A stretch of 53,734 nt of DNA from a virus (taxonomy: Duplodnaviria; Caudoviricetes): IMG/VR virus record IMGVR_UViG_3300003691_000007, positions 1 through 53,734 of that record, one strand, 5' to 3'. The position numbers were made by a program, and so were the translations under genes. Positions within the stretch are counted from its first letter, which is position 1; each line of letters begins with the position of its first letter. Below the pieces are notes generated by a model. The model made no database searches. It was not told where the DNA came from and worked only from the letters and a program-made list of their open reading frames with translations. This document shows positions 1 to 53,734 of this stretch, in pieces.

Positions 1-111
1 CACTTTGCTTGGCGCTCGATCATCAAATTCTGACATATCATCGCGTTCGGCCAGCTTGTTTGAATAACTGTAAATCCTGCCTGTACCTTTTTGCTTTAGC
101 ATTTTAGCCAT
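1..111 (-). CDS. Small virion-region hypothetical protein, runs off the window edge
   Basis: ATG at 111 preceded by AGGTAAAAGAA; reads MAKMLKQKGTGRIYSYSNKLAERDDMSEFDDRAPSKV, open to position 1. Not in the ORF track. Confidence 0.65.
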   Translation of the reverse strand, partial: MAKMLKQKGTGRIYSYSNKLAERDDMSEFDDRAPSKV

Positions 112-124
112 TTCTTTTACCTAT

Positions 125-529
125 TTAGATATCAATAACAACCATGCTTACCTTAATCTTTGCTGTAGCAGCATTATTTAAGATTGTCATGGTAACGTCT
201 GTTTCAACATCGTAAACTTCACCGTTGCTATGAGCCTCTTCTGTAGTGGCATAGCCAGATACAGTAGAACCAGCAACATTGCCATCGGCGCCATCAATAT
301 AAGCATCGACATTGGCATCACCAATATCAAGCGTTAGTGTTGCGCCTTCCGGTGTCAAAACAGTTACTACGGCTGCCAGCATTAAAACACCTGCCGGAAC
401 CGTAAACAATGTTAACACATCATTGGTCACATGGTTTGTTAGTGAAAAATCAATCGTATTAGAGATAGTTCGTGCAACAGGGCTCACACCTGGAATACCT
501 GAACCTACTGAATAATCGGCATTTGCCAT
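125..529 (-). CDS. Capsid-associated (decoration/cement-like) protein
   Basis: 134 aa, beta-rich (TLDIGD...YIDGADG), directly downstream of the major capsid gene; GAGGA SD. Confidence 0.65.
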   Translation of the reverse strand: MANADYSVGSGIPGVSPVARTISNTIDFSLTNHVTNDVLTLFTVPAGVLMLAAVVTVLTPEGATLTLDIGDANVDAYIDGADGNVAGSTVSGYATTEEAHSNGEVYDVETDVTMTILNNAATAKIKVSMVVIDI

Positions 530-541
530 GATAATATCCTC

Positions 542-580
542 AAAAATTTAAAGTAGGTCCACCAGTTCATTAGTGGACCT
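542..580 (-). terminator. Stem-loop after capsid gene (leaky terminator or mRNA stabiliser)
   Basis: Minus strand AGGTCCACTA-ATGAAC-TGGTGGACCT (10-bp stem, one G-U) followed by ACTTTAAATTTTT. Confidence 0.6.
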
Positions 581-586
581 TGCTAT

Positions 587-1495
587 TTATACCTTGGAAA
601 CAACACCATGTACCAGAGCTTCAGGGTTCTTAACTTCATACCCATACACACTTAGTCCACGGTTTAGCGTACCGAATGTGCTCTCTGCACGTAAACTCTC
701 ATTGTTTACAAACTGATTTGCAAACGTGAGTGCCGACTTGTGACAAGCAATAATGTCAGTCTTACCTGAAACAGTATTGAGCAAGTTGCTTGAGAACACT
801 TCAAAGCGGTCAAGCATACCAATACTTCCATTACGGAAGATGGAAGTACCGTCACCAGCTAGACTTGCGTCTCGTAGGTCCGACTTCTTAATCATTCCAC
901 AAACCCATGCTGGAAGAATAAGGCCGCGATTTTCCTGGTCAATGTCTTGCTCGTCAAGAATAACGCCAAGATCAACGATGTATTCCATGACGTTACTGGG
1001 GTCAAGGACTATCGGAGCGCCAGAAGTTCCAAGATTGATATCACCACTGATTTTACCAGCGGTAGTACCAGAGTTTGCAGCGTGAGCATCGGCATAGATA
1101 TCGCCAAAAATGTCACGCTCGATTTTGATCTTCATCTTCTTAGCGGCATCACCCGTCCAATCAGCTTCATAATCATAATCAGATTGCTTTTCGTCAACGT
1201 CTTCGGAAATAAACGACCAATACTTACCTTTGTCGATCAACAGTTCAACAGTATCAGGCTCAGGGCGCTGATTAATGAGAGTTTGACCTTTGTGGTAGTC
1301 CTGGATATCAATGTCAGGAGTTGTTCGGATTACTACCTTATCACCCATAGCCTTAATTAAGCCTTCATAATCGGTGTTAGAGATAGAAGAAAGGCAGGTT
1401 GCTTCGTAAAATTTACGGAGCATTTTACCTGCCCAAATTGTAGGATGCATACTCCCTGAATGGGATGGTACGCCTGATGCTGATGGATAAGCCAT
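587..1495 (-). CDS. Major capsid protein (HK97 fold, P22-coat-like group)
   Basis: 302 aa; PTIWAGKMLRKFY...ISNTDYEG.I...GDKV.I and C-terminal RGLSVYGYEVKNPEAL motifs; follows the scaffold gene. Confidence 0.9.
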   Translation of the reverse strand: MAYPSASGVPSHSGSMHPTIWAGKMLRKFYEATCLSSISNTDYEGLIKAMGDKVVIRTTPDIDIQDYHKGQTLINQRPEPDTVELLIDKGKYWSFISEDVDEKQSDYDYEADWTGDAAKKMKIKIERDIFGDIYADAHAANSGTTAGKISGDINLGTSGAPIVLDPSNVMEYIVDLGVILDEQDIDQENRGLILPAWVCGMIKKSDLRDASLAGDGTSIFRNGSIGMLDRFEVFSSNLLNTVSGKTDIIACHKSALTFANQFVNNESLRAESTFGTLNRGLSVYGYEVKNPEALVHGVVSKV

Positions 1496-1499
1496 TTTT

Positions 1500-1527
1500 A
1501 AATCACCTCAGTTTAGCGAGGCGACCT
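1500..1527 (-). promoter_or_regulatory. Hairpin occluding the capsid gene Shine-Dalgarno
   Basis: AGGTCGCCTC-GCTAAACT-GAGGTGATTT: 10-bp stem (3 G-U) whose 3' arm is the SD GAGGTG. Confidence 0.5.
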
Positions 1528-1534
1528 AACAAGC

Positions 1535-2374
1535 TTATCCTTTCGTGATAAGTCCTGCGCGCCCCGCAGCTTCAATTTGCGCTTCAATTTTCACGGCATC
1601 GTCATCTGAAATTCTTTTTTCAGCGCAAGCCTTGTAGAAAGCAGATACTTCACTTTCTTTGAAACCCTTAATTTGTCCTGCTTGCGTATCAACCGCAGCC
1701 TGACTATCTGGTATAAACTCTGCTCTATCGGATAGTTTTGGAGTCTTTTTAGTGTGCGCTATGTATCTTTTGAATACAGCCACAACAGTTTGACTATCTA
1801 ATACACCGTTAGCGTGTTCAAGAATCGCTCTCATTGAATTACCAGAGATATCGTCTCTTGTATCACCTAGCCAGTGCATAAAGTCTGGAGAATCGTTGAT
1901 CTCGTTAAAGTTTGGTATTGCTGCGTCAACTTGCGACCAATAGAAGTCTACTTTCTTCTTATGAGCGTCCTTACGCATGGACAACACTTCATCTTCTAAC
2001 TTTTTGGTCTTACCATCGATAGCCTTATTCGTGGCATCGGTAATACCTTCAACCAATTCACTTCCATACTCGTTAGCAAACTCTTCACTAAACAGACTTT
2101 CATTACCGTTTTTAGTCGTTAGCTCTTCAACTTGTGTTGATAAAACATTTAGCTTTTCAGCTAGACTTCTGTTCTCGGCCTGTAGTCTTGGGACCTCCTG
2201 CCGGTATTTTCCGTCTAATACAGAGTACTTATGCTCCCAATCAATACTATCGGGCTTTTTAGTACCTGCACCTTGGTCAAGTGTTCCCTCATTGGGAGTT
2301 TGGCCTTTAGCTTTTGCAATCGCTTCATCAGCAAGTCGATCTTGCTCTATAACTTGTTTGGGTAAATTACCCAT
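1535..2374 (-). CDS. Capsid scaffolding protein
   Basis: 279 aa, acidic and coiled-coil (WEHKYSVLDGKYRQEVPRL); lies between portal and capsid genes. Confidence 0.8.
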   Translation of the reverse strand: MGNLPKQVIEQDRLADEAIAKAKGQTPNEGTLDQGAGTKKPDSIDWEHKYSVLDGKYRQEVPRLQAENRSLAEKLNVLSTQVEELTTKNGNESLFSEEFANEYGSELVEGITDATNKAIDGKTKKLEDEVLSMRKDAHKKKVDFYWSQVDAAIPNFNEINDSPDFMHWLGDTRDDISGNSMRAILEHANGVLDSQTVVAVFKRYIAHTKKTPKLSDRAEFIPDSQAAVDTQAGQIKGFKESEVSAFYKACAEKRISDDDAVKIEAQIEAAGRAGLITKG

Positions 2375-2390
2375 CTATCCTACTCCTAAT

Positions 2391-2483
2391 CGAGCCTATG
2401 CCACTCTGAGGTATTCGTTAAACGAGCCTTTAGCATGGTGTTCGGTTACTGCTTAATACTGTGGTGTTCGCTTGTTTCGAGTC
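2391..2483 (-). promoter_or_regulatory. Repeated-motif leader of scaffold gene (candidate cis-regulatory RNA)
   Basis: CGAAYACC three times (2463-2470, 2437-2444, 2410-2417) and GRCTCG three times (2478-2483, 2423-2428, 2391-2396) just upstream of the SD. Confidence 0.5.
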
Positions 2484-2511
2484 ACAATAAAAGCACTGGC
2501 ACAATACGCGC

Positions 2512-2784
2512 CTAATAATCGGTAGCGTGTGAAGACAAAACTCTGTTACGTTCTGTCAACTCTTCTACCTGTTCTCTGTCATTATATAAGTCATTTATCC
2601 TACGCACAAGAGAGCCAAGAAGTGATATAACCGCTTGATTTCCTTTGACTTTATCAAAATCCGGCTCCGTTCTTAACTCTTTCATCACCAGCGAATCTAG
2701 CTCTTCCAGGTAAGGTACAACCTCTTTCAACCTAAAGCTATCGGCCTTCAGCGGGATAGCCTCGTTTATTAAATCGTCATACAT
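2512..2784 (-). CDS. Small conserved-position protein between portal and scaffold
   Basis: Start moved to ATG 2784 (MYDDLINE), overlapping the portal 3' end; 90 aa, helical. Confidence 0.7.
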   Translation of the reverse strand: MYDDLINEAIPLKADSFRLKEVVPYLEELDSLVMKELRTEPDFDKVKGNQAVISLLGSLVRRINDLYNDREQVEELTERNRVLSSHATDY

Positions 2785-4867
2785 TCTGCATCGCCTGTGC
2801 GTTAGCTTGCTGTTCTTGCTGCTGCTTGCCAAGTGCTTGCTGTTGCGCTTGTTGCTCTAATTCAGCTTGTGCTTGAGCCTGTTCCTGCTCTTTTCGCATC
2901 ATGTTTTCCATTTCATCGCGTGTCGGTATGATTTCATCACCGTCTATTTCATAAGCCTTTAGTGCGTCACGTAGTAACTGTGCGCGACCAGGTAGTCCTA
3001 GAATCTTCAGGTCCACTTCATTAACTGTAGCTTGCAAAAATTCTTTACGTCTTAATTGCTGCTGCTCTTTAACAATGAGAGATTTTGCGCCCTGTGCTTT
3101 AATTTCAAAGTCACCTTTCGCAATATTATCAAGAGGACCCCACACCAAAAGATCAACGTATGTTTCCTTTGTAACTCGCTCAACCATCTTATCAACCGAG
3201 GCAAGTATCTTCTTGATACCACGTCCGGCACTGTTCATCAGCATTGATAGTCCGCTGGCAGTAGCACCAGCACCACTTACATCAGACTCACCGTAAGCAT
3301 AAGATGGTATTCCGCTGTATTGGTCCGCAAGTGAACTGAAGTACTTATAAACAGACATTAACTCGTTTGAATTGCTTGATACCTGGAAGAAGTTTATTGC
3401 CTTACTTCCGGCTCCAGATGATTTGCTAGACTTTGTTTGAAAAATTCTACCCGGATACCACTTAGTTGCATCCTCACCTTCAGCAAGTCGATCTTTATGC
3501 ACCTCGGCCATTGGGCCACTAGACATTCCCATGTTATTAGATAATGCTCTGGCGCAAGCATTACACATGCCTTGAAGGTCTTTTATGATTTCAGGTACGC
3601 CAATACCCCAAAAAGAACCACGGATTATATCCATCGATCTAACAGAGTACGGCCTTTTACCTAAAGGATGGTCGTTTAGCTTGGCGAATATAACTTCATT
3701 ACCGATAAATACAACCTTAGCCTGGTATTGCTTGCTTGAATCTTTTATCTGCTCAGTACTCATACCCCAATCAATAAGCATTTGACCTTTAACTGTTGTA
3801 TGGTGTTCTATTCCATCAATTGTGCCATCGGGTGTATCTCTTAAATCGGCACGTTCACGACCTTCTAGGTGTCTTAGCTCAGAATCAATCCATAACCAAT
3901 TTTCTAAGTCTCCGCTAATGTCATTTTCTAAGACACGTCTTATTGCATTAGGATTGTACCCACTCATTCGGGCCTCGCCTGACTCAACTGCAACAGCTAT
4001 ATTGTAAAGCATCGATTTCTCAAAGTTTATTCTCTCACTGATAAAGCCGCTATCAGGACACTTTGAGTTAGGCGATGGGTACAGGTTGAATGGAGATACC
4101 GCGTAATACTTTCGTTTAGGTACAATTTTTACAACCGGCTTAAATCCAGGGCCCCATGTAAGTTTCTCTTCCATCTTAATGACCGGACCTTTCATGATCC
4201 CAGCTTTAAGAGTGACCATATCACTCACGAACCCTTCTAATTCATCATACCAACCACCTTCTAGTAAGATATCATCGATAGCATCTTCCGCGATATCTGC
4301 GCGTCTTGCCGACTCTCGCTTCAGCTCCCTAATGAATATTTCCTTAAATTCCTTCACTGTCTTGTGCATATCTTCCTGGGTTTTAGGTATTACTATGCCA
4401 GCCTCGTCTAATTCTCCAGTACTATCAACATGCTTTTGAGCATACTGCTGTATTCGTTCGATTATTTCAGGGGGCAAGTCAGGAATTGGAGATGGAGTTA
4501 CACTATAAGGTCTATCACTACCCATCATGTCGGAAAGCCAGGCTTCAGCCGCTCTACACTTAATCGATGTTAGCTTCATGTATATTTCTGAACCACCGAA
4601 CGAGCGTATCTGCTGCAATTTTTGCGCTGAGTATTCGCCCTTACGCTGCCTCATTGACTCCAACATTTCTTCTTCAGGCACTCTTTTGGCATCCCTGGCC
4701 ACTTGCCATTCCCTGCGACAATGGGCCGCAAGCTCAAGAACAGGGGCCTCCATTTGCTTTTCCTGCTCTAACTTGTCTGCCTTTTCAGTATCCAGCTGCT
4801 CCTGGTACTGTTCGTTGCTCTGTACTTGCATGAAGTTACCAGTGCCTAACCTTTGTATAGCGCCCAT
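2777..4867 (-). CDS. Portal protein
   Basis: About 696 aa after terL; NDHPLGKRPY, GSFWGIGVPEII, ADQYSGIPSYAYG, TASGLSMLM motifs and Q-rich tail. Start placed at the TAATG overlap with the terL stop (track gives 4876). Confidence 0.9.
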   Translation of the reverse strand: MGAIQRLGTGNFMQVQSNEQYQEQLDTEKADKLEQEKQMEAPVLELAAHCRREWQVARDAKRVPEEEMLESMRQRKGEYSAQKLQQIRSFGGSEIYMKLTSIKCRAAEAWLSDMMGSDRPYSVTPSPIPDLPPEIIERIQQYAQKHVDSTGELDEAGIVIPKTQEDMHKTVKEFKEIFIRELKRESARRADIAEDAIDDILLEGGWYDELEGFVSDMVTLKAGIMKGPVIKMEEKLTWGPGFKPVVKIVPKRKYYAVSPFNLYPSPNSKCPDSGFISERINFEKSMLYNIAVAVESGEARMSGYNPNAIRRVLENDISGDLENWLWIDSELRHLEGRERADLRDTPDGTIDGIEHHTTVKGQMLIDWGMSTEQIKDSSKQYQAKVVFIGNEVIFAKLNDHPLGKRPYSVRSMDIIRGSFWGIGVPEIIKDLQGMCNACARALSNNMGMSSGPMAEVHKDRLAEGEDATKWYPGRIFQTKSSKSSGAGSKAINFFQVSSNSNELMSVYKYFSSLADQYSGIPSYAYGESDVSGAGATASGLSMLMNSAGRGIKKILASVDKMVERVTKETYVDLLVWGPLDNIAKGDFEIKAQGAKSLIVKEQQQLRRKEFLQATVNEVDLKILGLPGRAQLLRDALKAYEIDGDEIIPTRDEMENMMRKEQEQAQAQAELEQQAQQQALGKQQQEQQANAQAMQNV

Positions 4868-6327
4868 TATGACCATGCTCCCGCGTGTGGTGTTACTTTT
4901 TCTTGTGCAATGACTCGGCCCTCAGACTTAATCATCCCGAACCTCACGCCATACGCTGCATATTGCAGTCCATCATGCGGGTGAGAGTATTTGTTCTTTA
5001 GCGGTGAACTCTTATACCTGGTATCACCTTTAATCTGTAGCCTCTCGATCTTGTATCCACCAAGAAAGCCTTTTCTTATTGTCTTGCAATTACCTCTATC
5101 GAGAATCATGCCCGGCTCACCGTTGACCATGATGCTCATGTATCGAGAAACGTTATCTAGCCTGAAGTCAATCGCATTAGAACCAGCCGGTTCCGCAATG
5201 ATTCCTTCTTCCTCCATAAAATCAAACGCTGACCTTTCATCATCACCCTTAGCGACTCCTGCCGGATCACCAAAAGAAATAATACTCATGCCGGCATACT
5301 CGTTAGCCAGGTGAGGAACAACAACGTCACGGCAAAATTTCCTTATTCCCATTCCTTCGCCTTCAGTATCCACGACCAATTCATCAAGTATTCTAAATTG
5401 ACCCATCGGTGAAAGCTGGGTAATAATGGCTGTAGGTGTGCGACCAAAGTCAAAGCCGATAATCAAAGGCAAGCCTCTTAATACTTCCAGTTTATCCGCA
5501 CTGTGAATAAAATCGTTATATTCCGGATAGCATGGCCGGCCATCCTGGACACTTCCGTAAAGGCCCTGGATATATACCTTAATCCATTCCTTCGTTTTAC
5601 CTGGTATGAGCCTAGCCCAATAATCAAAGCCTAACTCATGATTCTGTACGTTCTCAGCCTTACCTATGTTCGGTATGTATGAATTTCCGAACTCAATCAT
5701 TGCTGGAGGCTGTTGGTAAAACTTCCAATTTTTCGGACACTCTTCCTCTGCGGCCTTATACCACCAATGGTCATCATCAGGTGGATTAGTATCCATAATC
5801 GCACCAGACCAGTTAAATCCACCATTTTCTTTAGATGGATAGCGGCCTGTCCTACTCATTCCACCGTCAATAAGGCTCTTTCTTGTCTCGCGGGCCTCAT
5901 TAAAGAATATCCCGGTCAACTCCAACGAAAGAAGTTTCTTAACGTCTTTCTCTTTTTCAAGAGATATGAAGTAGATTTCAAGCCGCACATCATTCACGTC
6001 TACATTTGCCCTAATTGGCGCGTCATACACTATCTTTGTAATAGGGTACGGGAACCAATCAAGCCAGGTTTTGATCGTTGTTGTTTTTAATTCTGCATAA
6101 GTATTCCTTGTTATCGCCCATCTTGAGCGCCTTAGACCGTCATACCCCTTAACCTGGAGAGATGCCAGTCTAAATATTTCCTGGATGCACCCAACACTCT
6201 TGCCACTACCTATTGGACCCATCACACCGCGCATGAAATAATCGCTCTGACCGTGAAACTTGGCCAGTGTTGGTTCAGCCTTATAGGTTATGGTGCGCTC
6301 TTTACGCTCCACGATCACCTGACACAA
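4867..6327 (-). CDS. terL: Terminase large subunit
   Basis: Walker A GPIGSGKS, RNTY, ELTGIFFNEARE, DTNPP; RNase H-like GFDFG, GDPAG, SHPHDGLQY. True start may be a slightly downstream GTG. Confidence 0.95.
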   Translation of the reverse strand: MCQVIVERKERTITYKAEPTLAKFHGQSDYFMRGVMGPIGSGKSVGCIQEIFRLASLQVKGYDGLRRSRWAITRNTYAELKTTTIKTWLDWFPYPITKIVYDAPIRANVDVNDVRLEIYFISLEKEKDVKKLLSLELTGIFFNEARETRKSLIDGGMSRTGRYPSKENGGFNWSGAIMDTNPPDDDHWWYKAAEEECPKNWKFYQQPPAMIEFGNSYIPNIGKAENVQNHELGFDYWARLIPGKTKEWIKVYIQGLYGSVQDGRPCYPEYNDFIHSADKLEVLRGLPLIIGFDFGRTPTAIITQLSPMGQFRILDELVVDTEGEGMGIRKFCRDVVVPHLANEYAGMSIISFGDPAGVAKGDDERSAFDFMEEEGIIAEPAGSNAIDFRLDNVSRYMSIMVNGEPGMILDRGNCKTIRKGFLGGYKIERLQIKGDTRYKSSPLKNKYSHPHDGLQYAAYGVRFGMIKSEGRVIAQEKVTPHAGAWS

Positions 6328-6613
6328 GTATTGTTATTTCAGCCGATCCCGTAGGCGCTGTAGCTGCTGCAAATCCTGCTCTCACTTCATGTATTCCAGC
6401 AACAAAGCCAGTTTTAGTAGTGGTAGTATCCTGAGCAATTGTCTCAAGCAATGACCACTGAGCTGAATCGTCACCAGTTTTTGGCCTGGATTGAATAAGG
6501 ATATCCGCGCCACTAAAGGAACCAGCAACAGAAACATCAAAGTTTCCACTAACTAACTTTGTTACCCATGTATCGGCTGTAGTTAATGTACCTGTCTCTC
6601 TATTGATATTCAT
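6302..6613 (-). CDS. Small beta-rich protein, possible head-spike base
   Basis: 103 aa, ATGA-coupled to terS; VSVAGSFSGADILIQSR...W pattern. Confidence 0.55.
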   Translation of the reverse strand: MNINRETGTLTTADTWVTKLVSGNFDVSVAGSFSGADILIQSRPKTGDDSAQWSLLETIAQDTTTTKTGFVAGIHEVRAGFAAATAPTGSAEITILVSGDRGA

Positions 6614-7113
6614 TTTTCATCATTCCCGTAATTGTAATTCATGTTAATTTCAACGCCACCGTCTAACTCCATCTTATCAGTAAACAGCTTATGGTGCTTG
6701 CCGACCAATTCAAGTGCTTTATCCTTATCAACAAGATCAAATCTTGTCACAACATCACCAGATTTACTGACGCTATGGCTTATCCCTTTAATGAGCCTAC
6801 GTGTGGCCGCGTTCATCTCCATAAGTGTTTTTGGACTGCCGTCTTCATGAAAAAAGGCGATAGGATCAAACATTGCTCTTTCTGAAAGCTCAATCATCAC
6901 ATCGACAGCCTCCATCTCATTCTTAGCATCAGCCCTTTCAACCACCTTATTTATTATTGCCAGTACCTTCTCATTCTTCATAAGCCTGGCAGCCGCGACC
7001 GATGGAGAAGAGTACCCAGCAAATTCAGCCGCTTTCTTCTGCTTGTACCCGTTTTTAAGGTATTCGTAAGCAAAAGACTTCATTTTTTCCGTGATTTCGC
7101 CTTTTCTTTTCAT
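6610..7113 (-). CDS. terS: Terminase small subunit
   Basis: N-terminal HTH (FAYEYL...AAEFAGYS...AARLM) and C-terminal DKDKALELVGKHHKLFTDK typical of Terminase_2. Confidence 0.9.
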   Translation of the reverse strand: MKRKGEITEKMKSFAYEYLKNGYKQKKAAEFAGYSSPSVAAARLMKNEKVLAIINKVVERADAKNEMEAVDVMIELSERAMFDPIAFFHEDGSPKTLMEMNAATRRLIKGISHSVSKSGDVVTRFDLVDKDKALELVGKHHKLFTDKMELDGGVEINMNYNYGNDEK

Positions 7114-7115
7114 GC

Positions 7116-7535
7116 TTACATTCCCCCGGGTGTTCGTATTGGCTTTAATTCTTTGGCCCTTAACCCATATCCGAACACTTCACAGTATCCATAGTTAAAA
7201 GCATCCTCACCAGTGAAGTCATTGGCGTTTACCATGTGTATAACACCGTCTATAAAGCACGAGTTATGGCCGCATATATCCTGGACCTCATGAAAGTCAT
7301 GAAACTTTATCGAGTAATCGCTATTTTTTGGCGTGTAAAGCTGGTATTCGGTCCACCTTTCATTGCAATTGCTACCGTTAAGCGCTGGCTTAGGTCCAAG
7401 ATCAAAGCTGAAGTCAGGCTCAAGCCTATCTGTAACCCTAGTAGTGTTAACAATGGGAGTGCATGAAGCGATAACAAGGATCATCAACATAGATAACGCC
7501 ACGTTTACAACCATGAAGTAGATTGTGTTCCTCAT
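7116..7535 (-). CDS. Putative lipoprotein
   Basis: Start moved to ATG 7535 (TAATG overlap, GGGAGG SD); MRN + hydrophobic stretch + IASC lipobox-like; four further Cys. Confidence 0.6.
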   Translation of the reverse strand: MRNTIYFMVVNVALSMLMILVIASCTPIVNTTRVTDRLEPDFSFDLGPKPALNGSNCNERWTEYQLYTPKNSDYSIKFHDFHEVQDICGHNSCFIDGVIHMVNANDFTGEDAFNYGYCEVFGYGLRAKELKPIRTPGGM

Positions 7536-7975
7536 TACTCGAACCCTCCCCTGTGTAGTACTGTCTCCCGACAATGTATGTTCAATCCTGTAACCTTCTC
7601 CCCTAATGAGTTAAGATATTGCCCCTTAGTGTAGGCAAAGGTACAGTACTTGTACCAAGTGTTCACCACACCATAGAGGATGAACTGGGGTAGTGTACCC
7701 TCTCCCCACTGGCCATTACCCTCTGGATCATCATATACAATCAGATCGGAGCTCTCGCAAAAGAATTCATCCCCTCCAAGGTATACCCCACCACAGAAAG
7801 CCCGATCCACCACTAGATCATCTGGACTACTAGCATCATACGGCACATGGGTAACTTGAACATAAGTAGTCACCTCTGCTGCCTCTACAGAGTAAGTAAC
7901 CCCCAACATCAATAGTATTAGGATAGCCATAACCATCTCAGCACTATTGAATAACTCCACTATCTTTTTCATCAT
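7535..7975 (-). CDS. Putative secreted/periplasmic protein
   Basis: 146 aa; hydrophobic N-terminal segment ending VEA-AE; four Cys; AAGG SD. Confidence 0.65.
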   Translation of the reverse strand: MMKKIVELFNSAEMVMAILILLMLGVTYSVEAAEVTTYVQVTHVPYDASSPDDLVVDRAFCGGVYLGGDEFFCESSDLIVYDDPEGNGQWGEGTLPQFILYGVVNTWYKYCTFAYTKGQYLNSLGEKVTGLNIHCRETVLHRGGFE

Positions 7976-7994
7976 ATCTACCTTTTAAGTTAAA

Positions 7995-10900
7995 TTAAAG
8001 TGTTACATCAGCCTGTAGCTGTTCCTCTCCCATGTCGTACTTATAGAAAGTAACCCCATGCCATAGTCCGGTATATCCAGCCCCCCAAGGTCCAACCCTC
8101 CCCATGTGTAACTTGGTGCTGGCTGCGAAACCTTTATCACCAGTATAGGCAACAGGAGTATTTACCACTCCATTATACCCGACCTGAGTCTCCGATCCAT
8201 TCCAGCGCAACCCTGTCTTGAAAGGAAGAATAAAATCATTAACTCCGTCAATACCTAAAGATCTAGAGTAAGTAATGGGTGAGCCTGAATTAGAGAGTAT
8301 TTCTACTGTAGAAGCTATTTGGAGGCCGTGACCGTAAAAAGTACCTTCATCAGTGGAAAGCGGGTAAGACTTGCTTCCATGAGTACCATCAACGCCAAAC
8401 AACTTAAACTCACCTGTAAACCCTCCAGCATCATTAGTTATAAGATCATCCTTTTCCCCTTCCCAATAAGATTCATTACGAGTCTCACCACCTTTAATCA
8501 GGCCAGAGTTTACTCGCTCAGGGAATGTTTGATCTTTCTCAACCTGAACCCAATCTACGATGCAAGATGCCTCAGCGCCCGTGAGTGTTGACGTTACTAC
8601 TCCGGCATAGTTAAACAATGCTGGTGCTATCTTCATGTGTAAGTCCGTATACGCCACACCGATATCATCATAATTTAAAGTAACCTTCCACCAATCGCCC
8701 TCCCTATCTACCCGATACTTTCCATTTGTAATGGTATGCTCGTGCATACTCCCATCGTCTGTTGCAAGCCCAAGTATCATAAATTCTGTGCTGGTGCTTT
8801 TAAGGTAAATACCTACCCGCCTATACGTGTTTGTGTCAGCCTTTACAAAAACCGTTGCACCATGCTTTCTTCCAGCAATTACAACTATATTTGGAGCGTC
8901 AAAGGTGGCAATCCAGCTAGAATCATCATCCTGCATCCTCCACGCAGTATTTGGCTGGCCATCTATTCCTACCTCTGTCTGGTCAAGCTGGTGAGTGCCA
9001 AAGGCTGTCCACGTAGAGAAATCTCTATAATTCGCAGCAGCCACGGCATTTGTTCCCGCTCTCTGAGTAAGCAACCAAGGGTGGTCATCTAATGACGCAG
9101 GTAAAATATCTGAACCTACCGACTCAGTAACTATGTTACCGACAAATGTATTCCCGTTCTCTGTTGTGAACGTAGCTATTCCTGGCAGCGTCTTCTGTAC
9201 AGATAGTATCTCAATATCGTACGTGTCATTTGAAGATGCCTGTATTCTGACTTCATTTTTAGCATCAGGAATAAATACATTCTCTACAATAGTATCCTCG
9301 TTTAAATAACCTGAGCCGACTATATAAGCACCAAGACTTCCTGTTCTTATATACACGCCACCATTAACGTGATTAAACATTCTTACCCTCACATAGTACT
9401 CAACACCGTCCTCCCAATTAAATGTGGTGTAGCACTTTTTATAAGCACAATTAGTCGCGCTTAATATTCCTGCATTCTCTGTCCATCCTGCCTCAAGGGT
9501 CCAATCACCATTAGCAGGATGTGTCCATAGCTCTATCCCATCTGGCGCTCCATTTGGTACATACTCCGATGGATTTTGATCAACTTTCCCTGTGACATCC
9601 TCAATCATTAGGTTGTGAATGTTGCCAGTGATGACTATTGTTGTTGAGTTGGTACTATTTGCTGTGGTTGGTAGTCCTGTTGTCACCCTGTTAATGCCAT
9701 CGTTTGTTAAAGTGCTAAAGGAAAGACCACCTGACGTTCTAACTGTAGAGCCTGCCTCACCCTCCATTGTTAATACATATTCATTCCCAGCAATAGGAGT
9801 AAAGGACTGACCTTTAGGATGATTTGACCCAATAACAATGTTTTCAACTGTTCTACTTAAGTCAGAATTAACTACATTATTAACAACAACATTAGGGTTC
9901 TTTGTGTTGAACCATTTGTAGCCGGTGGTAAGAGACTGAACAGAAACAACCTCAACGTCCATGTGAATCGGTGTTCCTCCATTTTGAAATCTTATGTTAT
10001 TGGCAGAAGTGGCTGTAAACGTACCGCTGTACAGTCCATTTCCTGAACTGCCTATAACATTATTAATCATAGGCCCTCCATTGCCAGCTTGGACTGTAGT
10101 ATTTCCTGAAACATGATTCGTAACTAAAACCTCAACGAAATAAGAATCACCTTCTACCCAATCAAAGGGTACTTCAGCAGCCGACCACCCAAGGTTAGGG
10201 TCAGGGTAGTTGATAGTGGCTACGCCATTTAACGCTGTCCACACTAACTGTCCTGCAAATATCCAATCCCCATCCGGAGGGTTAGCCCATAGCTCTTTCC
10301 CATCGGCAGGGCCTACAGGAACATACTCGGCTGGGTTAGTGTTGGACTGGCCTGTTACATTCTCCACTAAGAGTTTCTGGAAATATACAGGCGTACTATC
10401 TCCATTGTTTTGGGAGACAACCATAGCCCGTAAAGTAGATATAGCAGCGCCGCTCGGCACAGTACCCGTGACGCTATACTTTACCCATTCTGTAGATAGT
10501 AGCTGCTGTGGGAAGTCTCCAATTATGGTATAAGGGGAAACTCCTAACTGTAACCTAAGCCCGCCTTTATTGGTTAGTAACTGGGCCGCATCCACCCGCA
10601 TCTCACAAGATATAGTAACAGTCATACCCTGTGAATCTGGAAGTCCAGCGCCAGAGTCTAAGAGAATACCTACATAGGTAGCAAAAGTATTAGCGTCCGA
10701 GGCGATAGAGTTATAAGTCTTTATAGGAGTTCCCGTGAAGGACACATTCTGCCACCCCGCACAGTCCTCGGAGTTATACCCTTTCCTGTGTATAAGGTTC
10801 TCAACCATTCTCCCGCCACGAAAGGGAGGAAGTTCGGCTGGTGATTCCACATATTTACCATCGTGATCCAGGACCATAACAGCCGAAGTGCCGGTGTACT

Positions 10901-11039
10901 CTACTTCATACAGCCCGGTCGAATCAAACAAATCTTTCTCTAAAGGGAAGTAAACCTTTGTTAATGCCTCGGCATCCTCACTAAACAATGCACCCCTCAG
11001 TACGTTGCTTATTACGTTTGATAATACGTTTCTAATCAT
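7995..11039 (-). CDS. Fibre/spike protein with carbohydrate-binding-like repeats (head-spike-fibre-like)
   Basis: 1014 aa, beta-rich; duplicated ENVTG..NPxEYVP.G..DG.ELW..P..GDW module; head-fibre-type motifs (PPFRGGRMVENL, LLTQRAGTN, GIDG, DWVQVEK). Confidence 0.7.
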   Translation of the reverse strand: MIRNVLSNVISNVLRGALFSEDAEALTKVYFPLEKDLFDSTGLYEVEYTGTSAVMVLDHDGKYVESPAELPPFRGGRMVENLIHRKGYNSEDCAGWQNVSFTGTPIKTYNSIASDANTFATYVGILLDSGAGLPDSQGMTVTISCEMRVDAAQLLTNKGGLRLQLGVSPYTIIGDFPQQLLSTEWVKYSVTGTVPSGAAISTLRAMVVSQNNGDSTPVYFQKLLVENVTGQSNTNPAEYVPVGPADGKELWANPPDGDWIFAGQLVWTALNGVATINYPDPNLGWSAAEVPFDWVEGDSYFVEVLVTNHVSGNTTVQAGNGGPMINNVIGSSGNGLYSGTFTATSANNIRFQNGGTPIHMDVEVVSVQSLTTGYKWFNTKNPNVVVNNVVNSDLSRTVENIVIGSNHPKGQSFTPIAGNEYVLTMEGEAGSTVRTSGGLSFSTLTNDGINRVTTGLPTTANSTNSTTIVITGNIHNLMIEDVTGKVDQNPSEYVPNGAPDGIELWTHPANGDWTLEAGWTENAGILSATNCAYKKCYTTFNWEDGVEYYVRVRMFNHVNGGVYIRTGSLGAYIVGSGYLNEDTIVENVFIPDAKNEVRIQASSNDTYDIEILSVQKTLPGIATFTTENGNTFVGNIVTESVGSDILPASLDDHPWLLTQRAGTNAVAAANYRDFSTWTAFGTHQLDQTEVGIDGQPNTAWRMQDDDSSWIATFDAPNIVVIAGRKHGATVFVKADTNTYRRVGIYLKSTSTEFMILGLATDDGSMHEHTITNGKYRVDREGDWWKVTLNYDDIGVAYTDLHMKIAPALFNYAGVVTSTLTGAEASCIVDWVQVEKDQTFPERVNSGLIKGGETRNESYWEGEKDDLITNDAGGFTGEFKLFGVDGTHGSKSYPLSTDEGTFYGHGLQIASTVEILSNSGSPITYSRSLGIDGVNDFILPFKTGLRWNGSETQVGYNGVVNTPVAYTGDKGFAASTKLHMGRVGPWGAGYTGLWHGVTFYKYDMGEEQLQADVTL

Positions 11040-11281
11040 TGATCCGTCCAGGTTGTTTTGATAGTCGCTTCAAGTTCTTCTGATCGCGCCTGTCTGCGAA
11101 TGGATAATACCTTGAGCTTGCTCATTGTCGTTTCATTCAAGCACAAGAGCTCATTTTTGGCTATTTTGGGGTAAATTCGGTAATCTGGTGGCAATTCCAA
11201 TGGAACCTGCCTATATTCAACTTTTGTAAAGCAGCCAGTTAAGCTACTCAAAATGACTATAATCAGGGTTAACTTCTGCAT
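11036..11281 (-). CDS. o-spanin (Rz1-like lipoprotein)
   Basis: 81 aa; signal peptide with LTGC lipobox, Pro-rich start; overlaps the i-spanin 3' end. Confidence 0.75.
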   Translation of the reverse strand: MQKLTLIIVILSSLTGCFTKVEYRQVPLELPPDYRIYPKIAKNELLCLNETTMSKLKVLSIRRQARSEELEATIKTTWTDQ

Positions 11282-11501
11282 CTTTCACCTCCGCGGCCTC
11301 TTTCTTTCGTACTTCTTCAACGGCCTTATTCACTTTTGCTCTTGAGCCGCGCTCGATAGCATCATTTGTTACCTGGCGCTCAAGTTTATTAATCTTCCGG
11401 GTTCTAAGTTTCGACCAAATAGCAAGGCCACTCACCAATACAGCAAGTATCCCAGCGCCAATGAGCTTTGCTTTACTCAGTAACAGGTTCAATAGTTTCA
11501 T
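11244..11501 (-). CDS. i-spanin (Rz-like)
   Basis: 85 aa; single N-terminal TM followed by coiled coil; in lysis cassette. Confidence 0.7.
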   Translation of the reverse strand: MKLLNLLLSKAKLIGAGILAVLVSGLAIWSKLRTRKINKLERQVTNDAIERGSRAKVNKAVEEVRKKEAAEVKDAEVNPDYSHFE

Positions 11502-11694
11502 GTGTAATAAACCTCAAATAAATGTTAATCATGCTTGTTGATAATGCCAGGGTAAACATGACGTAAATATAAGCATCATCGCCCATAGTGCTTTTAAGCA
11601 TCGGGAACACCAGTTCAACGGCTGCAATTATCGCTGCAAGTACTGGCATGAACGCATTAAATCGAATTGTTCTTGATTCTGACCATTTTTTCAT
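11473..11694 (-). CDS. Holin (2 TM)
   Basis: 73 aa; KKWxxSRTIxFN start, two hydrophobic helices, LRFIT end; next to the endolysin. Confidence 0.75.
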   Translation of the reverse strand: MKKWSESRTIRFNAFMPVLAAIIAAVELVFPMLKSTMGDDAYIYVMFTLALSTSMINIYLRFITHETIEPVTE

Positions 11695-11696
11695 AG

Positions 11697-12002
11697 TTAT
11701 ATACTCTTCGGATCGTATTCAACGTGGATATGTGTCTTGTGTATAATCACTTGGTAACCAAGACCAAGCACATTTGATAGCTTTTCCGCTGCTTCAAAAA
11801 TTTGAGAGTCAGAAAAATACCGCGTCCTTAGATCAACTGCCATTCCGTAGTAGTGAAAACTCCACTTTGAATGATCTCCGTCTAACCCCGCAGTAACTAC
11901 AAGCTCCTCACCCAGTTCACGCCATATCCTATCAGCCTGGATAAGAACCTTACGCATTTTAATGTTAATGCCCCTAATGTTTACACCATCTTTAATCTTC
12001 AA
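11697..12002 (-). CDS. Endolysin, Zn peptidase M15 (LAS) family
   Basis: 101 aa; SFHYYGMAVD (Hx6D) and HIHVEY (HxH) Zn ligands. Confidence 0.85.
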   Translation of the reverse strand: MKIKDGVNIRGINIKMRKVLIQADRIWRELGEELVVTAGLDGDHSKWSFHYYGMAVDLRTRYFSDSQIFEAAEKLSNVLGLGYQVIIHKTHIHVEYDPKSI

Positions 12003-12472
12003 TCTCTCTCTCCCTTATATATACCACAAGCAATAAGACCTTCTTCAGTCTTCCTTACTCTTGTTTCTAATTTTTCCGAGCGCTCTTCGGACCTGTTCAT
12101 GTGTTCCGTCAGGCCCTTTAATTCGTGCATAACAGGATCAAACCCTGCTTTTATAGCCTTTTCCACATCATCTTTCGTTGTTACAGTTAGTTGAAGTGCA
12201 TGAACCTCGCCTAAAACCTTTTGTATTTCATTCATAACATGATGGTTTTTGTCTCTATGTTCCCGGTCCACTCGTTCGGACCTATCAATCGCTTCAGTAT
12301 GCTTTCGGTCAATCTTGTCGTGGATAGAGTCTTTAAGCTCTGAAACTTTACCGGAGTTCATAGCATCTCCATCTTCTATTTTCTTGTGTATTCGCCTGTT
12401 TGTAGCGAGCCATCCGACTGTTGCAGCTAAAATCCATCCGCTGACTATCGATAACCAGTGCTGTATTTCCAT
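11999..12472 (-). CDS. Single-TM coiled-coil membrane protein (holin/antiholin-like)
   Basis: 157 aa; N-terminal TM then charged coiled coil; ATGA-type overlap with the endolysin. Confidence 0.6.
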   Translation of the reverse strand: MEIQHWLSIVSGWILAATVGWLATNRRIHKKIEDGDAMNSGKVSELKDSIHDKIDRKHTEAIDRSERVDREHRDKNHHVMNEIQKVLGEVHALQLTVTTKDDVEKAIKAGFDPVMHELKGLTEHMNRSEERSEKLETRVRKTEEGLIACGIYKGERD

Positions 12473-12474
12473 GC

Positions 12475-13197
12475 CTATTCACCACAGCCTTCATCTGCCG
12501 GATCACATGGCAAATAGTTTATATCATCTGAGTCTTGCCGGCCTGAGTTACTGTTATCAACATCATCAGAGTCTATCCTGCCTGAATTGATTGTCGTGCC
12601 ATCGCCTGATCTATCACCGTCACCATTGTTGTCACCTATCACATAACCGTCACCGTAAGTAACGTCCTCGCTTGATGTGTCACCCAGGTTCCCGCCTACG
12701 GTAAGCACAGAGCTTGTGTTGCTTGTTGTGTTGACTGAGTTATCGGTGTCACCATAATTGCCGCTGACAATAAATGATGTACTCGATGATGTATCCATTC
12801 CCGCAATTGTATTAGCAACACCAACGATTGTTCGTTCTGTTGATTCTACGGAGACTTTACTTGTGAAGAAATTTGTAACGAGTCCAGCATAAGGAGTAAG
12901 TACTTTTATTGCCTGAACGTAAGGATTTTGCTTTTGTACGGGCCTGGGAATGGCTTGAGCTGGCGCATTATTGCCACCACACGACACAGAGAGCGATTCC
13001 ATCCCTGAAATAGTCAATGTTTCTCCAGGTTTAGCCTTTAGTTCAAAACATGGCCTTGATGCCAGTTCAAACGCTCGCGCCTGATTCCTTTCGTAAACTA
13101 CGAGAGATTCCTTGTAGTTCGGGTCAATCCTTTCCTGGGTGCTAGAACACCCGGCCAGAATAAATGCAGCTAATATTAAGAGAATTGTTGATCTCAT
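12475..13197 (-). CDS. Lipoprotein with acidic Gly/Asp/Asn-rich C-terminus
   Basis: Start moved to ATG 13197 (GAGGTCAGGAAA SD); MRSTILLILAAFILAGC lipobox; 240 aa. Confidence 0.75.
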   Translation of the reverse strand: MRSTILLILAAFILAGCSSTQERIDPNYKESLVVYERNQARAFELASRPCFELKAKPGETLTISGMESLSVSCGGNNAPAQAIPRPVQKQNPYVQAIKVLTPYAGLVTNFFTSKVSVESTERTIVGVANTIAGMDTSSSTSFIVSGNYGDTDNSVNTTSNTSSVLTVGGNLGDTSSEDVTYGDGYVIGDNNGDGDRSGDGTTINSGRIDSDDVDNSNSGRQDSDDINYLPCDPADEGCGE

Positions 13198-13231
13198 TTT
13201 CCTGACCTCGGATTGTTTTATTGTACCGCTA

Positions 13232-13260
13232 ATTCTACAGTGCGAGGCATTTTGCCGCAA
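13232..13260 (-). promoter_or_regulatory. Candidate sigma70 late promoter
   Basis: TTGCGG-17 bp-TAGAAT upstream of the first late gene. Confidence 0.55.
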
Positions 13261-13373
13261 ACAGTCGGAGATTTATTGAAATACGCCTTAAAATATCCCA
13301 TTGTGGGTATTAAATGTTTCCGGTAACGTCTATATTATGGACCTATATTAAACGAACACCCAGGAGCGCCAGC

Positions 13374-13613
13374 ATGAAAATAGATTACCAACTTTGTTCA
13401 GAAGAAGTTAAAGGCCAAGAACCTTTGCTTGTGCTGAATAATATCGAGTACCACAGTTTGAATGGCCACATTATAGCCATATCACACAATTTGAAGAAGG
13501 CACGACACATGCACTGTAAATCAATCGATAATGTTATTAAAACAGGTCAGTACGCATTGATTGAGTTGCGCGGCAGCATGTGTCAGGCATTTTTAAGAGA
13601 CTATCCAGGTTGA
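13374..13613 (+). CDS. Hypothetical protein
   Basis: Start moved to ATG 13374 (CAGGAG SD); 79 aa. Confidence 0.65.
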   Translation: MKIDYQLCSEEVKGQEPLLVLNNIEYHSLNGHIIAISHNLKKARHMHCKSIDNVIKTGQYALIELRGSMCQAFLRDYPG

Positions 13614-13623
13614 GGGAAATACA

Positions 13624-13836
13624 ATGACTAACTTTACAGAAACAGCAAAAAAAATAGCCTTGGAAATAATTGAAGAAATTAAGCAAGGTGGAAGCGATGA
13701 TTTAAGCGAGATGCTATTAAGTGTTAAATCTCATGCTTATGAAATAAATAACAAACACGATGAAGAATTGTCGGGCGAGGTTTTGTCCGAAATTTTCAGA
13801 TTATGTTCAATTAAATTAACTGCTACAGACAAGTAA
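13624..13836 (+). CDS. Small acidic helical hypothetical protein
   Basis: 70 aa; GAGGG SD. Confidence 0.7.
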   Translation: MTNFTETAKKIALEIIEEIKQGGSDDLSEMLLSVKSHAYEINNKHDEELSGEVLSEIFRLCSIKLTATDK

Positions 13837-13929
13837 AGTGCCACTCTCAAGCAAACATAGGCAAACAGCCCTAAAAAATGTGTAAGGATAAGCTGAAGGA
13901 AATGAATCTTAAATAATATAGTAAAACGC

Positions 13930-13958
13930 TTTACGTTAAATATATAGCGTGGTACTAT
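13930..13958 (+). promoter_or_regulatory. Strong-looking sigma70 promoter
   Basis: TTTACG-17 bp-TACTAT with extended -10 TG and AT-rich upstream DNA. Confidence 0.65.
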
Positions 13959-13995
13959 AGATTTACTGAAACAAACAACAGAAAAGGCCAGAAAA

Positions 13996-14541
13996 ATGAT
14001 TACATCTAACTTTATATACGGAACAGCGGCAAATAACATGCACGGTGATTTAAACGAAGCGATAGAAGCGAATGTCTTAACAGAAAAAGAAGTTAGCGCT
14101 TATCTCAGCATATCAAGTTGTATAATGAATGGAAAAATATACAAAGACGAATATCCAGAGTTGATACAATTTAAACTTGATGAGTTCTTCAAAAGAGACG
14201 TTCTCGACTATGAAGACTTTTCTAGAAAATGCAAAGAACTTAGCGGCGACAAGGATGTAACCGTTTGCAATCCTGATCTTTTTGGTTCTGGAAGGCGCTG
14301 TTATTATACAAATGATGGAAAAACGATTGAAGTTAGTTTTGTAAGCAGGTTTGAAAAAAAAGAACTAAGACCTCACGCGAGAACTCTTACTGAATATATC
14401 GGCGAGGAGTTTAACGGCTCGCAAAAGTCCTTTGCTTCCGCTCAAAAAGTTCAACCGCCCCAAGTCACACAATGGCTAGATAAGAAATTCATTGTTGTAA
14501 ATGATGTACTTTATAGTGAAAGACGTGAACTTGTGAAATAA
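13996..14541 (+). CDS. Protein with C-terminal Cro-like HTH
   Basis: 181 aa; LTEYIGEEFNGSQKSFASAQKVQPPQVTQWL fits an HTH; N-terminal domain unrecognised. Confidence 0.65.
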   Translation: MITSNFIYGTAANNMHGDLNEAIEANVLTEKEVSAYLSISSCIMNGKIYKDEYPELIQFKLDEFFKRDVLDYEDFSRKCKELSGDKDVTVCNPDLFGSGRRCYYTNDGKTIEVSFVSRFEKKELRPHARTLTEYIGEEFNGSQKSFASAQKVQPPQVTQWLDKKFIVVNDVLYSERRELVK

Positions 14542-14557
14542 ATGTGAATAATTTTGC

Positions 14558-14585
14558 CCCGGAATCATTAAGGTTCCGGGATTTA
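14558..14585 (+). terminator. Stem-loop, possible weak terminator
   Basis: CCCGGAATC-ATTAA-GGTTCCGGG followed by ATTTA. Confidence 0.5.
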
Positions 14586-14621
14586 ACCCAAAACTTACTT
14601 TAATTAACAAGAGAAATAATC

Positions 14622-14894
14622 ATGAATATATCATTAAACCTCGAATCTACAAGCATACAGGCGCTTACTGAAGAGTTATGTGTTAAGACAGCAGATGATA
14701 ACATTGTCGGCTATATTAACGTCACAATGCCTGAAACTAGCATTACTGACAGTGATAATGTTAAGTCTTTAGTAAGAAAGATTAACAATGTAACTAACTT
14801 AGTCTGTAGTGCAATAACCATTAGCACTGATGATACTTCGGATATCTTAACAGCCCTGGTAGAGTTGGTGAATGAGGTGAAGGCATATGAATAA
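14622..14894 (+). CDS. Hypothetical protein
   Basis: 90 aa, acidic; coupled to the next ORF. Confidence 0.65.
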   Translation: MNISLNLESTSIQALTEELCVKTADDNIVGYINVTMPETSITDSDNVKSLVRKINNVTNLVCSAITISTDDTSDILTALVELVNEVKAYE

Positions 14895-15084
14895 TGCAAT
14901 CTTACTGAAAGTTGAAGTTAGCGACCGCGATTCTGGCGATGTGGTTAGTGCTGCGGAGTATAAAGCGGCTGCAATCTCTTTGCTTGATTCTATTACTGAC
15001 GATATGCTTTTATCTGACGAGCCGTTTATTGTTTTCACCACTCCCAATAAGAAGGTTATCGGATTTGTGGAGAGTTTGCCATGA
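14887..15084 (+). CDS. Hypothetical protein
   Basis: 65 aa; GAGGTGAAGG SD. Confidence 0.65.
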   Translation: MNNAILLKVEVSDRDSGDVVSAAEYKAAAISLLDSITDDMLLSDEPFIVFTTPNKKVIGFVESLP

Positions 15085-15257
15085 ACTCTTATCGAGTAGT
15101 TGATAAGACGGCAGCCGCGTCTTACAAAGATTATCCTGGCTACAAGCAGTTTTTCATTATCAACGGCAATGACAATGTGATTCACTCTACATACAACACA
15201 CTCAAAGAGGCGCTTAATGTTGCCTTTGAATTAAATCTAAAGGAACAAATGCAATGA
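15081..15257 (+). CDS. Hypothetical protein (58 aa, not in ORF track)
   Basis: ATGA overlaps at both ends; GGAG SD; MNSYRVVDKT...KEQMQ. Confidence 0.7.
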   Translation: MNSYRVVDKTAAASYKDYPGYKQFFIINGNDNVIHSTYNTLKEALNVAFELNLKEQMQ

Positions 15258-15751
15258 CAAATACTAACATAAAAGACGATGGTTCGCACCCAACTCACGC
15301 GATACTAAATGAGATATCTCAGTTATCACAATCAATATTTCTCGATGTTTTTCCCAATGGCCACTTTGAATCCGTTGTACGTGAATCATTTACGCCAGGC
15401 CTGACATTAGTGCTTAGATTGTTCTCTGTTAAGGACGTTACACAACTCCAGGGCCGGAGAAGACTAAACGACCCAATGAGGTTTGTTATCTCTGTACGCA
15501 TTGTAAACGATCAAATTCAGTCAAAGTTAATCAGTGGTGGAATATCTAAGATCAATGATCTATCGGATATCGGCTTTATTCGTGAGCCTGACTCTTTTAA
15601 AGCCGGCAAAACATCGAGCATGGAAAGATACGCCAAGATATTCCGAACAAGTGTTGAATCGATGCGCTGTAACTTCCTTAACGCCTACTTAGAAAATGCT
15701 TTGTTTGATAGCGAAAGGTTTGATTCTAAATATTTTATCGAGGAGATATAA
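15254..15751 (+). CDS. Hypothetical protein
   Basis: 165 aa; AAGGA SD; coupled to neighbours. Confidence 0.7.
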   Translation: MTNTNIKDDGSHPTHAILNEISQLSQSIFLDVFPNGHFESVVRESFTPGLTLVLRLFSVKDVTQLQGRRRLNDPMRFVISVRIVNDQIQSKLISGGISKINDLSDIGFIREPDSFKAGKTSSMERYAKIFRTSVESMRCNFLNAYLENALFDSERFDSKYFIEEI

Positions 15752-15897
15752 TGAAATCATCTGAAAGAGTTAAGAAATTCCGTGAGATAAAGGAAAAACA
15801 CGGCATGAAGCGCCACGAAATCTATTTAAGGAAAGGTGAGATACAGAAAGTAAGAGCATACGTTGAACAGCTTAGACTTGCGGGAACCGAAAAATAG
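15751..15897 (+). CDS. Small basic, probably DNA-binding protein (48 aa, not in ORF track)
   Basis: GAGGAG SD, TAATG overlap; MKSSERVKKFREIKEKHGMKRHEIYL resembles ERVxxxR...G.xR.Ei ribbon-helix-helix-type proteins. Confidence 0.7.
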   Translation: MKSSERVKKFREIKEKHGMKRHEIYLRKGEIQKVRAYVEQLRLAGTEK

Positions 15898-16339
15898 CTT
15901 TATTATTGTGGCTCAAAGTATTACCCCTAAGTTCTGCTTTGCACTCAGAAAACCCCCGGCCCCCAGCTGGGGTTTTTTTTGCCCCGCGTTCTTCAGGAGA
16001 GATATAACAAAACAACACATCAAGGGCTTGTTCAGCTCCACGACATACCTCAACTCTATTGCCTTCCGCTCTAAGACTTTCAATTACTATCTTCTGATCG
16101 TCGCTAACAGTACCACCGCTCTTTACTTTCATTTCTATGTACAGAGAATGATAACCGCCCCGCGATACTGGTAAACACAAATCAGGCATACCGGCTAATA
16201 AACCTTCGTTCACTAATTGCCGGCCTTTACCTCTTTTACCACCATTAGGTATGGCGTATATCTTATTTAGCGTGGGTAAAGCGCGGCAAGCTTTAACAAC
16301 AATGTTTTGTTCCTGCCGCTCAGTTAGTTCAGCCTTCAT
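15872..16339 (-). CDS. VRR-NUC domain nuclease (Holliday junction resolvase-like)
   Basis: YAIPNGG.R, GMPDL, LYIEMK, SDDQK PD-(D/E)xK motifs. Confidence 0.9.
   Translation of the reverse strand: MKAELTERQEQNIVVKACRALPTLNKIYAIPNGGKRGKGRQLVNEGLLAGMPDLCLPVSRGGYHSLYIEMKVKSGGTVSDDQKIVIESLRAEGNRVEVCRGAEQALDVLFCYISPEERGAKKTPAGGRGFSECKAELRGNTLSHNNKAIFRFPQV
15949..15980 (+). terminator. Rho-independent terminator of the rightward cassette
   Basis: CCCCGGC-CCCCA-GCTGGGG followed by T8; A4 on the left suggests partial bidirectionality. Confidence 0.8.
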
Positions 16340-16665
16340 CTTTTCTCGCCTTCAATGGTCAGTATGTAGTTTTCCCATAACAGGACCATTGTTCTTTTCA
16401 TGCCGATATGAAAGTACTCAAACATTTCACTCTTACTTATGCCGTGGCTATTATTCCTACCATCAAAAGCATCATGACATTCTGAACACATGTAGCACAC
16501 GAAAAGATCATGGCTCTTTAACCCTGTTCCTTTGCCATCGTGTAAGTATCCACTGTGAGCAGCGACCGTTGTCTTCGGATCAGAATTGCAAATGCCTGGC
16601 AGGTTCATTTGACAGTTCTGGCCCTTTGCGAATTTGAGTAACGTCCTACTTCTTATCATCATCAT
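16336..16665 (-). CDS. DUF1364/YbcO-like Zn-binding putative nuclease
   Basis: AKGQNCQMNLPGICN...TTVAAH...G.GLKSHD...CSECHDAFDGR. Confidence 0.85.
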   Translation of the reverse strand: MMMIRSRTLLKFAKGQNCQMNLPGICNSDPKTTVAAHSGYLHDGKGTGLKSHDLFVCYMCSECHDAFDGRNNSHGISKSEMFEYFHIGMKRTMVLLWENYILTIEGEKR

Positions 16666-17111
16666 GAGAACCCAAGTATAAGGTTTACCTGGCGATCAAT
16701 CTCTTCCTGGGATGACCCGATCATTATATCACGCAATATCACATTGATTGACCTGGAATAGAATTTATCAAACTCAAGATCACACATTGAGCCAAAAGAT
16801 ATTGATCTTGGAGTGTATAGCGTCTTAGTAACTGGCTGCTCGTTTCTAAAGTACTCCATCACCGTAGTATCAAAATGGCCTAACCGCATTTTTATATGAA
16901 GTAATAAGCTGGTCTTGGTTTCGTATTTATCACTATTCGCATTAACCACGCCAAGCATTACAAAGTACTTTTGATGAAACTTTAAATTCCTTGGCTTTGT
17001 TACTGCCATCTTATAAAGCTCACCATGCTTTAACTTTTTAGCAAGCTCTTGGTCCTCTTCAGTAACAGGGCAAAACATTCCCCCGATCTTCTTCATGTAT
17101 ATTATAGCCAT
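16662..17111 (-). CDS. DUF1367 (NinB/Orf-like) protein
   Basis: PRNLKFHQKYF and PRSISFGSM...F..FY motifs; start moved to ATG 17111 (GAGGTG SD). Confidence 0.8.
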   Translation of the reverse strand: MAIIYMKKIGGMFCPVTEEDQELAKKLKHGELYKMAVTKPRNLKFHQKYFVMLGVVNANSDKYETKTSLLLHIKMRLGHFDTTVMEYFRNEQPVTKTLYTPRSISFGSMCDLEFDKFYSRSINVILRDIMIGSSQEEIDRQVNLILGFS

Positions 17112-17132
17112 AAACACCTCGCGTTAAAATTT

Positions 17133-17207
17133 TGGTGCTTGTGTGAAACGGACTGCACCTCGCCCCCTGACAGTTAGCGCCCCGGAACCCCAGGACGAAA
17201 GCCACAC
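17133..17207 (-). other. GC-rich intergenic element, possibly structured RNA or tRNA-like remnant
   Basis: Sizeable gap in a tightly coupled operon; self-complementary segments; ends ACCA; no canonical cloverleaf. Confidence 0.3.
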
Positions 17208-17213
17208 TTCTAA

Positions 17214-17687
17214 CTAATCTACCTCTCCAACAAACCTACATATTTCTGACACTTTCTCTTTGTCCGTCATATCTGAGTTGATAGCTTCAAGTATGACCCC
17301 AAAATCAAGCGGCTTATCTATATGTTCCGGCAATTCAGGCTCAACAATCGTATATCCTGATATTCCCTTAGCGTTCCAATCAGGGTATCCGATAGGGCTA
17401 GACAAGTAAGCAACATCATCACCTTCAGCCCACCTTATTATCTTATCCTTCATCGGGTGAGGTTTAAGTTCTTTCACGATATCAAAATAAATCGATCCAA
17501 GTTGTATGAAGTGATAATCATCGCCAACCTCGATAATGTAGTCAAAATTATCTTCTACCTTATAGGCTCGGTACACAACACCAGCTTTTAACACGGAGCG
17601 TTTAAGATCATTACTATCAATGTCATTTTTAAGAGTGATATACACCACCTTCCCCTCCAAAAATGATACTTTGCTCTTTTGTTTCAT
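17214..17687 (-). CDS. Hypothetical protein
   Basis: 157 aa; ATGA-coupled in the leftward small-gene array. Confidence 0.7.
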   Translation of the reverse strand: MKQKSKVSFLEGKVVYITLKNDIDSNDLKRSVLKAGVVYRAYKVEDNFDYIIEVGDDYHFIQLGSIYFDIVKELKPHPMKDKIIRWAEGDDVAYLSSPIGYPDWNAKGISGYTIVEPELPEHIDKPLDFGVILEAINSDMTDKEKVSEICRFVGEVD

Positions 17688-17950
17688 TCTTGTGCCTCAC
17701 TTTCCGCGCTATCTGATAGACAAGCTGTTTTGACGCCAATACATTGATGTATAATTCGCACACAATCAGGGCAGTTTATAGCCTCTACATCAACTACTTT
17801 AAATGACCCAGCAGTAAGTGGATCACTATCCAGTGTTACACCGCAAATAGTGTAATCATTGAATTTGCCATCAAGGTGGTACAGACCGCTTACTGTAATA
17901 GACCCATCGTAACAATCCTCTCCGTCACCATTAAATTCTACTGCTTTCAT
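17684..17950 (-). CDS. Hypothetical Zn-finger-like protein
   Basis: Start moved to 17950 (TGATG overlap); H...TICG...NCPDC pattern. Confidence 0.65.
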   Translation of the reverse strand: MKAVEFNGDGEDCYDGSITVSGLYHLDGKFNDYTICGVTLDSDPLTAGSFKVVDVEAINCPDCVRIIHQCIGVKTACLSDSAESEAQE

Positions 17951-18186
17951 CACCCACGCTCCCAAACATGACCAGCAGCGACACAAGCTTTCTCAACGCT
18001 CGCATAAGTAGCAGGGCCGACAATGAACTCAATGCATTGTTTAATCCGATTGCCGGACCTTATAATGCGCACCCCTGTTTTTTCGTTATCTGCTATCAAT
18101 GAGTATTCTTGCGTGTACTCGCCATTTTCTGAGTCAGTAAACATCACGGCTTGCTGCTCTAATACTGTTTCGCTTGTTATTATCAC
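17950..18186 (-). CDS. Hypothetical protein
   Basis: 78 aa; fits operon tiling. Confidence 0.6.
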   Translation of the reverse strand: MIITSETVLEQQAVMFTDSENGEYTQEYSLIADNEKTGVRIIRSGNRIKQCIEFIVGPATYASVEKACVAAGHVWERG

Positions 18187-18193
18187 AATCTAT

Positions 18194-18433
18194 CTACCTA
18201 TAAAGACCATTAGAAATACGGATGCCATCAATTATATCTGAGCGCATGTCATGGCCACCGCCTAGATAAATGCTGGTATAGTCTGGTGCTCTAAGGGAAG
18301 CCCCGTAACCGCCATTCTCAACAGTAATAACAATTTCATATCCTTCCGGCAAATGTTTTGCGGCAAGTTCAATACACGCATCAACAGTATCAGGAATTAT
18401 TGATATATCTTTTTCAACGTCTGCTTTACTCAT
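18194..18433 (-). CDS. Hypothetical protein
   Basis: 79 aa; LPEGYEI.I.VE.GG pattern; ATGA-coupled. Confidence 0.65.
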   Translation of the reverse strand: MSKADVEKDISIIPDTVDACIELAAKHLPEGYEIVITVENGGYGASLRAPDYTSIYLGGGHDMRSDIIDGIRISNGLYR

Positions 18434-18627
18434 GATCTATTTACCCCTAATTTAATACGCTTACTAAGAATATGCGCTATAACCGAAAATGACGGATAAT
18501 CATTAAGTATTTCTTTCTTAATTTCTTCCTGAAGACTTTTCGTAAACCTCTCGCCCTTCACGTTTCCTGACGCAATAGCTTTAGCCTTGCGCTGCTCAAA
18601 AGTTCCACGTTGCTTTGCTTGTCCCAT
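18430..18627 (-). CDS. Hypothetical basic protein
   Basis: 65 aa; MGQAKQRGTFEQRK N-terminus, a pattern common in phage small ORFs. Confidence 0.7.
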   Translation of the reverse strand: MGQAKQRGTFEQRKAKAIASGNVKGERFTKSLQEEIKKEILNDYPSFSVIAHILSKRIKLGVNRS

Positions 18628-18628
18628 T

Positions 18629-18874
18629 TTATTTGACCCTTTTTCCTATCATTATTCTAAATGGTAAAAACACAATAGATATTGATCTTGTCAAAACCCC
18701 ATCAGAGTATTCTCTAGTTTCAAAAGACAAATCAAGTAAGCAAGTCTTTCTGAAGTGACAATGTTCTGTAATATCCTCTTTACTCCACAAGAGTGTTTTA
18801 GCGAAATTTAAGCCAACCCTATACCCAAGAAATTCAAAGTGCAGTCCCTTCATTGATTTAGTTAGTGGCTTCAT
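18629..18874 (-). CDS. Hypothetical protein
   Basis: Start moved to ATG 18874 (GGAGG SD). Confidence 0.55.
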   Translation of the reverse strand: MKPLTKSMKGLHFEFLGYRVGLNFAKTLLWSKEDITEHCHFRKTCLLDLSFETREYSDGVLTRSISIVFLPFRIMIGKRVK

Positions 18875-19073
18875 CTTGTCCCTCCAGCGCCTCAATCCTT
18901 CTTCCAAGATCAATAATTTCTTTGTCTCTTTTTTCTAATTCCATTTCTATTTCTAAACTCAACTCTTTTGAGAATTTATCCATCACTTCTTTTTTTAATT
19001 TTGGTTCGCCTCCTCCAGTAAAAATAACAATCACAAACACAATCATAAACAGCCAAAATCCAAACCCTTCCAT
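18858..19073 (-). CDS. Small membrane protein
   Basis: 71 aa; N-terminal TM plus coiled coil. Confidence 0.65.
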   Translation of the reverse strand: MEGFGFWLFMIVFVIVIFTGGGEPKLKKEVMDKFSKELSLEIEMELEKRDKEIIDLGRRIEALEGQDEATN

Positions 19074-19089
19074 ATTATTTACCCCTTAA

Positions 19090-19455
19090 TTATATAACTG
19101 ATATTGCCGTCATATCCTTTACGACCACTTTCCTGCCGCCACCAATGGGATACTTCCCGTTACCTAGTATCTTTATTTGCTCAACGGTGCTTTCGGATAG
19201 GATTTTATTTTTAATTTCATCCATATCTAAATCCATAGTCCTTTCTAAATACCTCAAGATAGCGTGTTCCGTTACTATCGGATCAACAACTTTCAATTCA
19301 TCGATACTTTTACAAACAGCACAATACTCAGCCGACTTATTGCTATAAGCCCTTTGCGCTGATTTTATATCTTCTAACATTAAGCCCAGGCTTACCTCAA
19401 GTTTCGCTTTCCTGCTTTGCAGCCCCTTGAGTTCCTGCGTTTTCTTAATTGTCAT
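19090..19455 (-). CDS. Conserved phage hypothetical protein
   Basis: 121 aa; coiled coil followed by VTEHAILRYLER. Confidence 0.7.
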   Translation of the reverse strand: MTIKKTQELKGLQSRKAKLEVSLGLMLEDIKSAQRAYSNKSAEYCAVCKSIDELKVVDPIVTEHAILRYLERTMDLDMDEIKNKILSESTVEQIKILGNGKYPIGGGRKVVVKDMTAISVI

Positions 19456-19765
19456 GGATTTCTTCTTCTGGCCCAGGTAAAAAACTGGTTTCGTTCATCT
19501 GTTCGTCAGTAAGTTTCTGATGAACCTTTATGTTTTCATCGATAGACAATGCTTTAGACATTACAGTAATTGTATCTATTAAATCTCGTCTATCCCAATG
19601 ACTAAGATCATCGACAACATCATTTTTCCAACAATGGGTAAATCTATCGCCCTTAACAACCCTATCTTCTGGCTTATTAAAGCCAACACATATAAACGAA
19701 GTCCCGCAGTTAGAAACTATTGAATCTAACGGGGTGCAGTTTGTTTTATTTCTTGAACATTTCAT
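19445..19765 (-). CDS. Hypothetical Cys-rich protein
   Basis: 106 aa; AGGAG SD. Confidence 0.65.
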   Translation of the reverse strand: MKCSRNKTNCTPLDSIVSNCGTSFICVGFNKPEDRVVKGDRFTHCWKNDVVDDLSHWDRRDLIDTITVMSKALSIDENIKVHQKLTDEQMNETSFLPGPEEEIHDN

Positions 19766-19778
19766 CTATTTACTCCTA

Positions 19779-19967
19779 TCAAAACAGTTGCATATCATGT
19801 GCGTAAGCTAAATTCTCTAATTCATCAGTTTTAGCTCTGAAATCCTTATAAACATAATTATAAAATTTACCCTCAGCTTCTCTTTTAGTATTCTCGGCTT
19901 TCATGCCTTCAATTTCCGCTTGTACGGAATATATCAAGGCTAATCTTTTTACGTCATTTGATTCCAT
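19779..19967 (-). CDS. Hypothetical protein
   Basis: 62 aa; AEIEGMKAEN..R motif. Confidence 0.65.
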   Translation of the reverse strand: MESNDVKRLALIYSVQAEIEGMKAENTKREAEGKFYNYVYKDFRAKTDELENLAYAHDMQLF

Positions 19968-20307
19968 TGCCTGACCTCAATATATTAATTTCTTCTTCCG
20001 TCATGCCAGCATCAATCGCTTTTTTCTTTGTCTTCTCCAAAAGAATGTTCTTTTTCTCATTAATCAAATCATCTGTGCTTGGCTTCACAATGCACCCAGG
20101 GACAAGCCATTTTAATTCTCCTTCCAACTTTATTGCTGTTAATTCTTCTATCAAGCAATCTGAACCTTGCACACCTTTTTTTCTACCCAATCTTTTTGCC
20201 GTTGATATTTTTTCAGTGACATACATAACGTATGATGCCCCACGACCTTCCGTGTTATCTCTGTTTCCAACAACACAGAAAACTTTTTTAACTTCTGATA
20301 TAGCCAT
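19954..20307 (-). CDS. Conserved phage hypothetical protein
   Basis: 117 aa; N.DxTEGRG and GVQGSD motifs. Confidence 0.7.
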   Translation of the reverse strand: MAISEVKKVFCVVGNRDNTEGRGASYVMYVTEKISTAKRLGRKKGVQGSDCLIEELTAIKLEGELKWLVPGCIVKPSTDDLINEKKNILLEKTKKKAIDAGMTEEEINILRSGNGIK

Positions 20308-20310
20308 AAT

Positions 20311-20526
20311 CTATTTACTCCAGTTTTTATATCTCATACAGATATGATCCCTGATTCTTTGATCCTCAATTCTACCTATAGGACAATCATCACAATAATG
20401 CATGGCGGCACAATCTACCTCTGTTACAATCAGGTTACACGCCACTTCAAGAGCCTCATTTCTTGCCTGTAGCCTTGTTATTGGGGTTAGTGCGTCAAGT
20501 TCTGCCCTACTCAATAAATATTTCAT
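20311..20526 (-). CDS. Hypothetical Cys-rich protein
   Basis: 71 aa; YCDDCP...C...WSK. Confidence 0.65.
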   Translation of the reverse strand: MKYLLSRAELDALTPITRLQARNEALEVACNLIVTEVDCAAMHYCDDCPIGRIEDQRIRDHICMRYKNWSK

Positions 20527-20545
20527 GATTATTTACCCCACGCCC

Positions 20546-20737
20546 TCATTCATCATCGCTATTAAATACTGTCAATATAGGCATAAAGGCCACCACCGCT
20601 GATAGTATCGATAATTCTAAATCCAATGATCTTTGATGTTTTGATATAAAAACAGCAAGATATATAAACGCTGAAGCCCATAAAGCACCAAAAATCAACG
20701 CTATCGCCCTATTTAATACTTTTTCTGCTTTCTTCAT
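20546..20737 (-). CDS. Small 2-TM membrane protein
   Basis: 63 aa; two hydrophobic segments. Confidence 0.6.
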   Translation of the reverse strand: MKKAEKVLNRAIALIFGALWASAFIYLAVFISKHQRSLDLELSILSAVVAFMPILTVFNSDDE

Positions 20738-20740
20738 AAT

Positions 20741-20965
20741 CTATTCTTCCTTCCCGTAAAGGATTTCTGTAGGACAATTTATAGCTTCAAAAACATTTTC
20801 TCCGTCTTTGGTGAATCCAGTAAACATTGGAGTGTATGAATCTTCAAATTCTAAGGAATTATCTACAATCCGATCTAGTAAAAGCCCTCCATTGTAGACA
20901 CAGCCAACATGATAAGAATTAGAGCCTTGAAGGTTCACAATCGTTAAACTTTTAATCTTGCTCAT
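20741..20965 (-). CDS. Hypothetical protein
   Basis: 74 aa; GGAG SD. Confidence 0.65.
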   Translation of the reverse strand: MSKIKSLTIVNLQGSNSYHVGCVYNGGLLLDRIVDNSLEFEDSYTPMFTGFTKDGENVFEAINCPTEILYGKEE

Positions 20966-21218
20966 TTTTAATCTCCGTCTTAGGTGGTAGTCTTACGCAA
21001 TTTCTTAAAAATATTAAATCGTTGCCACAATCAATAATTGTCTGCTCGACAACCCTTCTTAGCTTTTCCTCAATTCTATCAATATTTACCATAATGTTTG
21101 GTATTTCATCCCTATTTTCACAAAGCCTAAGTTCAACACTTCTTATCGTATCTGTCTTTAAAATGTCAAACTTTCTCAAAAGCCTTGTTATTTCATCGGG
21201 TTTATTAATATTTCCCAT
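20952..21218 (-). CDS. Hypothetical protein
   Basis: 88 aa; overlapping tiling. Confidence 0.6.
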   Translation of the reverse strand: MGNINKPDEITRLLRKFDILKTDTIRSVELRLCENRDEIPNIMVNIDRIEEKLRRVVEQTIIDCGNDLIFLRNCVRLPPKTEIKNEQD

Positions 21219-21426
21219 TTGCTAATTCCCTAATAAAAGAATGGTCTATTTTAGTGTATCCAGCATTCGTGCTAAGAATTACATTCACTTCTGACGTTTC
21301 ATTTACTGAAAACTCTAAATCTAAATTATGATTGCAATTAAAATAGCAAAGATAAACCTCAAAACTGGCTTCATGCTTTTCTAGCACGTCTGCCAGGTCC
21401 TTTAAAAAATCTTTTTCTTTACTCAT
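21205..21426 (-). CDS. Hypothetical protein
   Basis: 73 aa; ATGA-coupled. Confidence 0.65.
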   Translation of the reverse strand: MSKEKDFLKDLADVLEKHEASFEVYLCYFNCNHNLDLEFSVNETSEVNVILSTNAGYTKIDHSFIRELANGKY

Positions 21427-21920
21427 GCTTTTGCTTTCTCAGACAACAGCTTTTCCAGTGAAGATATTGTTTTATTATTCCTGACGGCTATTTGCACAAG
21501 TTTGTTGGCCTTATTATCAAGGTCCCTTTTCATTTGCGCTATAAGATTTTCCATGTGCTTTTCAATGTTTGCTAGAAGTGGGTCCTTCGTGCAAGAGCCG
21601 TTTATATTCAGCTTTCCTTCATAAAGTCTGCTTAGGCGAGTTTCAGCCATATCAAGTATGGATTCGTATTCTTCGGTTTTTTGCCATCCAATAGGTATGG
21701 TGATAGGTTTTTCAAGCACTGTGTTGATTAAGTACTCGACTTTAGCCGAGATAATTTTCTCAGCCGATTTTATAACAAACTTTTCTAAACGCTCCTGGAC
21801 TTTTGGCTCAATCCTACTCACAAGCTCTGCCACTAATTCACGCGCTATTGCACTATCAACGCCTTCATCGTGTCTTGCGCCAAAATCGCCTAAATCTATC
21901 GTTGCTTTAATTTTCATCAT
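21423..21920 (-). CDS. Hypothetical helical protein
   Basis: 165 aa; AGGGGT SD. Confidence 0.7.
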   Translation of the reverse strand: MMKIKATIDLGDFGARHDEGVDSAIARELVAELVSRIEPKVQERLEKFVIKSAEKIISAKVEYLINTVLEKPITIPIGWQKTEEYESILDMAETRLSRLYEGKLNINGSCTKDPLLANIEKHMENLIAQMKRDLDNKANKLVQIAVRNNKTISSLEKLLSEKAKA

Positions 21921-21950
21921 GATTTGCTACCCCTATGGTTTAATTTAACT

Positions 21951-22163
21951 TCACTCATAATCAACATCGGTTCCACCCCTTACCCCTTTTACTGACTCTT
22001 GCCTTTTCTCAATCGATTCATTGTAAATAAGACACATAACCATTGCCGGCTCCCTTGGGCTTTTTATCCATTCACCATTTATTAGCGCGTATGCAAAACC
22101 ATGTGCGCCAATCTTATGTTTAATCCCGTTTATTAACACTGTTTCTTCTTGATAAACTGGCAT
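21951..22163 (-). CDS. Hypothetical protein, paralog of 22847-23131
   Basis: 70 aa; KIGAHGFAYALINGEWIKS. Confidence 0.7.
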   Translation of the reverse strand: MPVYQEETVLINGIKHKIGAHGFAYALINGEWIKSPREPAMVMCLIYNESIEKRQESVKGVRGGTDVDYE

Positions 22164-22193
22164 GTTTACTTGGCCTTAATAGATTGTAAGGCG

Positions 22194-22202
22194 ATTATAT
22201 CA
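22194..22202 (-). promoter_or_regulatory. Internal extended -10 promoter
   Basis: Perfect TGnTATAAT (TGATATAAT) in a 47-bp gap; no clear -35. Confidence 0.55.
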
Positions 22203-22210
22203 CGCGCAAC

Positions 22211-22834
22211 TTAATCATCTTCAGCCACTTCGTAATTATCCCAACATGACGTAACAGCGGTTGTCCATGATGTTTTCCCATCCAAAAAACACCAGCACCG
22301 GCCTTTTTCATCAAAATGAGATAAATACCTGTTTTCTTTGTTGGTAGAATCATCAGCCCATACAATCATCCTTGTATTTTCCGGCAAATCAGGTGTAGGC
22401 TCTTCGGCCTCAGTAAGCCATTCAGGTCTGCATGTCCAAAAGAAACCTTCTAATGACATATTATTAGTATCAGGGTTTATGCCTGAGATTTTTTGTATAG
22501 TTCCGTCCAACCGGTTCATCTGGTCATTCCAAATAATGAGATTGTCATTATTTACAGGCTTAGAAATTAGCACCCAATCACCTACCTGCAATCTGCAAGG
22601 AACCTCTCTGTCTTCAATTACTATTGGCTCGCGACCATGATAAAGGTCTGGAATTTTGTCAGAAACAAATTTTTTCCCTTCACGGGTATACGGAATCCTC
22701 ACCTCTTTGTTATGTACGTCCTTAAATTCAAACAACACAACCGAAGTGTAATTACCCATTATTTCACTATCAACCACAACACCTGGCCCGTGTGCAATTG
22801 AATGTACCGGATCATCTTTTCTGAAGTCGCTCAT
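22211..22834 (-). CDS. Hypothetical protein with tandem small beta-barrel (SH3/KOW-like) modules
   Basis: 207 aa; FRKDDPVH...HGPGVV, LQVGDWVLI and C-terminal GKTSWT...WD segments. Confidence 0.65.
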   Translation of the reverse strand: MSDFRKDDPVHSIAHGPGVVVDSEIMGNYTSVVLFEFKDVHNKEVRIPYTREGKKFVSDKIPDLYHGREPIVIEDREVPCRLQVGDWVLISKPVNNDNLIIWNDQMNRLDGTIQKISGINPDTNNMSLEGFFWTCRPEWLTEAEEPTPDLPENTRMIVWADDSTNKENRYLSHFDEKGRCWCFLDGKTSWTTAVTSCWDNYEVAEDD

Positions 22835-22846
22835 TTCAAACCCCTA

Positions 22847-23131
22847 TTAGTAAACATATCTTAAAGTTTTTTTATTCCATGCTCGTCTGTAATGCTCCCT
22901 GCATAACCCGTACTTGCTTTTGTGAGTTTCCATGCAACCCTCTTCAATGCACTGTTTACGTCCACTCTCTGATGTTTTTGTGAACCCTGAAGCAGCCACT
23001 TCAACCTCGTCACGGGTCTTTGTTGATCTAATCCACTCACCATTCACAAAAGCATAAACAAAGCCGTGAGCGCCAATTTTGCACAACACACCGCACACAA
23101 TAGCCTTTATTTCTTCTTTCTTTGATAACAT
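22847..23131 (-). CDS. Hypothetical protein with C-terminal C3H Zn finger; paralog of 21951-22163
   Basis: Start moved to 23131 (AGGGGT SD); KIGAHGFVYAFVNGEWIRS plus CIEEGC...GLCREHY. Confidence 0.7.
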   Translation of the reverse strand: MLSKKEEIKAIVCGVLCKIGAHGFVYAFVNGEWIRSTKTRDEVEVAASGFTKTSESGRKQCIEEGCMETHKSKYGLCREHYRRAWNKKTLRYVY

Positions 23132-23141
23132 AAATACCCCT

Positions 23142-23579
23142 TTAATCTTCAGCACCGGCCCATGCCCGACCATATTTAATATCACTAATCAATCCTTCGC
23201 TTACGCCAAATCTTTCTGCAAGAGCTTTTCTTCCACCCCACTTGATATTTTTTAATGCTTTCTTTATCTGAAGTACGTCAGACAAGGTAAGTTTTGCCCC
23301 CTTACCCCTTCTGCAATTTTCAGCTTGCGTCACTATATCCAAGTGATTTGGGTTCACGCATCTTGTGTTGCTGCATTTATGATCGATAACACGGTTATTA
23401 GGTATTTGACCAAACATTTGCTCATACATCCATCTGTGCGCTAATACAGTCTTTTTATTTACCGTCTTTTTCCCATAGCCTGTTTTTTTATTAACGCTAC
23501 CAATCCAATTCCAGCACTGGTTTAAATCTTCTGGAAAATCCACCATCTTTTTAATTGTTTGTCCTGCTGCTGGCATCAC
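23142..23579 (-). CDS. HNH endonuclease with C-terminal HTH
   Basis: CWNWIG...GYG...AHR...DHKCSNTRCVNPNHL...N; ALAERFGVS...ISDI HTH. Confidence 0.9.
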   Translation of the reverse strand: MMPAAGQTIKKMVDFPEDLNQCWNWIGSVNKKTGYGKKTVNKKTVLAHRWMYEQMFGQIPNNRVIDHKCSNTRCVNPNHLDIVTQAENCRRGKGAKLTLSDVLQIKKALKNIKWGGRKALAERFGVSEGLISDIKYGRAWAGAED

Positions 23580-23585
23580 TTCCTC

Positions 23586-24155
23586 CTAGAACGGGATGTC
23601 GTCAGAAAACTCTTCATCACTCATTGGCCCCTGATTCCCCGGCAAACTCGCCTGACCTGGGTCTGATGTGTACTGATTCGGGTCGTTATGCTGGTGCTGC
23701 GGTCTTTGTTGCTGCCTTCCCTGCTGTGGCCGCTGTTGCTGTCCTTGCTGTCTGCCTTGCTGGTATTGACCTTGATGGCCATTGCTGCCGCCTCTTTGCT
23801 GATTTTCTTGTGAAGCATTAGGATCACCGAGCATATTCATTTCACGGCCAACAATTTCAGTTGTGTATTTCTCAATCCCGTTGTTATCAGTCCACTTTCG
23901 AGTTTGCAGCCTACCTTCCAGGTAAATTTTACTGCCTTTTTTCAGGTATTCAGCCGCAACTTCAGCAAGTCTCGCCCACAACACTACACGATGCCATTCA
24001 GTAAATTCTTCATACTGGCCGGTATCTTTGTTCTTCTTCGAGTCAGCCGTGGCAACGGTTAGTGTTGCTACTGCTTGACCGCTGGCTGTATATCGAACTT
24101 CAGGGTCTTTACCGAGGTTCCCCAGTAAGATTACTTTATTTACTCCACGCGCCAT
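23586..24155 (-). CDS. ssb: Single-stranded DNA-binding protein
   Basis: [39 protein letters not shown]-rich linker, DDIPF tip. Confidence 0.97.
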
Positions 24156-24156
24156 G

Positions 24157-24459
24157 TTATTGCTCCGATGTTTTAATTAAGTCGTTTTCACCAATCCAAT
24201 GATCGCTTGTACCGAACATTTTAATCGCTTTCTTCATCATTTTGTAATGAGATCGAAAGCAAGCAGGGCTTAACTTTGTAGGCATACCGCGCCTCACTTT
24301 CACAAAGCCCTCACCTTTGATAAAAACCCCATCAATCGTTGTTCTGTCAGGTACAGGCTCGAAAACAGGTGGCGAGACAGCCGCATAATCAACTTTCTTT
24401 TGACCGACACTCGCAGCCTCCGCAGCCCTTCTTAAAAACTTTGCTTTTTTACCATTCAC
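24157..24459 (-). CDS. Hypothetical basic protein
   Basis: 100 aa; MNGKKAKxLR start. Confidence 0.7.
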
Positions 24460-24749
24460 GACATTCCCCTCAGTCTTATATCTGATTTTTCACTGGCGCT
24501 GGTGAGTGCGCTAATCACATTCACAGAGCCACTGTTGAAAGTACCAACGTACAAAATATCACCACGCTCAATCCGAGATTCCGTTGTAACCGTACCACGG
24601 GGAACACAATCTAACTTTCCGATTGTAGATATCCTCCGGTGTTGTGGAGACACGAAAAAAGGGCCGTCACACATAAAAACCGCAAGCTCCTCTGATCCTC
24701 CCGCGCTATTTATTCTTTTCAAAACATTATCAACCGTTGCTATTGTCAT
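24456..24749 (-). CDS. Hypothetical protein
   Basis: 97 aa; AGGCGG SD; TGTTATATT extended -10-like element upstream (24778-24786). Confidence 0.65.
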   Translation of the reverse strand: MTIATVDNVLKRINSAGGSEELAVFMCDGPFFVSPQHRRISTIGKLDCVPRGTVTTESRIERGDILYVGTFNSGSVNVISALTSASEKSDIRLRGMS

Positions 24750-24831
24750 TTTTCACCGCCTTTTTATTTATCATGCAAATATAACACTTTGACCGTAAAA
24801 CTCGTATAGCCACACATATGTATTCCAATTT

Positions 24832-25482
24832 TCATAGTTTTATGTTATCCATCAAGGCAAAAGCCTCACTTGCTGTCATTGGCTTGAGTTCGCCAAGGTC
24901 AGGATTGAATTTACTACGAGATATCGATTTAAACTCTTTCGGTTTTTCAAATAATTCATCATTTTGGATTCGTGAGACATAGCGCAAGTAAGCGGCCTCA
25001 AACTGCTTGAAGTACTGCTCTTTCTTCCCTTGCCTGATCTCAACCACTCCAACTTCGTGAGCTGCAAGATAAACAATATAAAACTTCCAATTGTAATTGG
25101 CCGCCATGCTGTACGCGCTGTCTGCACACGGCACACCGAGCGATGCGGGGTCAGGCTTGCACCAGCTTACAATTTTACCGATGGACGGCAAAAATGGGTT
25201 TTTATCAAGCCGAGACATTGATTTGCAGTTATCTATCTGCTCGATGGTGTTAACTCCAGCATCACTTAGCGCAATGATTAATTCTTTTTTCCACTCGTCA
25301 TGCTCCATCACTGACTTGAACGAGTTGCGCCAGGCCGGGTGAGTTGCCTTCAGCATCCTTGCCAGGCTGTTTACTATTTCCACGCTTTCTTTCTTCGCGC
25401 TCTGCAACGTCTCGCATGGCTTTGTCGTGCCAACTTGTGTCTGCATCCCAATCTTCGGTATTGTCTCGATTACTTTTTTCAT
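24832..25482 (-). CDS. Replication protein P-like helicase loader
   Basis: PAWR, WKKELIIAL...GV.T.EQI, PFLPSIGKIVSWC motifs of the lambda P family; follows the O-like gene. Confidence 0.85.
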   Translation of the reverse strand: MKKVIETIPKIGMQTQVGTTKPCETLQSAKKESVEIVNSLARMLKATHPAWRNSFKSVMEHDEWKKELIIALSDAGVNTIEQIDNCKSMSRLDKNPFLPSIGKIVSWCKPDPASLGVPCADSAYSMAANYNWKFYIVYLAAHEVGVVEIRQGKKEQYFKQFEAAYLRYVSRIQNDELFEKPKEFKSISRSKFNPDLGELKPMTASEAFALMDNIKL

Positions 25483-26182
25483 TATCGCCCTCTTGGTCGT
25501 AAGTTCCTTCGATGATTTTTATATAGTTTCCTTCAGTCATCATCCACTCTAAATTTGGTTTCCATTTTCGCTTGTTGTTCCCGGATAAAAAATGGCTCCT
25601 GGATACCATCATAAAAAATCCAGCCCAATAATTGATATTGCTCTCTTCATTCCATCTTGCGCCAATAGATTTTTTTCTCTTCTCCGAGAGTTTTTTTATT
25701 TTAGGCAAGCCTGGCAAAATAGAATGGTAGAGGTCCACAATCTGTCCGAAAGGGCAGTTGTTTTTTTTCCTTTCTTTTACTTCTTTATGGTTAATGACTG
25801 GTTCAATGACTGGTTTGTGTACCGTTTTCGGTACTGGTTCGAGTACCGTTTTCGGTACTACCCTTGTACCGTTTTCGGTACTGGTCCCGTTTTCGGTACT
25901 GCTTTTCTTAGCTAAAGCCCTATGCTTGCTGGACTTCAGTAATTTATACTTTGTGCTTACCCCTGTGCTTTTTTTTGATTTTATGTACCCACTCTCCTCA
26001 AGTTTTCTTATTCCTGATATCACGGTTTTACGGTCAAGCCCGGTATCGGTGCTGATCCTTTTTATTGACGGATAGCACGAAAAACAATCACCGGACCTGT
26101 CGGCAAGCGATAGCAAAACCAACTTATTTGATCCTGGTTTTACCGCCTGTTTCCACGCCCATATTGTAGCTTTTAAGCCCAT
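25298..26182 (-). CDS. Replication initiator (lambda O-like, N-terminal wHTH)
   Basis: WAW...KLVLLSLADR...CYPSIKRI..DTGL.RKTV; internal iterons; C-terminal W.PNLEW...N..KIIEG.Y. Confidence 0.9.
   Translation of the reverse strand: MGLKATIWAWKQAVKPGSNKLVLLSLADRSGDCFSCYPSIKRISTDTGLDRKTVISGIRKLEESGYIKSKKSTGVSTKYKLLKSSKHRALAKKSSTENGTSTENGTRVVPKTVLEPVPKTVHKPVIEPVINHKEVKERKKNNCPFGQIVDLYHSILPGLPKIKKLSEKRKKSIGARWNEESNINYWAGFFMMVSRSHFLSGNNKRKWKPNLEWMMTEGNYIKIIEGTYDQEGDNEKSNRDNTEDWDADTSWHDKAMRDVAEREERKRGNSKQPGKDAEGNSPGLAQLVQVSDGA
25819..25900. repeat. Replication origin iterons
   Basis: GTACCGTTTTCGGTACT at 25819, 25843 and 25866; GTCCCGTTTTCGGTACT at 25884; each has GTACCG/CGGTAC dyad symmetry; A/T-rich tract adjacent (about 25758-25790). 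Confidence 0.9.
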
Positions 26183-26185
26183 TAT

Positions 26186-26374
26186 TTAAGCCTGTTTTTT
26201 CGCTGGTTTTCTGATGTGATAATGAGCCTCTATTGCATCCTCGATTACCTCAATATTGCGCGATGGGTGCGCTCTCATAAACTGTACTAGGTGTGGCTTC
26301 ATTCGCACCGATATCATTATTCTTTTTTCACCAGGAGGCAGCTTTTTTCGGCCCGTAGTTCTGCTTTCTTCCAT
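26186..26374 (-). CDS. Small DNA-binding regulator (ribbon-helix-helix-like) at the cro position
   Basis: 62 aa; GRKKLP..EKRIMISVRM.P beta-ribbon pattern followed by two helices. Confidence 0.65.
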   Translation of the reverse strand: MEESRTTGRKKLPPGEKRIMISVRMKPHLVQFMRAHPSRNIEVIEDAIEAHYHIRKPAKKQA

Positions 26375-26404
26375 TTTTACTTACCCTATATTAAGTGAAC
26401 AGCT

Positions 26405-26434
26405 ATGCTATTCCGAAAACTCTATTACTGTCAA
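26405..26434 (-). promoter_or_regulatory. Leftward early promoter
   Basis: TTGACA-18 bp-TAGCAT. Confidence 0.65.
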
Positions 26435-26492
26435 TACCTATAGTACGTTAAAGCTATTTAGGTATATATGGGGATATAACTTCATTTAAGTA

Positions 26493-26520
26493 TTGACAAT
26501 CGCAGGAATAAGACTATTAT
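26493..26520 (+). promoter_or_regulatory. Rightward early promoter
   Basis: TTGACA-16 bp-TATTAT. Confidence 0.65.
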
Positions 26521-26544
26521 CACCACTCACTTTGAGGTGGTTGT

Positions 26545-26721
26545 ATGTATAAAGTGTTACCAATAAGAAAGAAAGTTATTAAAAGATGCAGGGTTCTTTT
26601 GTTTGAATCGTGTCCTATTACTGGCGCATTGTTTTTGGTTATCACTATGCCGGCAGCAATCACGCTTAATCCAATTACCTTTGATAGATCGTTAAATCAA
26701 AAAAGACTGAGGATATGTTGA
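26545..26721 (+). CDS. Hypothetical basic protein (58 aa, not in ORF track)
   Basis: GAGGTGG SD; MYKVLPIRKKVIKRCR...; stop lies 1 nt before the ERF start. Confidence 0.5.
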   Translation: MYKVLPIRKKVIKRCRVLLFESCPITGALFLVITMPAAITLNPITFDRSLNQKRLRIC

Positions 26722-26722
26722 T

Positions 26723-27490
26723 ATGAGTAGCAAAGAAGTAGTAACAAAAATGGAACAAGGGGGAAGTGATATGTCTATTTCATCTGATCCTATGGTTATG
26801 ATTTCTAAGGCCATTGGCTCCGGACTAGATGAAAATCAATTAAAAATGCTGATGGACCTACAGGAAAGACATCAGAATAACATGGCTAAAGTGGCGTTTA
26901 ATAAGGATATGTCACTGTTCACAAAGGAAATGCCAACAATCGTTAAGGACGCGAGGGTTACTTACAAAACAGCAAAGGGCCTAACTGATTACTCCCATGT
27001 AACGCTGGCCAACGTAGTAAAGCATGTAAACCCTGGTATGGCTAAGAACAACCTTTCTTTTGGTTGGAGAACATCACAAAACAACGGATCAATTACTGTA
27101 TCTTGCGTTGTGACTCATGCTGATGGCCATAGTATCGATACATCACTAACTGCCCCGGCTGATCCTTCAGGTGGTAAGAACAGCGTACAGGCAATAGGTT
27201 CTACTATATCCTACTTGCAGCGATATACATTGCTTTCAATACTCGGTGTTGCCGTGTTTGAAGATGATGATGCGGTAAGTGTTGGAGATAAGGTTGATCT
27301 TATTTCTCAAGATAAAGTAAATACCATTCATTCTTTAATTGAAGAAACTACATCGAATGTTATTATATATCTTCAGGTCTTGTCAGACTCCTTTGGAGTG
27401 ACTATTAAGACGGTTGAAGATATACCAGACAAATATTTTCTTAGTTCAGTTGCTATGCTTGAGAAGAAAAAGAAGAGTAAGTTGTCGTGA
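26723..27490 (+). CDS. ERF-family single-strand annealing protein
   Basis: QAIGSTISYLQRYTLLSILGV...EDDDA signature. Confidence 0.9.
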   Translation: MSSKEVVTKMEQGGSDMSISSDPMVMISKAIGSGLDENQLKMLMDLQERHQNNMAKVAFNKDMSLFTKEMPTIVKDARVTYKTAKGLTDYSHVTLANVVKHVNPGMAKNNLSFGWRTSQNNGSITVSCVVTHADGHSIDTSLTAPADPSGGKNSVQAIGSTISYLQRYTLLSILGVAVFEDDDAVSVGDKVDLISQDKVNTIHSLIEETTSNVIIYLQVLSDSFGVTIKTVEDIPDKYFLSSVAMLEKKKKSKLS

Positions 27491-28125
27491 GTATGCCATA
27501 TTCCAGCGACCTGATACTACCGAATCTTGAGCAAGGTACGGATGCTTGGTTTGAAGCAAGACGAGGTGTTGTTACTGGTAGTAACTTCGGGAAAATTATA
27601 ACCCCTAAAGGTGGCTCAAGTTCTCAAAGCAAAGACTATATGTGTAAGCTGGTTGCTGAATATGTAACTAAAGAGGTTGAGCCATCTTTTAAATCAGAAT
27701 ATATGAAGGATGGGAACGATAACGAAGGGTTTGCGATAAGCAATTATAACTTTATCAACGATGTAGTTACTGAGCATGTTGGCCTGGTGTACATGGATGA
27801 AGAAAGGAATGTTTCGGTAAGCCCGGACGGTTTAAGAGTTGTCAATGGGTCCATTGTTGGTGGTGTTGAAGCAAAATGCCCTAAGCCAGCAACGGTGGTT
27901 AAATATATTGTCGATAACGCATTGCCTGATGTATATAAAGCCCAGGTTCAGGGTTCTATGTGGGTATGCAGGTGTGATTGGTGGGATTTTATAGCCTACA
28001 CCAAACTGTTAAAACCGATGCTAATACGAGTACACAGGGATGATATTTATATCTCCAAAATGAAAGAGTTAGTATTGTGTTTTGTTGAGGAAATGATTGA
28101 AATGAGAAAAGAGGTAGTACAATGA
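27487..28125 (+). CDS. Lambda-exonuclease/YqaJ-family exonuclease
   Basis: EQGTDAWFEARRGVVTGS, SPDGL, EAKCP, QVQGSMWV...WWDF. Confidence 0.92.
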   Translation: MSMPYSSDLILPNLEQGTDAWFEARRGVVTGSNFGKIITPKGGSSSQSKDYMCKLVAEYVTKEVEPSFKSEYMKDGNDNEGFAISNYNFINDVVTEHVGLVYMDEERNVSVSPDGLRVVNGSIVGGVEAKCPKPATVVKYIVDNALPDVYKAQVQGSMWVCRCDWWDFIAYTKLLKPMLIRVHRDDIYISKMKELVLCFVEEMIEMRKEVVQ

Positions 28126-29120
28126 GTGAATTAGAGCTAATACCACAAGAAAACGCCTTATCAGTGTTTTGTCAGGAAGATGGAATGGTTCCTTATGTTG
28201 ATAAGGTCCGCGAAATGGTTGATAACTTCGAGCATGACGTTAAAACACCAGCCGGTCGTAAAAAATCGATAACTTTCTCGGCAAAAATATCTAAGTACAA
28301 GGTGGCAATGGATAATGTGGCCAAAAAAACCACGGAAGATATCGATGCGACCAAGAAAAAGGTAAACGCCTCACGTAAGTACCTGAAGGAAAATTTAGAC
28401 GAGCTGCGCGATCTGGCGCGACTTCCTGTAACAGAGTATGAAAAGCATGAAGAGGTTAGAATTAAAACCCTTCAGGAAAGAGTTTGCTATATTTCAAGCC
28501 TTAGCGATATCTGTAGTTCGGGTGATATCTCACTAGAAGATATCCAGGAAAACATTGATATCTTGTATAAGATAGAAATAGATGAAACCTTTGAAGAGTT
28601 CCAAGATAGAGCTGATTCAGCTAAAAAGGATTCATTTAGTGCGTTAACGTCGGCATTTAACCGCGAAAAAGAAAGAGCTCGTGATATAGAAGAGTTAGGT
28701 AAGTTGCGTAAGGATGCCGCAGACCGGGCAGAAAAGGACCGCCAGGTAGCAGAAAATGAAAACGCCAGGATAAAGGCAGAGTGCGAGGCCAAAGACAAGA
28801 TTGAGCATGAAAAGGCCAAACTTGCTGAAGCGAAAGAGCGCGAGGAGGCCCTAATTAGGGAGAACGAGCGTATTAAAGCTCAGGCCGAGCAGCAAGCAAA
28901 GCAAGCAGTCATTGATGAAAGGAACCGTCAAAAGGAAAAAGACCTGGAGGATGAAAGGGCGCGATTGAAGTTAGAAAGAGACAAGCAGCACGTATCTAAG
29001 ATAAGAGGTGAGGCTAAAACCGATCTAATGAATATCGTTTCGGAGGAAGTGGCAAAGAAGATAGTTTTAGCCATATCCAATAATGAAATATCGAATGTTA
29101 ATATAAATTACGGTGGTTAA
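28122..29120 (+). CDS. Conserved phage coiled-coil protein (often mislabelled TolA-like)
   Basis: DVKTPAGRK...LDELRD..RLPVTEYE plus a long E/K/R/A coiled coil. Confidence 0.75.
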   Translation: MSELELIPQENALSVFCQEDGMVPYVDKVREMVDNFEHDVKTPAGRKKSITFSAKISKYKVAMDNVAKKTTEDIDATKKKVNASRKYLKENLDELRDLARLPVTEYEKHEEVRIKTLQERVCYISSLSDICSSGDISLEDIQENIDILYKIEIDETFEEFQDRADSAKKDSFSALTSAFNREKERARDIEELGKLRKDAADRAEKDRQVAENENARIKAECEAKDKIEHEKAKLAEAKEREEALIRENERIKAQAEQQAKQAVIDERNRQKEKDLEDERARLKLERDKQHVSKIRGEAKTDLMNIVSEEVAKKIVLAISNNEISNVNINYGG

Positions 29121-29121
29121 T

Positions 29122-29481
29122 ATGATGGATAAACAAAGATTTACCGATGTACCGGAGTTCTTGGCAGACCTTGATGCCGGAGTGTTTGAACAGAAGATAG
29201 CAATGGCTCTTTCTGATATCGCAAGCGGTGTTGTTACTAACGCGAAAAATGGAAAGCTAGTTGTTACTTTTGATTTTGTTCAAGTGGCTAACAGTTCTCA
29301 GGTGAACATAACACACTCAATTGTATCTACAACGCCAACAGGAAACGGAAAGGTCGTAGATCACAACGCAACAAACACGCCTATGCACGTTGGAAACGGT
29401 GGTAAAATTACATTGTTCCCAGAAAATCAGGGGCAATTTTTCAATAAGGCCGGAACAGGCCCTTTCCAGGAGAGTAAATGA
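29122..29481 (+). CDS. YfdP-like prophage protein
   Basis: TDVPEFLADLDAGVFEQKI...TPMHV..GG.ITLF; the usual upstream partner of DUF2303. Confidence 0.75.
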   Translation: MMDKQRFTDVPEFLADLDAGVFEQKIAMALSDIASGVVTNAKNGKLVVTFDFVQVANSSQVNITHSIVSTTPTGNGKVVDHNATNTPMHVGNGGKITLFPENQGQFFNKAGTGPFQESK

Positions 29482-30299
29482 TGGATAAAGAAGTATTGAA
29501 GCAAGCGCAGTCTTTAACAGAGAAGTTAAACGATTCCGTAGGCGAAAGAACAGACTTCGAGACAATGCTGGTTCCGAACACTTCTCAGATAATTGATCTT
29601 GAAGAGTACCAGGAAACCCGAAACATATTCCGCGGATCATACACGACCGATAATATTCAGTCCTTTGTTAAGTATGTAGCAGACAACAAAGGCCAGCAAT
29701 GCTATGTAGATGCTAGGGAAATGGAGGCTCGTGTAATTTTCGATATTGATATCGATGGAAAGCCTGGCCATTGTAAGCACTCAGCATGGTTATATAGTAG
29801 AAAAACGGCTGACTTCAGTCTCGTGCTTGGTGTTAGTGGTTCCGAAATGACTCAGCAAGCGGCTTATGAGTTCCTGACAGACAATAAACATGCTCTTATG
29901 GCGCTTGATAGTTCTGGAGAGGAAGTGAGCCTTAATCATGCGATTTTAAAGATACAGGCCATTGAAGCTGAACGCATAAGCAGGTCAAACAGCGATATTT
30001 CAGATTTTTCAGCGTCAAAATCAGCGCTTGAATCAATCGAAGTTAGCGGTAACGGTGGAGTTATTCCGTCATACTTTAAATACACTGTTAGGCCGTATGT
30101 TTGGCATAAGGATATCGATGTTCTGTTAAGGGTTAGCATCTTGCTTTCTCATTCAAAGGAACTGAAAATCATCTTAAACATAGTTAATGAAGATAAAATG
30201 CTTGAGAGTATCGGGCTTGAATTTCTCGACTACGTTGAAGGTAAAATATCCGAGTCATGCGATGATGTTCTTACTTACATTGGTAAGCTAAAAACATAA
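29478..30299 (+). CDS. DUF2303 (YfdQ-like) protein
   Basis: DLEEYQ..R..FRG.Y.T..I.SF..Y, PGHCKH.A, SKSALESIE motifs. Confidence 0.85.
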   Translation: MMDKEVLKQAQSLTEKLNDSVGERTDFETMLVPNTSQIIDLEEYQETRNIFRGSYTTDNIQSFVKYVADNKGQQCYVDAREMEARVIFDIDIDGKPGHCKHSAWLYSRKTADFSLVLGVSGSEMTQQAAYEFLTDNKHALMALDSSGEEVSLNHAILKIQAIEAERISRSNSDISDFSASKSALESIEVSGNGGVIPSYFKYTVRPYVWHKDIDVLLRVSILLSHSKELKIILNIVNEDKMLESIGLEFLDYVEGKISESCDDVLTYIGKLKT

Positions 30300-30304
30300 A
30301 AAAC

Positions 30305-30332
30305 GTGCCGGGCTTGCCCCGGCACTTCTATT
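30305..30332 (+). terminator. Stem-loop/terminator after DUF2303
   Basis: GTGCCGGG-CTTGC-CCCGGCAC followed by TTCTATT. Confidence 0.65.
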
Positions 30333-30342
30333 GGGGTAAAAA

Positions 30343-30648
30343 ATGAATATAACCGGATTGAATAATAGAACGCCTACAATCAAATGCCGAGACAAGGATA
30401 TCTTGTCGGTAATTAGAATAATAAACGGCTCTCCATTAAGAGCCGAAAGTGAAAAAATTGGTATAAAGTACGGACAAATGACGCGGCTATACCAGCGGGT
30501 ATTAAATGAAGTGTGCCGATATAATATCGACAGGATGGAAGTTAAGGACCCAATTCTCTTTACCCGGTCAATGCCAGAGGCAAGAAAAAACAAAGAGGAA
30601 TGGTTGGGTTATATCAGAAACTTCATGGATAGCAGGGGGATGGAATGA
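30343..30648 (+). CDS. Hypothetical protein, possible HTH
   Basis: 101 aa; RD..IL...INGSPL...SEKIGIK..Q weakly resembles a sigma region-4-type HTH. Confidence 0.55.
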   Translation: MNITGLNNRTPTIKCRDKDILSVIRIINGSPLRAESEKIGIKYGQMTRLYQRVLNEVCRYNIDRMEVKDPILFTRSMPEARKNKEEWLGYIRNFMDSRGME

Positions 30649-30893
30649 GCATCTATGACGTAACTTTTATTACAATATTTATGCTTGTTCTTTGCTACAT
30701 CGCTTACACTGGGGCATGTTTCGCGGCAATTCTTGATGAATTAAAGGATAATGAAATTAAGATCACGTTCGCAAAGTTTATCGCGGCAATGCTTGTTGCC
30801 ATAGTAATGATAGCGACAGCGCCACAAGTTAAGGAAATTATAAAGCGTAGCTTAGTTATAAATATCGAGGTAAGTACAAATGAGCAACTTTGA
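30645..30893 (+). CDS. Small 2-TM membrane protein
   Basis: 82 aa; two hydrophobic helices. Confidence 0.65.
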   Translation: MSIYDVTFITIFMLVLCYIAYTGACFAAILDELKDNEIKITFAKFIAAMLVAIVMIATAPQVKEIIKRSLVINIEVSTNEQL

Positions 30894-31221
30894 GATAATA
30901 GCGTGGGGAATTGTCGTAAGTATTTTTCTTTACAATAATTTCTTCAAAATAATCCCTGACAAACTCCAGGAACAAAGAATTCACGACCTGAATGAAGATA
31001 TAGAAAAACTAAAAGGTATGGCTAAATCAGCAGCTATTAACTTTGAAGCACTTGAAGAACACATCAATGAAAAAGATATAATAATCAAAGACTTGAAGCG
31101 CGATAACCACATGCTTGTTGATGAAGTTGGAATATTAACAAAGGCCATAATCAAACAAGATCAAATGGTTAAAGACGTAAAGTTGAAATACGGGCCTCAA
31201 GTACCACTTGAAAGCAATTAG
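30880..31221 (+). CDS. Single-TM coiled-coil protein
   Basis: 113 aa; GAGGT SD. Confidence 0.65.
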   Translation: MSNFEIIAWGIVVSIFLYNNFFKIIPDKLQEQRIHDLNEDIEKLKGMAKSAAINFEALEEHINEKDIIIKDLKRDNHMLVDEVGILTKAIIKQDQMVKDVKLKYGPQVPLESN

Positions 31222-31285
31222 TTAGCCATGTAATATCAATGTGTCTCGATTAAGACATGAGAGGTTTCGCATAGCCCCTCAGCCC

Positions 31286-31322
31286 AAACCCCTGGTAAGT
31301 CGCTTACCCGGGGTTTTTTATT
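31286..31322. terminator. Rho-independent terminator at the convergence of early and late units
   Basis: AAACCCC-T-GGTAAG-TCG-CTTACC-C-GGGGTTT followed by TTTATT; lies between convergent genes. Confidence 0.85.
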
Positions 31323-31327
31323 GCCTG

Positions 31328-34300
31328 TTATTTCTTTTTCTTCTTCTTCATTTTTTGCGCTCTTTCGAGAACGTCCATCATCTTGCTTTCAAGCCTCTTT
31401 TGCTCTTCCATCAGTTCTTCCTTGCTTATATCCTTTCTGTTATAGGCTCTCTCAGCTTTCCTTAACGCAGCTTTTATGGCTCGTTCGTTCTTTGATATAC
31501 CGTAAGCCCTAAACTCTCTCTGAAGCTCAATATTAAACCCAGCAGCTTTAATACCAAGTACACTTAGGACCGCGAGAGGTACGCTGTAAGTTCTACCAAG
31601 CATATCCTCCTTGCCCTTAGCCGCATTGATAAGTTTCTCCTGGGAATAAGAGTAAGGTATCCACGGAGCATTTGGAGACATAGATTTATAAAGGAATTTC
31701 ATTGATGATGATACTTTCTCTGCCACAGAGTCCATATCAGGGTCGTAGATATCCTTCCCGGTAAATACTTGTCTGTTTGCATACAGTTCAGCGCCAATTG
31801 CCAGCAACCCGCCTGGTATCATTGGTCCAGGTATGTAGCCTGAATCATGCTGATTCGTATCAAAGATATCACCAACAGGTATCCAGCGCCTAATATCAAG
31901 GTAAACAGGATCGCCATTGTTATCATCGAAAGGTGTTCTTATCATGCGCGGTACACCAATCCAGGTGTATCCACTCTGATGTTCTGGCATTACAGAGCGC
32001 TCTTCTTCTTCATCGCCAGGGTTAAGTAAGTAACCGGCCATACTTGCAACATACGCTAATGCAAAATACTTAGGTAACTTCCACGGTCTTTCAGCAAGAG
32101 CCTTTGCAACAACTGGAGCTGCACGATAAGAGTAAGCAATAAACGGCAAGAATGATCTTCGTGCCGCATTTACCCACGGTGCGCGAATGTCATAGTTAAG
32201 AAACTGTCTTCTAGCCATCGCAGCCGCTTCAACAGAAGAGTCTCCAAGTTCCTTACGCCTAATGTATGTAGCAAGCCTGAATATTTCATCCTCAAGCTGA
32301 TACATGTTTAGCATCTTATCGTCTGCTTTAGCTATCGCGCTAATAGCTACCTTAGCTGATCCTTTAGCCACGTTAGCGAGTTCACCCTTCAGTAATCCTT
32401 TTCGCAAGGTATTTAGTGCGCCTAATAAGCCTCCTTTACTCATAATATCATCAGAGTTTTGGCTGGTTATCTCTCTTAATATAGGATCAAGTATTTCCTT
32501 CTTAATTTCAGAGTTTACAAAACTTGAGCCAAAAGCATTATCATCTACCGCTTGTTGGTAGATATCAGATTTTTTCAGGTATGACTTTATTGCGTTCCTT
32601 AAATCACGCGCACGAATGTCGGCCATATCCATGAATATCAGGTTTGACATTACATTGTTTACATGGACCACTGGGTTCCTGGCAGTCTTATTTAGTTTCC
32701 ACTGAGTAAGTAGCCATTGCCATGATCCGTGTTGATTTACCTTATCAAGCTGGTTTAAGTCGCGCCAAACTTCTCCCTTTACATACATGCCGGCAAGTGA
32801 TCCCCACTTCTTAACGCCACCTGTTCCACTTATACTTGTGTTTGGTACTTTCACCCAATCTACACCGGCATAAGTTCCGGCCTTTGAGTTTCTTTTGTTG
32901 TCAGGGTCTACAGCATTACCGGGGTCTTGATGTGTGGCCCACTCTTTGTTTTCCGCAATTGTCTTAAAGAACCTACCATTTGCTATCTGTTCTGACATAA
33001 GCATGAAAGTCTTTGCAACGGTATATCTGGCATCTAGTATTTGCCCCATATCCTTTCGTTCAGCCTTTGTGTAGTCGCGCCACAAAGTTATCTTGTTACC
33101 CTTGGTCCAACGAGCCTCCCATTCTCCACGGCTTTCCCATGCGTCATACTTGGCTGGTATTTCCTGGTCTGCTGGGAGGTATACGCGCTCAAGCACTCTT
33201 CTTTTTTCAGGCCCACCTTCCTCAACACCTTCTATTGTTTCAGTTCCTTCGCCTACAGATTTCAACCGATCAAAGATTAAGAATTTTCTCCCGATGAAAG
33301 TTTCGTCAACCTTCCCTTTGCTTAACTTCTGCTCAAACCATCCTGGTACATTTTTAGCAAGCGTACCCATCTTAACCGAAAGCGTAAGCCCTCTTCCCTT
33401 TAGCATCCCATCAGACTTGCTTAGTCTTCTTTTTTCCATTCTCTTCAATATGAAGCTGGACACAGTTCCCGCGTTTTCTTCATGAGACTTATATACGCGG
33501 TGCATATACTGGCCTCTATTGCGCTCGTAGCTTTCCTCAGATATAAGTCCAAGATCAACCATTTCTCTGCCGTAGTTATCAATAGCAGCTATTATTGGAG
33601 TAGAAAAACCCTTTAGTCGTTCGCTTGTAAATGCGTTATCCGGGTCTTCTATCAAGTCATGCAGTAGTTTCGCCTCGTCAGAGCTTACTCCACGATCAAT
33701 CATATCTCTTACTACCTTCTCTCCTTCAAGTGCTATTCTACGTTGTTCAGCTCCCCTTTCCGCGTCCGCTGATACATACTCGTCAGACAATCCATGACGG
33801 TCAATAAGTCCAGCCCGGAAAACACCAAGTATATTATCCACAGTGGCATTTCCGGTCTTCTTGTTTTCAACTAGGTCTTCAGTCCACCCGTATGCTTTCA
33901 CTCCATGTTTAAATCTACCGTGGCTATCGAGCGTCTTTACTACACTAAAAGGATACCTAAACGCTTTATCCAAGTACTGGCCTTCATCCTTTTTGATTTT
34001 TTCAGTCTTATTTTCCTCGCTATCCTGCTTTCTTGAAAATGTCGGCTTATCAGATTGCGCGTTAGGTGCTTTTGGATTCTTACCGCCAGATACAACATGA
34101 CGTGAAGACTTAGCGATAATAGACTGCAATGAAGCCTCGTCCATCGATCCTATCCCATGTTTCGCAAGCCATAACCTTACTTTAGCAATAGCGCTTTTGA
34201 TAATTGGGTGCTTATGGTCACGCTCTGCCAGGTGAGCAAAAATTTCTCTCGCCTCTTGAGACTCTTCTAAATTGTACTCGCCAGTTTCATCATTAAGGTA

Positions 34301-37300
34301 GTTTTTCTTTATCCTCTCGATAACTGCCATTATCCGCTTGTTCTTAACCTTCTTTAGCGCCCTTATTTTTTTAAGAGAGTCCTCCAGGTTGCGCCCAAGT
34401 ACAGCCTCAATACCAGCATGACCAACAAGCTCATGAGCAAGTGTAGTTTTTAATTCTTCAGAAGTGTTTTGATCTGCAATTATATAAACATCACCTTTGA
34501 ATGAAGCGCCTTTGATATCACTAGGCGCGTCAAAAGGTAATTCAGACACAGATTGAAGCGCGTGTATTCTTATTCCTTCCGGGGCCTTATATTTGGCCTT
34601 AGCAATGTATTTCTCAACCTCCGCTTTAGTTACACCAGATACCTTTTCTCCGTCTTTCTTGAACAAAGCGCCAGTATCTCCACTGATTCCTTTAGGATCA
34701 TTATTTTCTGATTCTAATGAATCGAATGATTCAATAGCTTCATCCATTGGCTTACCACCAGCGTCTTCAAACTTACCTCTGTGGGTTCCTCTTAATCCCA
34801 TAGTCACAATTTCAGTTAGCCTTTTAATAGCCGCCTTAATTTTTCTAGGCTTAACAATTGCTGTCATTTGAGCGCCATTGCCGTAAAAATCGCCAACTAT
34901 ATCTCTTAATTCTGAGTCAAACTTTACAGCCCTTGCGTGTTTGTACTTTTGCGCCTTTGATACAGTAATAACAAAATCATCACCACTGTAACCCATTATC
35001 ACTTCCTTTGATTCGTGATAAGAAAGATCATAACGGCCACGGTTATCTTTGTGGTACTTGAGCAGCACATCAATGTCACGAACAATTATATGGTCCGTAG
35101 TAGTACTTGTATCGCCATCTTCATTAAAAGATGATGGAGTAAGTATTCCCTGGTGAGTTTTTCCTTTGTCATCGGTGAAGTTTACGATCCTTCCAGGTAG
35201 CTTTGCCAGGCCATTTATAATATTTCCAGTGGCAATGTACCTTGTTTCCCTTTTAATAGTTGCCTCTTCGGAGAATATTCCATCAACCCTTTGATCTAAT
35301 GTTTCATTAGGGTTTTTATATATCCCTGCATTAGTTGATACGGTAGAGTTAAATCCCAGTTTTGTAAGCGGTAAAGTTACACTGTAAACACCACTATTAA
35401 CCATGAAGCGCACAGATACCTTTGAGCGCGAATAAGGATTGCCTTTTCCGTTCTCATGCTTATCATTGACTGATACAACAATGCCTTTTGTTTGAGTTCC
35501 TTCTTCAAGCGTAAGATTAAATACTTCTCCAACACTGTACCTTTGTATCAATAACTTAGTTTCTTCGATCTCCTCTTTTGTCTCGCGCTCTCTTATCTCG
35601 GCTTTTTCTAGTGCGTCAGCGTGTGAGGAAAGCATCTTGTCGTAATTTTCTGATCCTTTCTTTGTGTTTTTGAATTTCTCATGGGTGTCACTTAACCTCG
35701 CGCTGGTTTCCTCCAGGTATGAAAGATATGATGTGTCGGTATCTTTCGTTGCAATAATTTGATCTGAAGTAAGAACCGATTTTTTGTTAAGCTCCTTCTT
35801 TACCTGGCTGGCTCTTGGTGGCTTGCCCTGATACTTTGAGTTTACTTTGTGTAAAGTAGTGTTCCCGCCAAAAATAGATGATGGGTCCTTACCTTGATAA
35901 ACCACCTTGCTTTCGATTATTCTCGCATCAAGGTCTAAGGTTTGAGCGATAAGATCATTTTGTCCTGTCTTGTTAAGATACTCTATAAGTTCGTTGTATT
36001 CTTTTTCAACGTCCTTATAGAATCTCTCCTGCTGCCTCCACGGTAGAACAGCAAGCCGGCCTGTAGCTTTTAGGGCAAAACCTGGCATCTCTGCCGCCTC
36101 TGCTGAAGAATTGCCTCTCATGTCAAGTTTTTCTGCTAATGCCTTATCTTCTGCAAGGTAACTACTCACCACGATATCACCATACTTATTCATGATATCT
36201 GCGGCTTCAATGCTTGTGTCTGATTCATCGTTCGCACTTGTATTAGCGTTCAATGAAGACAATTTTTTAGCGGTAACCGACATAGGTCTTTTTTCTGCCG
36301 GTAAATCAGTAGACATAAGAGTGTAGTTAGGTACAACCACTTGGCCAGTACGATTAACGCGGCCTAGCATTTGCACTAACGTATTAATATCCTGCATCGG
36401 CTGGATAACAACCATGTGTCTTTTGTTTTGATCTTTGAAGTTCTCACTCGCATGAGCGCTTAGTCCTGTAGCGCCAGCCGAGTTAAGCACAAGAGCATCA
36501 AGATTGCCATTGTTAAACTTATCAACGGTTCCTCTCTTGTTCTTACGTTCAACTGTGTTGCGTCTTGATACGACCGGAACATCGCCCGAGTAATCTATTG
36601 AGTAATCACGTCCGGTAATCTCACCAACATTGATACCCTCTTCGCTCAACTTGTATTTTATGTAGTCAATTGGGGAAATTGGTAGGTTGTCAGGTATTTT
36701 GGCTTTTAATATCTTAACCTTCGCTTCATCGTAATATTCCCTGGTGGTATCGTCCAGAGAATCAAGAGGAATAATAACCTTCTTTTTCTTGCCTCTCACG
36801 TCTACGTGAGTCATTACACGGGAACCATCCAGAGCTTTAAGAAGAATATCCTTATATGACGCTCTTATTTCATCACCAACAACCAGGTCATTGTCCTTTA
36901 TATAGTCGGCAAGGAACGATCCCATAGTGTTTTCGAGTGCTAATACTGGCTTTTCACCCTTTTTATATGATGCAATTGCCTTTTCAATAGCCTGGTCAAC
37001 TTTGATAGTTAGTAAAAATTGTCGTATATAGTTATGGATTATCGAGTTAAATCCAGCATGGTTTACTGTTGAAGATGATTTGTTTCCAGCACTGTACGCA
37101 CCACCACCTTCATCCTTTGCATTTTCGATATATATCTTAGCAAAGCCACTATGAAACATTCTATCGGCCTCCATGATGGCCTCTAGCCCTGAATTTACAT
37201 GGTCAGAAGTTTCTCTGTGATAGTCTCCATTCTCTACGTCAACAACCGTAGGTATTGATATTCCTTTAAGTGATCTCTCTCTCCGGAATAACTGACCGCT

Positions 37301-40300
37301 TTCAGTAAGCATGTTTGCTATTACTTGCTGAAGTGGTAGTCCTCCGCGCTGTATCGAATCAATTAAATCATCCGAATCATCTACAGAATCCATTATATCG
37401 GTCCTGTAGTATATCGGCATATTCTCAGCTCTCTTTGCGTAAGTAGCTGATAAGTACAACACCGGGGCATCCCTGATAACATCGTACATAAACCCTGCAC
37501 CATGTATCCGCTTGACACCCTTTACTATCGATTCTCTTTGACCGGATATGTTATGGGATTCGTCAAGAACAAAGAAAGCGTTATGCTTTAGGGCATTTAT
37601 TAGCTTTCTCTGCTTGTTATCTGTGGTTATCTGGCTGTAGGTCATGAAAAGCATGTCGTTTTCAGGCTCTAGGTATCCTGTCTCGATCATGCTATTTATC
37701 TTTTCTGTTCTCTTTTTGGTCTTAGGAACATTGCCATTTTTCTCACTTGCAATAACACTATTGTTATTCAGTAAGAATGGGGATATGTCACTTTCACCGA
37801 TATCATGTAAATCGTCATACATGTCGGTAAATAGATTTTCTTTTTCCGTGATGAATATTGGAGTTTTTCCAATTGCTTTAGCGTATCGGATAATACCAGC
37901 AGCCTGTCGGCCCTTACCAACACCTGTAGAGTCGGCAATGATTATTGCCTTGTTTTTCTCTTCGTTGTTATAGATTGAGGCAGCAATGGTATCTACCTGT
38001 AAGCCCATGAAAGCATTGAATAATTCCTCCTTACTATCATAACCTAGCTTACTCATAACATAATCATCCACTGACATTCCTATGTCTTTCTCCATCCTAT
38101 CAAGAGCAATTTCTATGGATTCAGCCATGTTTTTAGGTATTAAAACGTCTTCATTTTTACCTTTACTCTTTGATGGGTATGCAACCTGAAAGTCTGACGC
38201 ATTTACATCAGGCTCCTTTCCAGGCTTGCTATCAGGTTTTCCAGTGTTTGACTTTCTGCCAGAGTCTTTGTTGGGGCTACTGACGTTACTTCCTTTAGTC
38301 GAACCCGATCTATCAGGTCTGATAGTGGTCCCTCCGTCACCATTGCCCTTGCCATCGCTCCCGGCTTGTCCTGCGTCCCTATTGCCGCTGACATTCCCGG
38401 AACCCCCGCCAACATTGCTGCCGGATTTTCCACTTTTTCCATCATTTCCATTAGCTTGTCTACCATCATTTCCTTTAGTATCCAATCCTCTTCCGGGTCC
38501 GATTCCAGAATCAGTACCTCCGATTCGTCCTTCGTTAAGTCCTCGCTTTCTGGCATCCAATACTGCGTTGACGTGTTCATATATACTACTCCACTCAGTT
38601 AGTCTCTTAATTGTTCCGGCTTTCGGACCTATGCTTTCGGTCTTATTTCTACCTTCAATGGTAATAACTCTGATAGGCCATGCCGCGCCCTGTCTTGTGT
38701 ACAGCTTGCCATCAACTTCAAAGTGATCTGCCACATTGTAATTAGAGTATAGCCAGTTAAAAAATGTTCTATCGCCATTACTTTGAGCACCAGCAACTTT
38801 GTGTGCACCAATGATTAATGTAGCTTTACCATCATCCTTCATTGCCTCAAGAGACTTAATGACAATGGCATGATCTATCGATTCAATTTTATAGCCGTCT
38901 TCATCTATTGATTCGTTTCTGCCTTCACTGTTCTTTAGTTTTCCGAAAGGTGGATTCTGTATTACCGCATCAACCATGCCTTTTGGCTTGTACTTTGTCG
39001 CATCATTTTTCGTAACAGTGAAGCCCATATCTTCAAGGTTACTTGCCCTATCATCGTTCAACTCATTAACAATGCTGTTTTGGTCCGAACCGATTAACAA
39101 CATTCCATTACCTGCTGTTGGTTCGTAGACTTTAGTGCCTTTTTTGATTCCCGATAACTTGGAGGCGAGGTAGGCAATTGGCGCTGGTGTGCTATATGCC
39201 TGGTTCTCAATACTTGTCGAGGACCGCATGTTTAAAAGCGGTTGAGACTTGTATTGCTCCAATAGTGTTGAAAATGTACTTTCCAGTGTGCTTTCACCAC
39301 TAACGGTATTTCTGGCCTGTAAAACAAGAGCAACTTCAAATTGTTCCTGCGCGTCTTTTACCTGTTCAGCCGTTACTTCCTTAACATCAATGCCTTTATG
39401 TTCGGCATATTTCTTCTTCAGAGAATTGTTATCCTTTATTTCCTTTATGTTTTCGTAAAGGAAATCAGATAGCTTTATCCCTTTTTCTTCAGCCGATCCG
39501 TTGCTGGATTCGTTATCTTTATGCTCGTTAGCTTTTTCTTTCCGCTGTCCGTAACTCGGTCTAACCAACCCTCTAGGCTTTCCTTCCCGCGATCCGCGTA
39601 AGCCTGCTTTTTCGCGTCTTTCCTTTTCTGCTGCGAGTCCGCTGTCTGCCTGTTCATAAGTTTCTCCTGTCGCGTAAGTGAAGTCTGCACCTACCTTGTA
39701 AATTATCTCTCCCTCAAGGTTCGCTTCAATGACTGCCTCTTCAAGCAACTTCCTAGCTTTCTTGAGTGTTTCGTGTACGTCTTTTTCTGTGTCACCTTGT
39801 AGTATAAACTCGTCACCTGACTTGTGGTATACCCACTCAGACACATTGACAAGGGCATCAGCAACAACAATAAGAAGAGCATCGCCAGCTTCATGGCCCC
39901 CCATGTGATCGTTTACAGCTTTTAGGCCATCAACGTCTATGCTTACCTGGACCTTCTTCGGGTTCTCTTCGATATCCTTCTTGTACTGCAAGTAGTTTTT
40001 CAGGCCTGTTAGCGGGTGAGTGAAAGCAAGTTTGCGTAATGTCGCAATTTCTGCATCCTTTTCGTCTTCATCAAGACTGTCTACTTCTTCACGTTTCTTT
40101 TCATCTACTCGCTTATCGGCTGAATCAAGACTGTCTAGCGCATCCATTCCTGAATTATCAAACTCAGGATGAAAGTAAACCATTGAATAAAGAGACTTCA
40201 AGTAAGGCTCTATCACATCGCCCAGGTCGCTAATCATTGCTTTACTGAACGCAGTAAACTTTCTTGCTCCTGATTCAATGTGTCCACCGGCAACCACCGA

Positions 40301-43300
40301 GGCAAGTTGCATTGTCTCAAAATCAAGCCCGGCATTTAGATTTGCCAGCTTTTTAATGAGTTCTGCCCGGGCAGCGGCCACCTTATCTTCGGTGAATAGC
40401 TTATTTCCGGCCATTTTCCCTGGCTTTTCTGGGCTATCCGCTTTAGTTTCTTCCGGCTTTTGTTCTTTCGGTGCTATGAGCACACTTTTTTCATCGGTCT
40501 TATCTGTCTGTTCTGCCGGACTTTCATTTTGTTGCTGTTCGTTACGGTGAATCCTGTCTGCATTAGTGATCCATACCTTAAATTCATCCTCCTGGAACGT
40601 CTGAATACCTCTTGCGTTACTCTTTCCCGCCTCAAAACTTCCTTCATACGCGGCAATTGCTTCAGAGCGAGAGTAGTAATTCATCATTACCTTATGTTCA
40701 TCAAATTCATCATTGCTATCATGCTGAGATATTACATAGATTTCTTTTGAATCAGGGTAATCACCAACAAACACGTCCATATCATCGCCATCAGCACCGC
40801 GATATCCTTTAAGGTCCCCGTAATGCGCGTCCGATGGCATAGTGATTGACCACTTTTTACCGCTTTCATCGGTTCCTGATCTTGTTGCACCGGCTGGAGT
40901 TTCAATTGCAATGTTAAAACCGTGGATCGCTATCCGGCCCTTCTTGTAGTTATCTGCCTGTATTTGGCTCTCAGTAGGGCTTACATTGGTTTCGTTCGCA
41001 GCTTTATTAATAGCCTTGTTTTCTTTCTTACGGCTTACATCGGCTGCTTTCTTATCCTTTTTCTTACCTTCAAGATGCTTTCTAACCTCACCAATGAAGT
41101 TAGATATTGATTTTGAAGTTGCTTTTCCTGCCTTGATATCTCTTGCCGCAGCACTCAGCGCATCGGAAACTTCGCCTTTTGAGTTAGCCAGCTTTGAAAC
41201 TATGGATATTATTTCATCATCCTTAGTCATTTGTGTTTTGTTGGCATCGGTATCTAGTTGGTTTCCACCGATGTTTGATATATCGCTGTCATTATCAACA
41301 AGCATTGTTACTATTCGCTTGTTTCCTTTGATCTTTTTGAGTGCACCATCAAGAACAACGGCTCTTTCTTTAAATAGGCTCTCTGTTATCTCAACGTCAC
41401 CAAACAAACCACCCTGCTCAGTCCTGGTATCAAAACCCGCAGCGTTAGCCTGGTCGATAATCATTTCAGCTTGGCGCTTGTTGGCCGGCTTAGTCTTTGC
41501 AAGCAAGTCAATTATGCTTGATTGTTCCGCATCACCCTCGACCTTATCACCAACCAAAGATGCAAAACCTTCAGGGATTATTTTATTAACCGCCATTTGG
41601 AAAGCATTGTCACCAAGTTTAGTAAGCCCCCTCGCATCTTTTATCAATTGGCCGCTTTTTGGTAGAGCCTCGACCATATCACCCATTGTTTCATCGTTCG
41701 GATCAACATCACGTAGAACCTTAGCTCCATCAAGTGCTGTTCCTGATCCTTCGGCAATATTCTTGAACGCTGCTAGGCCACGAGCCTGAACATCGCTAAT
41801 ACCATCGCTTTCCTTCCATACAAGTGAAGGTATCTTTATTCCGTCTTGGGTTCCTTCGTCCATAAGCCTGTTAGCAAGACCGAATCTCTGATGGCCATCG
41901 GCCACAAAGTCCTGACCGCTTTCGTCCTGCCAAACTGCCGAAACACCAGCAAGATTATCATCCCACTTTTCAACACCTTTAAGCCTATCGGTCACGCCTT
42001 GAGAATCGCCACCTTCTTTAAACTGGAATCTTTCAGCATCAACCTGGGTTTCTCTTGGGTCAACATCAACATGCCGGCTTTCACCAGGACCGGAGATAGG
42101 TTGATCCTCAGATACATCAATAGAGCCTTCTTGCGTATAATCAACTGGCGCTTCAACGTCAGGCGCAACAGCATCAGGCGCTTGCATTTGCTCGTCTGTT
42201 AAAGGAATCATACTTCCCGCAGCAAACAAGTCTATGGCTCCAAGGCTGTCTTGGTTATATATAACTCGTGTTGGCATAGTTTGGCCATCAGGAGTGTTTG
42301 TACCTAAGTTTATAGGTGGAGGCGCACCGCCAGGGTTATCACCTGGTTCATCTTCTGGAGGCAATCCAAGTAAAACACCGGCATCATCACCAGGCCCGTT
42401 AGGTCCAGGCGGGTTATTTGGATCATCGGGATCATTTGGTCCATTAGGACCTGATGGATCGTTAGGATCGTATGGTTTTTTACTTGCTCTTGAACTAGCA
42501 ATAGCACCGGCAACGTCAGCGGGCATTGTTATTAACTCAAGCAGTCCCTCAGCAACAAGCTCTTCAAATTTTATTTCCTCGCCCATTGTGTATGCAGCAA
42601 GAGCTTCACCACCCATCCCTCCCATCACCTGGAAAGCGGATTGAACAGATACATTTACAACTTGGTTTCCAATTTTTAGAGGCACGAACCCTGCCGTCAG
42701 TCCATCAACACTTGCCTGGGCCAATGATCTTGTGAACGCTCTGAATGACGCTTCATCTATTCCGTAACCTTCCTCAAGTTGAGCTATGGTGTTACTACCC
42801 AATGTTTGAGCCATGCTTGAAACAGCACCACCCGCAGCACTACCCAGCACCTTACCACCAACTCCTGTTACTACTTTACCTACCGCTCCACCAGTTAATG
42901 GAGTTAAAGCCATTGGTATTGCTTGTTCTGCCGCTACCTCAGTTAAGAATCCTGTGGTGTCTGGAGAATCCCAAGCCTCCTTTATGAAAGCCCCCATAGC
43001 TTTAGGGGCAGCCGTCCACCCTTCGGTTTCATCGTAGGTTTTCTTTGTTCTTTCGAGCGCTCTTGCCATTGTAGGGTGATTCGGTATATCTCCTTTTTTA
43101 TCTTTCACCCAGTTAAGAGCTTTCAGCCTAAGATCGTCTTTCCACCCTTCAATATCATACCCTAGCGCCTCGCCCGCAGCGTTGATTGCTCTTGGTAATG
43201 GCATTATAGAGTCAGCAATTTTATCCATTGTTACCGCTGTTGACATGGCAGTAAGCCCGCCTTTTTTTGTTGCGCCCACACCACCGCCACCAGCGGCCTC

Positions 43301-43495
43301 ATGGTCAACTATCTCCCTTTCTTTATCTACATCAGTTGACCTAGTTTTAAACTGATCCCAAGCATAATCAAACTGATCTTCAGTTACTTTTGGCGCTATA
43401 TTGGTATTAAAATAATGCTCTCTTACCTTTTCTTGATCTCCTAAATCTAGTGATTTGTATCTTTCAGAGTCAGAGACTTCATTCCACTTTATCAT
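31328..43495 (-). CDS. Giant polyvalent (DarB-like) virion/ejection protein: ParB-like, PPase-like, GGDEF, N6-MTase, Strawberry-notch helicase, zincin
   Basis: 4055 aa; VADGHQR (41885-41905); GADGDDMDVFVG and FDEHK (40691-40798); DVDGLKAVND (39908-39937) and SGDEF (39806-39820); EPTAGNG (39104-39124) and NPPF (38945-38956); DSTGVGKG (37910-37933), DESH (37553-37564), QMLGRVNRTGQ; HELVGH (34418-34435). Confidence 0.9.
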   Translation of the reverse strand: MIKWNEVSDSERYKSLDLGDQEKVREHYFNTNIAPKVTEDQFDYAWDQFKTRSTDVDKEREIVDHEAAGGGGVGATKKGGLTAMSTAVTMDKIADSIMPLPRAINAAGEALGYDIEGWKDDLRLKALNWVKDKKGDIPNHPTMARALERTKKTYDETEGWTAAPKAMGAFIKEAWDSPDTTGFLTEVAAEQAIPMALTPLTGGAVGKVVTGVGGKVLGSAAGGAVSSMAQTLGSNTIAQLEEGYGIDEASFRAFTRSLAQASVDGLTAGFVPLKIGNQVVNVSVQSAFQVMGGMGGEALAAYTMGEEIKFEELVAEGLLELITMPADVAGAIASSRASKKPYDPNDPSGPNGPNDPDDPNNPPGPNGPGDDAGVLLGLPPEDEPGDNPGGAPPPINLGTNTPDGQTMPTRVIYNQDSLGAIDLFAAGSMIPLTDEQMQAPDAVAPDVEAPVDYTQEGSIDVSEDQPISGPGESRHVDVDPRETQVDAERFQFKEGGDSQGVTDRLKGVEKWDDNLAGVSAVWQDESGQDFVADGHQRFGLANRLMDEGTQDGIKIPSLVWKESDGISDVQARGLAAFKNIAEGSGTALDGAKVLRDVDPNDETMGDMVEALPKSGQLIKDARGLTKLGDNAFQMAVNKIIPEGFASLVGDKVEGDAEQSSIIDLLAKTKPANKRQAEMIIDQANAAGFDTRTEQGGLFGDVEITESLFKERAVVLDGALKKIKGNKRIVTMLVDNDSDISNIGGNQLDTDANKTQMTKDDEIISIVSKLANSKGEVSDALSAAARDIKAGKATSKSISNFIGEVRKHLEGKKKDKKAADVSRKKENKAINKAANETNVSPTESQIQADNYKKGRIAIHGFNIAIETPAGATRSGTDESGKKWSITMPSDAHYGDLKGYRGADGDDMDVFVGDYPDSKEIYVISQHDSNDEFDEHKVMMNYYSRSEAIAAYEGSFEAGKSNARGIQTFQEDEFKVWITNADRIHRNEQQQNESPAEQTDKTDEKSVLIAPKEQKPEETKADSPEKPGKMAGNKLFTEDKVAAARAELIKKLANLNAGLDFETMQLASVVAGGHIESGARKFTAFSKAMISDLGDVIEPYLKSLYSMVYFHPEFDNSGMDALDSLDSADKRVDEKKREEVDSLDEDEKDAEIATLRKLAFTHPLTGLKNYLQYKKDIEENPKKVQVSIDVDGLKAVNDHMGGHEAGDALLIVVADALVNVSEWVYHKSGDEFILQGDTEKDVHETLKKARKLLEEAVIEANLEGEIIYKVGADFTYATGETYEQADSGLAAEKERREKAGLRGSREGKPRGLVRPSYGQRKEKANEHKDNESSNGSAEEKGIKLSDFLYENIKEIKDNNSLKKKYAEHKGIDVKEVTAEQVKDAQEQFEVALVLQARNTVSGESTLESTFSTLLEQYKSQPLLNMRSSTSIENQAYSTPAPIAYLASKLSGIKKGTKVYEPTAGNGMLLIGSDQNSIVNELNDDRASNLEDMGFTVTKNDATKYKPKGMVDAVIQNPPFGKLKNSEGRNESIDEDGYKIESIDHAIVIKSLEAMKDDGKATLIIGAHKVAGAQSNGDRTFFNWLYSNYNVADHFEVDGKLYTRQGAAWPIRVITIEGRNKTESIGPKAGTIKRLTEWSSIYEHVNAVLDARKRGLNEGRIGGTDSGIGPGRGLDTKGNDGRQANGNDGKSGKSGSNVGGGSGNVSGNRDAGQAGSDGKGNGDGGTTIRPDRSGSTKGSNVSSPNKDSGRKSNTGKPDSKPGKEPDVNASDFQVAYPSKSKGKNEDVLIPKNMAESIEIALDRMEKDIGMSVDDYVMSKLGYDSKEELFNAFMGLQVDTIAASIYNNEEKNKAIIIADSTGVGKGRQAAGIIRYAKAIGKTPIFITEKENLFTDMYDDLHDIGESDISPFLLNNNSVIASEKNGNVPKTKKRTEKINSMIETGYLEPENDMLFMTYSQITTDNKQRKLINALKHNAFFVLDESHNISGQRESIVKGVKRIHGAGFMYDVIRDAPVLYLSATYAKRAENMPIYYRTDIMDSVDDSDDLIDSIQRGGLPLQQVIANMLTESGQLFRRERSLKGISIPTVVDVENGDYHRETSDHVNSGLEAIMEADRMFHSGFAKIYIENAKDEGGGAYSAGNKSSSTVNHAGFNSIIHNYIRQFLLTIKVDQAIEKAIASYKKGEKPVLALENTMGSFLADYIKDNDLVVGDEIRASYKDILLKALDGSRVMTHVDVRGKKKKVIIPLDSLDDTTREYYDEAKVKILKAKIPDNLPISPIDYIKYKLSEEGINVGEITGRDYSIDYSGDVPVVSRRNTVERKNKRGTVDKFNNGNLDALVLNSAGATGLSAHASENFKDQNKRHMVVIQPMQDINTLVQMLGRVNRTGQVVVPNYTLMSTDLPAEKRPMSVTAKKLSSLNANTSANDESDTSIEAADIMNKYGDIVVSSYLAEDKALAEKLDMRGNSSAEAAEMPGFALKATGRLAVLPWRQQERFYKDVEKEYNELIEYLNKTGQNDLIAQTLDLDARIIESKVVYQGKDPSSIFGGNTTLHKVNSKYQGKPPRASQVKKELNKKSVLTSDQIIATKDTDTSYLSYLEETSARLSDTHEKFKNTKKGSENYDKMLSSHADALEKAEIRERETKEEIEETKLLIQRYSVGEVFNLTLEEGTQTKGIVVSVNDKHENGKGNPYSRSKVSVRFMVNSGVYSVTLPLTKLGFNSTVSTNAGIYKNPNETLDQRVDGIFSEEATIKRETRYIATGNIINGLAKLPGRIVNFTDDKGKTHQGILTPSSFNEDGDTSTTTDHIIVRDIDVLLKYHKDNRGRYDLSYHESKEVIMGYSGDDFVITVSKAQKYKHARAVKFDSELRDIVGDFYGNGAQMTAIVKPRKIKAAIKRLTEIVTMGLRGTHRGKFEDAGGKPMDEAIESFDSLESENNDPKGISGDTGALFKKDGEKVSGVTKAEVEKYIAKAKYKAPEGIRIHALQSVSELPFDAPSDIKGASFKGDVYIIADQNTSEELKTTLAHELVGHAGIEAVLGRNLEDSLKKIRALKKVKNKRIMAVIERIKKNYLNDETGEYNLEESQEAREIFAHLAERDHKHPIIKSAIAKVRLWLAKHGIGSMDEASLQSIIAKSSRHVVSGGKNPKAPNAQSDKPTFSRKQDSEENKTEKIKKDEGQYLDKAFRYPFSVVKTLDSHGRFKHGVKAYGWTEDLVENKKTGNATVDNILGVFRAGLIDRHGLSDEYVSADAERGAEQRRIALEGEKVVRDMIDRGVSSDEAKLLHDLIEDPDNAFTSERLKGFSTPIIAAIDNYGREMVDLGLISEESYERNRGQYMHRVYKSHEENAGTVSSFILKRMEKRRLSKSDGMLKGRGLTLSVKMGTLAKNVPGWFEQKLSKGKVDETFIGRKFLIFDRLKSVGEGTETIEGVEEGGPEKRRVLERVYLPADQEIPAKYDAWESRGEWEARWTKGNKITLWRDYTKAERKDMGQILDARYTVAKTFMLMSEQIANGRFFKTIAENKEWATHQDPGNAVDPDNKRNSKAGTYAGVDWVKVPNTSISGTGGVKKWGSLAGMYVKGEVWRDLNQLDKVNQHGSWQWLLTQWKLNKTARNPVVHVNNVMSNLIFMDMADIRARDLRNAIKSYLKKSDIYQQAVDDNAFGSSFVNSEIKKEILDPILREITSQNSDDIMSKGGLLGALNTLRKGLLKGELANVAKGSAKVAISAIAKADDKMLNMYQLEDEIFRLATYIRRKELGDSSVEAAAMARRQFLNYDIRAPWVNAARRSFLPFIAYSYRAAPVVAKALAERPWKLPKYFALAYVASMAGYLLNPGDEEEERSVMPEHQSGYTWIGVPRMIRTPFDDNNGDPVYLDIRRWIPVGDIFDTNQHDSGYIPGPMIPGGLLAIGAELYANRQVFTGKDIYDPDMDSVAEKVSSSMKFLYKSMSPNAPWIPYSYSQEKLINAAKGKEDMLGRTYSVPLAVLSVLGIKAAGFNIELQREFRAYGISKNERAIKAALRKAERAYNRKDISKEELMEEQKRLESKMMDVLERAQKMKKKKKK

Positions 43496-43510
43496 TTTAA
43501 TACCTATTGA

Positions 43511-44950
43511 TTAATTAAACGCGCCATTAATAAAATCGTCAACTTCTACTTTACTTGCGGTCGGCTTGCCCGCAGCAACTCCACCCACCTTCTCTTCTAC
43601 TTGCGGTGGGTTTTCACGGACTATCGCCCCGCCTTGTTGCTGTTGCTGAGGTTGAGGTTGTCGCTCTTGCCCTTGCTGCTGGCCGGCAATTTCCATCATT
43701 ATCCCGAAATACTGTTTTGCAAGTTTTTCAGTCTCTTCCTTAGTAAGCCCACCAAATATACTTTTACCGCTAGATACCGCTAACGACATTGATTTTTGAG
43801 CTAGTTTCTGCCTTATCTCTTTAGGGTTTGTTCCTTTCTTATAGCTCTCTGCTTCAATTGCCATTTGCCTTGCTGTTTTCCGGTCAAGTCCTGGCGTTGA
43901 ATCCATTAAAGACTGCTCCAAAAATTGAATATTTTTCATCTGGGCAGTATCTCCGGCTTTGTGCTTTCCATAAGCACCATCCAAAACCTTTGACATTGTG
44001 TTAGGTCTAAACATAAGAAAGCCCATATCCTTATCGCCATCGCCATAAAACATTTCGTCAAAGGTTGTTTGTATTTTCTTACCCGATGGATCGGTAACAG
44101 TCCACGTACCATCCCCATTATCAACCGGCATCTCAAAATTAAGGCCATCAGGAACATAATCCCGATGATATTCAAACATCGGTATCAGAGATTTAGTTTG
44201 TACGGATTCAGCATAGGTTTCATCCCACGCTTTCGTCATAACAGCGTCTTGCTCCTTCCTTGTTCCTGCCATCCACTCCCTCTCTGTTTGGGCCGCATTA
44301 GACTCATGGACCTGCTGACGATAATTGTTGTTTTTTTCCTGGTGCTCAATCAGGTCTTCAGCGTTTTTTGTCTGATATGTTGTGTGCAGAGTTGCAAGGT
44401 AGTTCTCACCATCCTGGTTCTCTAAGCTATGCTCTGACTTCTTTTGATCGTAATCAGTTTTATTTCTTTCTATCGCTTGTTCTTGCGACTGCTGCGACCA
44501 ATCTTCATTTTTTTGATCTAAGTCGATCTGATTCCCTACCGTTGCAATTTCATTTACTACTGGTTGTTGATTAAGGTCATGAGCGCTCTTCCCGGCTGCG
44601 AGGTTTGCTTGATCTACTGCTGCTGGATTATTTATATCTCTCAATGCGTTCTTTTGTGCGATATCTCCAGGCGAGTTATTAAGGTTATTCGTCTGATCTG
44701 CAATACTCACTTGGCTTTTCAGTTGCGCCAATTCCTCAGTAAGCATCCTGTTTTGCTGAATTATATCTGCCGCCTCCAGGTCTTCCTCTTGACCACGCAA
44801 AAGCGCCTGACGATTCCCCTCACGGACCGGGGCATTGTCGTTGTATTCATCTTCCTTAAGCTGCGCTCTTCTTCTTCGCTCCAATCTATCCTGCGAATCC
44901 TGAAAGCCTTTTATTGCGCCTCTTGCTGCGCCACCTGTACCATAAGCCAT
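43511..44950 (-). CDS. Internal virion/ejection protein
   Basis: Start moved to ATG 44950 (GGAGGAGG SD; MAYGTGGAARG); Q/N/E-rich and helical; between the small ejection protein and the giant protein. Confidence 0.7.
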   Translation of the reverse strand: MAYGTGGAARGAIKGFQDSQDRLERRRRAQLKEDEYNDNAPVREGNRQALLRGQEEDLEAADIIQQNRMLTEELAQLKSQVSIADQTNNLNNSPGDIAQKNALRDINNPAAVDQANLAAGKSAHDLNQQPVVNEIATVGNQIDLDQKNEDWSQQSQEQAIERNKTDYDQKKSEHSLENQDGENYLATLHTTYQTKNAEDLIEHQEKNNNYRQQVHESNAAQTEREWMAGTRKEQDAVMTKAWDETYAESVQTKSLIPMFEYHRDYVPDGLNFEMPVDNGDGTWTVTDPSGKKIQTTFDEMFYGDGDKDMGFLMFRPNTMSKVLDGAYGKHKAGDTAQMKNIQFLEQSLMDSTPGLDRKTARQMAIEAESYKKGTNPKEIRQKLAQKSMSLAVSSGKSIFGGLTKEETEKLAKQYFGIMMEIAGQQQGQERQPQPQQQQQGGAIVRENPPQVEEKVGGVAAGKPTASKVEVDDFINGAFN

Positions 44951-44954
44951 TATA

Positions 44955-45707
44955 TTAACCTCCTCCAAACAAAACATCGTCTGACATTGCGTCAGTGTTC
45001 ACACTTGTTGATCCAGCGCTCGTGCTAGATGATCCGCTACTAAACATGTTATCCCAATCAAAACCACCGGCAATATTTCCTAGAGTTTCACCCCATGCGG
45101 CAGAATCGTTAGCGTTCCGTCCTGTTTGTTGCATTTGAGTAGAAGACACGCCATTTAATGTGCTCCCTGCTCCAGCCAGCAAGCTACCAGAGTTAGAATA
45201 AAGAGTGTTTGCATTACTCATTATTCCACTACCTATTCTCGAGGCTCCAAGTTTCTTATCAAAATTAAGCCTCTCGGTTTCAGCCCGGCCTTTATTCATG
45301 TTTCCAACAAGAGATAATGCCTTGCCTTGTTTGTTTTTACGAGTAGCCTCTTGGCTCATTCCATCGTATGAAGACACGCCTCTACGCTGTAACGCTCTAC
45401 GCTGCTGGTCTTCAGAGCTATCAAACGCATTAGAGTTGTCTCGCGCTATTGCGGTGAAGTCGGTTTTATCGTCCTCCATCGCATCACGAGCAATAGCTTG
45501 GTTTATTGGTGCAAAGTCTCTGTTGTATTGATCGTATTGCTCGTCACCTCTAGTCCTCATATCGCTGGACATTGACTCTTGTTGAGTTGCAATATTCTCT
45601 CGCCCGGCTTGAATCCTGGCTTGCTCTGCTGCGTCTGCCTTTGCTTGTTTTCTTGCTTTGCTACCGCTGAACAAGCTAACCGCGCCACCTATTAAAGCAC
45701 CCCACAT
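44955..45707 (-). CDS. Small DNA ejection (pilot) protein
   Basis: MWGALIGGAVSLFSG Gly/Ala hydrophobic N-terminus and A/Q/S-rich helices, like P22 gp7/T7 gp14-position proteins. Confidence 0.7.
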   Translation of the reverse strand: MWGALIGGAVSLFSGSKARKQAKADAAEQARIQAGRENIATQQESMSSDMRTRGDEQYDQYNRDFAPINQAIARDAMEDDKTDFTAIARDNSNAFDSSEDQQRRALQRRGVSSYDGMSQEATRKNKQGKALSLVGNMNKGRAETERLNFDKKLGASRIGSGIMSNANTLYSNSGSLLAGAGSTLNGVSSTQMQQTGRNANDSAAWGETLGNIAGGFDWDNMFSSGSSSTSAGSTSVNTDAMSDDVLFGGG

Positions 45708-45717
45708 GGTATTTCTC

Positions 45718-47622
45718 CTATGCTCCTAATGGAACAGTTGTTTGCATCATAAAAAAAGTTTGTTTAGCTATCGACCAATTAAGAACACTTGGCGAACCAT
45801 CAAGATTAAGAGGTCTAACAAGTCGTGCTGTAGCCCTTATTGTTCCGCTCCCCGCTGAAACCATTATAACCGGAGTTGCTGTAGCTCTGTTTAATGATGG
45901 TCTTATCTGCTCAACCCACACAACTGAGTTATCAACAAGAATTTCCAATCTATATGCGCTGAGTTGGTTGTCGTTCTTGCTTACAACTACGCAGCACACA
46001 ATAGCTACTTGAGTAGTTGTTATTCCTGGGGGTAATTTTACATCAAAAGAGCCAGTACCAGAAGGAACCGTAAGTTGGCCAGAAGGTAGGCTCAAAGTAC
46101 CGCCAAAAAATGCGTGTCCATTGTTATCCACGTAGAATGTGGAGTTTGACTTGCTTGGTGATTCAGTCGATGGGCCACACCATAAGCCGAAACCACCGCC
46201 ACCAATTTGCACTGTTTTTTCATCGGTCCTGAATCGTCCTGCTCCAGTAACAAACAAGTTACCAGCAAGTCTTAATGTTCCGTTCTGCTCAAAATAGAAT
46301 ACGCTATCACTTCCACCTATTGAGTTTTTACCGAACCATATAGGGTATTGGCCGCTATTTGAGTTAATGCCTGATATCACTACCCTGTATTGGCCGGCAG
46401 CATCGCTTGTAGCAATGGTATTTCCTATAACTCTGTTTGCCTCAAGAAGTCCGGTCCATACTGAATTTGCGTTAATCTGGTCTGCACCAATAGTCTGAGC
46501 CTGGATTGAATTAGCCGTAATTGTTCCATCGACAACTAACGCACCATTAATGCCAACAGTTGAAACACCTCCAACGGTTGAAACAATGAAAGGGATGATC
46601 GATGAACCATCTTCATCAACAATAGGCGATGCAACGGCAAAATTTTCTGCTCGGACCACAAAGGAAGATGATGTGGAAATGTTTTGCCCTGTATATGGGT
46701 TTAACGTCACCAAGGAGGATATGCCAAAACCTACAACGTATCCATTTGTATCAAGCCTTACCGAATATTCACTACCAAACTCTGTACCCGGTCGATTCAC
46801 ACCAATACTTGCATTTTGGCTTATAGCGGCATAAATATCTGTAGCCGTCTTCACTTGAGCCAGGTTAATCCTGCTTTGAACGCATGTAGAGTAAATTATG
46901 TTAGGATTATCAGGATCGCAATCAACCAGGTCTATCCGGTCGTTAAGCGACTTAAATATCTGACTTTCTGTTATTTGGCCCTCTAAAACATCAAGAACAT
47001 ACTCAGGATCATTTGCGGTTGTACCGTGTATTCCTATTGATCCCTCGTTAGGCGTAAACAATCCTATTTCTGTTTCATCGTCTATCGTAAAGCCTACCCA
47101 TCTTATCCAATACCACCTTTCACCCTGACCTTGCTCATGATCGTCACCAGGCCGATAAAGCCCAACACCAGTATGAGTAAAAAAGCTACCAGGTGAGGTT
47201 CCTATCGATACTGCATCTACAAAATTTGGCGTGGTTGATGCGTATACCTCAGTGTATGCAAACTGTCCTGTCTGCGGCCAATCCCACAATATGCGGATAC
47301 CATCCCATAAGGATAAGGTTCTTACGTTCTGATGTGAATCTGGTATCTCTGTGTCAGAAAAATCCGGTGGAGTTAAAAAGCCACCACCAGGATCACCGCC
47401 AACTTCAGGAGGAAGGATAACACCGGAACCACCGGACGGATCATAAGTAGCTAATCCACCATCTTTCAGATCACGAAAAGACACAAAGCTATCTAAATGC
47501 TCACCAGTTATACCGAAAGCCTGGTCCAATCTTTCCTTTGTTGCGTTAAACACCCGACCAACGACACCGGACTCATTAACTTTAGGAATAGATTGTATCT
47601 GCTGCTTTCTCACCTTAGACAT
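45718..47622 (-). CDS. Tail tip/fibre protein with FN3-like and DUF1983 (lambda J-like) regions
   Basis: I.W...YTEVYAS, RWYWIRWV; YSVRLDTNGYVVGFG...FVVRAENFAV...PFIV...DGTIT. Confidence 0.75.
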   Translation of the reverse strand: MSKVRKQQIQSIPKVNESGVVGRVFNATKERLDQAFGITGEHLDSFVSFRDLKDGGLATYDPSGGSGVILPPEVGGDPGGGFLTPPDFSDTEIPDSHQNVRTLSLWDGIRILWDWPQTGQFAYTEVYASTTPNFVDAVSIGTSPGSFFTHTGVGLYRPGDDHEQGQGERWYWIRWVGFTIDDETEIGLFTPNEGSIGIHGTTANDPEYVLDVLEGQITESQIFKSLNDRIDLVDCDPDNPNIIYSTCVQSRINLAQVKTATDIYAAISQNASIGVNRPGTEFGSEYSVRLDTNGYVVGFGISSLVTLNPYTGQNISTSSSFVVRAENFAVASPIVDEDGSSIIPFIVSTVGGVSTVGINGALVVDGTITANSIQAQTIGADQINANSVWTGLLEANRVIGNTIATSDAAGQYRVVISGINSNSGQYPIWFGKNSIGGSDSVFYFEQNGTLRLAGNLFVTGAGRFRTDEKTVQIGGGGFGLWCGPSTESPSKSNSTFYVDNNGHAFFGGTLSLPSGQLTVPSGTGSFDVKLPPGITTTQVAIVCCVVVSKNDNQLSAYRLEILVDNSVVWVEQIRPSLNRATATPVIMVSAGSGTIRATARLVRPLNLDGSPSVLNWSIAKQTFFMMQTTVPLGA

Positions 47623-49651
47623 TTGATAGCCCCTTCAATTCTTCCACTGTCTCGGCTATGTGTATTCCTTGAAGCTCGACATTACCGTATACCTCAATAG
47701 ATACATCATTATATTGACCTGGAGGAAGTCTGAATATGCCTAGTCTTTCTGAATAGCTTGTCCCACTAAATGTTTTGGCGAAAATAGTTTCTGTGTTAGC
47801 GGTTCCAACTTTTTTTACTCTTAGGTATAAAGCAAATTTATACCCACTTACACCCACGCCATCACCATCTACAGAGTAAGGAGTTCTGTCTATAAATACC
47901 TCGGCAGCGCCAAACGACACCTGCCTTGAGAAAGAAAATGTTTTAGATACCCATTGATATTGTTTCGGCACTCCATAGCCAGTATCAAACTTCATTATGT
48001 CCGTTGGCGTGTTGTAAAATTTGCTCGATAGATACAAGATACCATCATCACTTACGTCAACCGTACCATCTATCCTTGCGTCAAGAAGGTATCCGTATAT
48101 AAGATGACCATTTTCCGGCTCATACTTCGTTATAACTAGGCCTTTATCTTCCTGATACTCAAATATTGTTGTCCCTATTGGTGTTGAAAGAAAGTATTTC
48201 CCATCATAAAAGGTGGCCGCTACTGCATTTGCAGCATAACTAGACACCCAATCACGCCTAGATATGTAGCTCTTTGTGACATTTCTTGACCCGTTGTTAG
48301 AAACAAGCTCAAGACCATAGTTTGATACAAAAAATACCCCGCTACCGGCTGAAACCATCGATCTTTTATAAAGACATATACCGGCCCCCTCAATCTTATC
48401 GTAGCTAAAACTCTCAGGATCAGCACCAGAGCCGACATAAGTAGCTGTTTTCGTACAGATAACAAGGTTATAACCGTATTGAGCTATGCCGGTAATGGGC
48501 GAATCAAGTCTTTTCTTGTATATCTCAGGCCAGGCATAAGGAACATCGGGCACAGAGAAACATAATTCATTGCGTGAAAAGCCAACCATAAAGCCATTAG
48601 GCATTAACAGTAAGCCGTCAAGGTCAGGCTCAGGAAGATTCCAATCATTAGATGGCAGTATCTCGCCTATGGATGCGGCATCAACACCATCAGTAAAAAC
48701 AGCTTGAGAGGCATTTATCTCACCGACAAAATACAAATCAGCGCCAGAATCACCGGAAAATGACCTGTAAATCCTTTTCTTTGTCCAGTTAAATGTACCT
48801 GTCAGTCCGTCAACCGTTTTAGACATTGATGGGCTTGTTGCTGTAGTTACACTAACGATAGAGCCATCACCAACATCAACAACTAGCGATACATCAGATG
48901 GCGCAGACTCTTCACCCCAATCAGTTACGTTTGTTGATACATAAACCCTAGATTTTATCTCAGACTCTTTATACACCCTTTTCCATGATCCAGAAGATGA
49001 TGTAGATATTATCTCTGTATCATTAAGAGTGAAGGAAGATGCGTCAACCTTAGTTATTGTGTACTCACCACCATCAAGATTTTCAATTGAAGTGTTTGAT
49101 ACAGATACTCTATTGCCGGTAGATAGGCCGTGAGGGAATACGCTGTTTACTATAGCAACACCACTGTCAGCACTAATGGAAACTGATGATATGATGTTAT
49201 CAGGAAGTTCAGCCACAACAGCCAACGGAACAGAAGTAGGCGCTGGTACGCCAAGTTCTCTGACATTTGTTGGCCATGTGTTGTGTCCTGACGTTGATGC
49301 AGCAAGAGCCCTGTTTGTAACTTTTGGCCATCCTGTAGTGAAGTGAGGAGATGCTTTATAGCTCACCTTATTCATCGAGAAGTATATTCTCTCGCTTTCA
49401 TCATCAGGAACCGGACCGCCAGTTATATCAGCATCAAGATCAAAAAGAATTGTGGCTCCATCATTGAACCTATGAAAAGAATACACGGGTGCTGTGTGAG
49501 GAGTAGACAATTCAAGTAATTCAGGACGGTACGACCGAACATCACCATCCTCTATCTTTGTGTTTACCGCTTTCGTGGCCTCGGCATTAGACAGTTTTTT
49601 ATTATTCTGTATTGGTCTTATCCCGGAAAACCTATCTATCTTTATGTGCAT
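47615..49651 (-). CDS. Tail nozzle/DNA-stabilisation protein (beta-propeller)
   Basis: RVYVST.VT.WGEESAPS, KRIYRS, GLLLMPNGFMVGF..NELCFS....YAWP; start probably ATG 49651 (track gives 49660). Confidence 0.75.
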   Translation of the reverse strand: MHIKIDRFSGIRPIQNNKKLSNAEATKAVNTKIEDGDVRSYRPELLELSTPHTAPVYSFHRFNDGATILFDLDADITGGPVPDDESERIYFSMNKVSYKASPHFTTGWPKVTNRALAASTSGHNTWPTNVRELGVPAPTSVPLAVVAELPDNIISSVSISADSGVAIVNSVFPHGLSTGNRVSVSNTSIENLDGGEYTITKVDASSFTLNDTEIISTSSSGSWKRVYKESEIKSRVYVSTNVTDWGEESAPSDVSLVVDVGDGSIVSVTTATSPSMSKTVDGLTGTFNWTKKRIYRSFSGDSGADLYFVGEINASQAVFTDGVDAASIGEILPSNDWNLPEPDLDGLLLMPNGFMVGFSRNELCFSVPDVPYAWPEIYKKRLDSPITGIAQYGYNLVICTKTATYVGSGADPESFSYDKIEGAGICLYKRSMVSAGSGVFFVSNYGLELVSNNGSRNVTKSYISRRDWVSSYAANAVAATFYDGKYFLSTPIGTTIFEYQEDKGLVITKYEPENGHLIYGYLLDARIDGTVDVSDDGILYLSSKFYNTPTDIMKFDTGYGVPKQYQWVSKTFSFSRQVSFGAAEVFIDRTPYSVDGDGVGVSGYKFALYLRVKKVGTANTETIFAKTFSGTSYSERLGIFRLPPGQYNDVSIEVYGNVELQGIHIAETVEELKGLSNV

Positions 49652-49802
49652 CCTGTTCACCTTCTTTTATAAGGTTGTTATTTATAATCTTTATCGCTTC
49701 ATTAATCGCACCAATCATCGGCTCTTTTGCCGACTGCGGCAATGTTTGAACAAAATCTTGTGATACGTTGGCGATTAACTGTATTGCTTCATCTAAATTC
49801 AT
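49632..49802 (-). CDS. Small helical protein (56 aa, not in ORF track)
   Basis: ATGA overlap with the upstream stop, AAGGA SD; MNLDEAIQLIANVSQDFVQ...; fills the gap. Confidence 0.7.
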   Translation of the reverse strand: MNLDEAIQLIANVSQDFVQTLPQSAKEPMIGAINEAIKIINNNLIKEGEQDAHKDR

Positions 49803-50113
49803 TTATCCTTTACCTTTATTTCAAATTCATGTTCACGAACACGACCATCGTCAGTAGTTATGACGCTAGTCACTTTGTAAGTTGTGCCATCATCACCACC
49901 ACCAACCCATATTTTAAAAGAAGTTGCTGGAGTGTTAAGTAAAACTGTTTCCGGGTGCAGCCCTGGACCTAACAAAAGGTCATTTACACCAGTATTTCCC
50001 TCGATTGTTGCGACAACAGAGGCAATACCATCACCAGGTAACTCTTCAAAGTGATCTTCCATCGATACTTCATAATCAATAATTTCACTTGGCTGTTTTT
50101 TCTTAGTTATCAT
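49799..50113 (-). CDS. Fibre-tail adaptor-like protein
   Basis: KQPSEIIDY...KIWVGGG.DG.TYKVT..ITT.DGR..E.EF.I.V. Confidence 0.75.
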   Translation of the reverse strand: MITKKKQPSEIIDYEVSMEDHFEELPGDGIASVVATIEGNTGVNDLLLGPGLHPETVLLNTPATSFKIWVGGGDDGTTYKVTSVITTDDGRVREHEFEIKVKDK

Positions 50114-51990
50114 TGGAACACCATTGTATTGTCGTATTCAGTTAGTTCCATAATGGAATCATCTGGATTGAAGATCATTGTCCTATCATCAGGGGCATGA
50201 GCAAAAAGGTTTGTTGATATGCCACCAATCATTGTCATTGATCCACCCATAGAGCCTAGCGAATATGCTGCGTTATACGCGGAAGATGAAACCTCGCACG
50301 TTGAATCAATGGAAGTGTCATTGGCGTTTATAAGAGCGTTCACATTTGCCGATGAATCCATTTCCATGTCAACTTCGGTTGAAGTGAAGAAAGAGGCGCT
50401 TGTGCTAAACGCAACAGACATATCACTATCTAGGTCCAGGTCGCTTACCGGGCGTGTAGCCTTGATGCTCCCATGACTTATATTCAGTGATCCGGCCAGA
50501 GATGAAGACACCAATCCTGTTCTATCTTGATTTCCTGGGGATACGCTTAACGTGTCGCTCATGCTTGCGCCAGTAGATACAGCGTTCCTTAGTGGGTTCG
50601 ATTCAATCTCTGACGTTGGGCTTAGCGTAGAGTTCCCTCTAGCCGCCATTATTGTTCTGCTACCAATAAGAACTGTTGAGTTTAAGTTAGCTTTACCAGA
50701 CAAAGGGCTATCATCAATGATCGCAGTACCACCTAACAACGATGAAGACTTGTAGACTGCGCCCGGTGTTGCCGATACATCAGAAACTAACAAAAGAGGG
50801 TTAACTTCTGCATAATTAGCGCCTATGAAGTTGATTCTCATTCTCAGTCCTGACAGCCTTACGTCTTCATCCATAGTTAGGCCGAAAGTTATACCAAACT
50901 GACTGCTATTCACTTCAGATGGAGTTATTCCAGGCTGACCCCATTGCGCGATAGTCCTCGATGTTTCTGTGTTTGAGTAAACATCAGTTATCCCATTAGG
51001 TAGATACAAAAGATAGTTGCTGGCCAGCGGATCATTTGGGTTTGTATAGTAACTAATATCAGGATCACTAGCCCAATTAAGAGTAGTTGTTATCCTTGAT
51101 GCCGGGTCAATGTATGGCCTACCATCAAGAAGTAAAGCGTATGTTATATCACATAGCCCTGACGGTATTATATTTTGAGGATTGAAAATAGTGTCCGTAT
51201 TGTTCGGTCTGTTAGAATCAATATGTATATCTATGGATTGAATTATTGCGTCTTCTGGTATTTCAAAATCGAAGCCGTACAGGTCTGTTTGGGCGTAATA
51301 TTGATTACCTGGATCATCATCCAGAGCCTCGGCATAATCAGCAACGGTCCTATATATATTGTCTCTAGTGGAAACAACCTTATCAAATAGCGCCCAAGTT
51401 GTTTCACTGTTTGAAAACTCAACGTATTTTACAGTTTTTGATCCCTCTTCGTATGTAAACCCGGTAGAAGTTACATCGAGCTTTGTGCCATCATCAAACA
51501 CAATGAATGTTTTTACTGCGCCAACAGATAGATTTGCAGAGAAATAGACGGTTAAGTACGGTTCATCATTTACCGGCCTCAAGAAAAACTCTTGAGTTAT
51601 TCTTTGTCTTATTGCGGCTCGTCCGTTAAATCCAGCAAACAGCGTGACAACAATAGGCCCGCCAAGCACATGAGGATAAGCGGTAACAATGCCAGTTCCT
51701 TCAGTCACAACTTCCCATCCAGTTATGTTTGGATTGTAAGTGTTTTCAGGCTCATTCATGGTAAAATCGCCATTAGTTAAAAATAGCATATTCTCCATTG
51801 TGGGATTTTCTGTGGTTGTATAGTCAAGCAGAGCGTCCGCATTGGTTATCTCCCTGTTTACAGGGTCATGGCTTACATATTTTGGTGACTTCCATCCAGT
51901 ACTAGCCATAATTTTTTCCTCGAAACTATCGTAAAACACGCCTCCCATAGCGAGAGGCGATAAAGCAAGCAGCAATAATACTCTTATCAT
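50110..51990 (-). CDS. Virion structural/fibre-like protein
   Basis: 626 aa; beta-rich N-half, S/T/A-rich C-half; alternative start at 51909. Confidence 0.6.
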   Translation of the reverse strand: MIRVLLLLALSPLAMGGVFYDSFEEKIMASTGWKSPKYVSHDPVNREITNADALLDYTTTENPTMENMLFLTNGDFTMNEPENTYNPNITGWEVVTEGTGIVTAYPHVLGGPIVVTLFAGFNGRAAIRQRITQEFFLRPVNDEPYLTVYFSANLSVGAVKTFIVFDDGTKLDVTSTGFTYEEGSKTVKYVEFSNSETTWALFDKVVSTRDNIYRTVADYAEALDDDPGNQYYAQTDLYGFDFEIPEDAIIQSIDIHIDSNRPNNTDTIFNPQNIIPSGLCDITYALLLDGRPYIDPASRITTTLNWASDPDISYYTNPNDPLASNYLLYLPNGITDVYSNTETSRTIAQWGQPGITPSEVNSSQFGITFGLTMDEDVRLSGLRMRINFIGANYAEVNPLLLVSDVSATPGAVYKSSSLLGGTAIIDDSPLSGKANLNSTVLIGSRTIMAARGNSTLSPTSEIESNPLRNAVSTGASMSDTLSVSPGNQDRTGLVSSSLAGSLNISHGSIKATRPVSDLDLDSDMSVAFSTSASFFTSTEVDMEMDSSANVNALINANDTSIDSTCEVSSSAYNAAYSLGSMGGSMTMIGGISTNLFAHAPDDRTMIFNPDDSIMELTEYDNTMVFQ

Positions 51991-51999
51991 ATCTCAACC

Positions 52000-52410
52000 T
52001 TATGAAAGCGTTATTGTGATCTCGTTCTGTGGAAACGTGATTGTATCCGAAACAGCAAGTGTCTTTGCTGGAGATAAAGCACCATGCATTAGCATGTTTC
52101 CACCACTTGAGGCGGTCCATAAACTCATGTGAGTGATTGTTACACTACCATCAGCAACAGCCGGAAAAGTAATCACGTTATCATTTGTGACGTATCCACC
52201 CGTTGCATGAGGAACCGTAAAACCATCGGAAACAGACGCGGAGTGCATTTGCTGGCGCGTATAAGCCGAATCGGTAATCTCGTTTGCAGTTGATGAATCA
52301 GTCGGGTCGGCAGTATGCAAAGCAAGGTAAACAGCGCCACCAGTATAGCTAGTGCCTCTAAGTACCGCGTTCAACAGTTCTACTTCTAAATAATCAGACA
52401 TTGCAGCCAT
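52000..52410 (-). CDS. Tail structural protein
   Basis: MSDYLE..LLN..LRG......VYLALHTADP...E.....Y.RQ...ITH..LW.A.SGGNML pattern. Confidence 0.8.
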   Translation of the reverse strand: MAAMSDYLEVELLNAVLRGTSYTGGAVYLALHTADPTDSSTANEITDSAYTRQQMHSASVSDGFTVPHATGGYVTNDNVITFPAVADGSVTITHMSLWTASSGGNMLMHGALSPAKTLAVSDTITFPQNEITITLS

Positions 52411-52422
52411 TTTGTGTATCTC

Positions 52423-53064
52423 CTAGAAAAAAGGTTGGTTATATCCGGTAGGACTAGCAGTAGTGTTTTGTCGTTCTACTATTATTTTGCACCGGGACAT
52501 TTCAGCGAAAAAATCTTTTTCGTACTTTGAAGAGAGCTTGGAGTTTCCCCAGGGCATCGATATTTGCTCTAAAGCAAGGTATCTAGCACCAAGAGCAATG
52601 GCAAAACCCCATGTTTCTACAAGTTCTCTATCTAATTTCTTTGCGCTAGGCGATGGAATGTAAGCAACACGCATATCTAATGAGTTGGTGTTTGCATAGC
52701 CCTCACTTGGCGCGGGTATAAGCCTTATCTGACGTTGGCCAATACCTACATATTTCTCAGGGGTTCCTTCCACTCGTGCGTAAGCAAAACTAAAACCACT
52801 ATGATTTACAGGTGTTAAAGGATTATTACCGGCCTTTAACCACATAAGCATGTATGGAATTGTGTTGCTACTGACGTTCTCTATGTCGTAGATTGCCTCT
52901 AACGGGTCAAGATCAACGTCTTCAACCGTTTCCTGGCTAATCAGAGTATGCTTTGAAAATTCAATCGCAGATTCAATGACAAGGTTTTTCGCTACCGGGT
53001 CCGGTAATCCAGGAACAACAGAAAGAACCTTAGCTTTTATTTCATCAAAAGACTTAAACAGCAT
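52423..53064 (-). CDS. Head-tail adaptor/tail tubular protein
   Basis: 213 aa; VPG.PDP......ESAIEF, IRLIPAP, AIALGA...L......PW.N. Confidence 0.7.
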   Translation of the reverse strand: MLFKSFDEIKAKVLSVVPGLPDPVAKNLVIESAIEFSKHTLISQETVEDVDLDPLEAIYDIENVSSNTIPYMLMWLKAGNNPLTPVNHSGFSFAYARVEGTPEKYVGIGQRQIRLIPAPSEGYANTNSLDMRVAYIPSPSAKKLDRELVETWGFAIALGARYLALEQISMPWGNSKLSSKYEKDFFAEMSRCKIIVERQNTTASPTGYNQPFF

Positions 53065-53714
53065 TATCCTTTCCTCGCGTAAGCGTCACCCATTAGTTTT
53101 ACAACTGCATCAGCGTTAATCCCAGCTTTAGGAGATACCTCGGCTGCAAAGTTTGCCTTGTGGTAGTTTGCTCGGCCACCGCTAGCATAATCAGCCTCTT
53201 TGCTAAATGCCTTATACAAAATGTACTCAACAGCAGCGGGAGATAGTTCGCTTTCAATGGGCCAGCCTTCCGAAGTTGCTGTAATTACACTAGGTCTGTA
53301 CTTAGCCTTTAAAATAACCGTACCTGGTGTAGCGTCCGGCTGAGGCGGGTATACGTGGCAAGTATCGGCAACATCATCATCGTACATAAAATGAATAACC
53401 TTGGCGTTTTCTTCTTCCTGTACCCATCCAGGATAAGATATGTCAAAGGCCGATCTATCAACCCTCGTCACAACACTACCATCCAAATTTCTCACAACAT
53501 CAAGAACCCGTATAACATTATTGAATGTTTGTTGAGTTCCACCAACAAGCGGGGCCTCAATTGTTTTTACATTGCAAGTTGGAACAATGAGGCATATTTC
53601 AGCAACGGCATCGTTTAGCCATCGCAAAAGCTCTTCATCGCTCCACCTAACACCATTATCATCCTGTAAGATATCCCTACAGGATGATATAACGGTTGAT
53701 ACAGAAACAGCCAT
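53064..53714 (-). CDS. Head-tail adaptor protein (DUF6682-like)
   Basis: ILQD...VRWSDEELLRWLNDA, VYPP, EYILYKAFSKEADY. Confidence 0.75.
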   Translation of the reverse strand: MAVSVSTVISSCRDILQDDNGVRWSDEELLRWLNDAVAEICLIVPTCNVKTIEAPLVGGTQQTFNNVIRVLDVVRNLDGSVVTRVDRSAFDISYPGWVQEEENAKVIHFMYDDDVADTCHVYPPQPDATPGTVILKAKYRPSVITATSEGWPIESELSPAAVEYILYKAFSKEADYASGGRANYHKANFAAEVSPKAGINADAVVKLMGDAYARKG

Positions 53715-53734
53715 CGTTAAGAGGACAACAACAT

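What the first reader, a model, noticed from the sequence alone, without database searches (positions are those of the whole stretch)
39620..40040. Phage-encoded GGDEF (diguanylate-cyclase-like) domain inside a virion protein
Seen: coiled-coil lead-in, then AFTHPLTGLKN, SIDVDGLKAVND, GHEAGDALL, YHKSGDEF and a terminal AD..L...K, the full GGDEF motif series in compact form. Metal-binding Asp residues and the guanine-specifying N and D are retained. SGDEF is a known active variant and the RxxD inhibitory site is absent, but the usual Arg before the motif is His. Established: GGDEF dimers make c-di-GMP, which controls motility, pili, exopolysaccharide and some phage receptors and defence sensors. 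Inference: an unregulated c-di-nucleotide pulse at infection that could alter receptors, motility or immune signalling. I cannot verify how often this has been reported in phages.
Basis: partly seen in the sequence, partly recalled or inferred. Interest (0 to 1): 0.85.

Follow-up and report, generated by a model that had tools for sequence, protein, structure and literature searches.

The report
Compact GGDEF cyclase in giant phage protein
A giant multi-enzyme protein of an uncultured phage carries a real, stripped-down GGDEF domain that probably makes the bacterial messenger c-di-GMP, a kind of phage domain already described by computation but never tested at the bench.

Summary
All quoted motifs lie at aa 1157-1291 of a 4055-aa ORF on the minus strand (31328-43495). 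Pfam GGDEF passes its cut-off (31.8 vs 23.8 bits). The AlphaFold model (pLDDT 95.9) matches solved diguanylate cyclases. The "coiled-coil lead-in" is only a ~16-residue helix after a low-confidence linker.

The host protein is a DarB-like "polyvalent" protein (InPase, GGDEF, N6-methylase, Sno-type helicase). Its gene ends the virion gene block of a Bcep22/933W-like podophage.

The domain belongs to a distinct clade found almost only in viral sequences:
- HxSGDEF replaces RxGGDEF.
- An Arg-rich C-terminal tail is conserved.
- Three deletions remove the RxxD feedback site.
- No sensor domain is attached.
- Catalytic and guanine-binding residues are invariant or nearly so in 155 relatives.
- 8 of 155 relatives carry tandem copies.

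Yuavirus and Vojvodinavirus phages carry standalone ~156-aa versions of the same clade.

Most likely this is an unregulated diguanylate cyclase delivered with, or made by, the phage. Activity, product and injection are all inferred.

Iyer et al. 2017 already reported GGDEF domains in polyvalent phage proteins, so this is a new member of a known kind. I found no enzymatic test in print. Interest is moderate.

The parts
31328..43495 (-). 4055-aa ORF (P0001): DarB-like polyvalent protein that holds the finding
   Evidence: Single open frame. Pfam: InPase, GGDEF, ResIII/DEAD, AAA_34 and Helicase_C_4. Best PHROG is phrog_10089 'DarB-like antirestriction', 2.1e-54.
39614..40015 (-). GGDEF domain as matched by Pfam, aa 1161-1294
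   Evidence: PF00990, 31.8 bits against cut-off 23.8. 36.9 bits at these coordinates.
39560..40093 (-). Full clade-level domain, aa 1135-1312: short lead helices, palm core and Arg-rich tail
   Evidence: phmmer matches of relatives span query residues 1-177. AF2 model pLDDT 95.9. In the 977-aa model, pLDDT is 84-98 from about aa 1135 to 1315.
40022..40069 (-). Lead-in helix, aa 1143-1158. It has a 7-residue insertion (aa 1146-1152) that 120-124 of 155 relatives lack
   Evidence: DSSP helix 8-22 of model 1 and 408-423 of model 2. Gap counts.
39806..39829 (-). Active-site hairpin YHKSGDEF, aa 1223-1230
   Evidence: HxSGDEF occurs in 102 of 155 relatives. G1227 and E1229 are invariant, and D1228 is in 154 of 155.
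39908..39943 (-). SIDVDGLKAVND, aa 1185-1196: metal-binding Asp residues (D1187, D1189), K1192 and the base-reading N1195
   Evidence: Aligned to idvdkfkeind of DosC 4zve. D1187 and N1195 are in 155 of 155, D1189 in 154 of 155.
39569..39625 (-). C-terminal clade motif K..RE..G.R..R....P.G, aa 1291-1309
   Evidence: Counts of 155: K1291 155, R1294 150, G1298 152, R1300 151, R1303 141. Also present in the standalone Yuavirus and Bordetella-phage proteins.
40568..40969 (-). InPase (type I inorganic pyrophosphatase-like) domain, aa 843-976, about 185 aa upstream of the GGDEF domain
   Evidence: PF18823, 1.4e-41. pLDDT 82-96 in the 977-aa model.
40112..40522 (-). Low-confidence linker and weak helices between InPase and GGDEF, aa 992-1128
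   Evidence: pLDDT below 50 at model residues 257-300 and 355-393. No Pfam family.
38696..39208 (-). N6-adenine methyltransferase-like region, aa ~1430-1600, with NPPF at aa 1514
   Evidence: N6_Mtase at 1.3e-5 and 25.2 bits (cut-off 20.4); Eco57I weaker. NPPF located.
35969..37996 (-). Strawberry-notch-type helicase, aa 1834-2509
   Evidence: AAA_34 3.6e-20, Helicase_C_4 3.8e-23, ResIII 6.7e-10.
47615..49660 (-). Upstream gene for an internal virion protein
   Evidence: phrog_511 'internal virion protein', 1.2e-101. tblastn matches virion proteins of Burkholderia BcepMigl/DC1, Ralstonia and Vibrio phages.
45718..47622 (-). Upstream tail fibre gene
   Evidence: phrog_19394 and phrog_37064, tail fibre.

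Best explanation
Residues ~1135-1312 form a catalytically competent GGDEF nucleotide cyclase with no sensor domain and no feedback site. It belongs to a clade found almost only in viral sequences.

Proposed mechanism:
1. Two copies pair up.
2. Each binds GTP-Mg through D1187/D1189, D1228/E1229, N1195/D1205 and K1291/R1294.
3. The pair condenses two GTP into c-di-GMP.

The domain is one module of a giant DarB-like polyvalent protein encoded at the end of the virion gene block. That protein is probably packaged and delivered with the DNA. The infected cell would then get an unregulated rise in c-di-GMP that reprogrammes motility, pili, exopolysaccharide or nucleotide-based defence to the phage's benefit. 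The InPase domain 185 aa upstream may remove the pyrophosphate by-product.

Shown: domain identity, fold, residue conservation, clade structure and gene context.

Inferred: activity, GTP as substrate, c-di-GMP as product, dimerisation, packaging and injection, the physiological effect, and the InPase coupling.
For: Domain identity:
- Pfam is above its cut-off.
- The family profile matches 52 PDB GGDEF sequences.
- The AF2 model (pLDDT 95.9) gives 83 PDB matches at E<=0.001.

Selection on the active site, in 155 aligned relatives:
- D1187, N1195, G1227, E1229 and K1291: 155 of 155.
- D1189 and D1228: 154. D1196 and G1204: 152. R1294: 150.
- The base-reading pair N1195/D1205 reads 'ND' in 139 of 155. 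As I recall it, this is the guanine-specific state.

Need for a pair of active domains:
- 8 of 155 relatives carry two full clade domains in tandem.
- In at least 5 of the 8, both copies keep the DxD..ND, SGDEF and K..R motifs.

No regulation:
- RxxD occurs near the motif in only 5 of 155.
- No sensor domain lies within 400 aa in the 51 viral proteins scanned.
- Linkers on both sides have pLDDT below 50.

Precedent for the motif: SGDEF is active in ECA3270 (PMC3974145 passages).

Viral lineage:
- The clade HMM scores 80 viral loci at 127 bits or more. The 80 best loci from one genome per species score at most 111.7.
- In a tree, 81 viral and 2 Yuavirus/Vojvodinavirus rows plus one MAG row sit on one side of a branch with SH-aLRT 99.

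Delivery:
- The gene follows the tail fibre and internal virion protein genes.
- The virion proteins resemble Bcep22-like phages.
- JC1 gp69, a 4515-aa DarB-like protein in the same genome position, was found in purified virions with 51 unique peptides (PMC9144972 passages).

InPase link:
- Present within 400 aa in 14 of 51 viral proteins.
- Present within 3 kb in 18 of 80 loci, in both orders. 13 of those 18 lie within 100 aa.

Other support:
- Phages are known to raise host c-di-GMP by another route, the YIP peptide (PMC8085984, abstract in the listing; PMC11461919 passages).
- Iyer et al. 2017 proposed the same kind of role.
Against: - No activity, product or oligomeric state has been measured for any member of this clade in the papers I could search.
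- His replaces the Arg that canonical cyclases have two residues before the motif (133 of 155). Ser replaces the first Gly (112 of 155). One paper found that serine at that position abolished activity in a different enzyme, VCA0965 (PMC3974145 passage).
- The conserved Arg follows K1291 at +3. As I recall, PleD has it at +4.
- The window's protein has one domain copy. Its lead helix is short, so nothing in the sequence explains how it would dimerise.
- No protease module for releasing the domain was found: no HExxH motif and no Pfam hit.
- The InPase link is one-sided. None of the 80 best InPase loci in IMG/VR holds the GGDEF domain within 3 kb. InPase is at least five times commoner there (519 relatives against 104). 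The adjacency counts are not phylogenetically independent.
- The host is unknown, so I cannot say that it uses c-di-GMP.
- The giant proteins of the cultured Bcep22-like phages gave no match to this domain (0 Burkholderia records among 53 matches). Packaging evidence therefore comes from homologues that lack the domain.
Confidence: 0.55

Rival explanations
1. The domain is an active cyclase or polymerase, but its product is not c-di-GMP. It could be another cyclic or linear di- or oligonucleotide. Such a product could jam or decoy host cyclic-nucleotide immunity, or signal to another phage module.
For: - The clade has its own active-site signature: HxSGDEF in 102 of 155 and HxKGDEF in 18 of 155.
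- It has an Arg-rich tail that the cellular sequences sampled lack: 0 of 80 genome loci against 46 of 80 viral loci.
- Within 400 aa, some relatives carry domains of nucleotide-signal warfare: 2H phosphoesterase in 2, Acb1 anti-CBASS in 1 and RelA/SpoT in 1 of 51.
- A related minimal palm enzyme, mCpol/OptS, makes 2',3'-c-di-AMP. Single Ser/Asn changes shift its base choice (PMC12657218 passages).
Against: - The guanine-reading Asn/Asp pair is kept in 139 of 155.
- All sequence and fold matches are to GGDEF diguanylate cyclases. No Cas10 or mCpol family appears at E<=0.1.
- The Asp that Hypr GGDEF enzymes replace (my recollection) is retained.
- The nucleotide-warfare neighbours are rare.
Confidence: 0.15
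2. The domain makes c-di-GMP but is not an injected effector. It would act when the gene is expressed late in infection or from a prophage, changing biofilm and motility of the lysogen or the dying cell (lysogenic conversion).
For: - The window has lambdoid-type recombination and replication genes: Erf, exonuclease and O/P-like. Its virion proteins resemble temperate Bcep22- and 933W-like phages.
- Lysogens of Bordetella phage LK3, which carries a standalone clade member, showed hyper-biofilm. The authors linked this to the GGDEF gene without testing it (PMC8471281 passages).
- The Yuavirus homologues are small non-structural genes beside an exonuclease and a KlcA antirestriction gene, not virion genes.
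Against: - In the viral contigs the domain is embedded in long open frames in 79 of 80 loci.
- In the window it sits in a DarB-like protein in the virion module. A homologue of that protein is packaged.
- No integrase or repressor was identified in the window by the scans I ran. The record is only ~78% complete.
Confidence: 0.2
3. The domain is catalytically dead or nearly so. It would serve as a GTP- or dinucleotide-binding or structural module of the giant protein.
For: - It departs from the canonical motif at two positions, His for Arg and Ser for Gly.
- Degenerate GGDEF domains with other roles are documented (PMC3974145 background passage).
- One cellular member on the clade's side of the tree, L164, is clearly degenerate (YHSESDEF).
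Against: - The full catalytic set is invariant or nearly so in 155 diverged sequences of about 35-48% identity. That is hard to explain without catalysis.
- Tandem duplications keep both active sites.
- SGDEF is active in ECA3270.
Confidence: 0.12

Closest known systems
GGDEF domains of phage/prophage polyvalent proteins (Iyer, Burroughs, Anand, de Souza, Aravind 2017, PMC5512222; example Acetonema longum WP_004096050.1)
   Same: A GGDEF domain sits in a giant multi-enzyme phage protein alongside a SWI2/SNF2-type ATPase and a DNA adenine methylase. It was predicted to be delivered at invasion and to interfere with nucleotide signalling (passages).
   Different: That paper calls these domains 'not very widespread'. 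In the passages I read it gives no clade signature, no link to InPase and no experiment. I could not see its supplementary alignments, so it may already define this clade. The window's protein shows no ART or zincin protease.
Standalone ~156-aa GGDEF proteins of Yuavirus (MP1412_43, YuA gp44) and Vojvodinavirus (Bordetella phages FP1, LK3, CN1)
   Same: Same clade. They score 139.8 and 135.4 bits on the clade HMM and share the tail motif K..RE..G.RAARG..P. They fall on the viral side of the tree.
   Different: They are standalone early-region genes next to an exonuclease and KlcA or SprT-like genes. They read RxSGDEF or RxAGDEF, not HxSGDEF. They lack about 26 residues of the clade model (positions 104-129).
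Canonical bacterial diguanylate cyclases (PleD 1w25/2v0n, WspR 3bre, SiaD 7e6g, DosC 4zve, DgcZ 3tvk)
   Same: Same fold and same catalytic and guanine-reading residues. Foldseek E is 1e-7 to 1e-9 with TM 0.55-0.66. Profile E values reach 2.6e-26.
   Different: It has no sensor or receiver domain and no RxxD feedback site. There are three deletions. His stands in for the Arg before the motif and Ser for the first Gly. An Arg-rich tail is added.
P1 DarB and the DarB-like giant virion proteins of Bcep22-like podophages (JC1 gp69, Bcep22 gp75)
   Same: Methylase plus helicase core. The giant gene closes the virion module and is followed by small genes on the other strand. Virion association of JC1 gp69 was shown by mass spectrometry (PMC9144972 passages).
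   Different: No Burkholderia phage record matched the GGDEF domain. The domain is therefore an addition to this scaffold in the window's lineage.
Phage YIP peptide acting on host YfiN (PMC8085984)
   Same: A phage product that raises host c-di-GMP (abstract in the listing; PMC11461919 passages).
   Different: YIP is a small peptide that acts through a host cyclase. It is not itself an enzyme.
mCpol / OptS of the Panoptes system and Cas10 palm domains
   Same: A minimal palm-domain nucleotide cyclase used in phage-host conflict (PMC12657218 passages).
   Different: OptS is host-encoded, has almost no GGDEF motif and uses ATP. The window's domain matches GGDEF and no mCpol or Cas10 family.

Membership tests
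GGDEF domain (Pfam PF00990) | Scores above the curated cut-off of the family model | tested here: met
   31.8 bits against 23.8. 36.9 bits in the six-frame search. The stricter TIGR00254 model is below its cut-off, 24.5 against 37.4.
GGDEF domain (Pfam PF00990) | Palm-like GGDEF fold | tested here: met
   AF2 pLDDT 95.9. 83 PDB matches at E<=0.001, and all listed are GGDEF structures.
Active diguanylate cyclase | GG[DE]EF hairpin with the two acidic residues | tested here: met
   The motif is SGDEF: D1228 and E1229 are present, and Ser replaces the first Gly. SGDEF is reported active in ECA3270 (PMC3974145 passages).
Active diguanylate cyclase | Metal-binding Asp in the first strand (DxD..K) | tested here: met
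   D1187, D1189 and K1192 align to idvdkfk of DosC. They occur in 155, 154 and 146 of 155 relatives.
Active diguanylate cyclase | Guanine-reading Asn and Asp (PleD N335/D344, numbering recalled) | tested here: met
   N1195 and D1205 are both present. The pair reads 'ND' in 139 of 155 relatives.
Active diguanylate cyclase | Arg two residues before the motif (RxGGDEF) | tested here: not met
   His1224. The position is His in 133 and Arg in 21 of 155 relatives.
Active diguanylate cyclase | Phosphate-binding Lys and Arg in the last helix (PleD K442/R446, recalled) | tested here: inconclusive
   K1291 is invariant. The conserved Arg (R1294, 150 of 155) lies at +3, not +4. I could not read model coordinates to check the geometry.
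Active diguanylate cyclase | Synthesis of c-di-GMP from GTP by a homodimer | not testable with these tools
   This needs an enzyme assay and a measurement of oligomeric state.
Feedback-regulated cyclases (I-site) | RxxD five residues upstream of the motif | tested here: not met
   The sequence there is NVSEWVYHK. RxxD occurs in the ten residues upstream in 5 of 155 relatives. The loop is shortened by a 3-residue deletion.
Hypr GGDEF (cGAMP-making) | Replacement of the guanine-reading Asp by Ser (recalled) | tested here: not met
   D1205 is retained. Across 155 relatives the position is D in 139, N in 14 and T in 2, with no Ser.
mCpol / Cas10 palm | Match to those family models or structures rather than to GGDEF | tested here: not met
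   No such Pfam family at E<=0.1. The top PDB matches are all GGDEF.
Polyvalent protein (Iyer et al. 2017) / DarB-like | Several unrelated enzymatic domains in one polypeptide of a phage | tested here: met
   InPase, GGDEF, N6-methylase and Sno-type helicase in 4055 aa. The record is an IMG/VR virus record. phrog_10089 scores 2.1e-54.
Polyvalent protein (Iyer et al. 2017) / DarB-like | Gene in the virion module; protein packaged | tested here: inconclusive
   Gene position is met. Packaging is known only for homologues such as JC1 gp69 (PMC9144972 passages).
Polyvalent protein (Iyer et al. 2017) / DarB-like | Zincin-like processing protease (frequent, not universal) | tested here: not met
   No HExxH anywhere in the protein. 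No Pfam hit in aa 2510-4055.

The most novel reading that the evidence does not exclude
The HxSGDEF clade is an old GGDEF lineage restricted almost entirely to viruses. It has lost every regulatory feature and gained an Arg-rich tail. It often travels with a pyrophosphatase as a two-enzyme cassette inside injected giant proteins.

In this reading its product is not ordinary c-di-GMP signalling. It would be a nucleotide made in a burst at the moment of DNA entry, either a non-canonical di- or oligonucleotide or c-di-GMP used as a weapon. That burst would blind or mis-trigger host cyclic-nucleotide defences, or shut receptors against competing phages.
Probability: 0.15. Interest if true: 0.8.

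Novelty: new member of a known kind. Interest (0 to 1): 0.45.

Why it matters
If active, this is a second-messenger synthase that a phage brings into the cell ready-made, with no brake. The phage would then write the host's c-di-GMP state directly instead of waiting for gene expression.

The clade is large:
- 643 cluster representatives at E<=1e-10.
- 104 relatives in IMG/VR from a single pattern scan.

It is sharply defined and untested. One enzyme assay on a 180-residue domain, or a knockout of the standalone gene in a cultured Yuavirus, would settle whether phages use c-di-GMP as an offensive tool.

The specific finding adds little beyond Iyer et al. 2017. Its value lies in the clade definition and the testable InPase pairing.

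Tried and rejected
- **Homodimer prediction.** Complex prediction with two copies of aa 1136-1312 plus 2 GTP and 2 Mg. Verdict 'no answer': score 0.42, with one control at 0.30. It counts neither for nor against dimerisation.
- **InPase-GGDEF coupling, reverse direction.** None of the 80 best InPase loci in IMG/VR has the GGDEF domain within 3 kb. The link holds only from the GGDEF side, so I keep it as a weak inference.
- **977-aa AlphaFold model (aa 736-1712).** pTM 0.40, with no confident packing between InPase and GGDEF. It was useful only for domain limits and linkers.
- **Zincin protease.** I first read HELVGH (about aa 3000) as HExxH. The regex shows no HExxH in the protein and Pfam finds nothing there. 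Claim dropped.
- **Coiled coil.** Not supported.
- **Near-identical DNA in GenBank phages.** None found.
- **Host assignment.** A single-protein scan of genome contigs found no relative. The alignment scan found only distant cellular GGDEFs. GC is about 42%. The host stays unknown.
- **mCpol/Cas10 and Hypr readings.** Rejected; see the membership tests.
- **Failed or corrected calls.** One search failed because alignment A1 was too diverse for genome contigs. One search used a wrong frame and I did not repeat it. One search had a badly formed search term, corrected.
- **Literature.** Searches found no paper with an enzymatic assay of a phage-encoded GGDEF protein. The library lacks most subscription journals, and supplements were closed.
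Full report
**What is there**

The finding lies inside one open reading frame on the minus strand, 31328..43495, encoding 4055 aa.

All quoted motifs are present, at aa 1157-1167, 1185-1196, 1200-1208 and 1223-1230, plus ADSGLAAEK ending at K1291.

Evidence that this is a GGDEF domain:
- Pfam GGDEF matches aa 1161-1294 over profile positions 5-158 of 161. The score is 31.8 bits against a cut-off of 23.8.
- A six-frame search of the record gives 36.9 bits at 39614-40015 on the minus strand.
- A profile of the domain and 29 short relatives matches 52 distinct PDB sequences at E<=1e-5. All are GGDEF proteins, and the best is SiaD 7e6g at 2.6e-26.
- An AlphaFold2 model of aa 1136-1312 has pLDDT 95.9 and pTM 0.89.
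- Foldseek returns 83 PDB matches at E<=0.001, and every listed one is a GGDEF structure.

The profile alignments show three deletions against solved cyclases. One shortens the loop that normally carries the RxxD feedback site. The 'coiled-coil lead-in' is a ~16-residue helix (aa 1143-1158) plus a short helix at 1132-1139, preceded by a segment with pLDDT below 50 at aa ~1090-1128.

**The protein and the phage**

The window is an IMG/VR virus record, linear and about 78% complete.

The 4055-aa protein carries these modules:

| Module | Residues |
|---|---|
| InPase pyrophosphatase | 843-976 |
| GGDEF | 1161-1294 |
| N6-adenine methylase-like region (NPPF at 1514) | ~1430-1600 |
| Strawberry-notch-type helicase | 1834-2509 |

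Its best PHROG is 'DarB-like antirestriction'.

The gene follows a tail fibre gene and an internal virion protein gene on the same strand. Two small ORFs on the other strand come after it. The internal virion protein resembles those of Burkholderia Bcep22-like, Ralstonia, Vibrio and Stx-converting phages.

In the Bcep22-like phage JC1, a 4515-aa DarB-like protein in the same position was detected in purified virions with 51 unique peptides (PMC9144972, passages).

This is the 'polyvalent protein' class of Iyer et al. 2017. Those authors already list GGDEF among its domains and suggest that it interferes with host nucleotide signalling (PMC5512222, passages).

I found no HExxH motif and no protease family in the protein. 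A 977-aa model places the GGDEF module between low-confidence linkers, with no confident contact to InPase (pTM 0.40).

**A clade found almost only in viral sequences**

An exhaustive phmmer search of 1.84 billion cluster representatives gave 4799 proteins at E<=1e-3 and 643 at E<=1e-10. I analysed 155 proteins: the window's own, 149 and 5. Of these, 118 are 1000 aa or longer and the median length is 1933 aa.

Conservation across the 155:

| Residue(s) | Present in (of 155) |
|---|---|
| D1187, N1195, G1227, E1229, K1291 | 155 |
| D1189, D1228 | 154 |
| D1196, G1204, G1298 | 152 |
| R1300 | 151 |
| R1294 | 150 |
| D1205 | 139 |

Other features of the clade:
- The motif reads HxSGDEF in 102, HxKGDEF in 18 and RxGGDEF in 9.
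- RxxD lies upstream in 5.
- The base-reading pair is 'ND' in 139.

A conserved tail, K..RE..G.RA.RGE.P.G, closes the domain. It is also found in the standalone 156-aa proteins of Pseudomonas phage MP1412 and Bordetella phage FP1. These score 139.8 and 135.4 bits on the clade HMM.

Scans of the sequence collections:
- **IMG/VR.** 104 of 140 pattern matches encode relatives. In 79 of the 80 kept loci the domain sits in a long open frame.
- **One genome per species.** None of the best 80 carries HxSGDEF or the tail, against 50 and 46 of the 80 viral loci.
- **Clade HMM scores.** These do not overlap: viral loci score 127.4 or more, genome loci 111.7 or less.

I built a quick maximum-likelihood tree of 125 rows. 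It held 81 viral rows, 2 Yuavirus/Vojvodinavirus rows, and the 42 genome rows that cover at least 120 model positions; 38 shorter genome rows were left out. All viral rows and one MAG row (L164) fall on one side of a branch with SH-aLRT 99.

In GenBank phages, 53 of 50,697 records match. Of these, 48 are Pseudomonas and Bordetella siphophages with the standalone form, and 5 are small faecal fragments. None has the giant form.

BFVD lists further annotated GGDEF proteins from viruses, for example Bacillus phages G and SP-15.

**How it probably works**

Strict conservation of the metal-binding, guanine-reading and phosphate-binding residues argues for catalysis on GTP.

Eight of 155 relatives carry two full clade domains in tandem. 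In at least five, both copies keep all motifs. This fits an enzyme that needs two active sites facing each other.

With no sensor domain, no feedback site and linkers on both sides, the enzyme would be constitutive.

InPase is the commonest neighbour:
- 14 of 51 viral proteins have it within 400 aa.
- 18 of 80 loci have it within 3 kb, 8 upstream and 10 downstream.
- 13 of those 18 lie within 100 aa. Uniform placement would give about 12%.

A pyrophosphatase next to an enzyme that releases two pyrophosphates per product is a sensible pair, but the link is one-sided. None of the 80 best InPase loci has the GGDEF domain, and the counts are not independent.

My best reading, at 0.55, is an unregulated diguanylate cyclase delivered in or made by the phage that raises c-di-GMP in the infected cell. 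Activity, product, dimerisation, packaging and effect are all inferred.

**Against this reading, and the rivals**

- His replaces the canonical Arg before the motif, and Ser replaces the first Gly. SGDEF is active in ECA3270, but a serine at that position killed VCA0965 (PMC3974145, passages).
- The window's protein has a single domain copy and no evident dimerisation element.
- The cultured phages with packaged DarB-like proteins lack this domain.
- The host is unknown.

Rivals:

| Rival | Confidence | Main support |
|---|---|---|
| A different nucleotide product | 0.15 | The clade-specific active site, and rare 2H, Acb1 and RelA/SpoT neighbours |
| Action from a prophage or late expression rather than injection | 0.20 | LK3 lysogens make more biofilm, an untested link (PMC8471281, passages) |
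| A non-catalytic module | 0.12 | Two departures from the canonical motif; contradicted by the conservation |

**Novelty**

The kind is known. Iyer et al. 2017 described it by computation, GenBank annotators label the Yuavirus and Vojvodinavirus genes as GGDEF cyclases, and UniProt holds several viral GGDEF entries.

I found no enzymatic test of any phage GGDEF protein in searches. The library is limited, supplements were closed, and the supplementary alignments of Iyer et al. may already define this clade.

- The clade signature.
- Its near-restriction to viral sequences.
- The tandem forms.
- The one-sided InPase adjacency.

Verdict: a real and well-preserved domain, and a new member of a known kind. 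Interest is moderate (0.45).

Noticed in passing
L164:2557-3492 (+), Acidobacteriaceae MAG contig: This is the only cellular sequence on the viral side of the tree. It is a 311-aa protein with an N-terminal HCxxGxxRS (dual-specificity-phosphatase-like) motif fused to a degenerate clade GGDEF domain reading YHSESDEF.
   Followed up: partly
P0007-P0009, P0011-P0013, P0016, P0019 (relatives): Eight of 155 relatives carry two full clade GGDEF domains in tandem. Three of them are short proteins of 478-544 aa that consist of little else.
   Followed up: partly
window 40043-40063 (-), aa 1146-1152: The window's lead-in helix has a 7-residue (one heptad) insertion, KDAEIAT. Between 120 and 124 of 155 relatives lack it. 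Most of them have M[ST]PEE just before this point.
   Followed up: no
IMG/VR loci L004-L054 (within 400 aa of the GGDEF domain): Besides InPase (14 of 51), the neighbours within 400 aa include ART-PolyVal (7), RadC (2), 2H phosphoesterase (2), Acb1 anti-CBASS (1) and RelA/SpoT (1).
   Followed up: no
window ~34040-34645 (-), aa ~2950-3150: A segment containing LAHELVGH (HExxxH, not HExxH) recurs in 17 other GGDEF-bearing giant proteins, always downstream of the GGDEF domain. It matches no Pfam family. Its function is unknown.
   Followed up: partly
window 41018-42049 (-), aa ~483-826: This region is shared with phrog_10691 and with the C-terminal part of a 'portal protein' PHROG (phrog_21). 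It holds a ParB-like DGHQR motif at aa 533. No Pfam family reaches threshold.
   Followed up: no
window 30343-31221 (+): Two small ORFs (101 and 113 aa) with no PHROG match lie on the opposite strand just after the giant gene. The JC1 paper describes the same arrangement for Bcep22-like phages.
   Followed up: no
L001:5938-6899 (Pseudomonas phage MP1412): The standalone GGDEF gene lies next to a KlcA antirestriction gene and downstream of an exonuclease gene. One record (phage BL8) labels the GGDEF gene itself 'anti-restriction protein'.
   Followed up: no
window 42300-42500 and 38150-38500 (-), approximate: The giant protein has two low-complexity stretches that look like inter-domain linkers. 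One is Pro/Asn/Gly/Asp-rich, near aa 335-400. The other is Gly/Ser/Asn-rich, near aa 1665-1780. Both were seen by eye in the translation.
   Followed up: no
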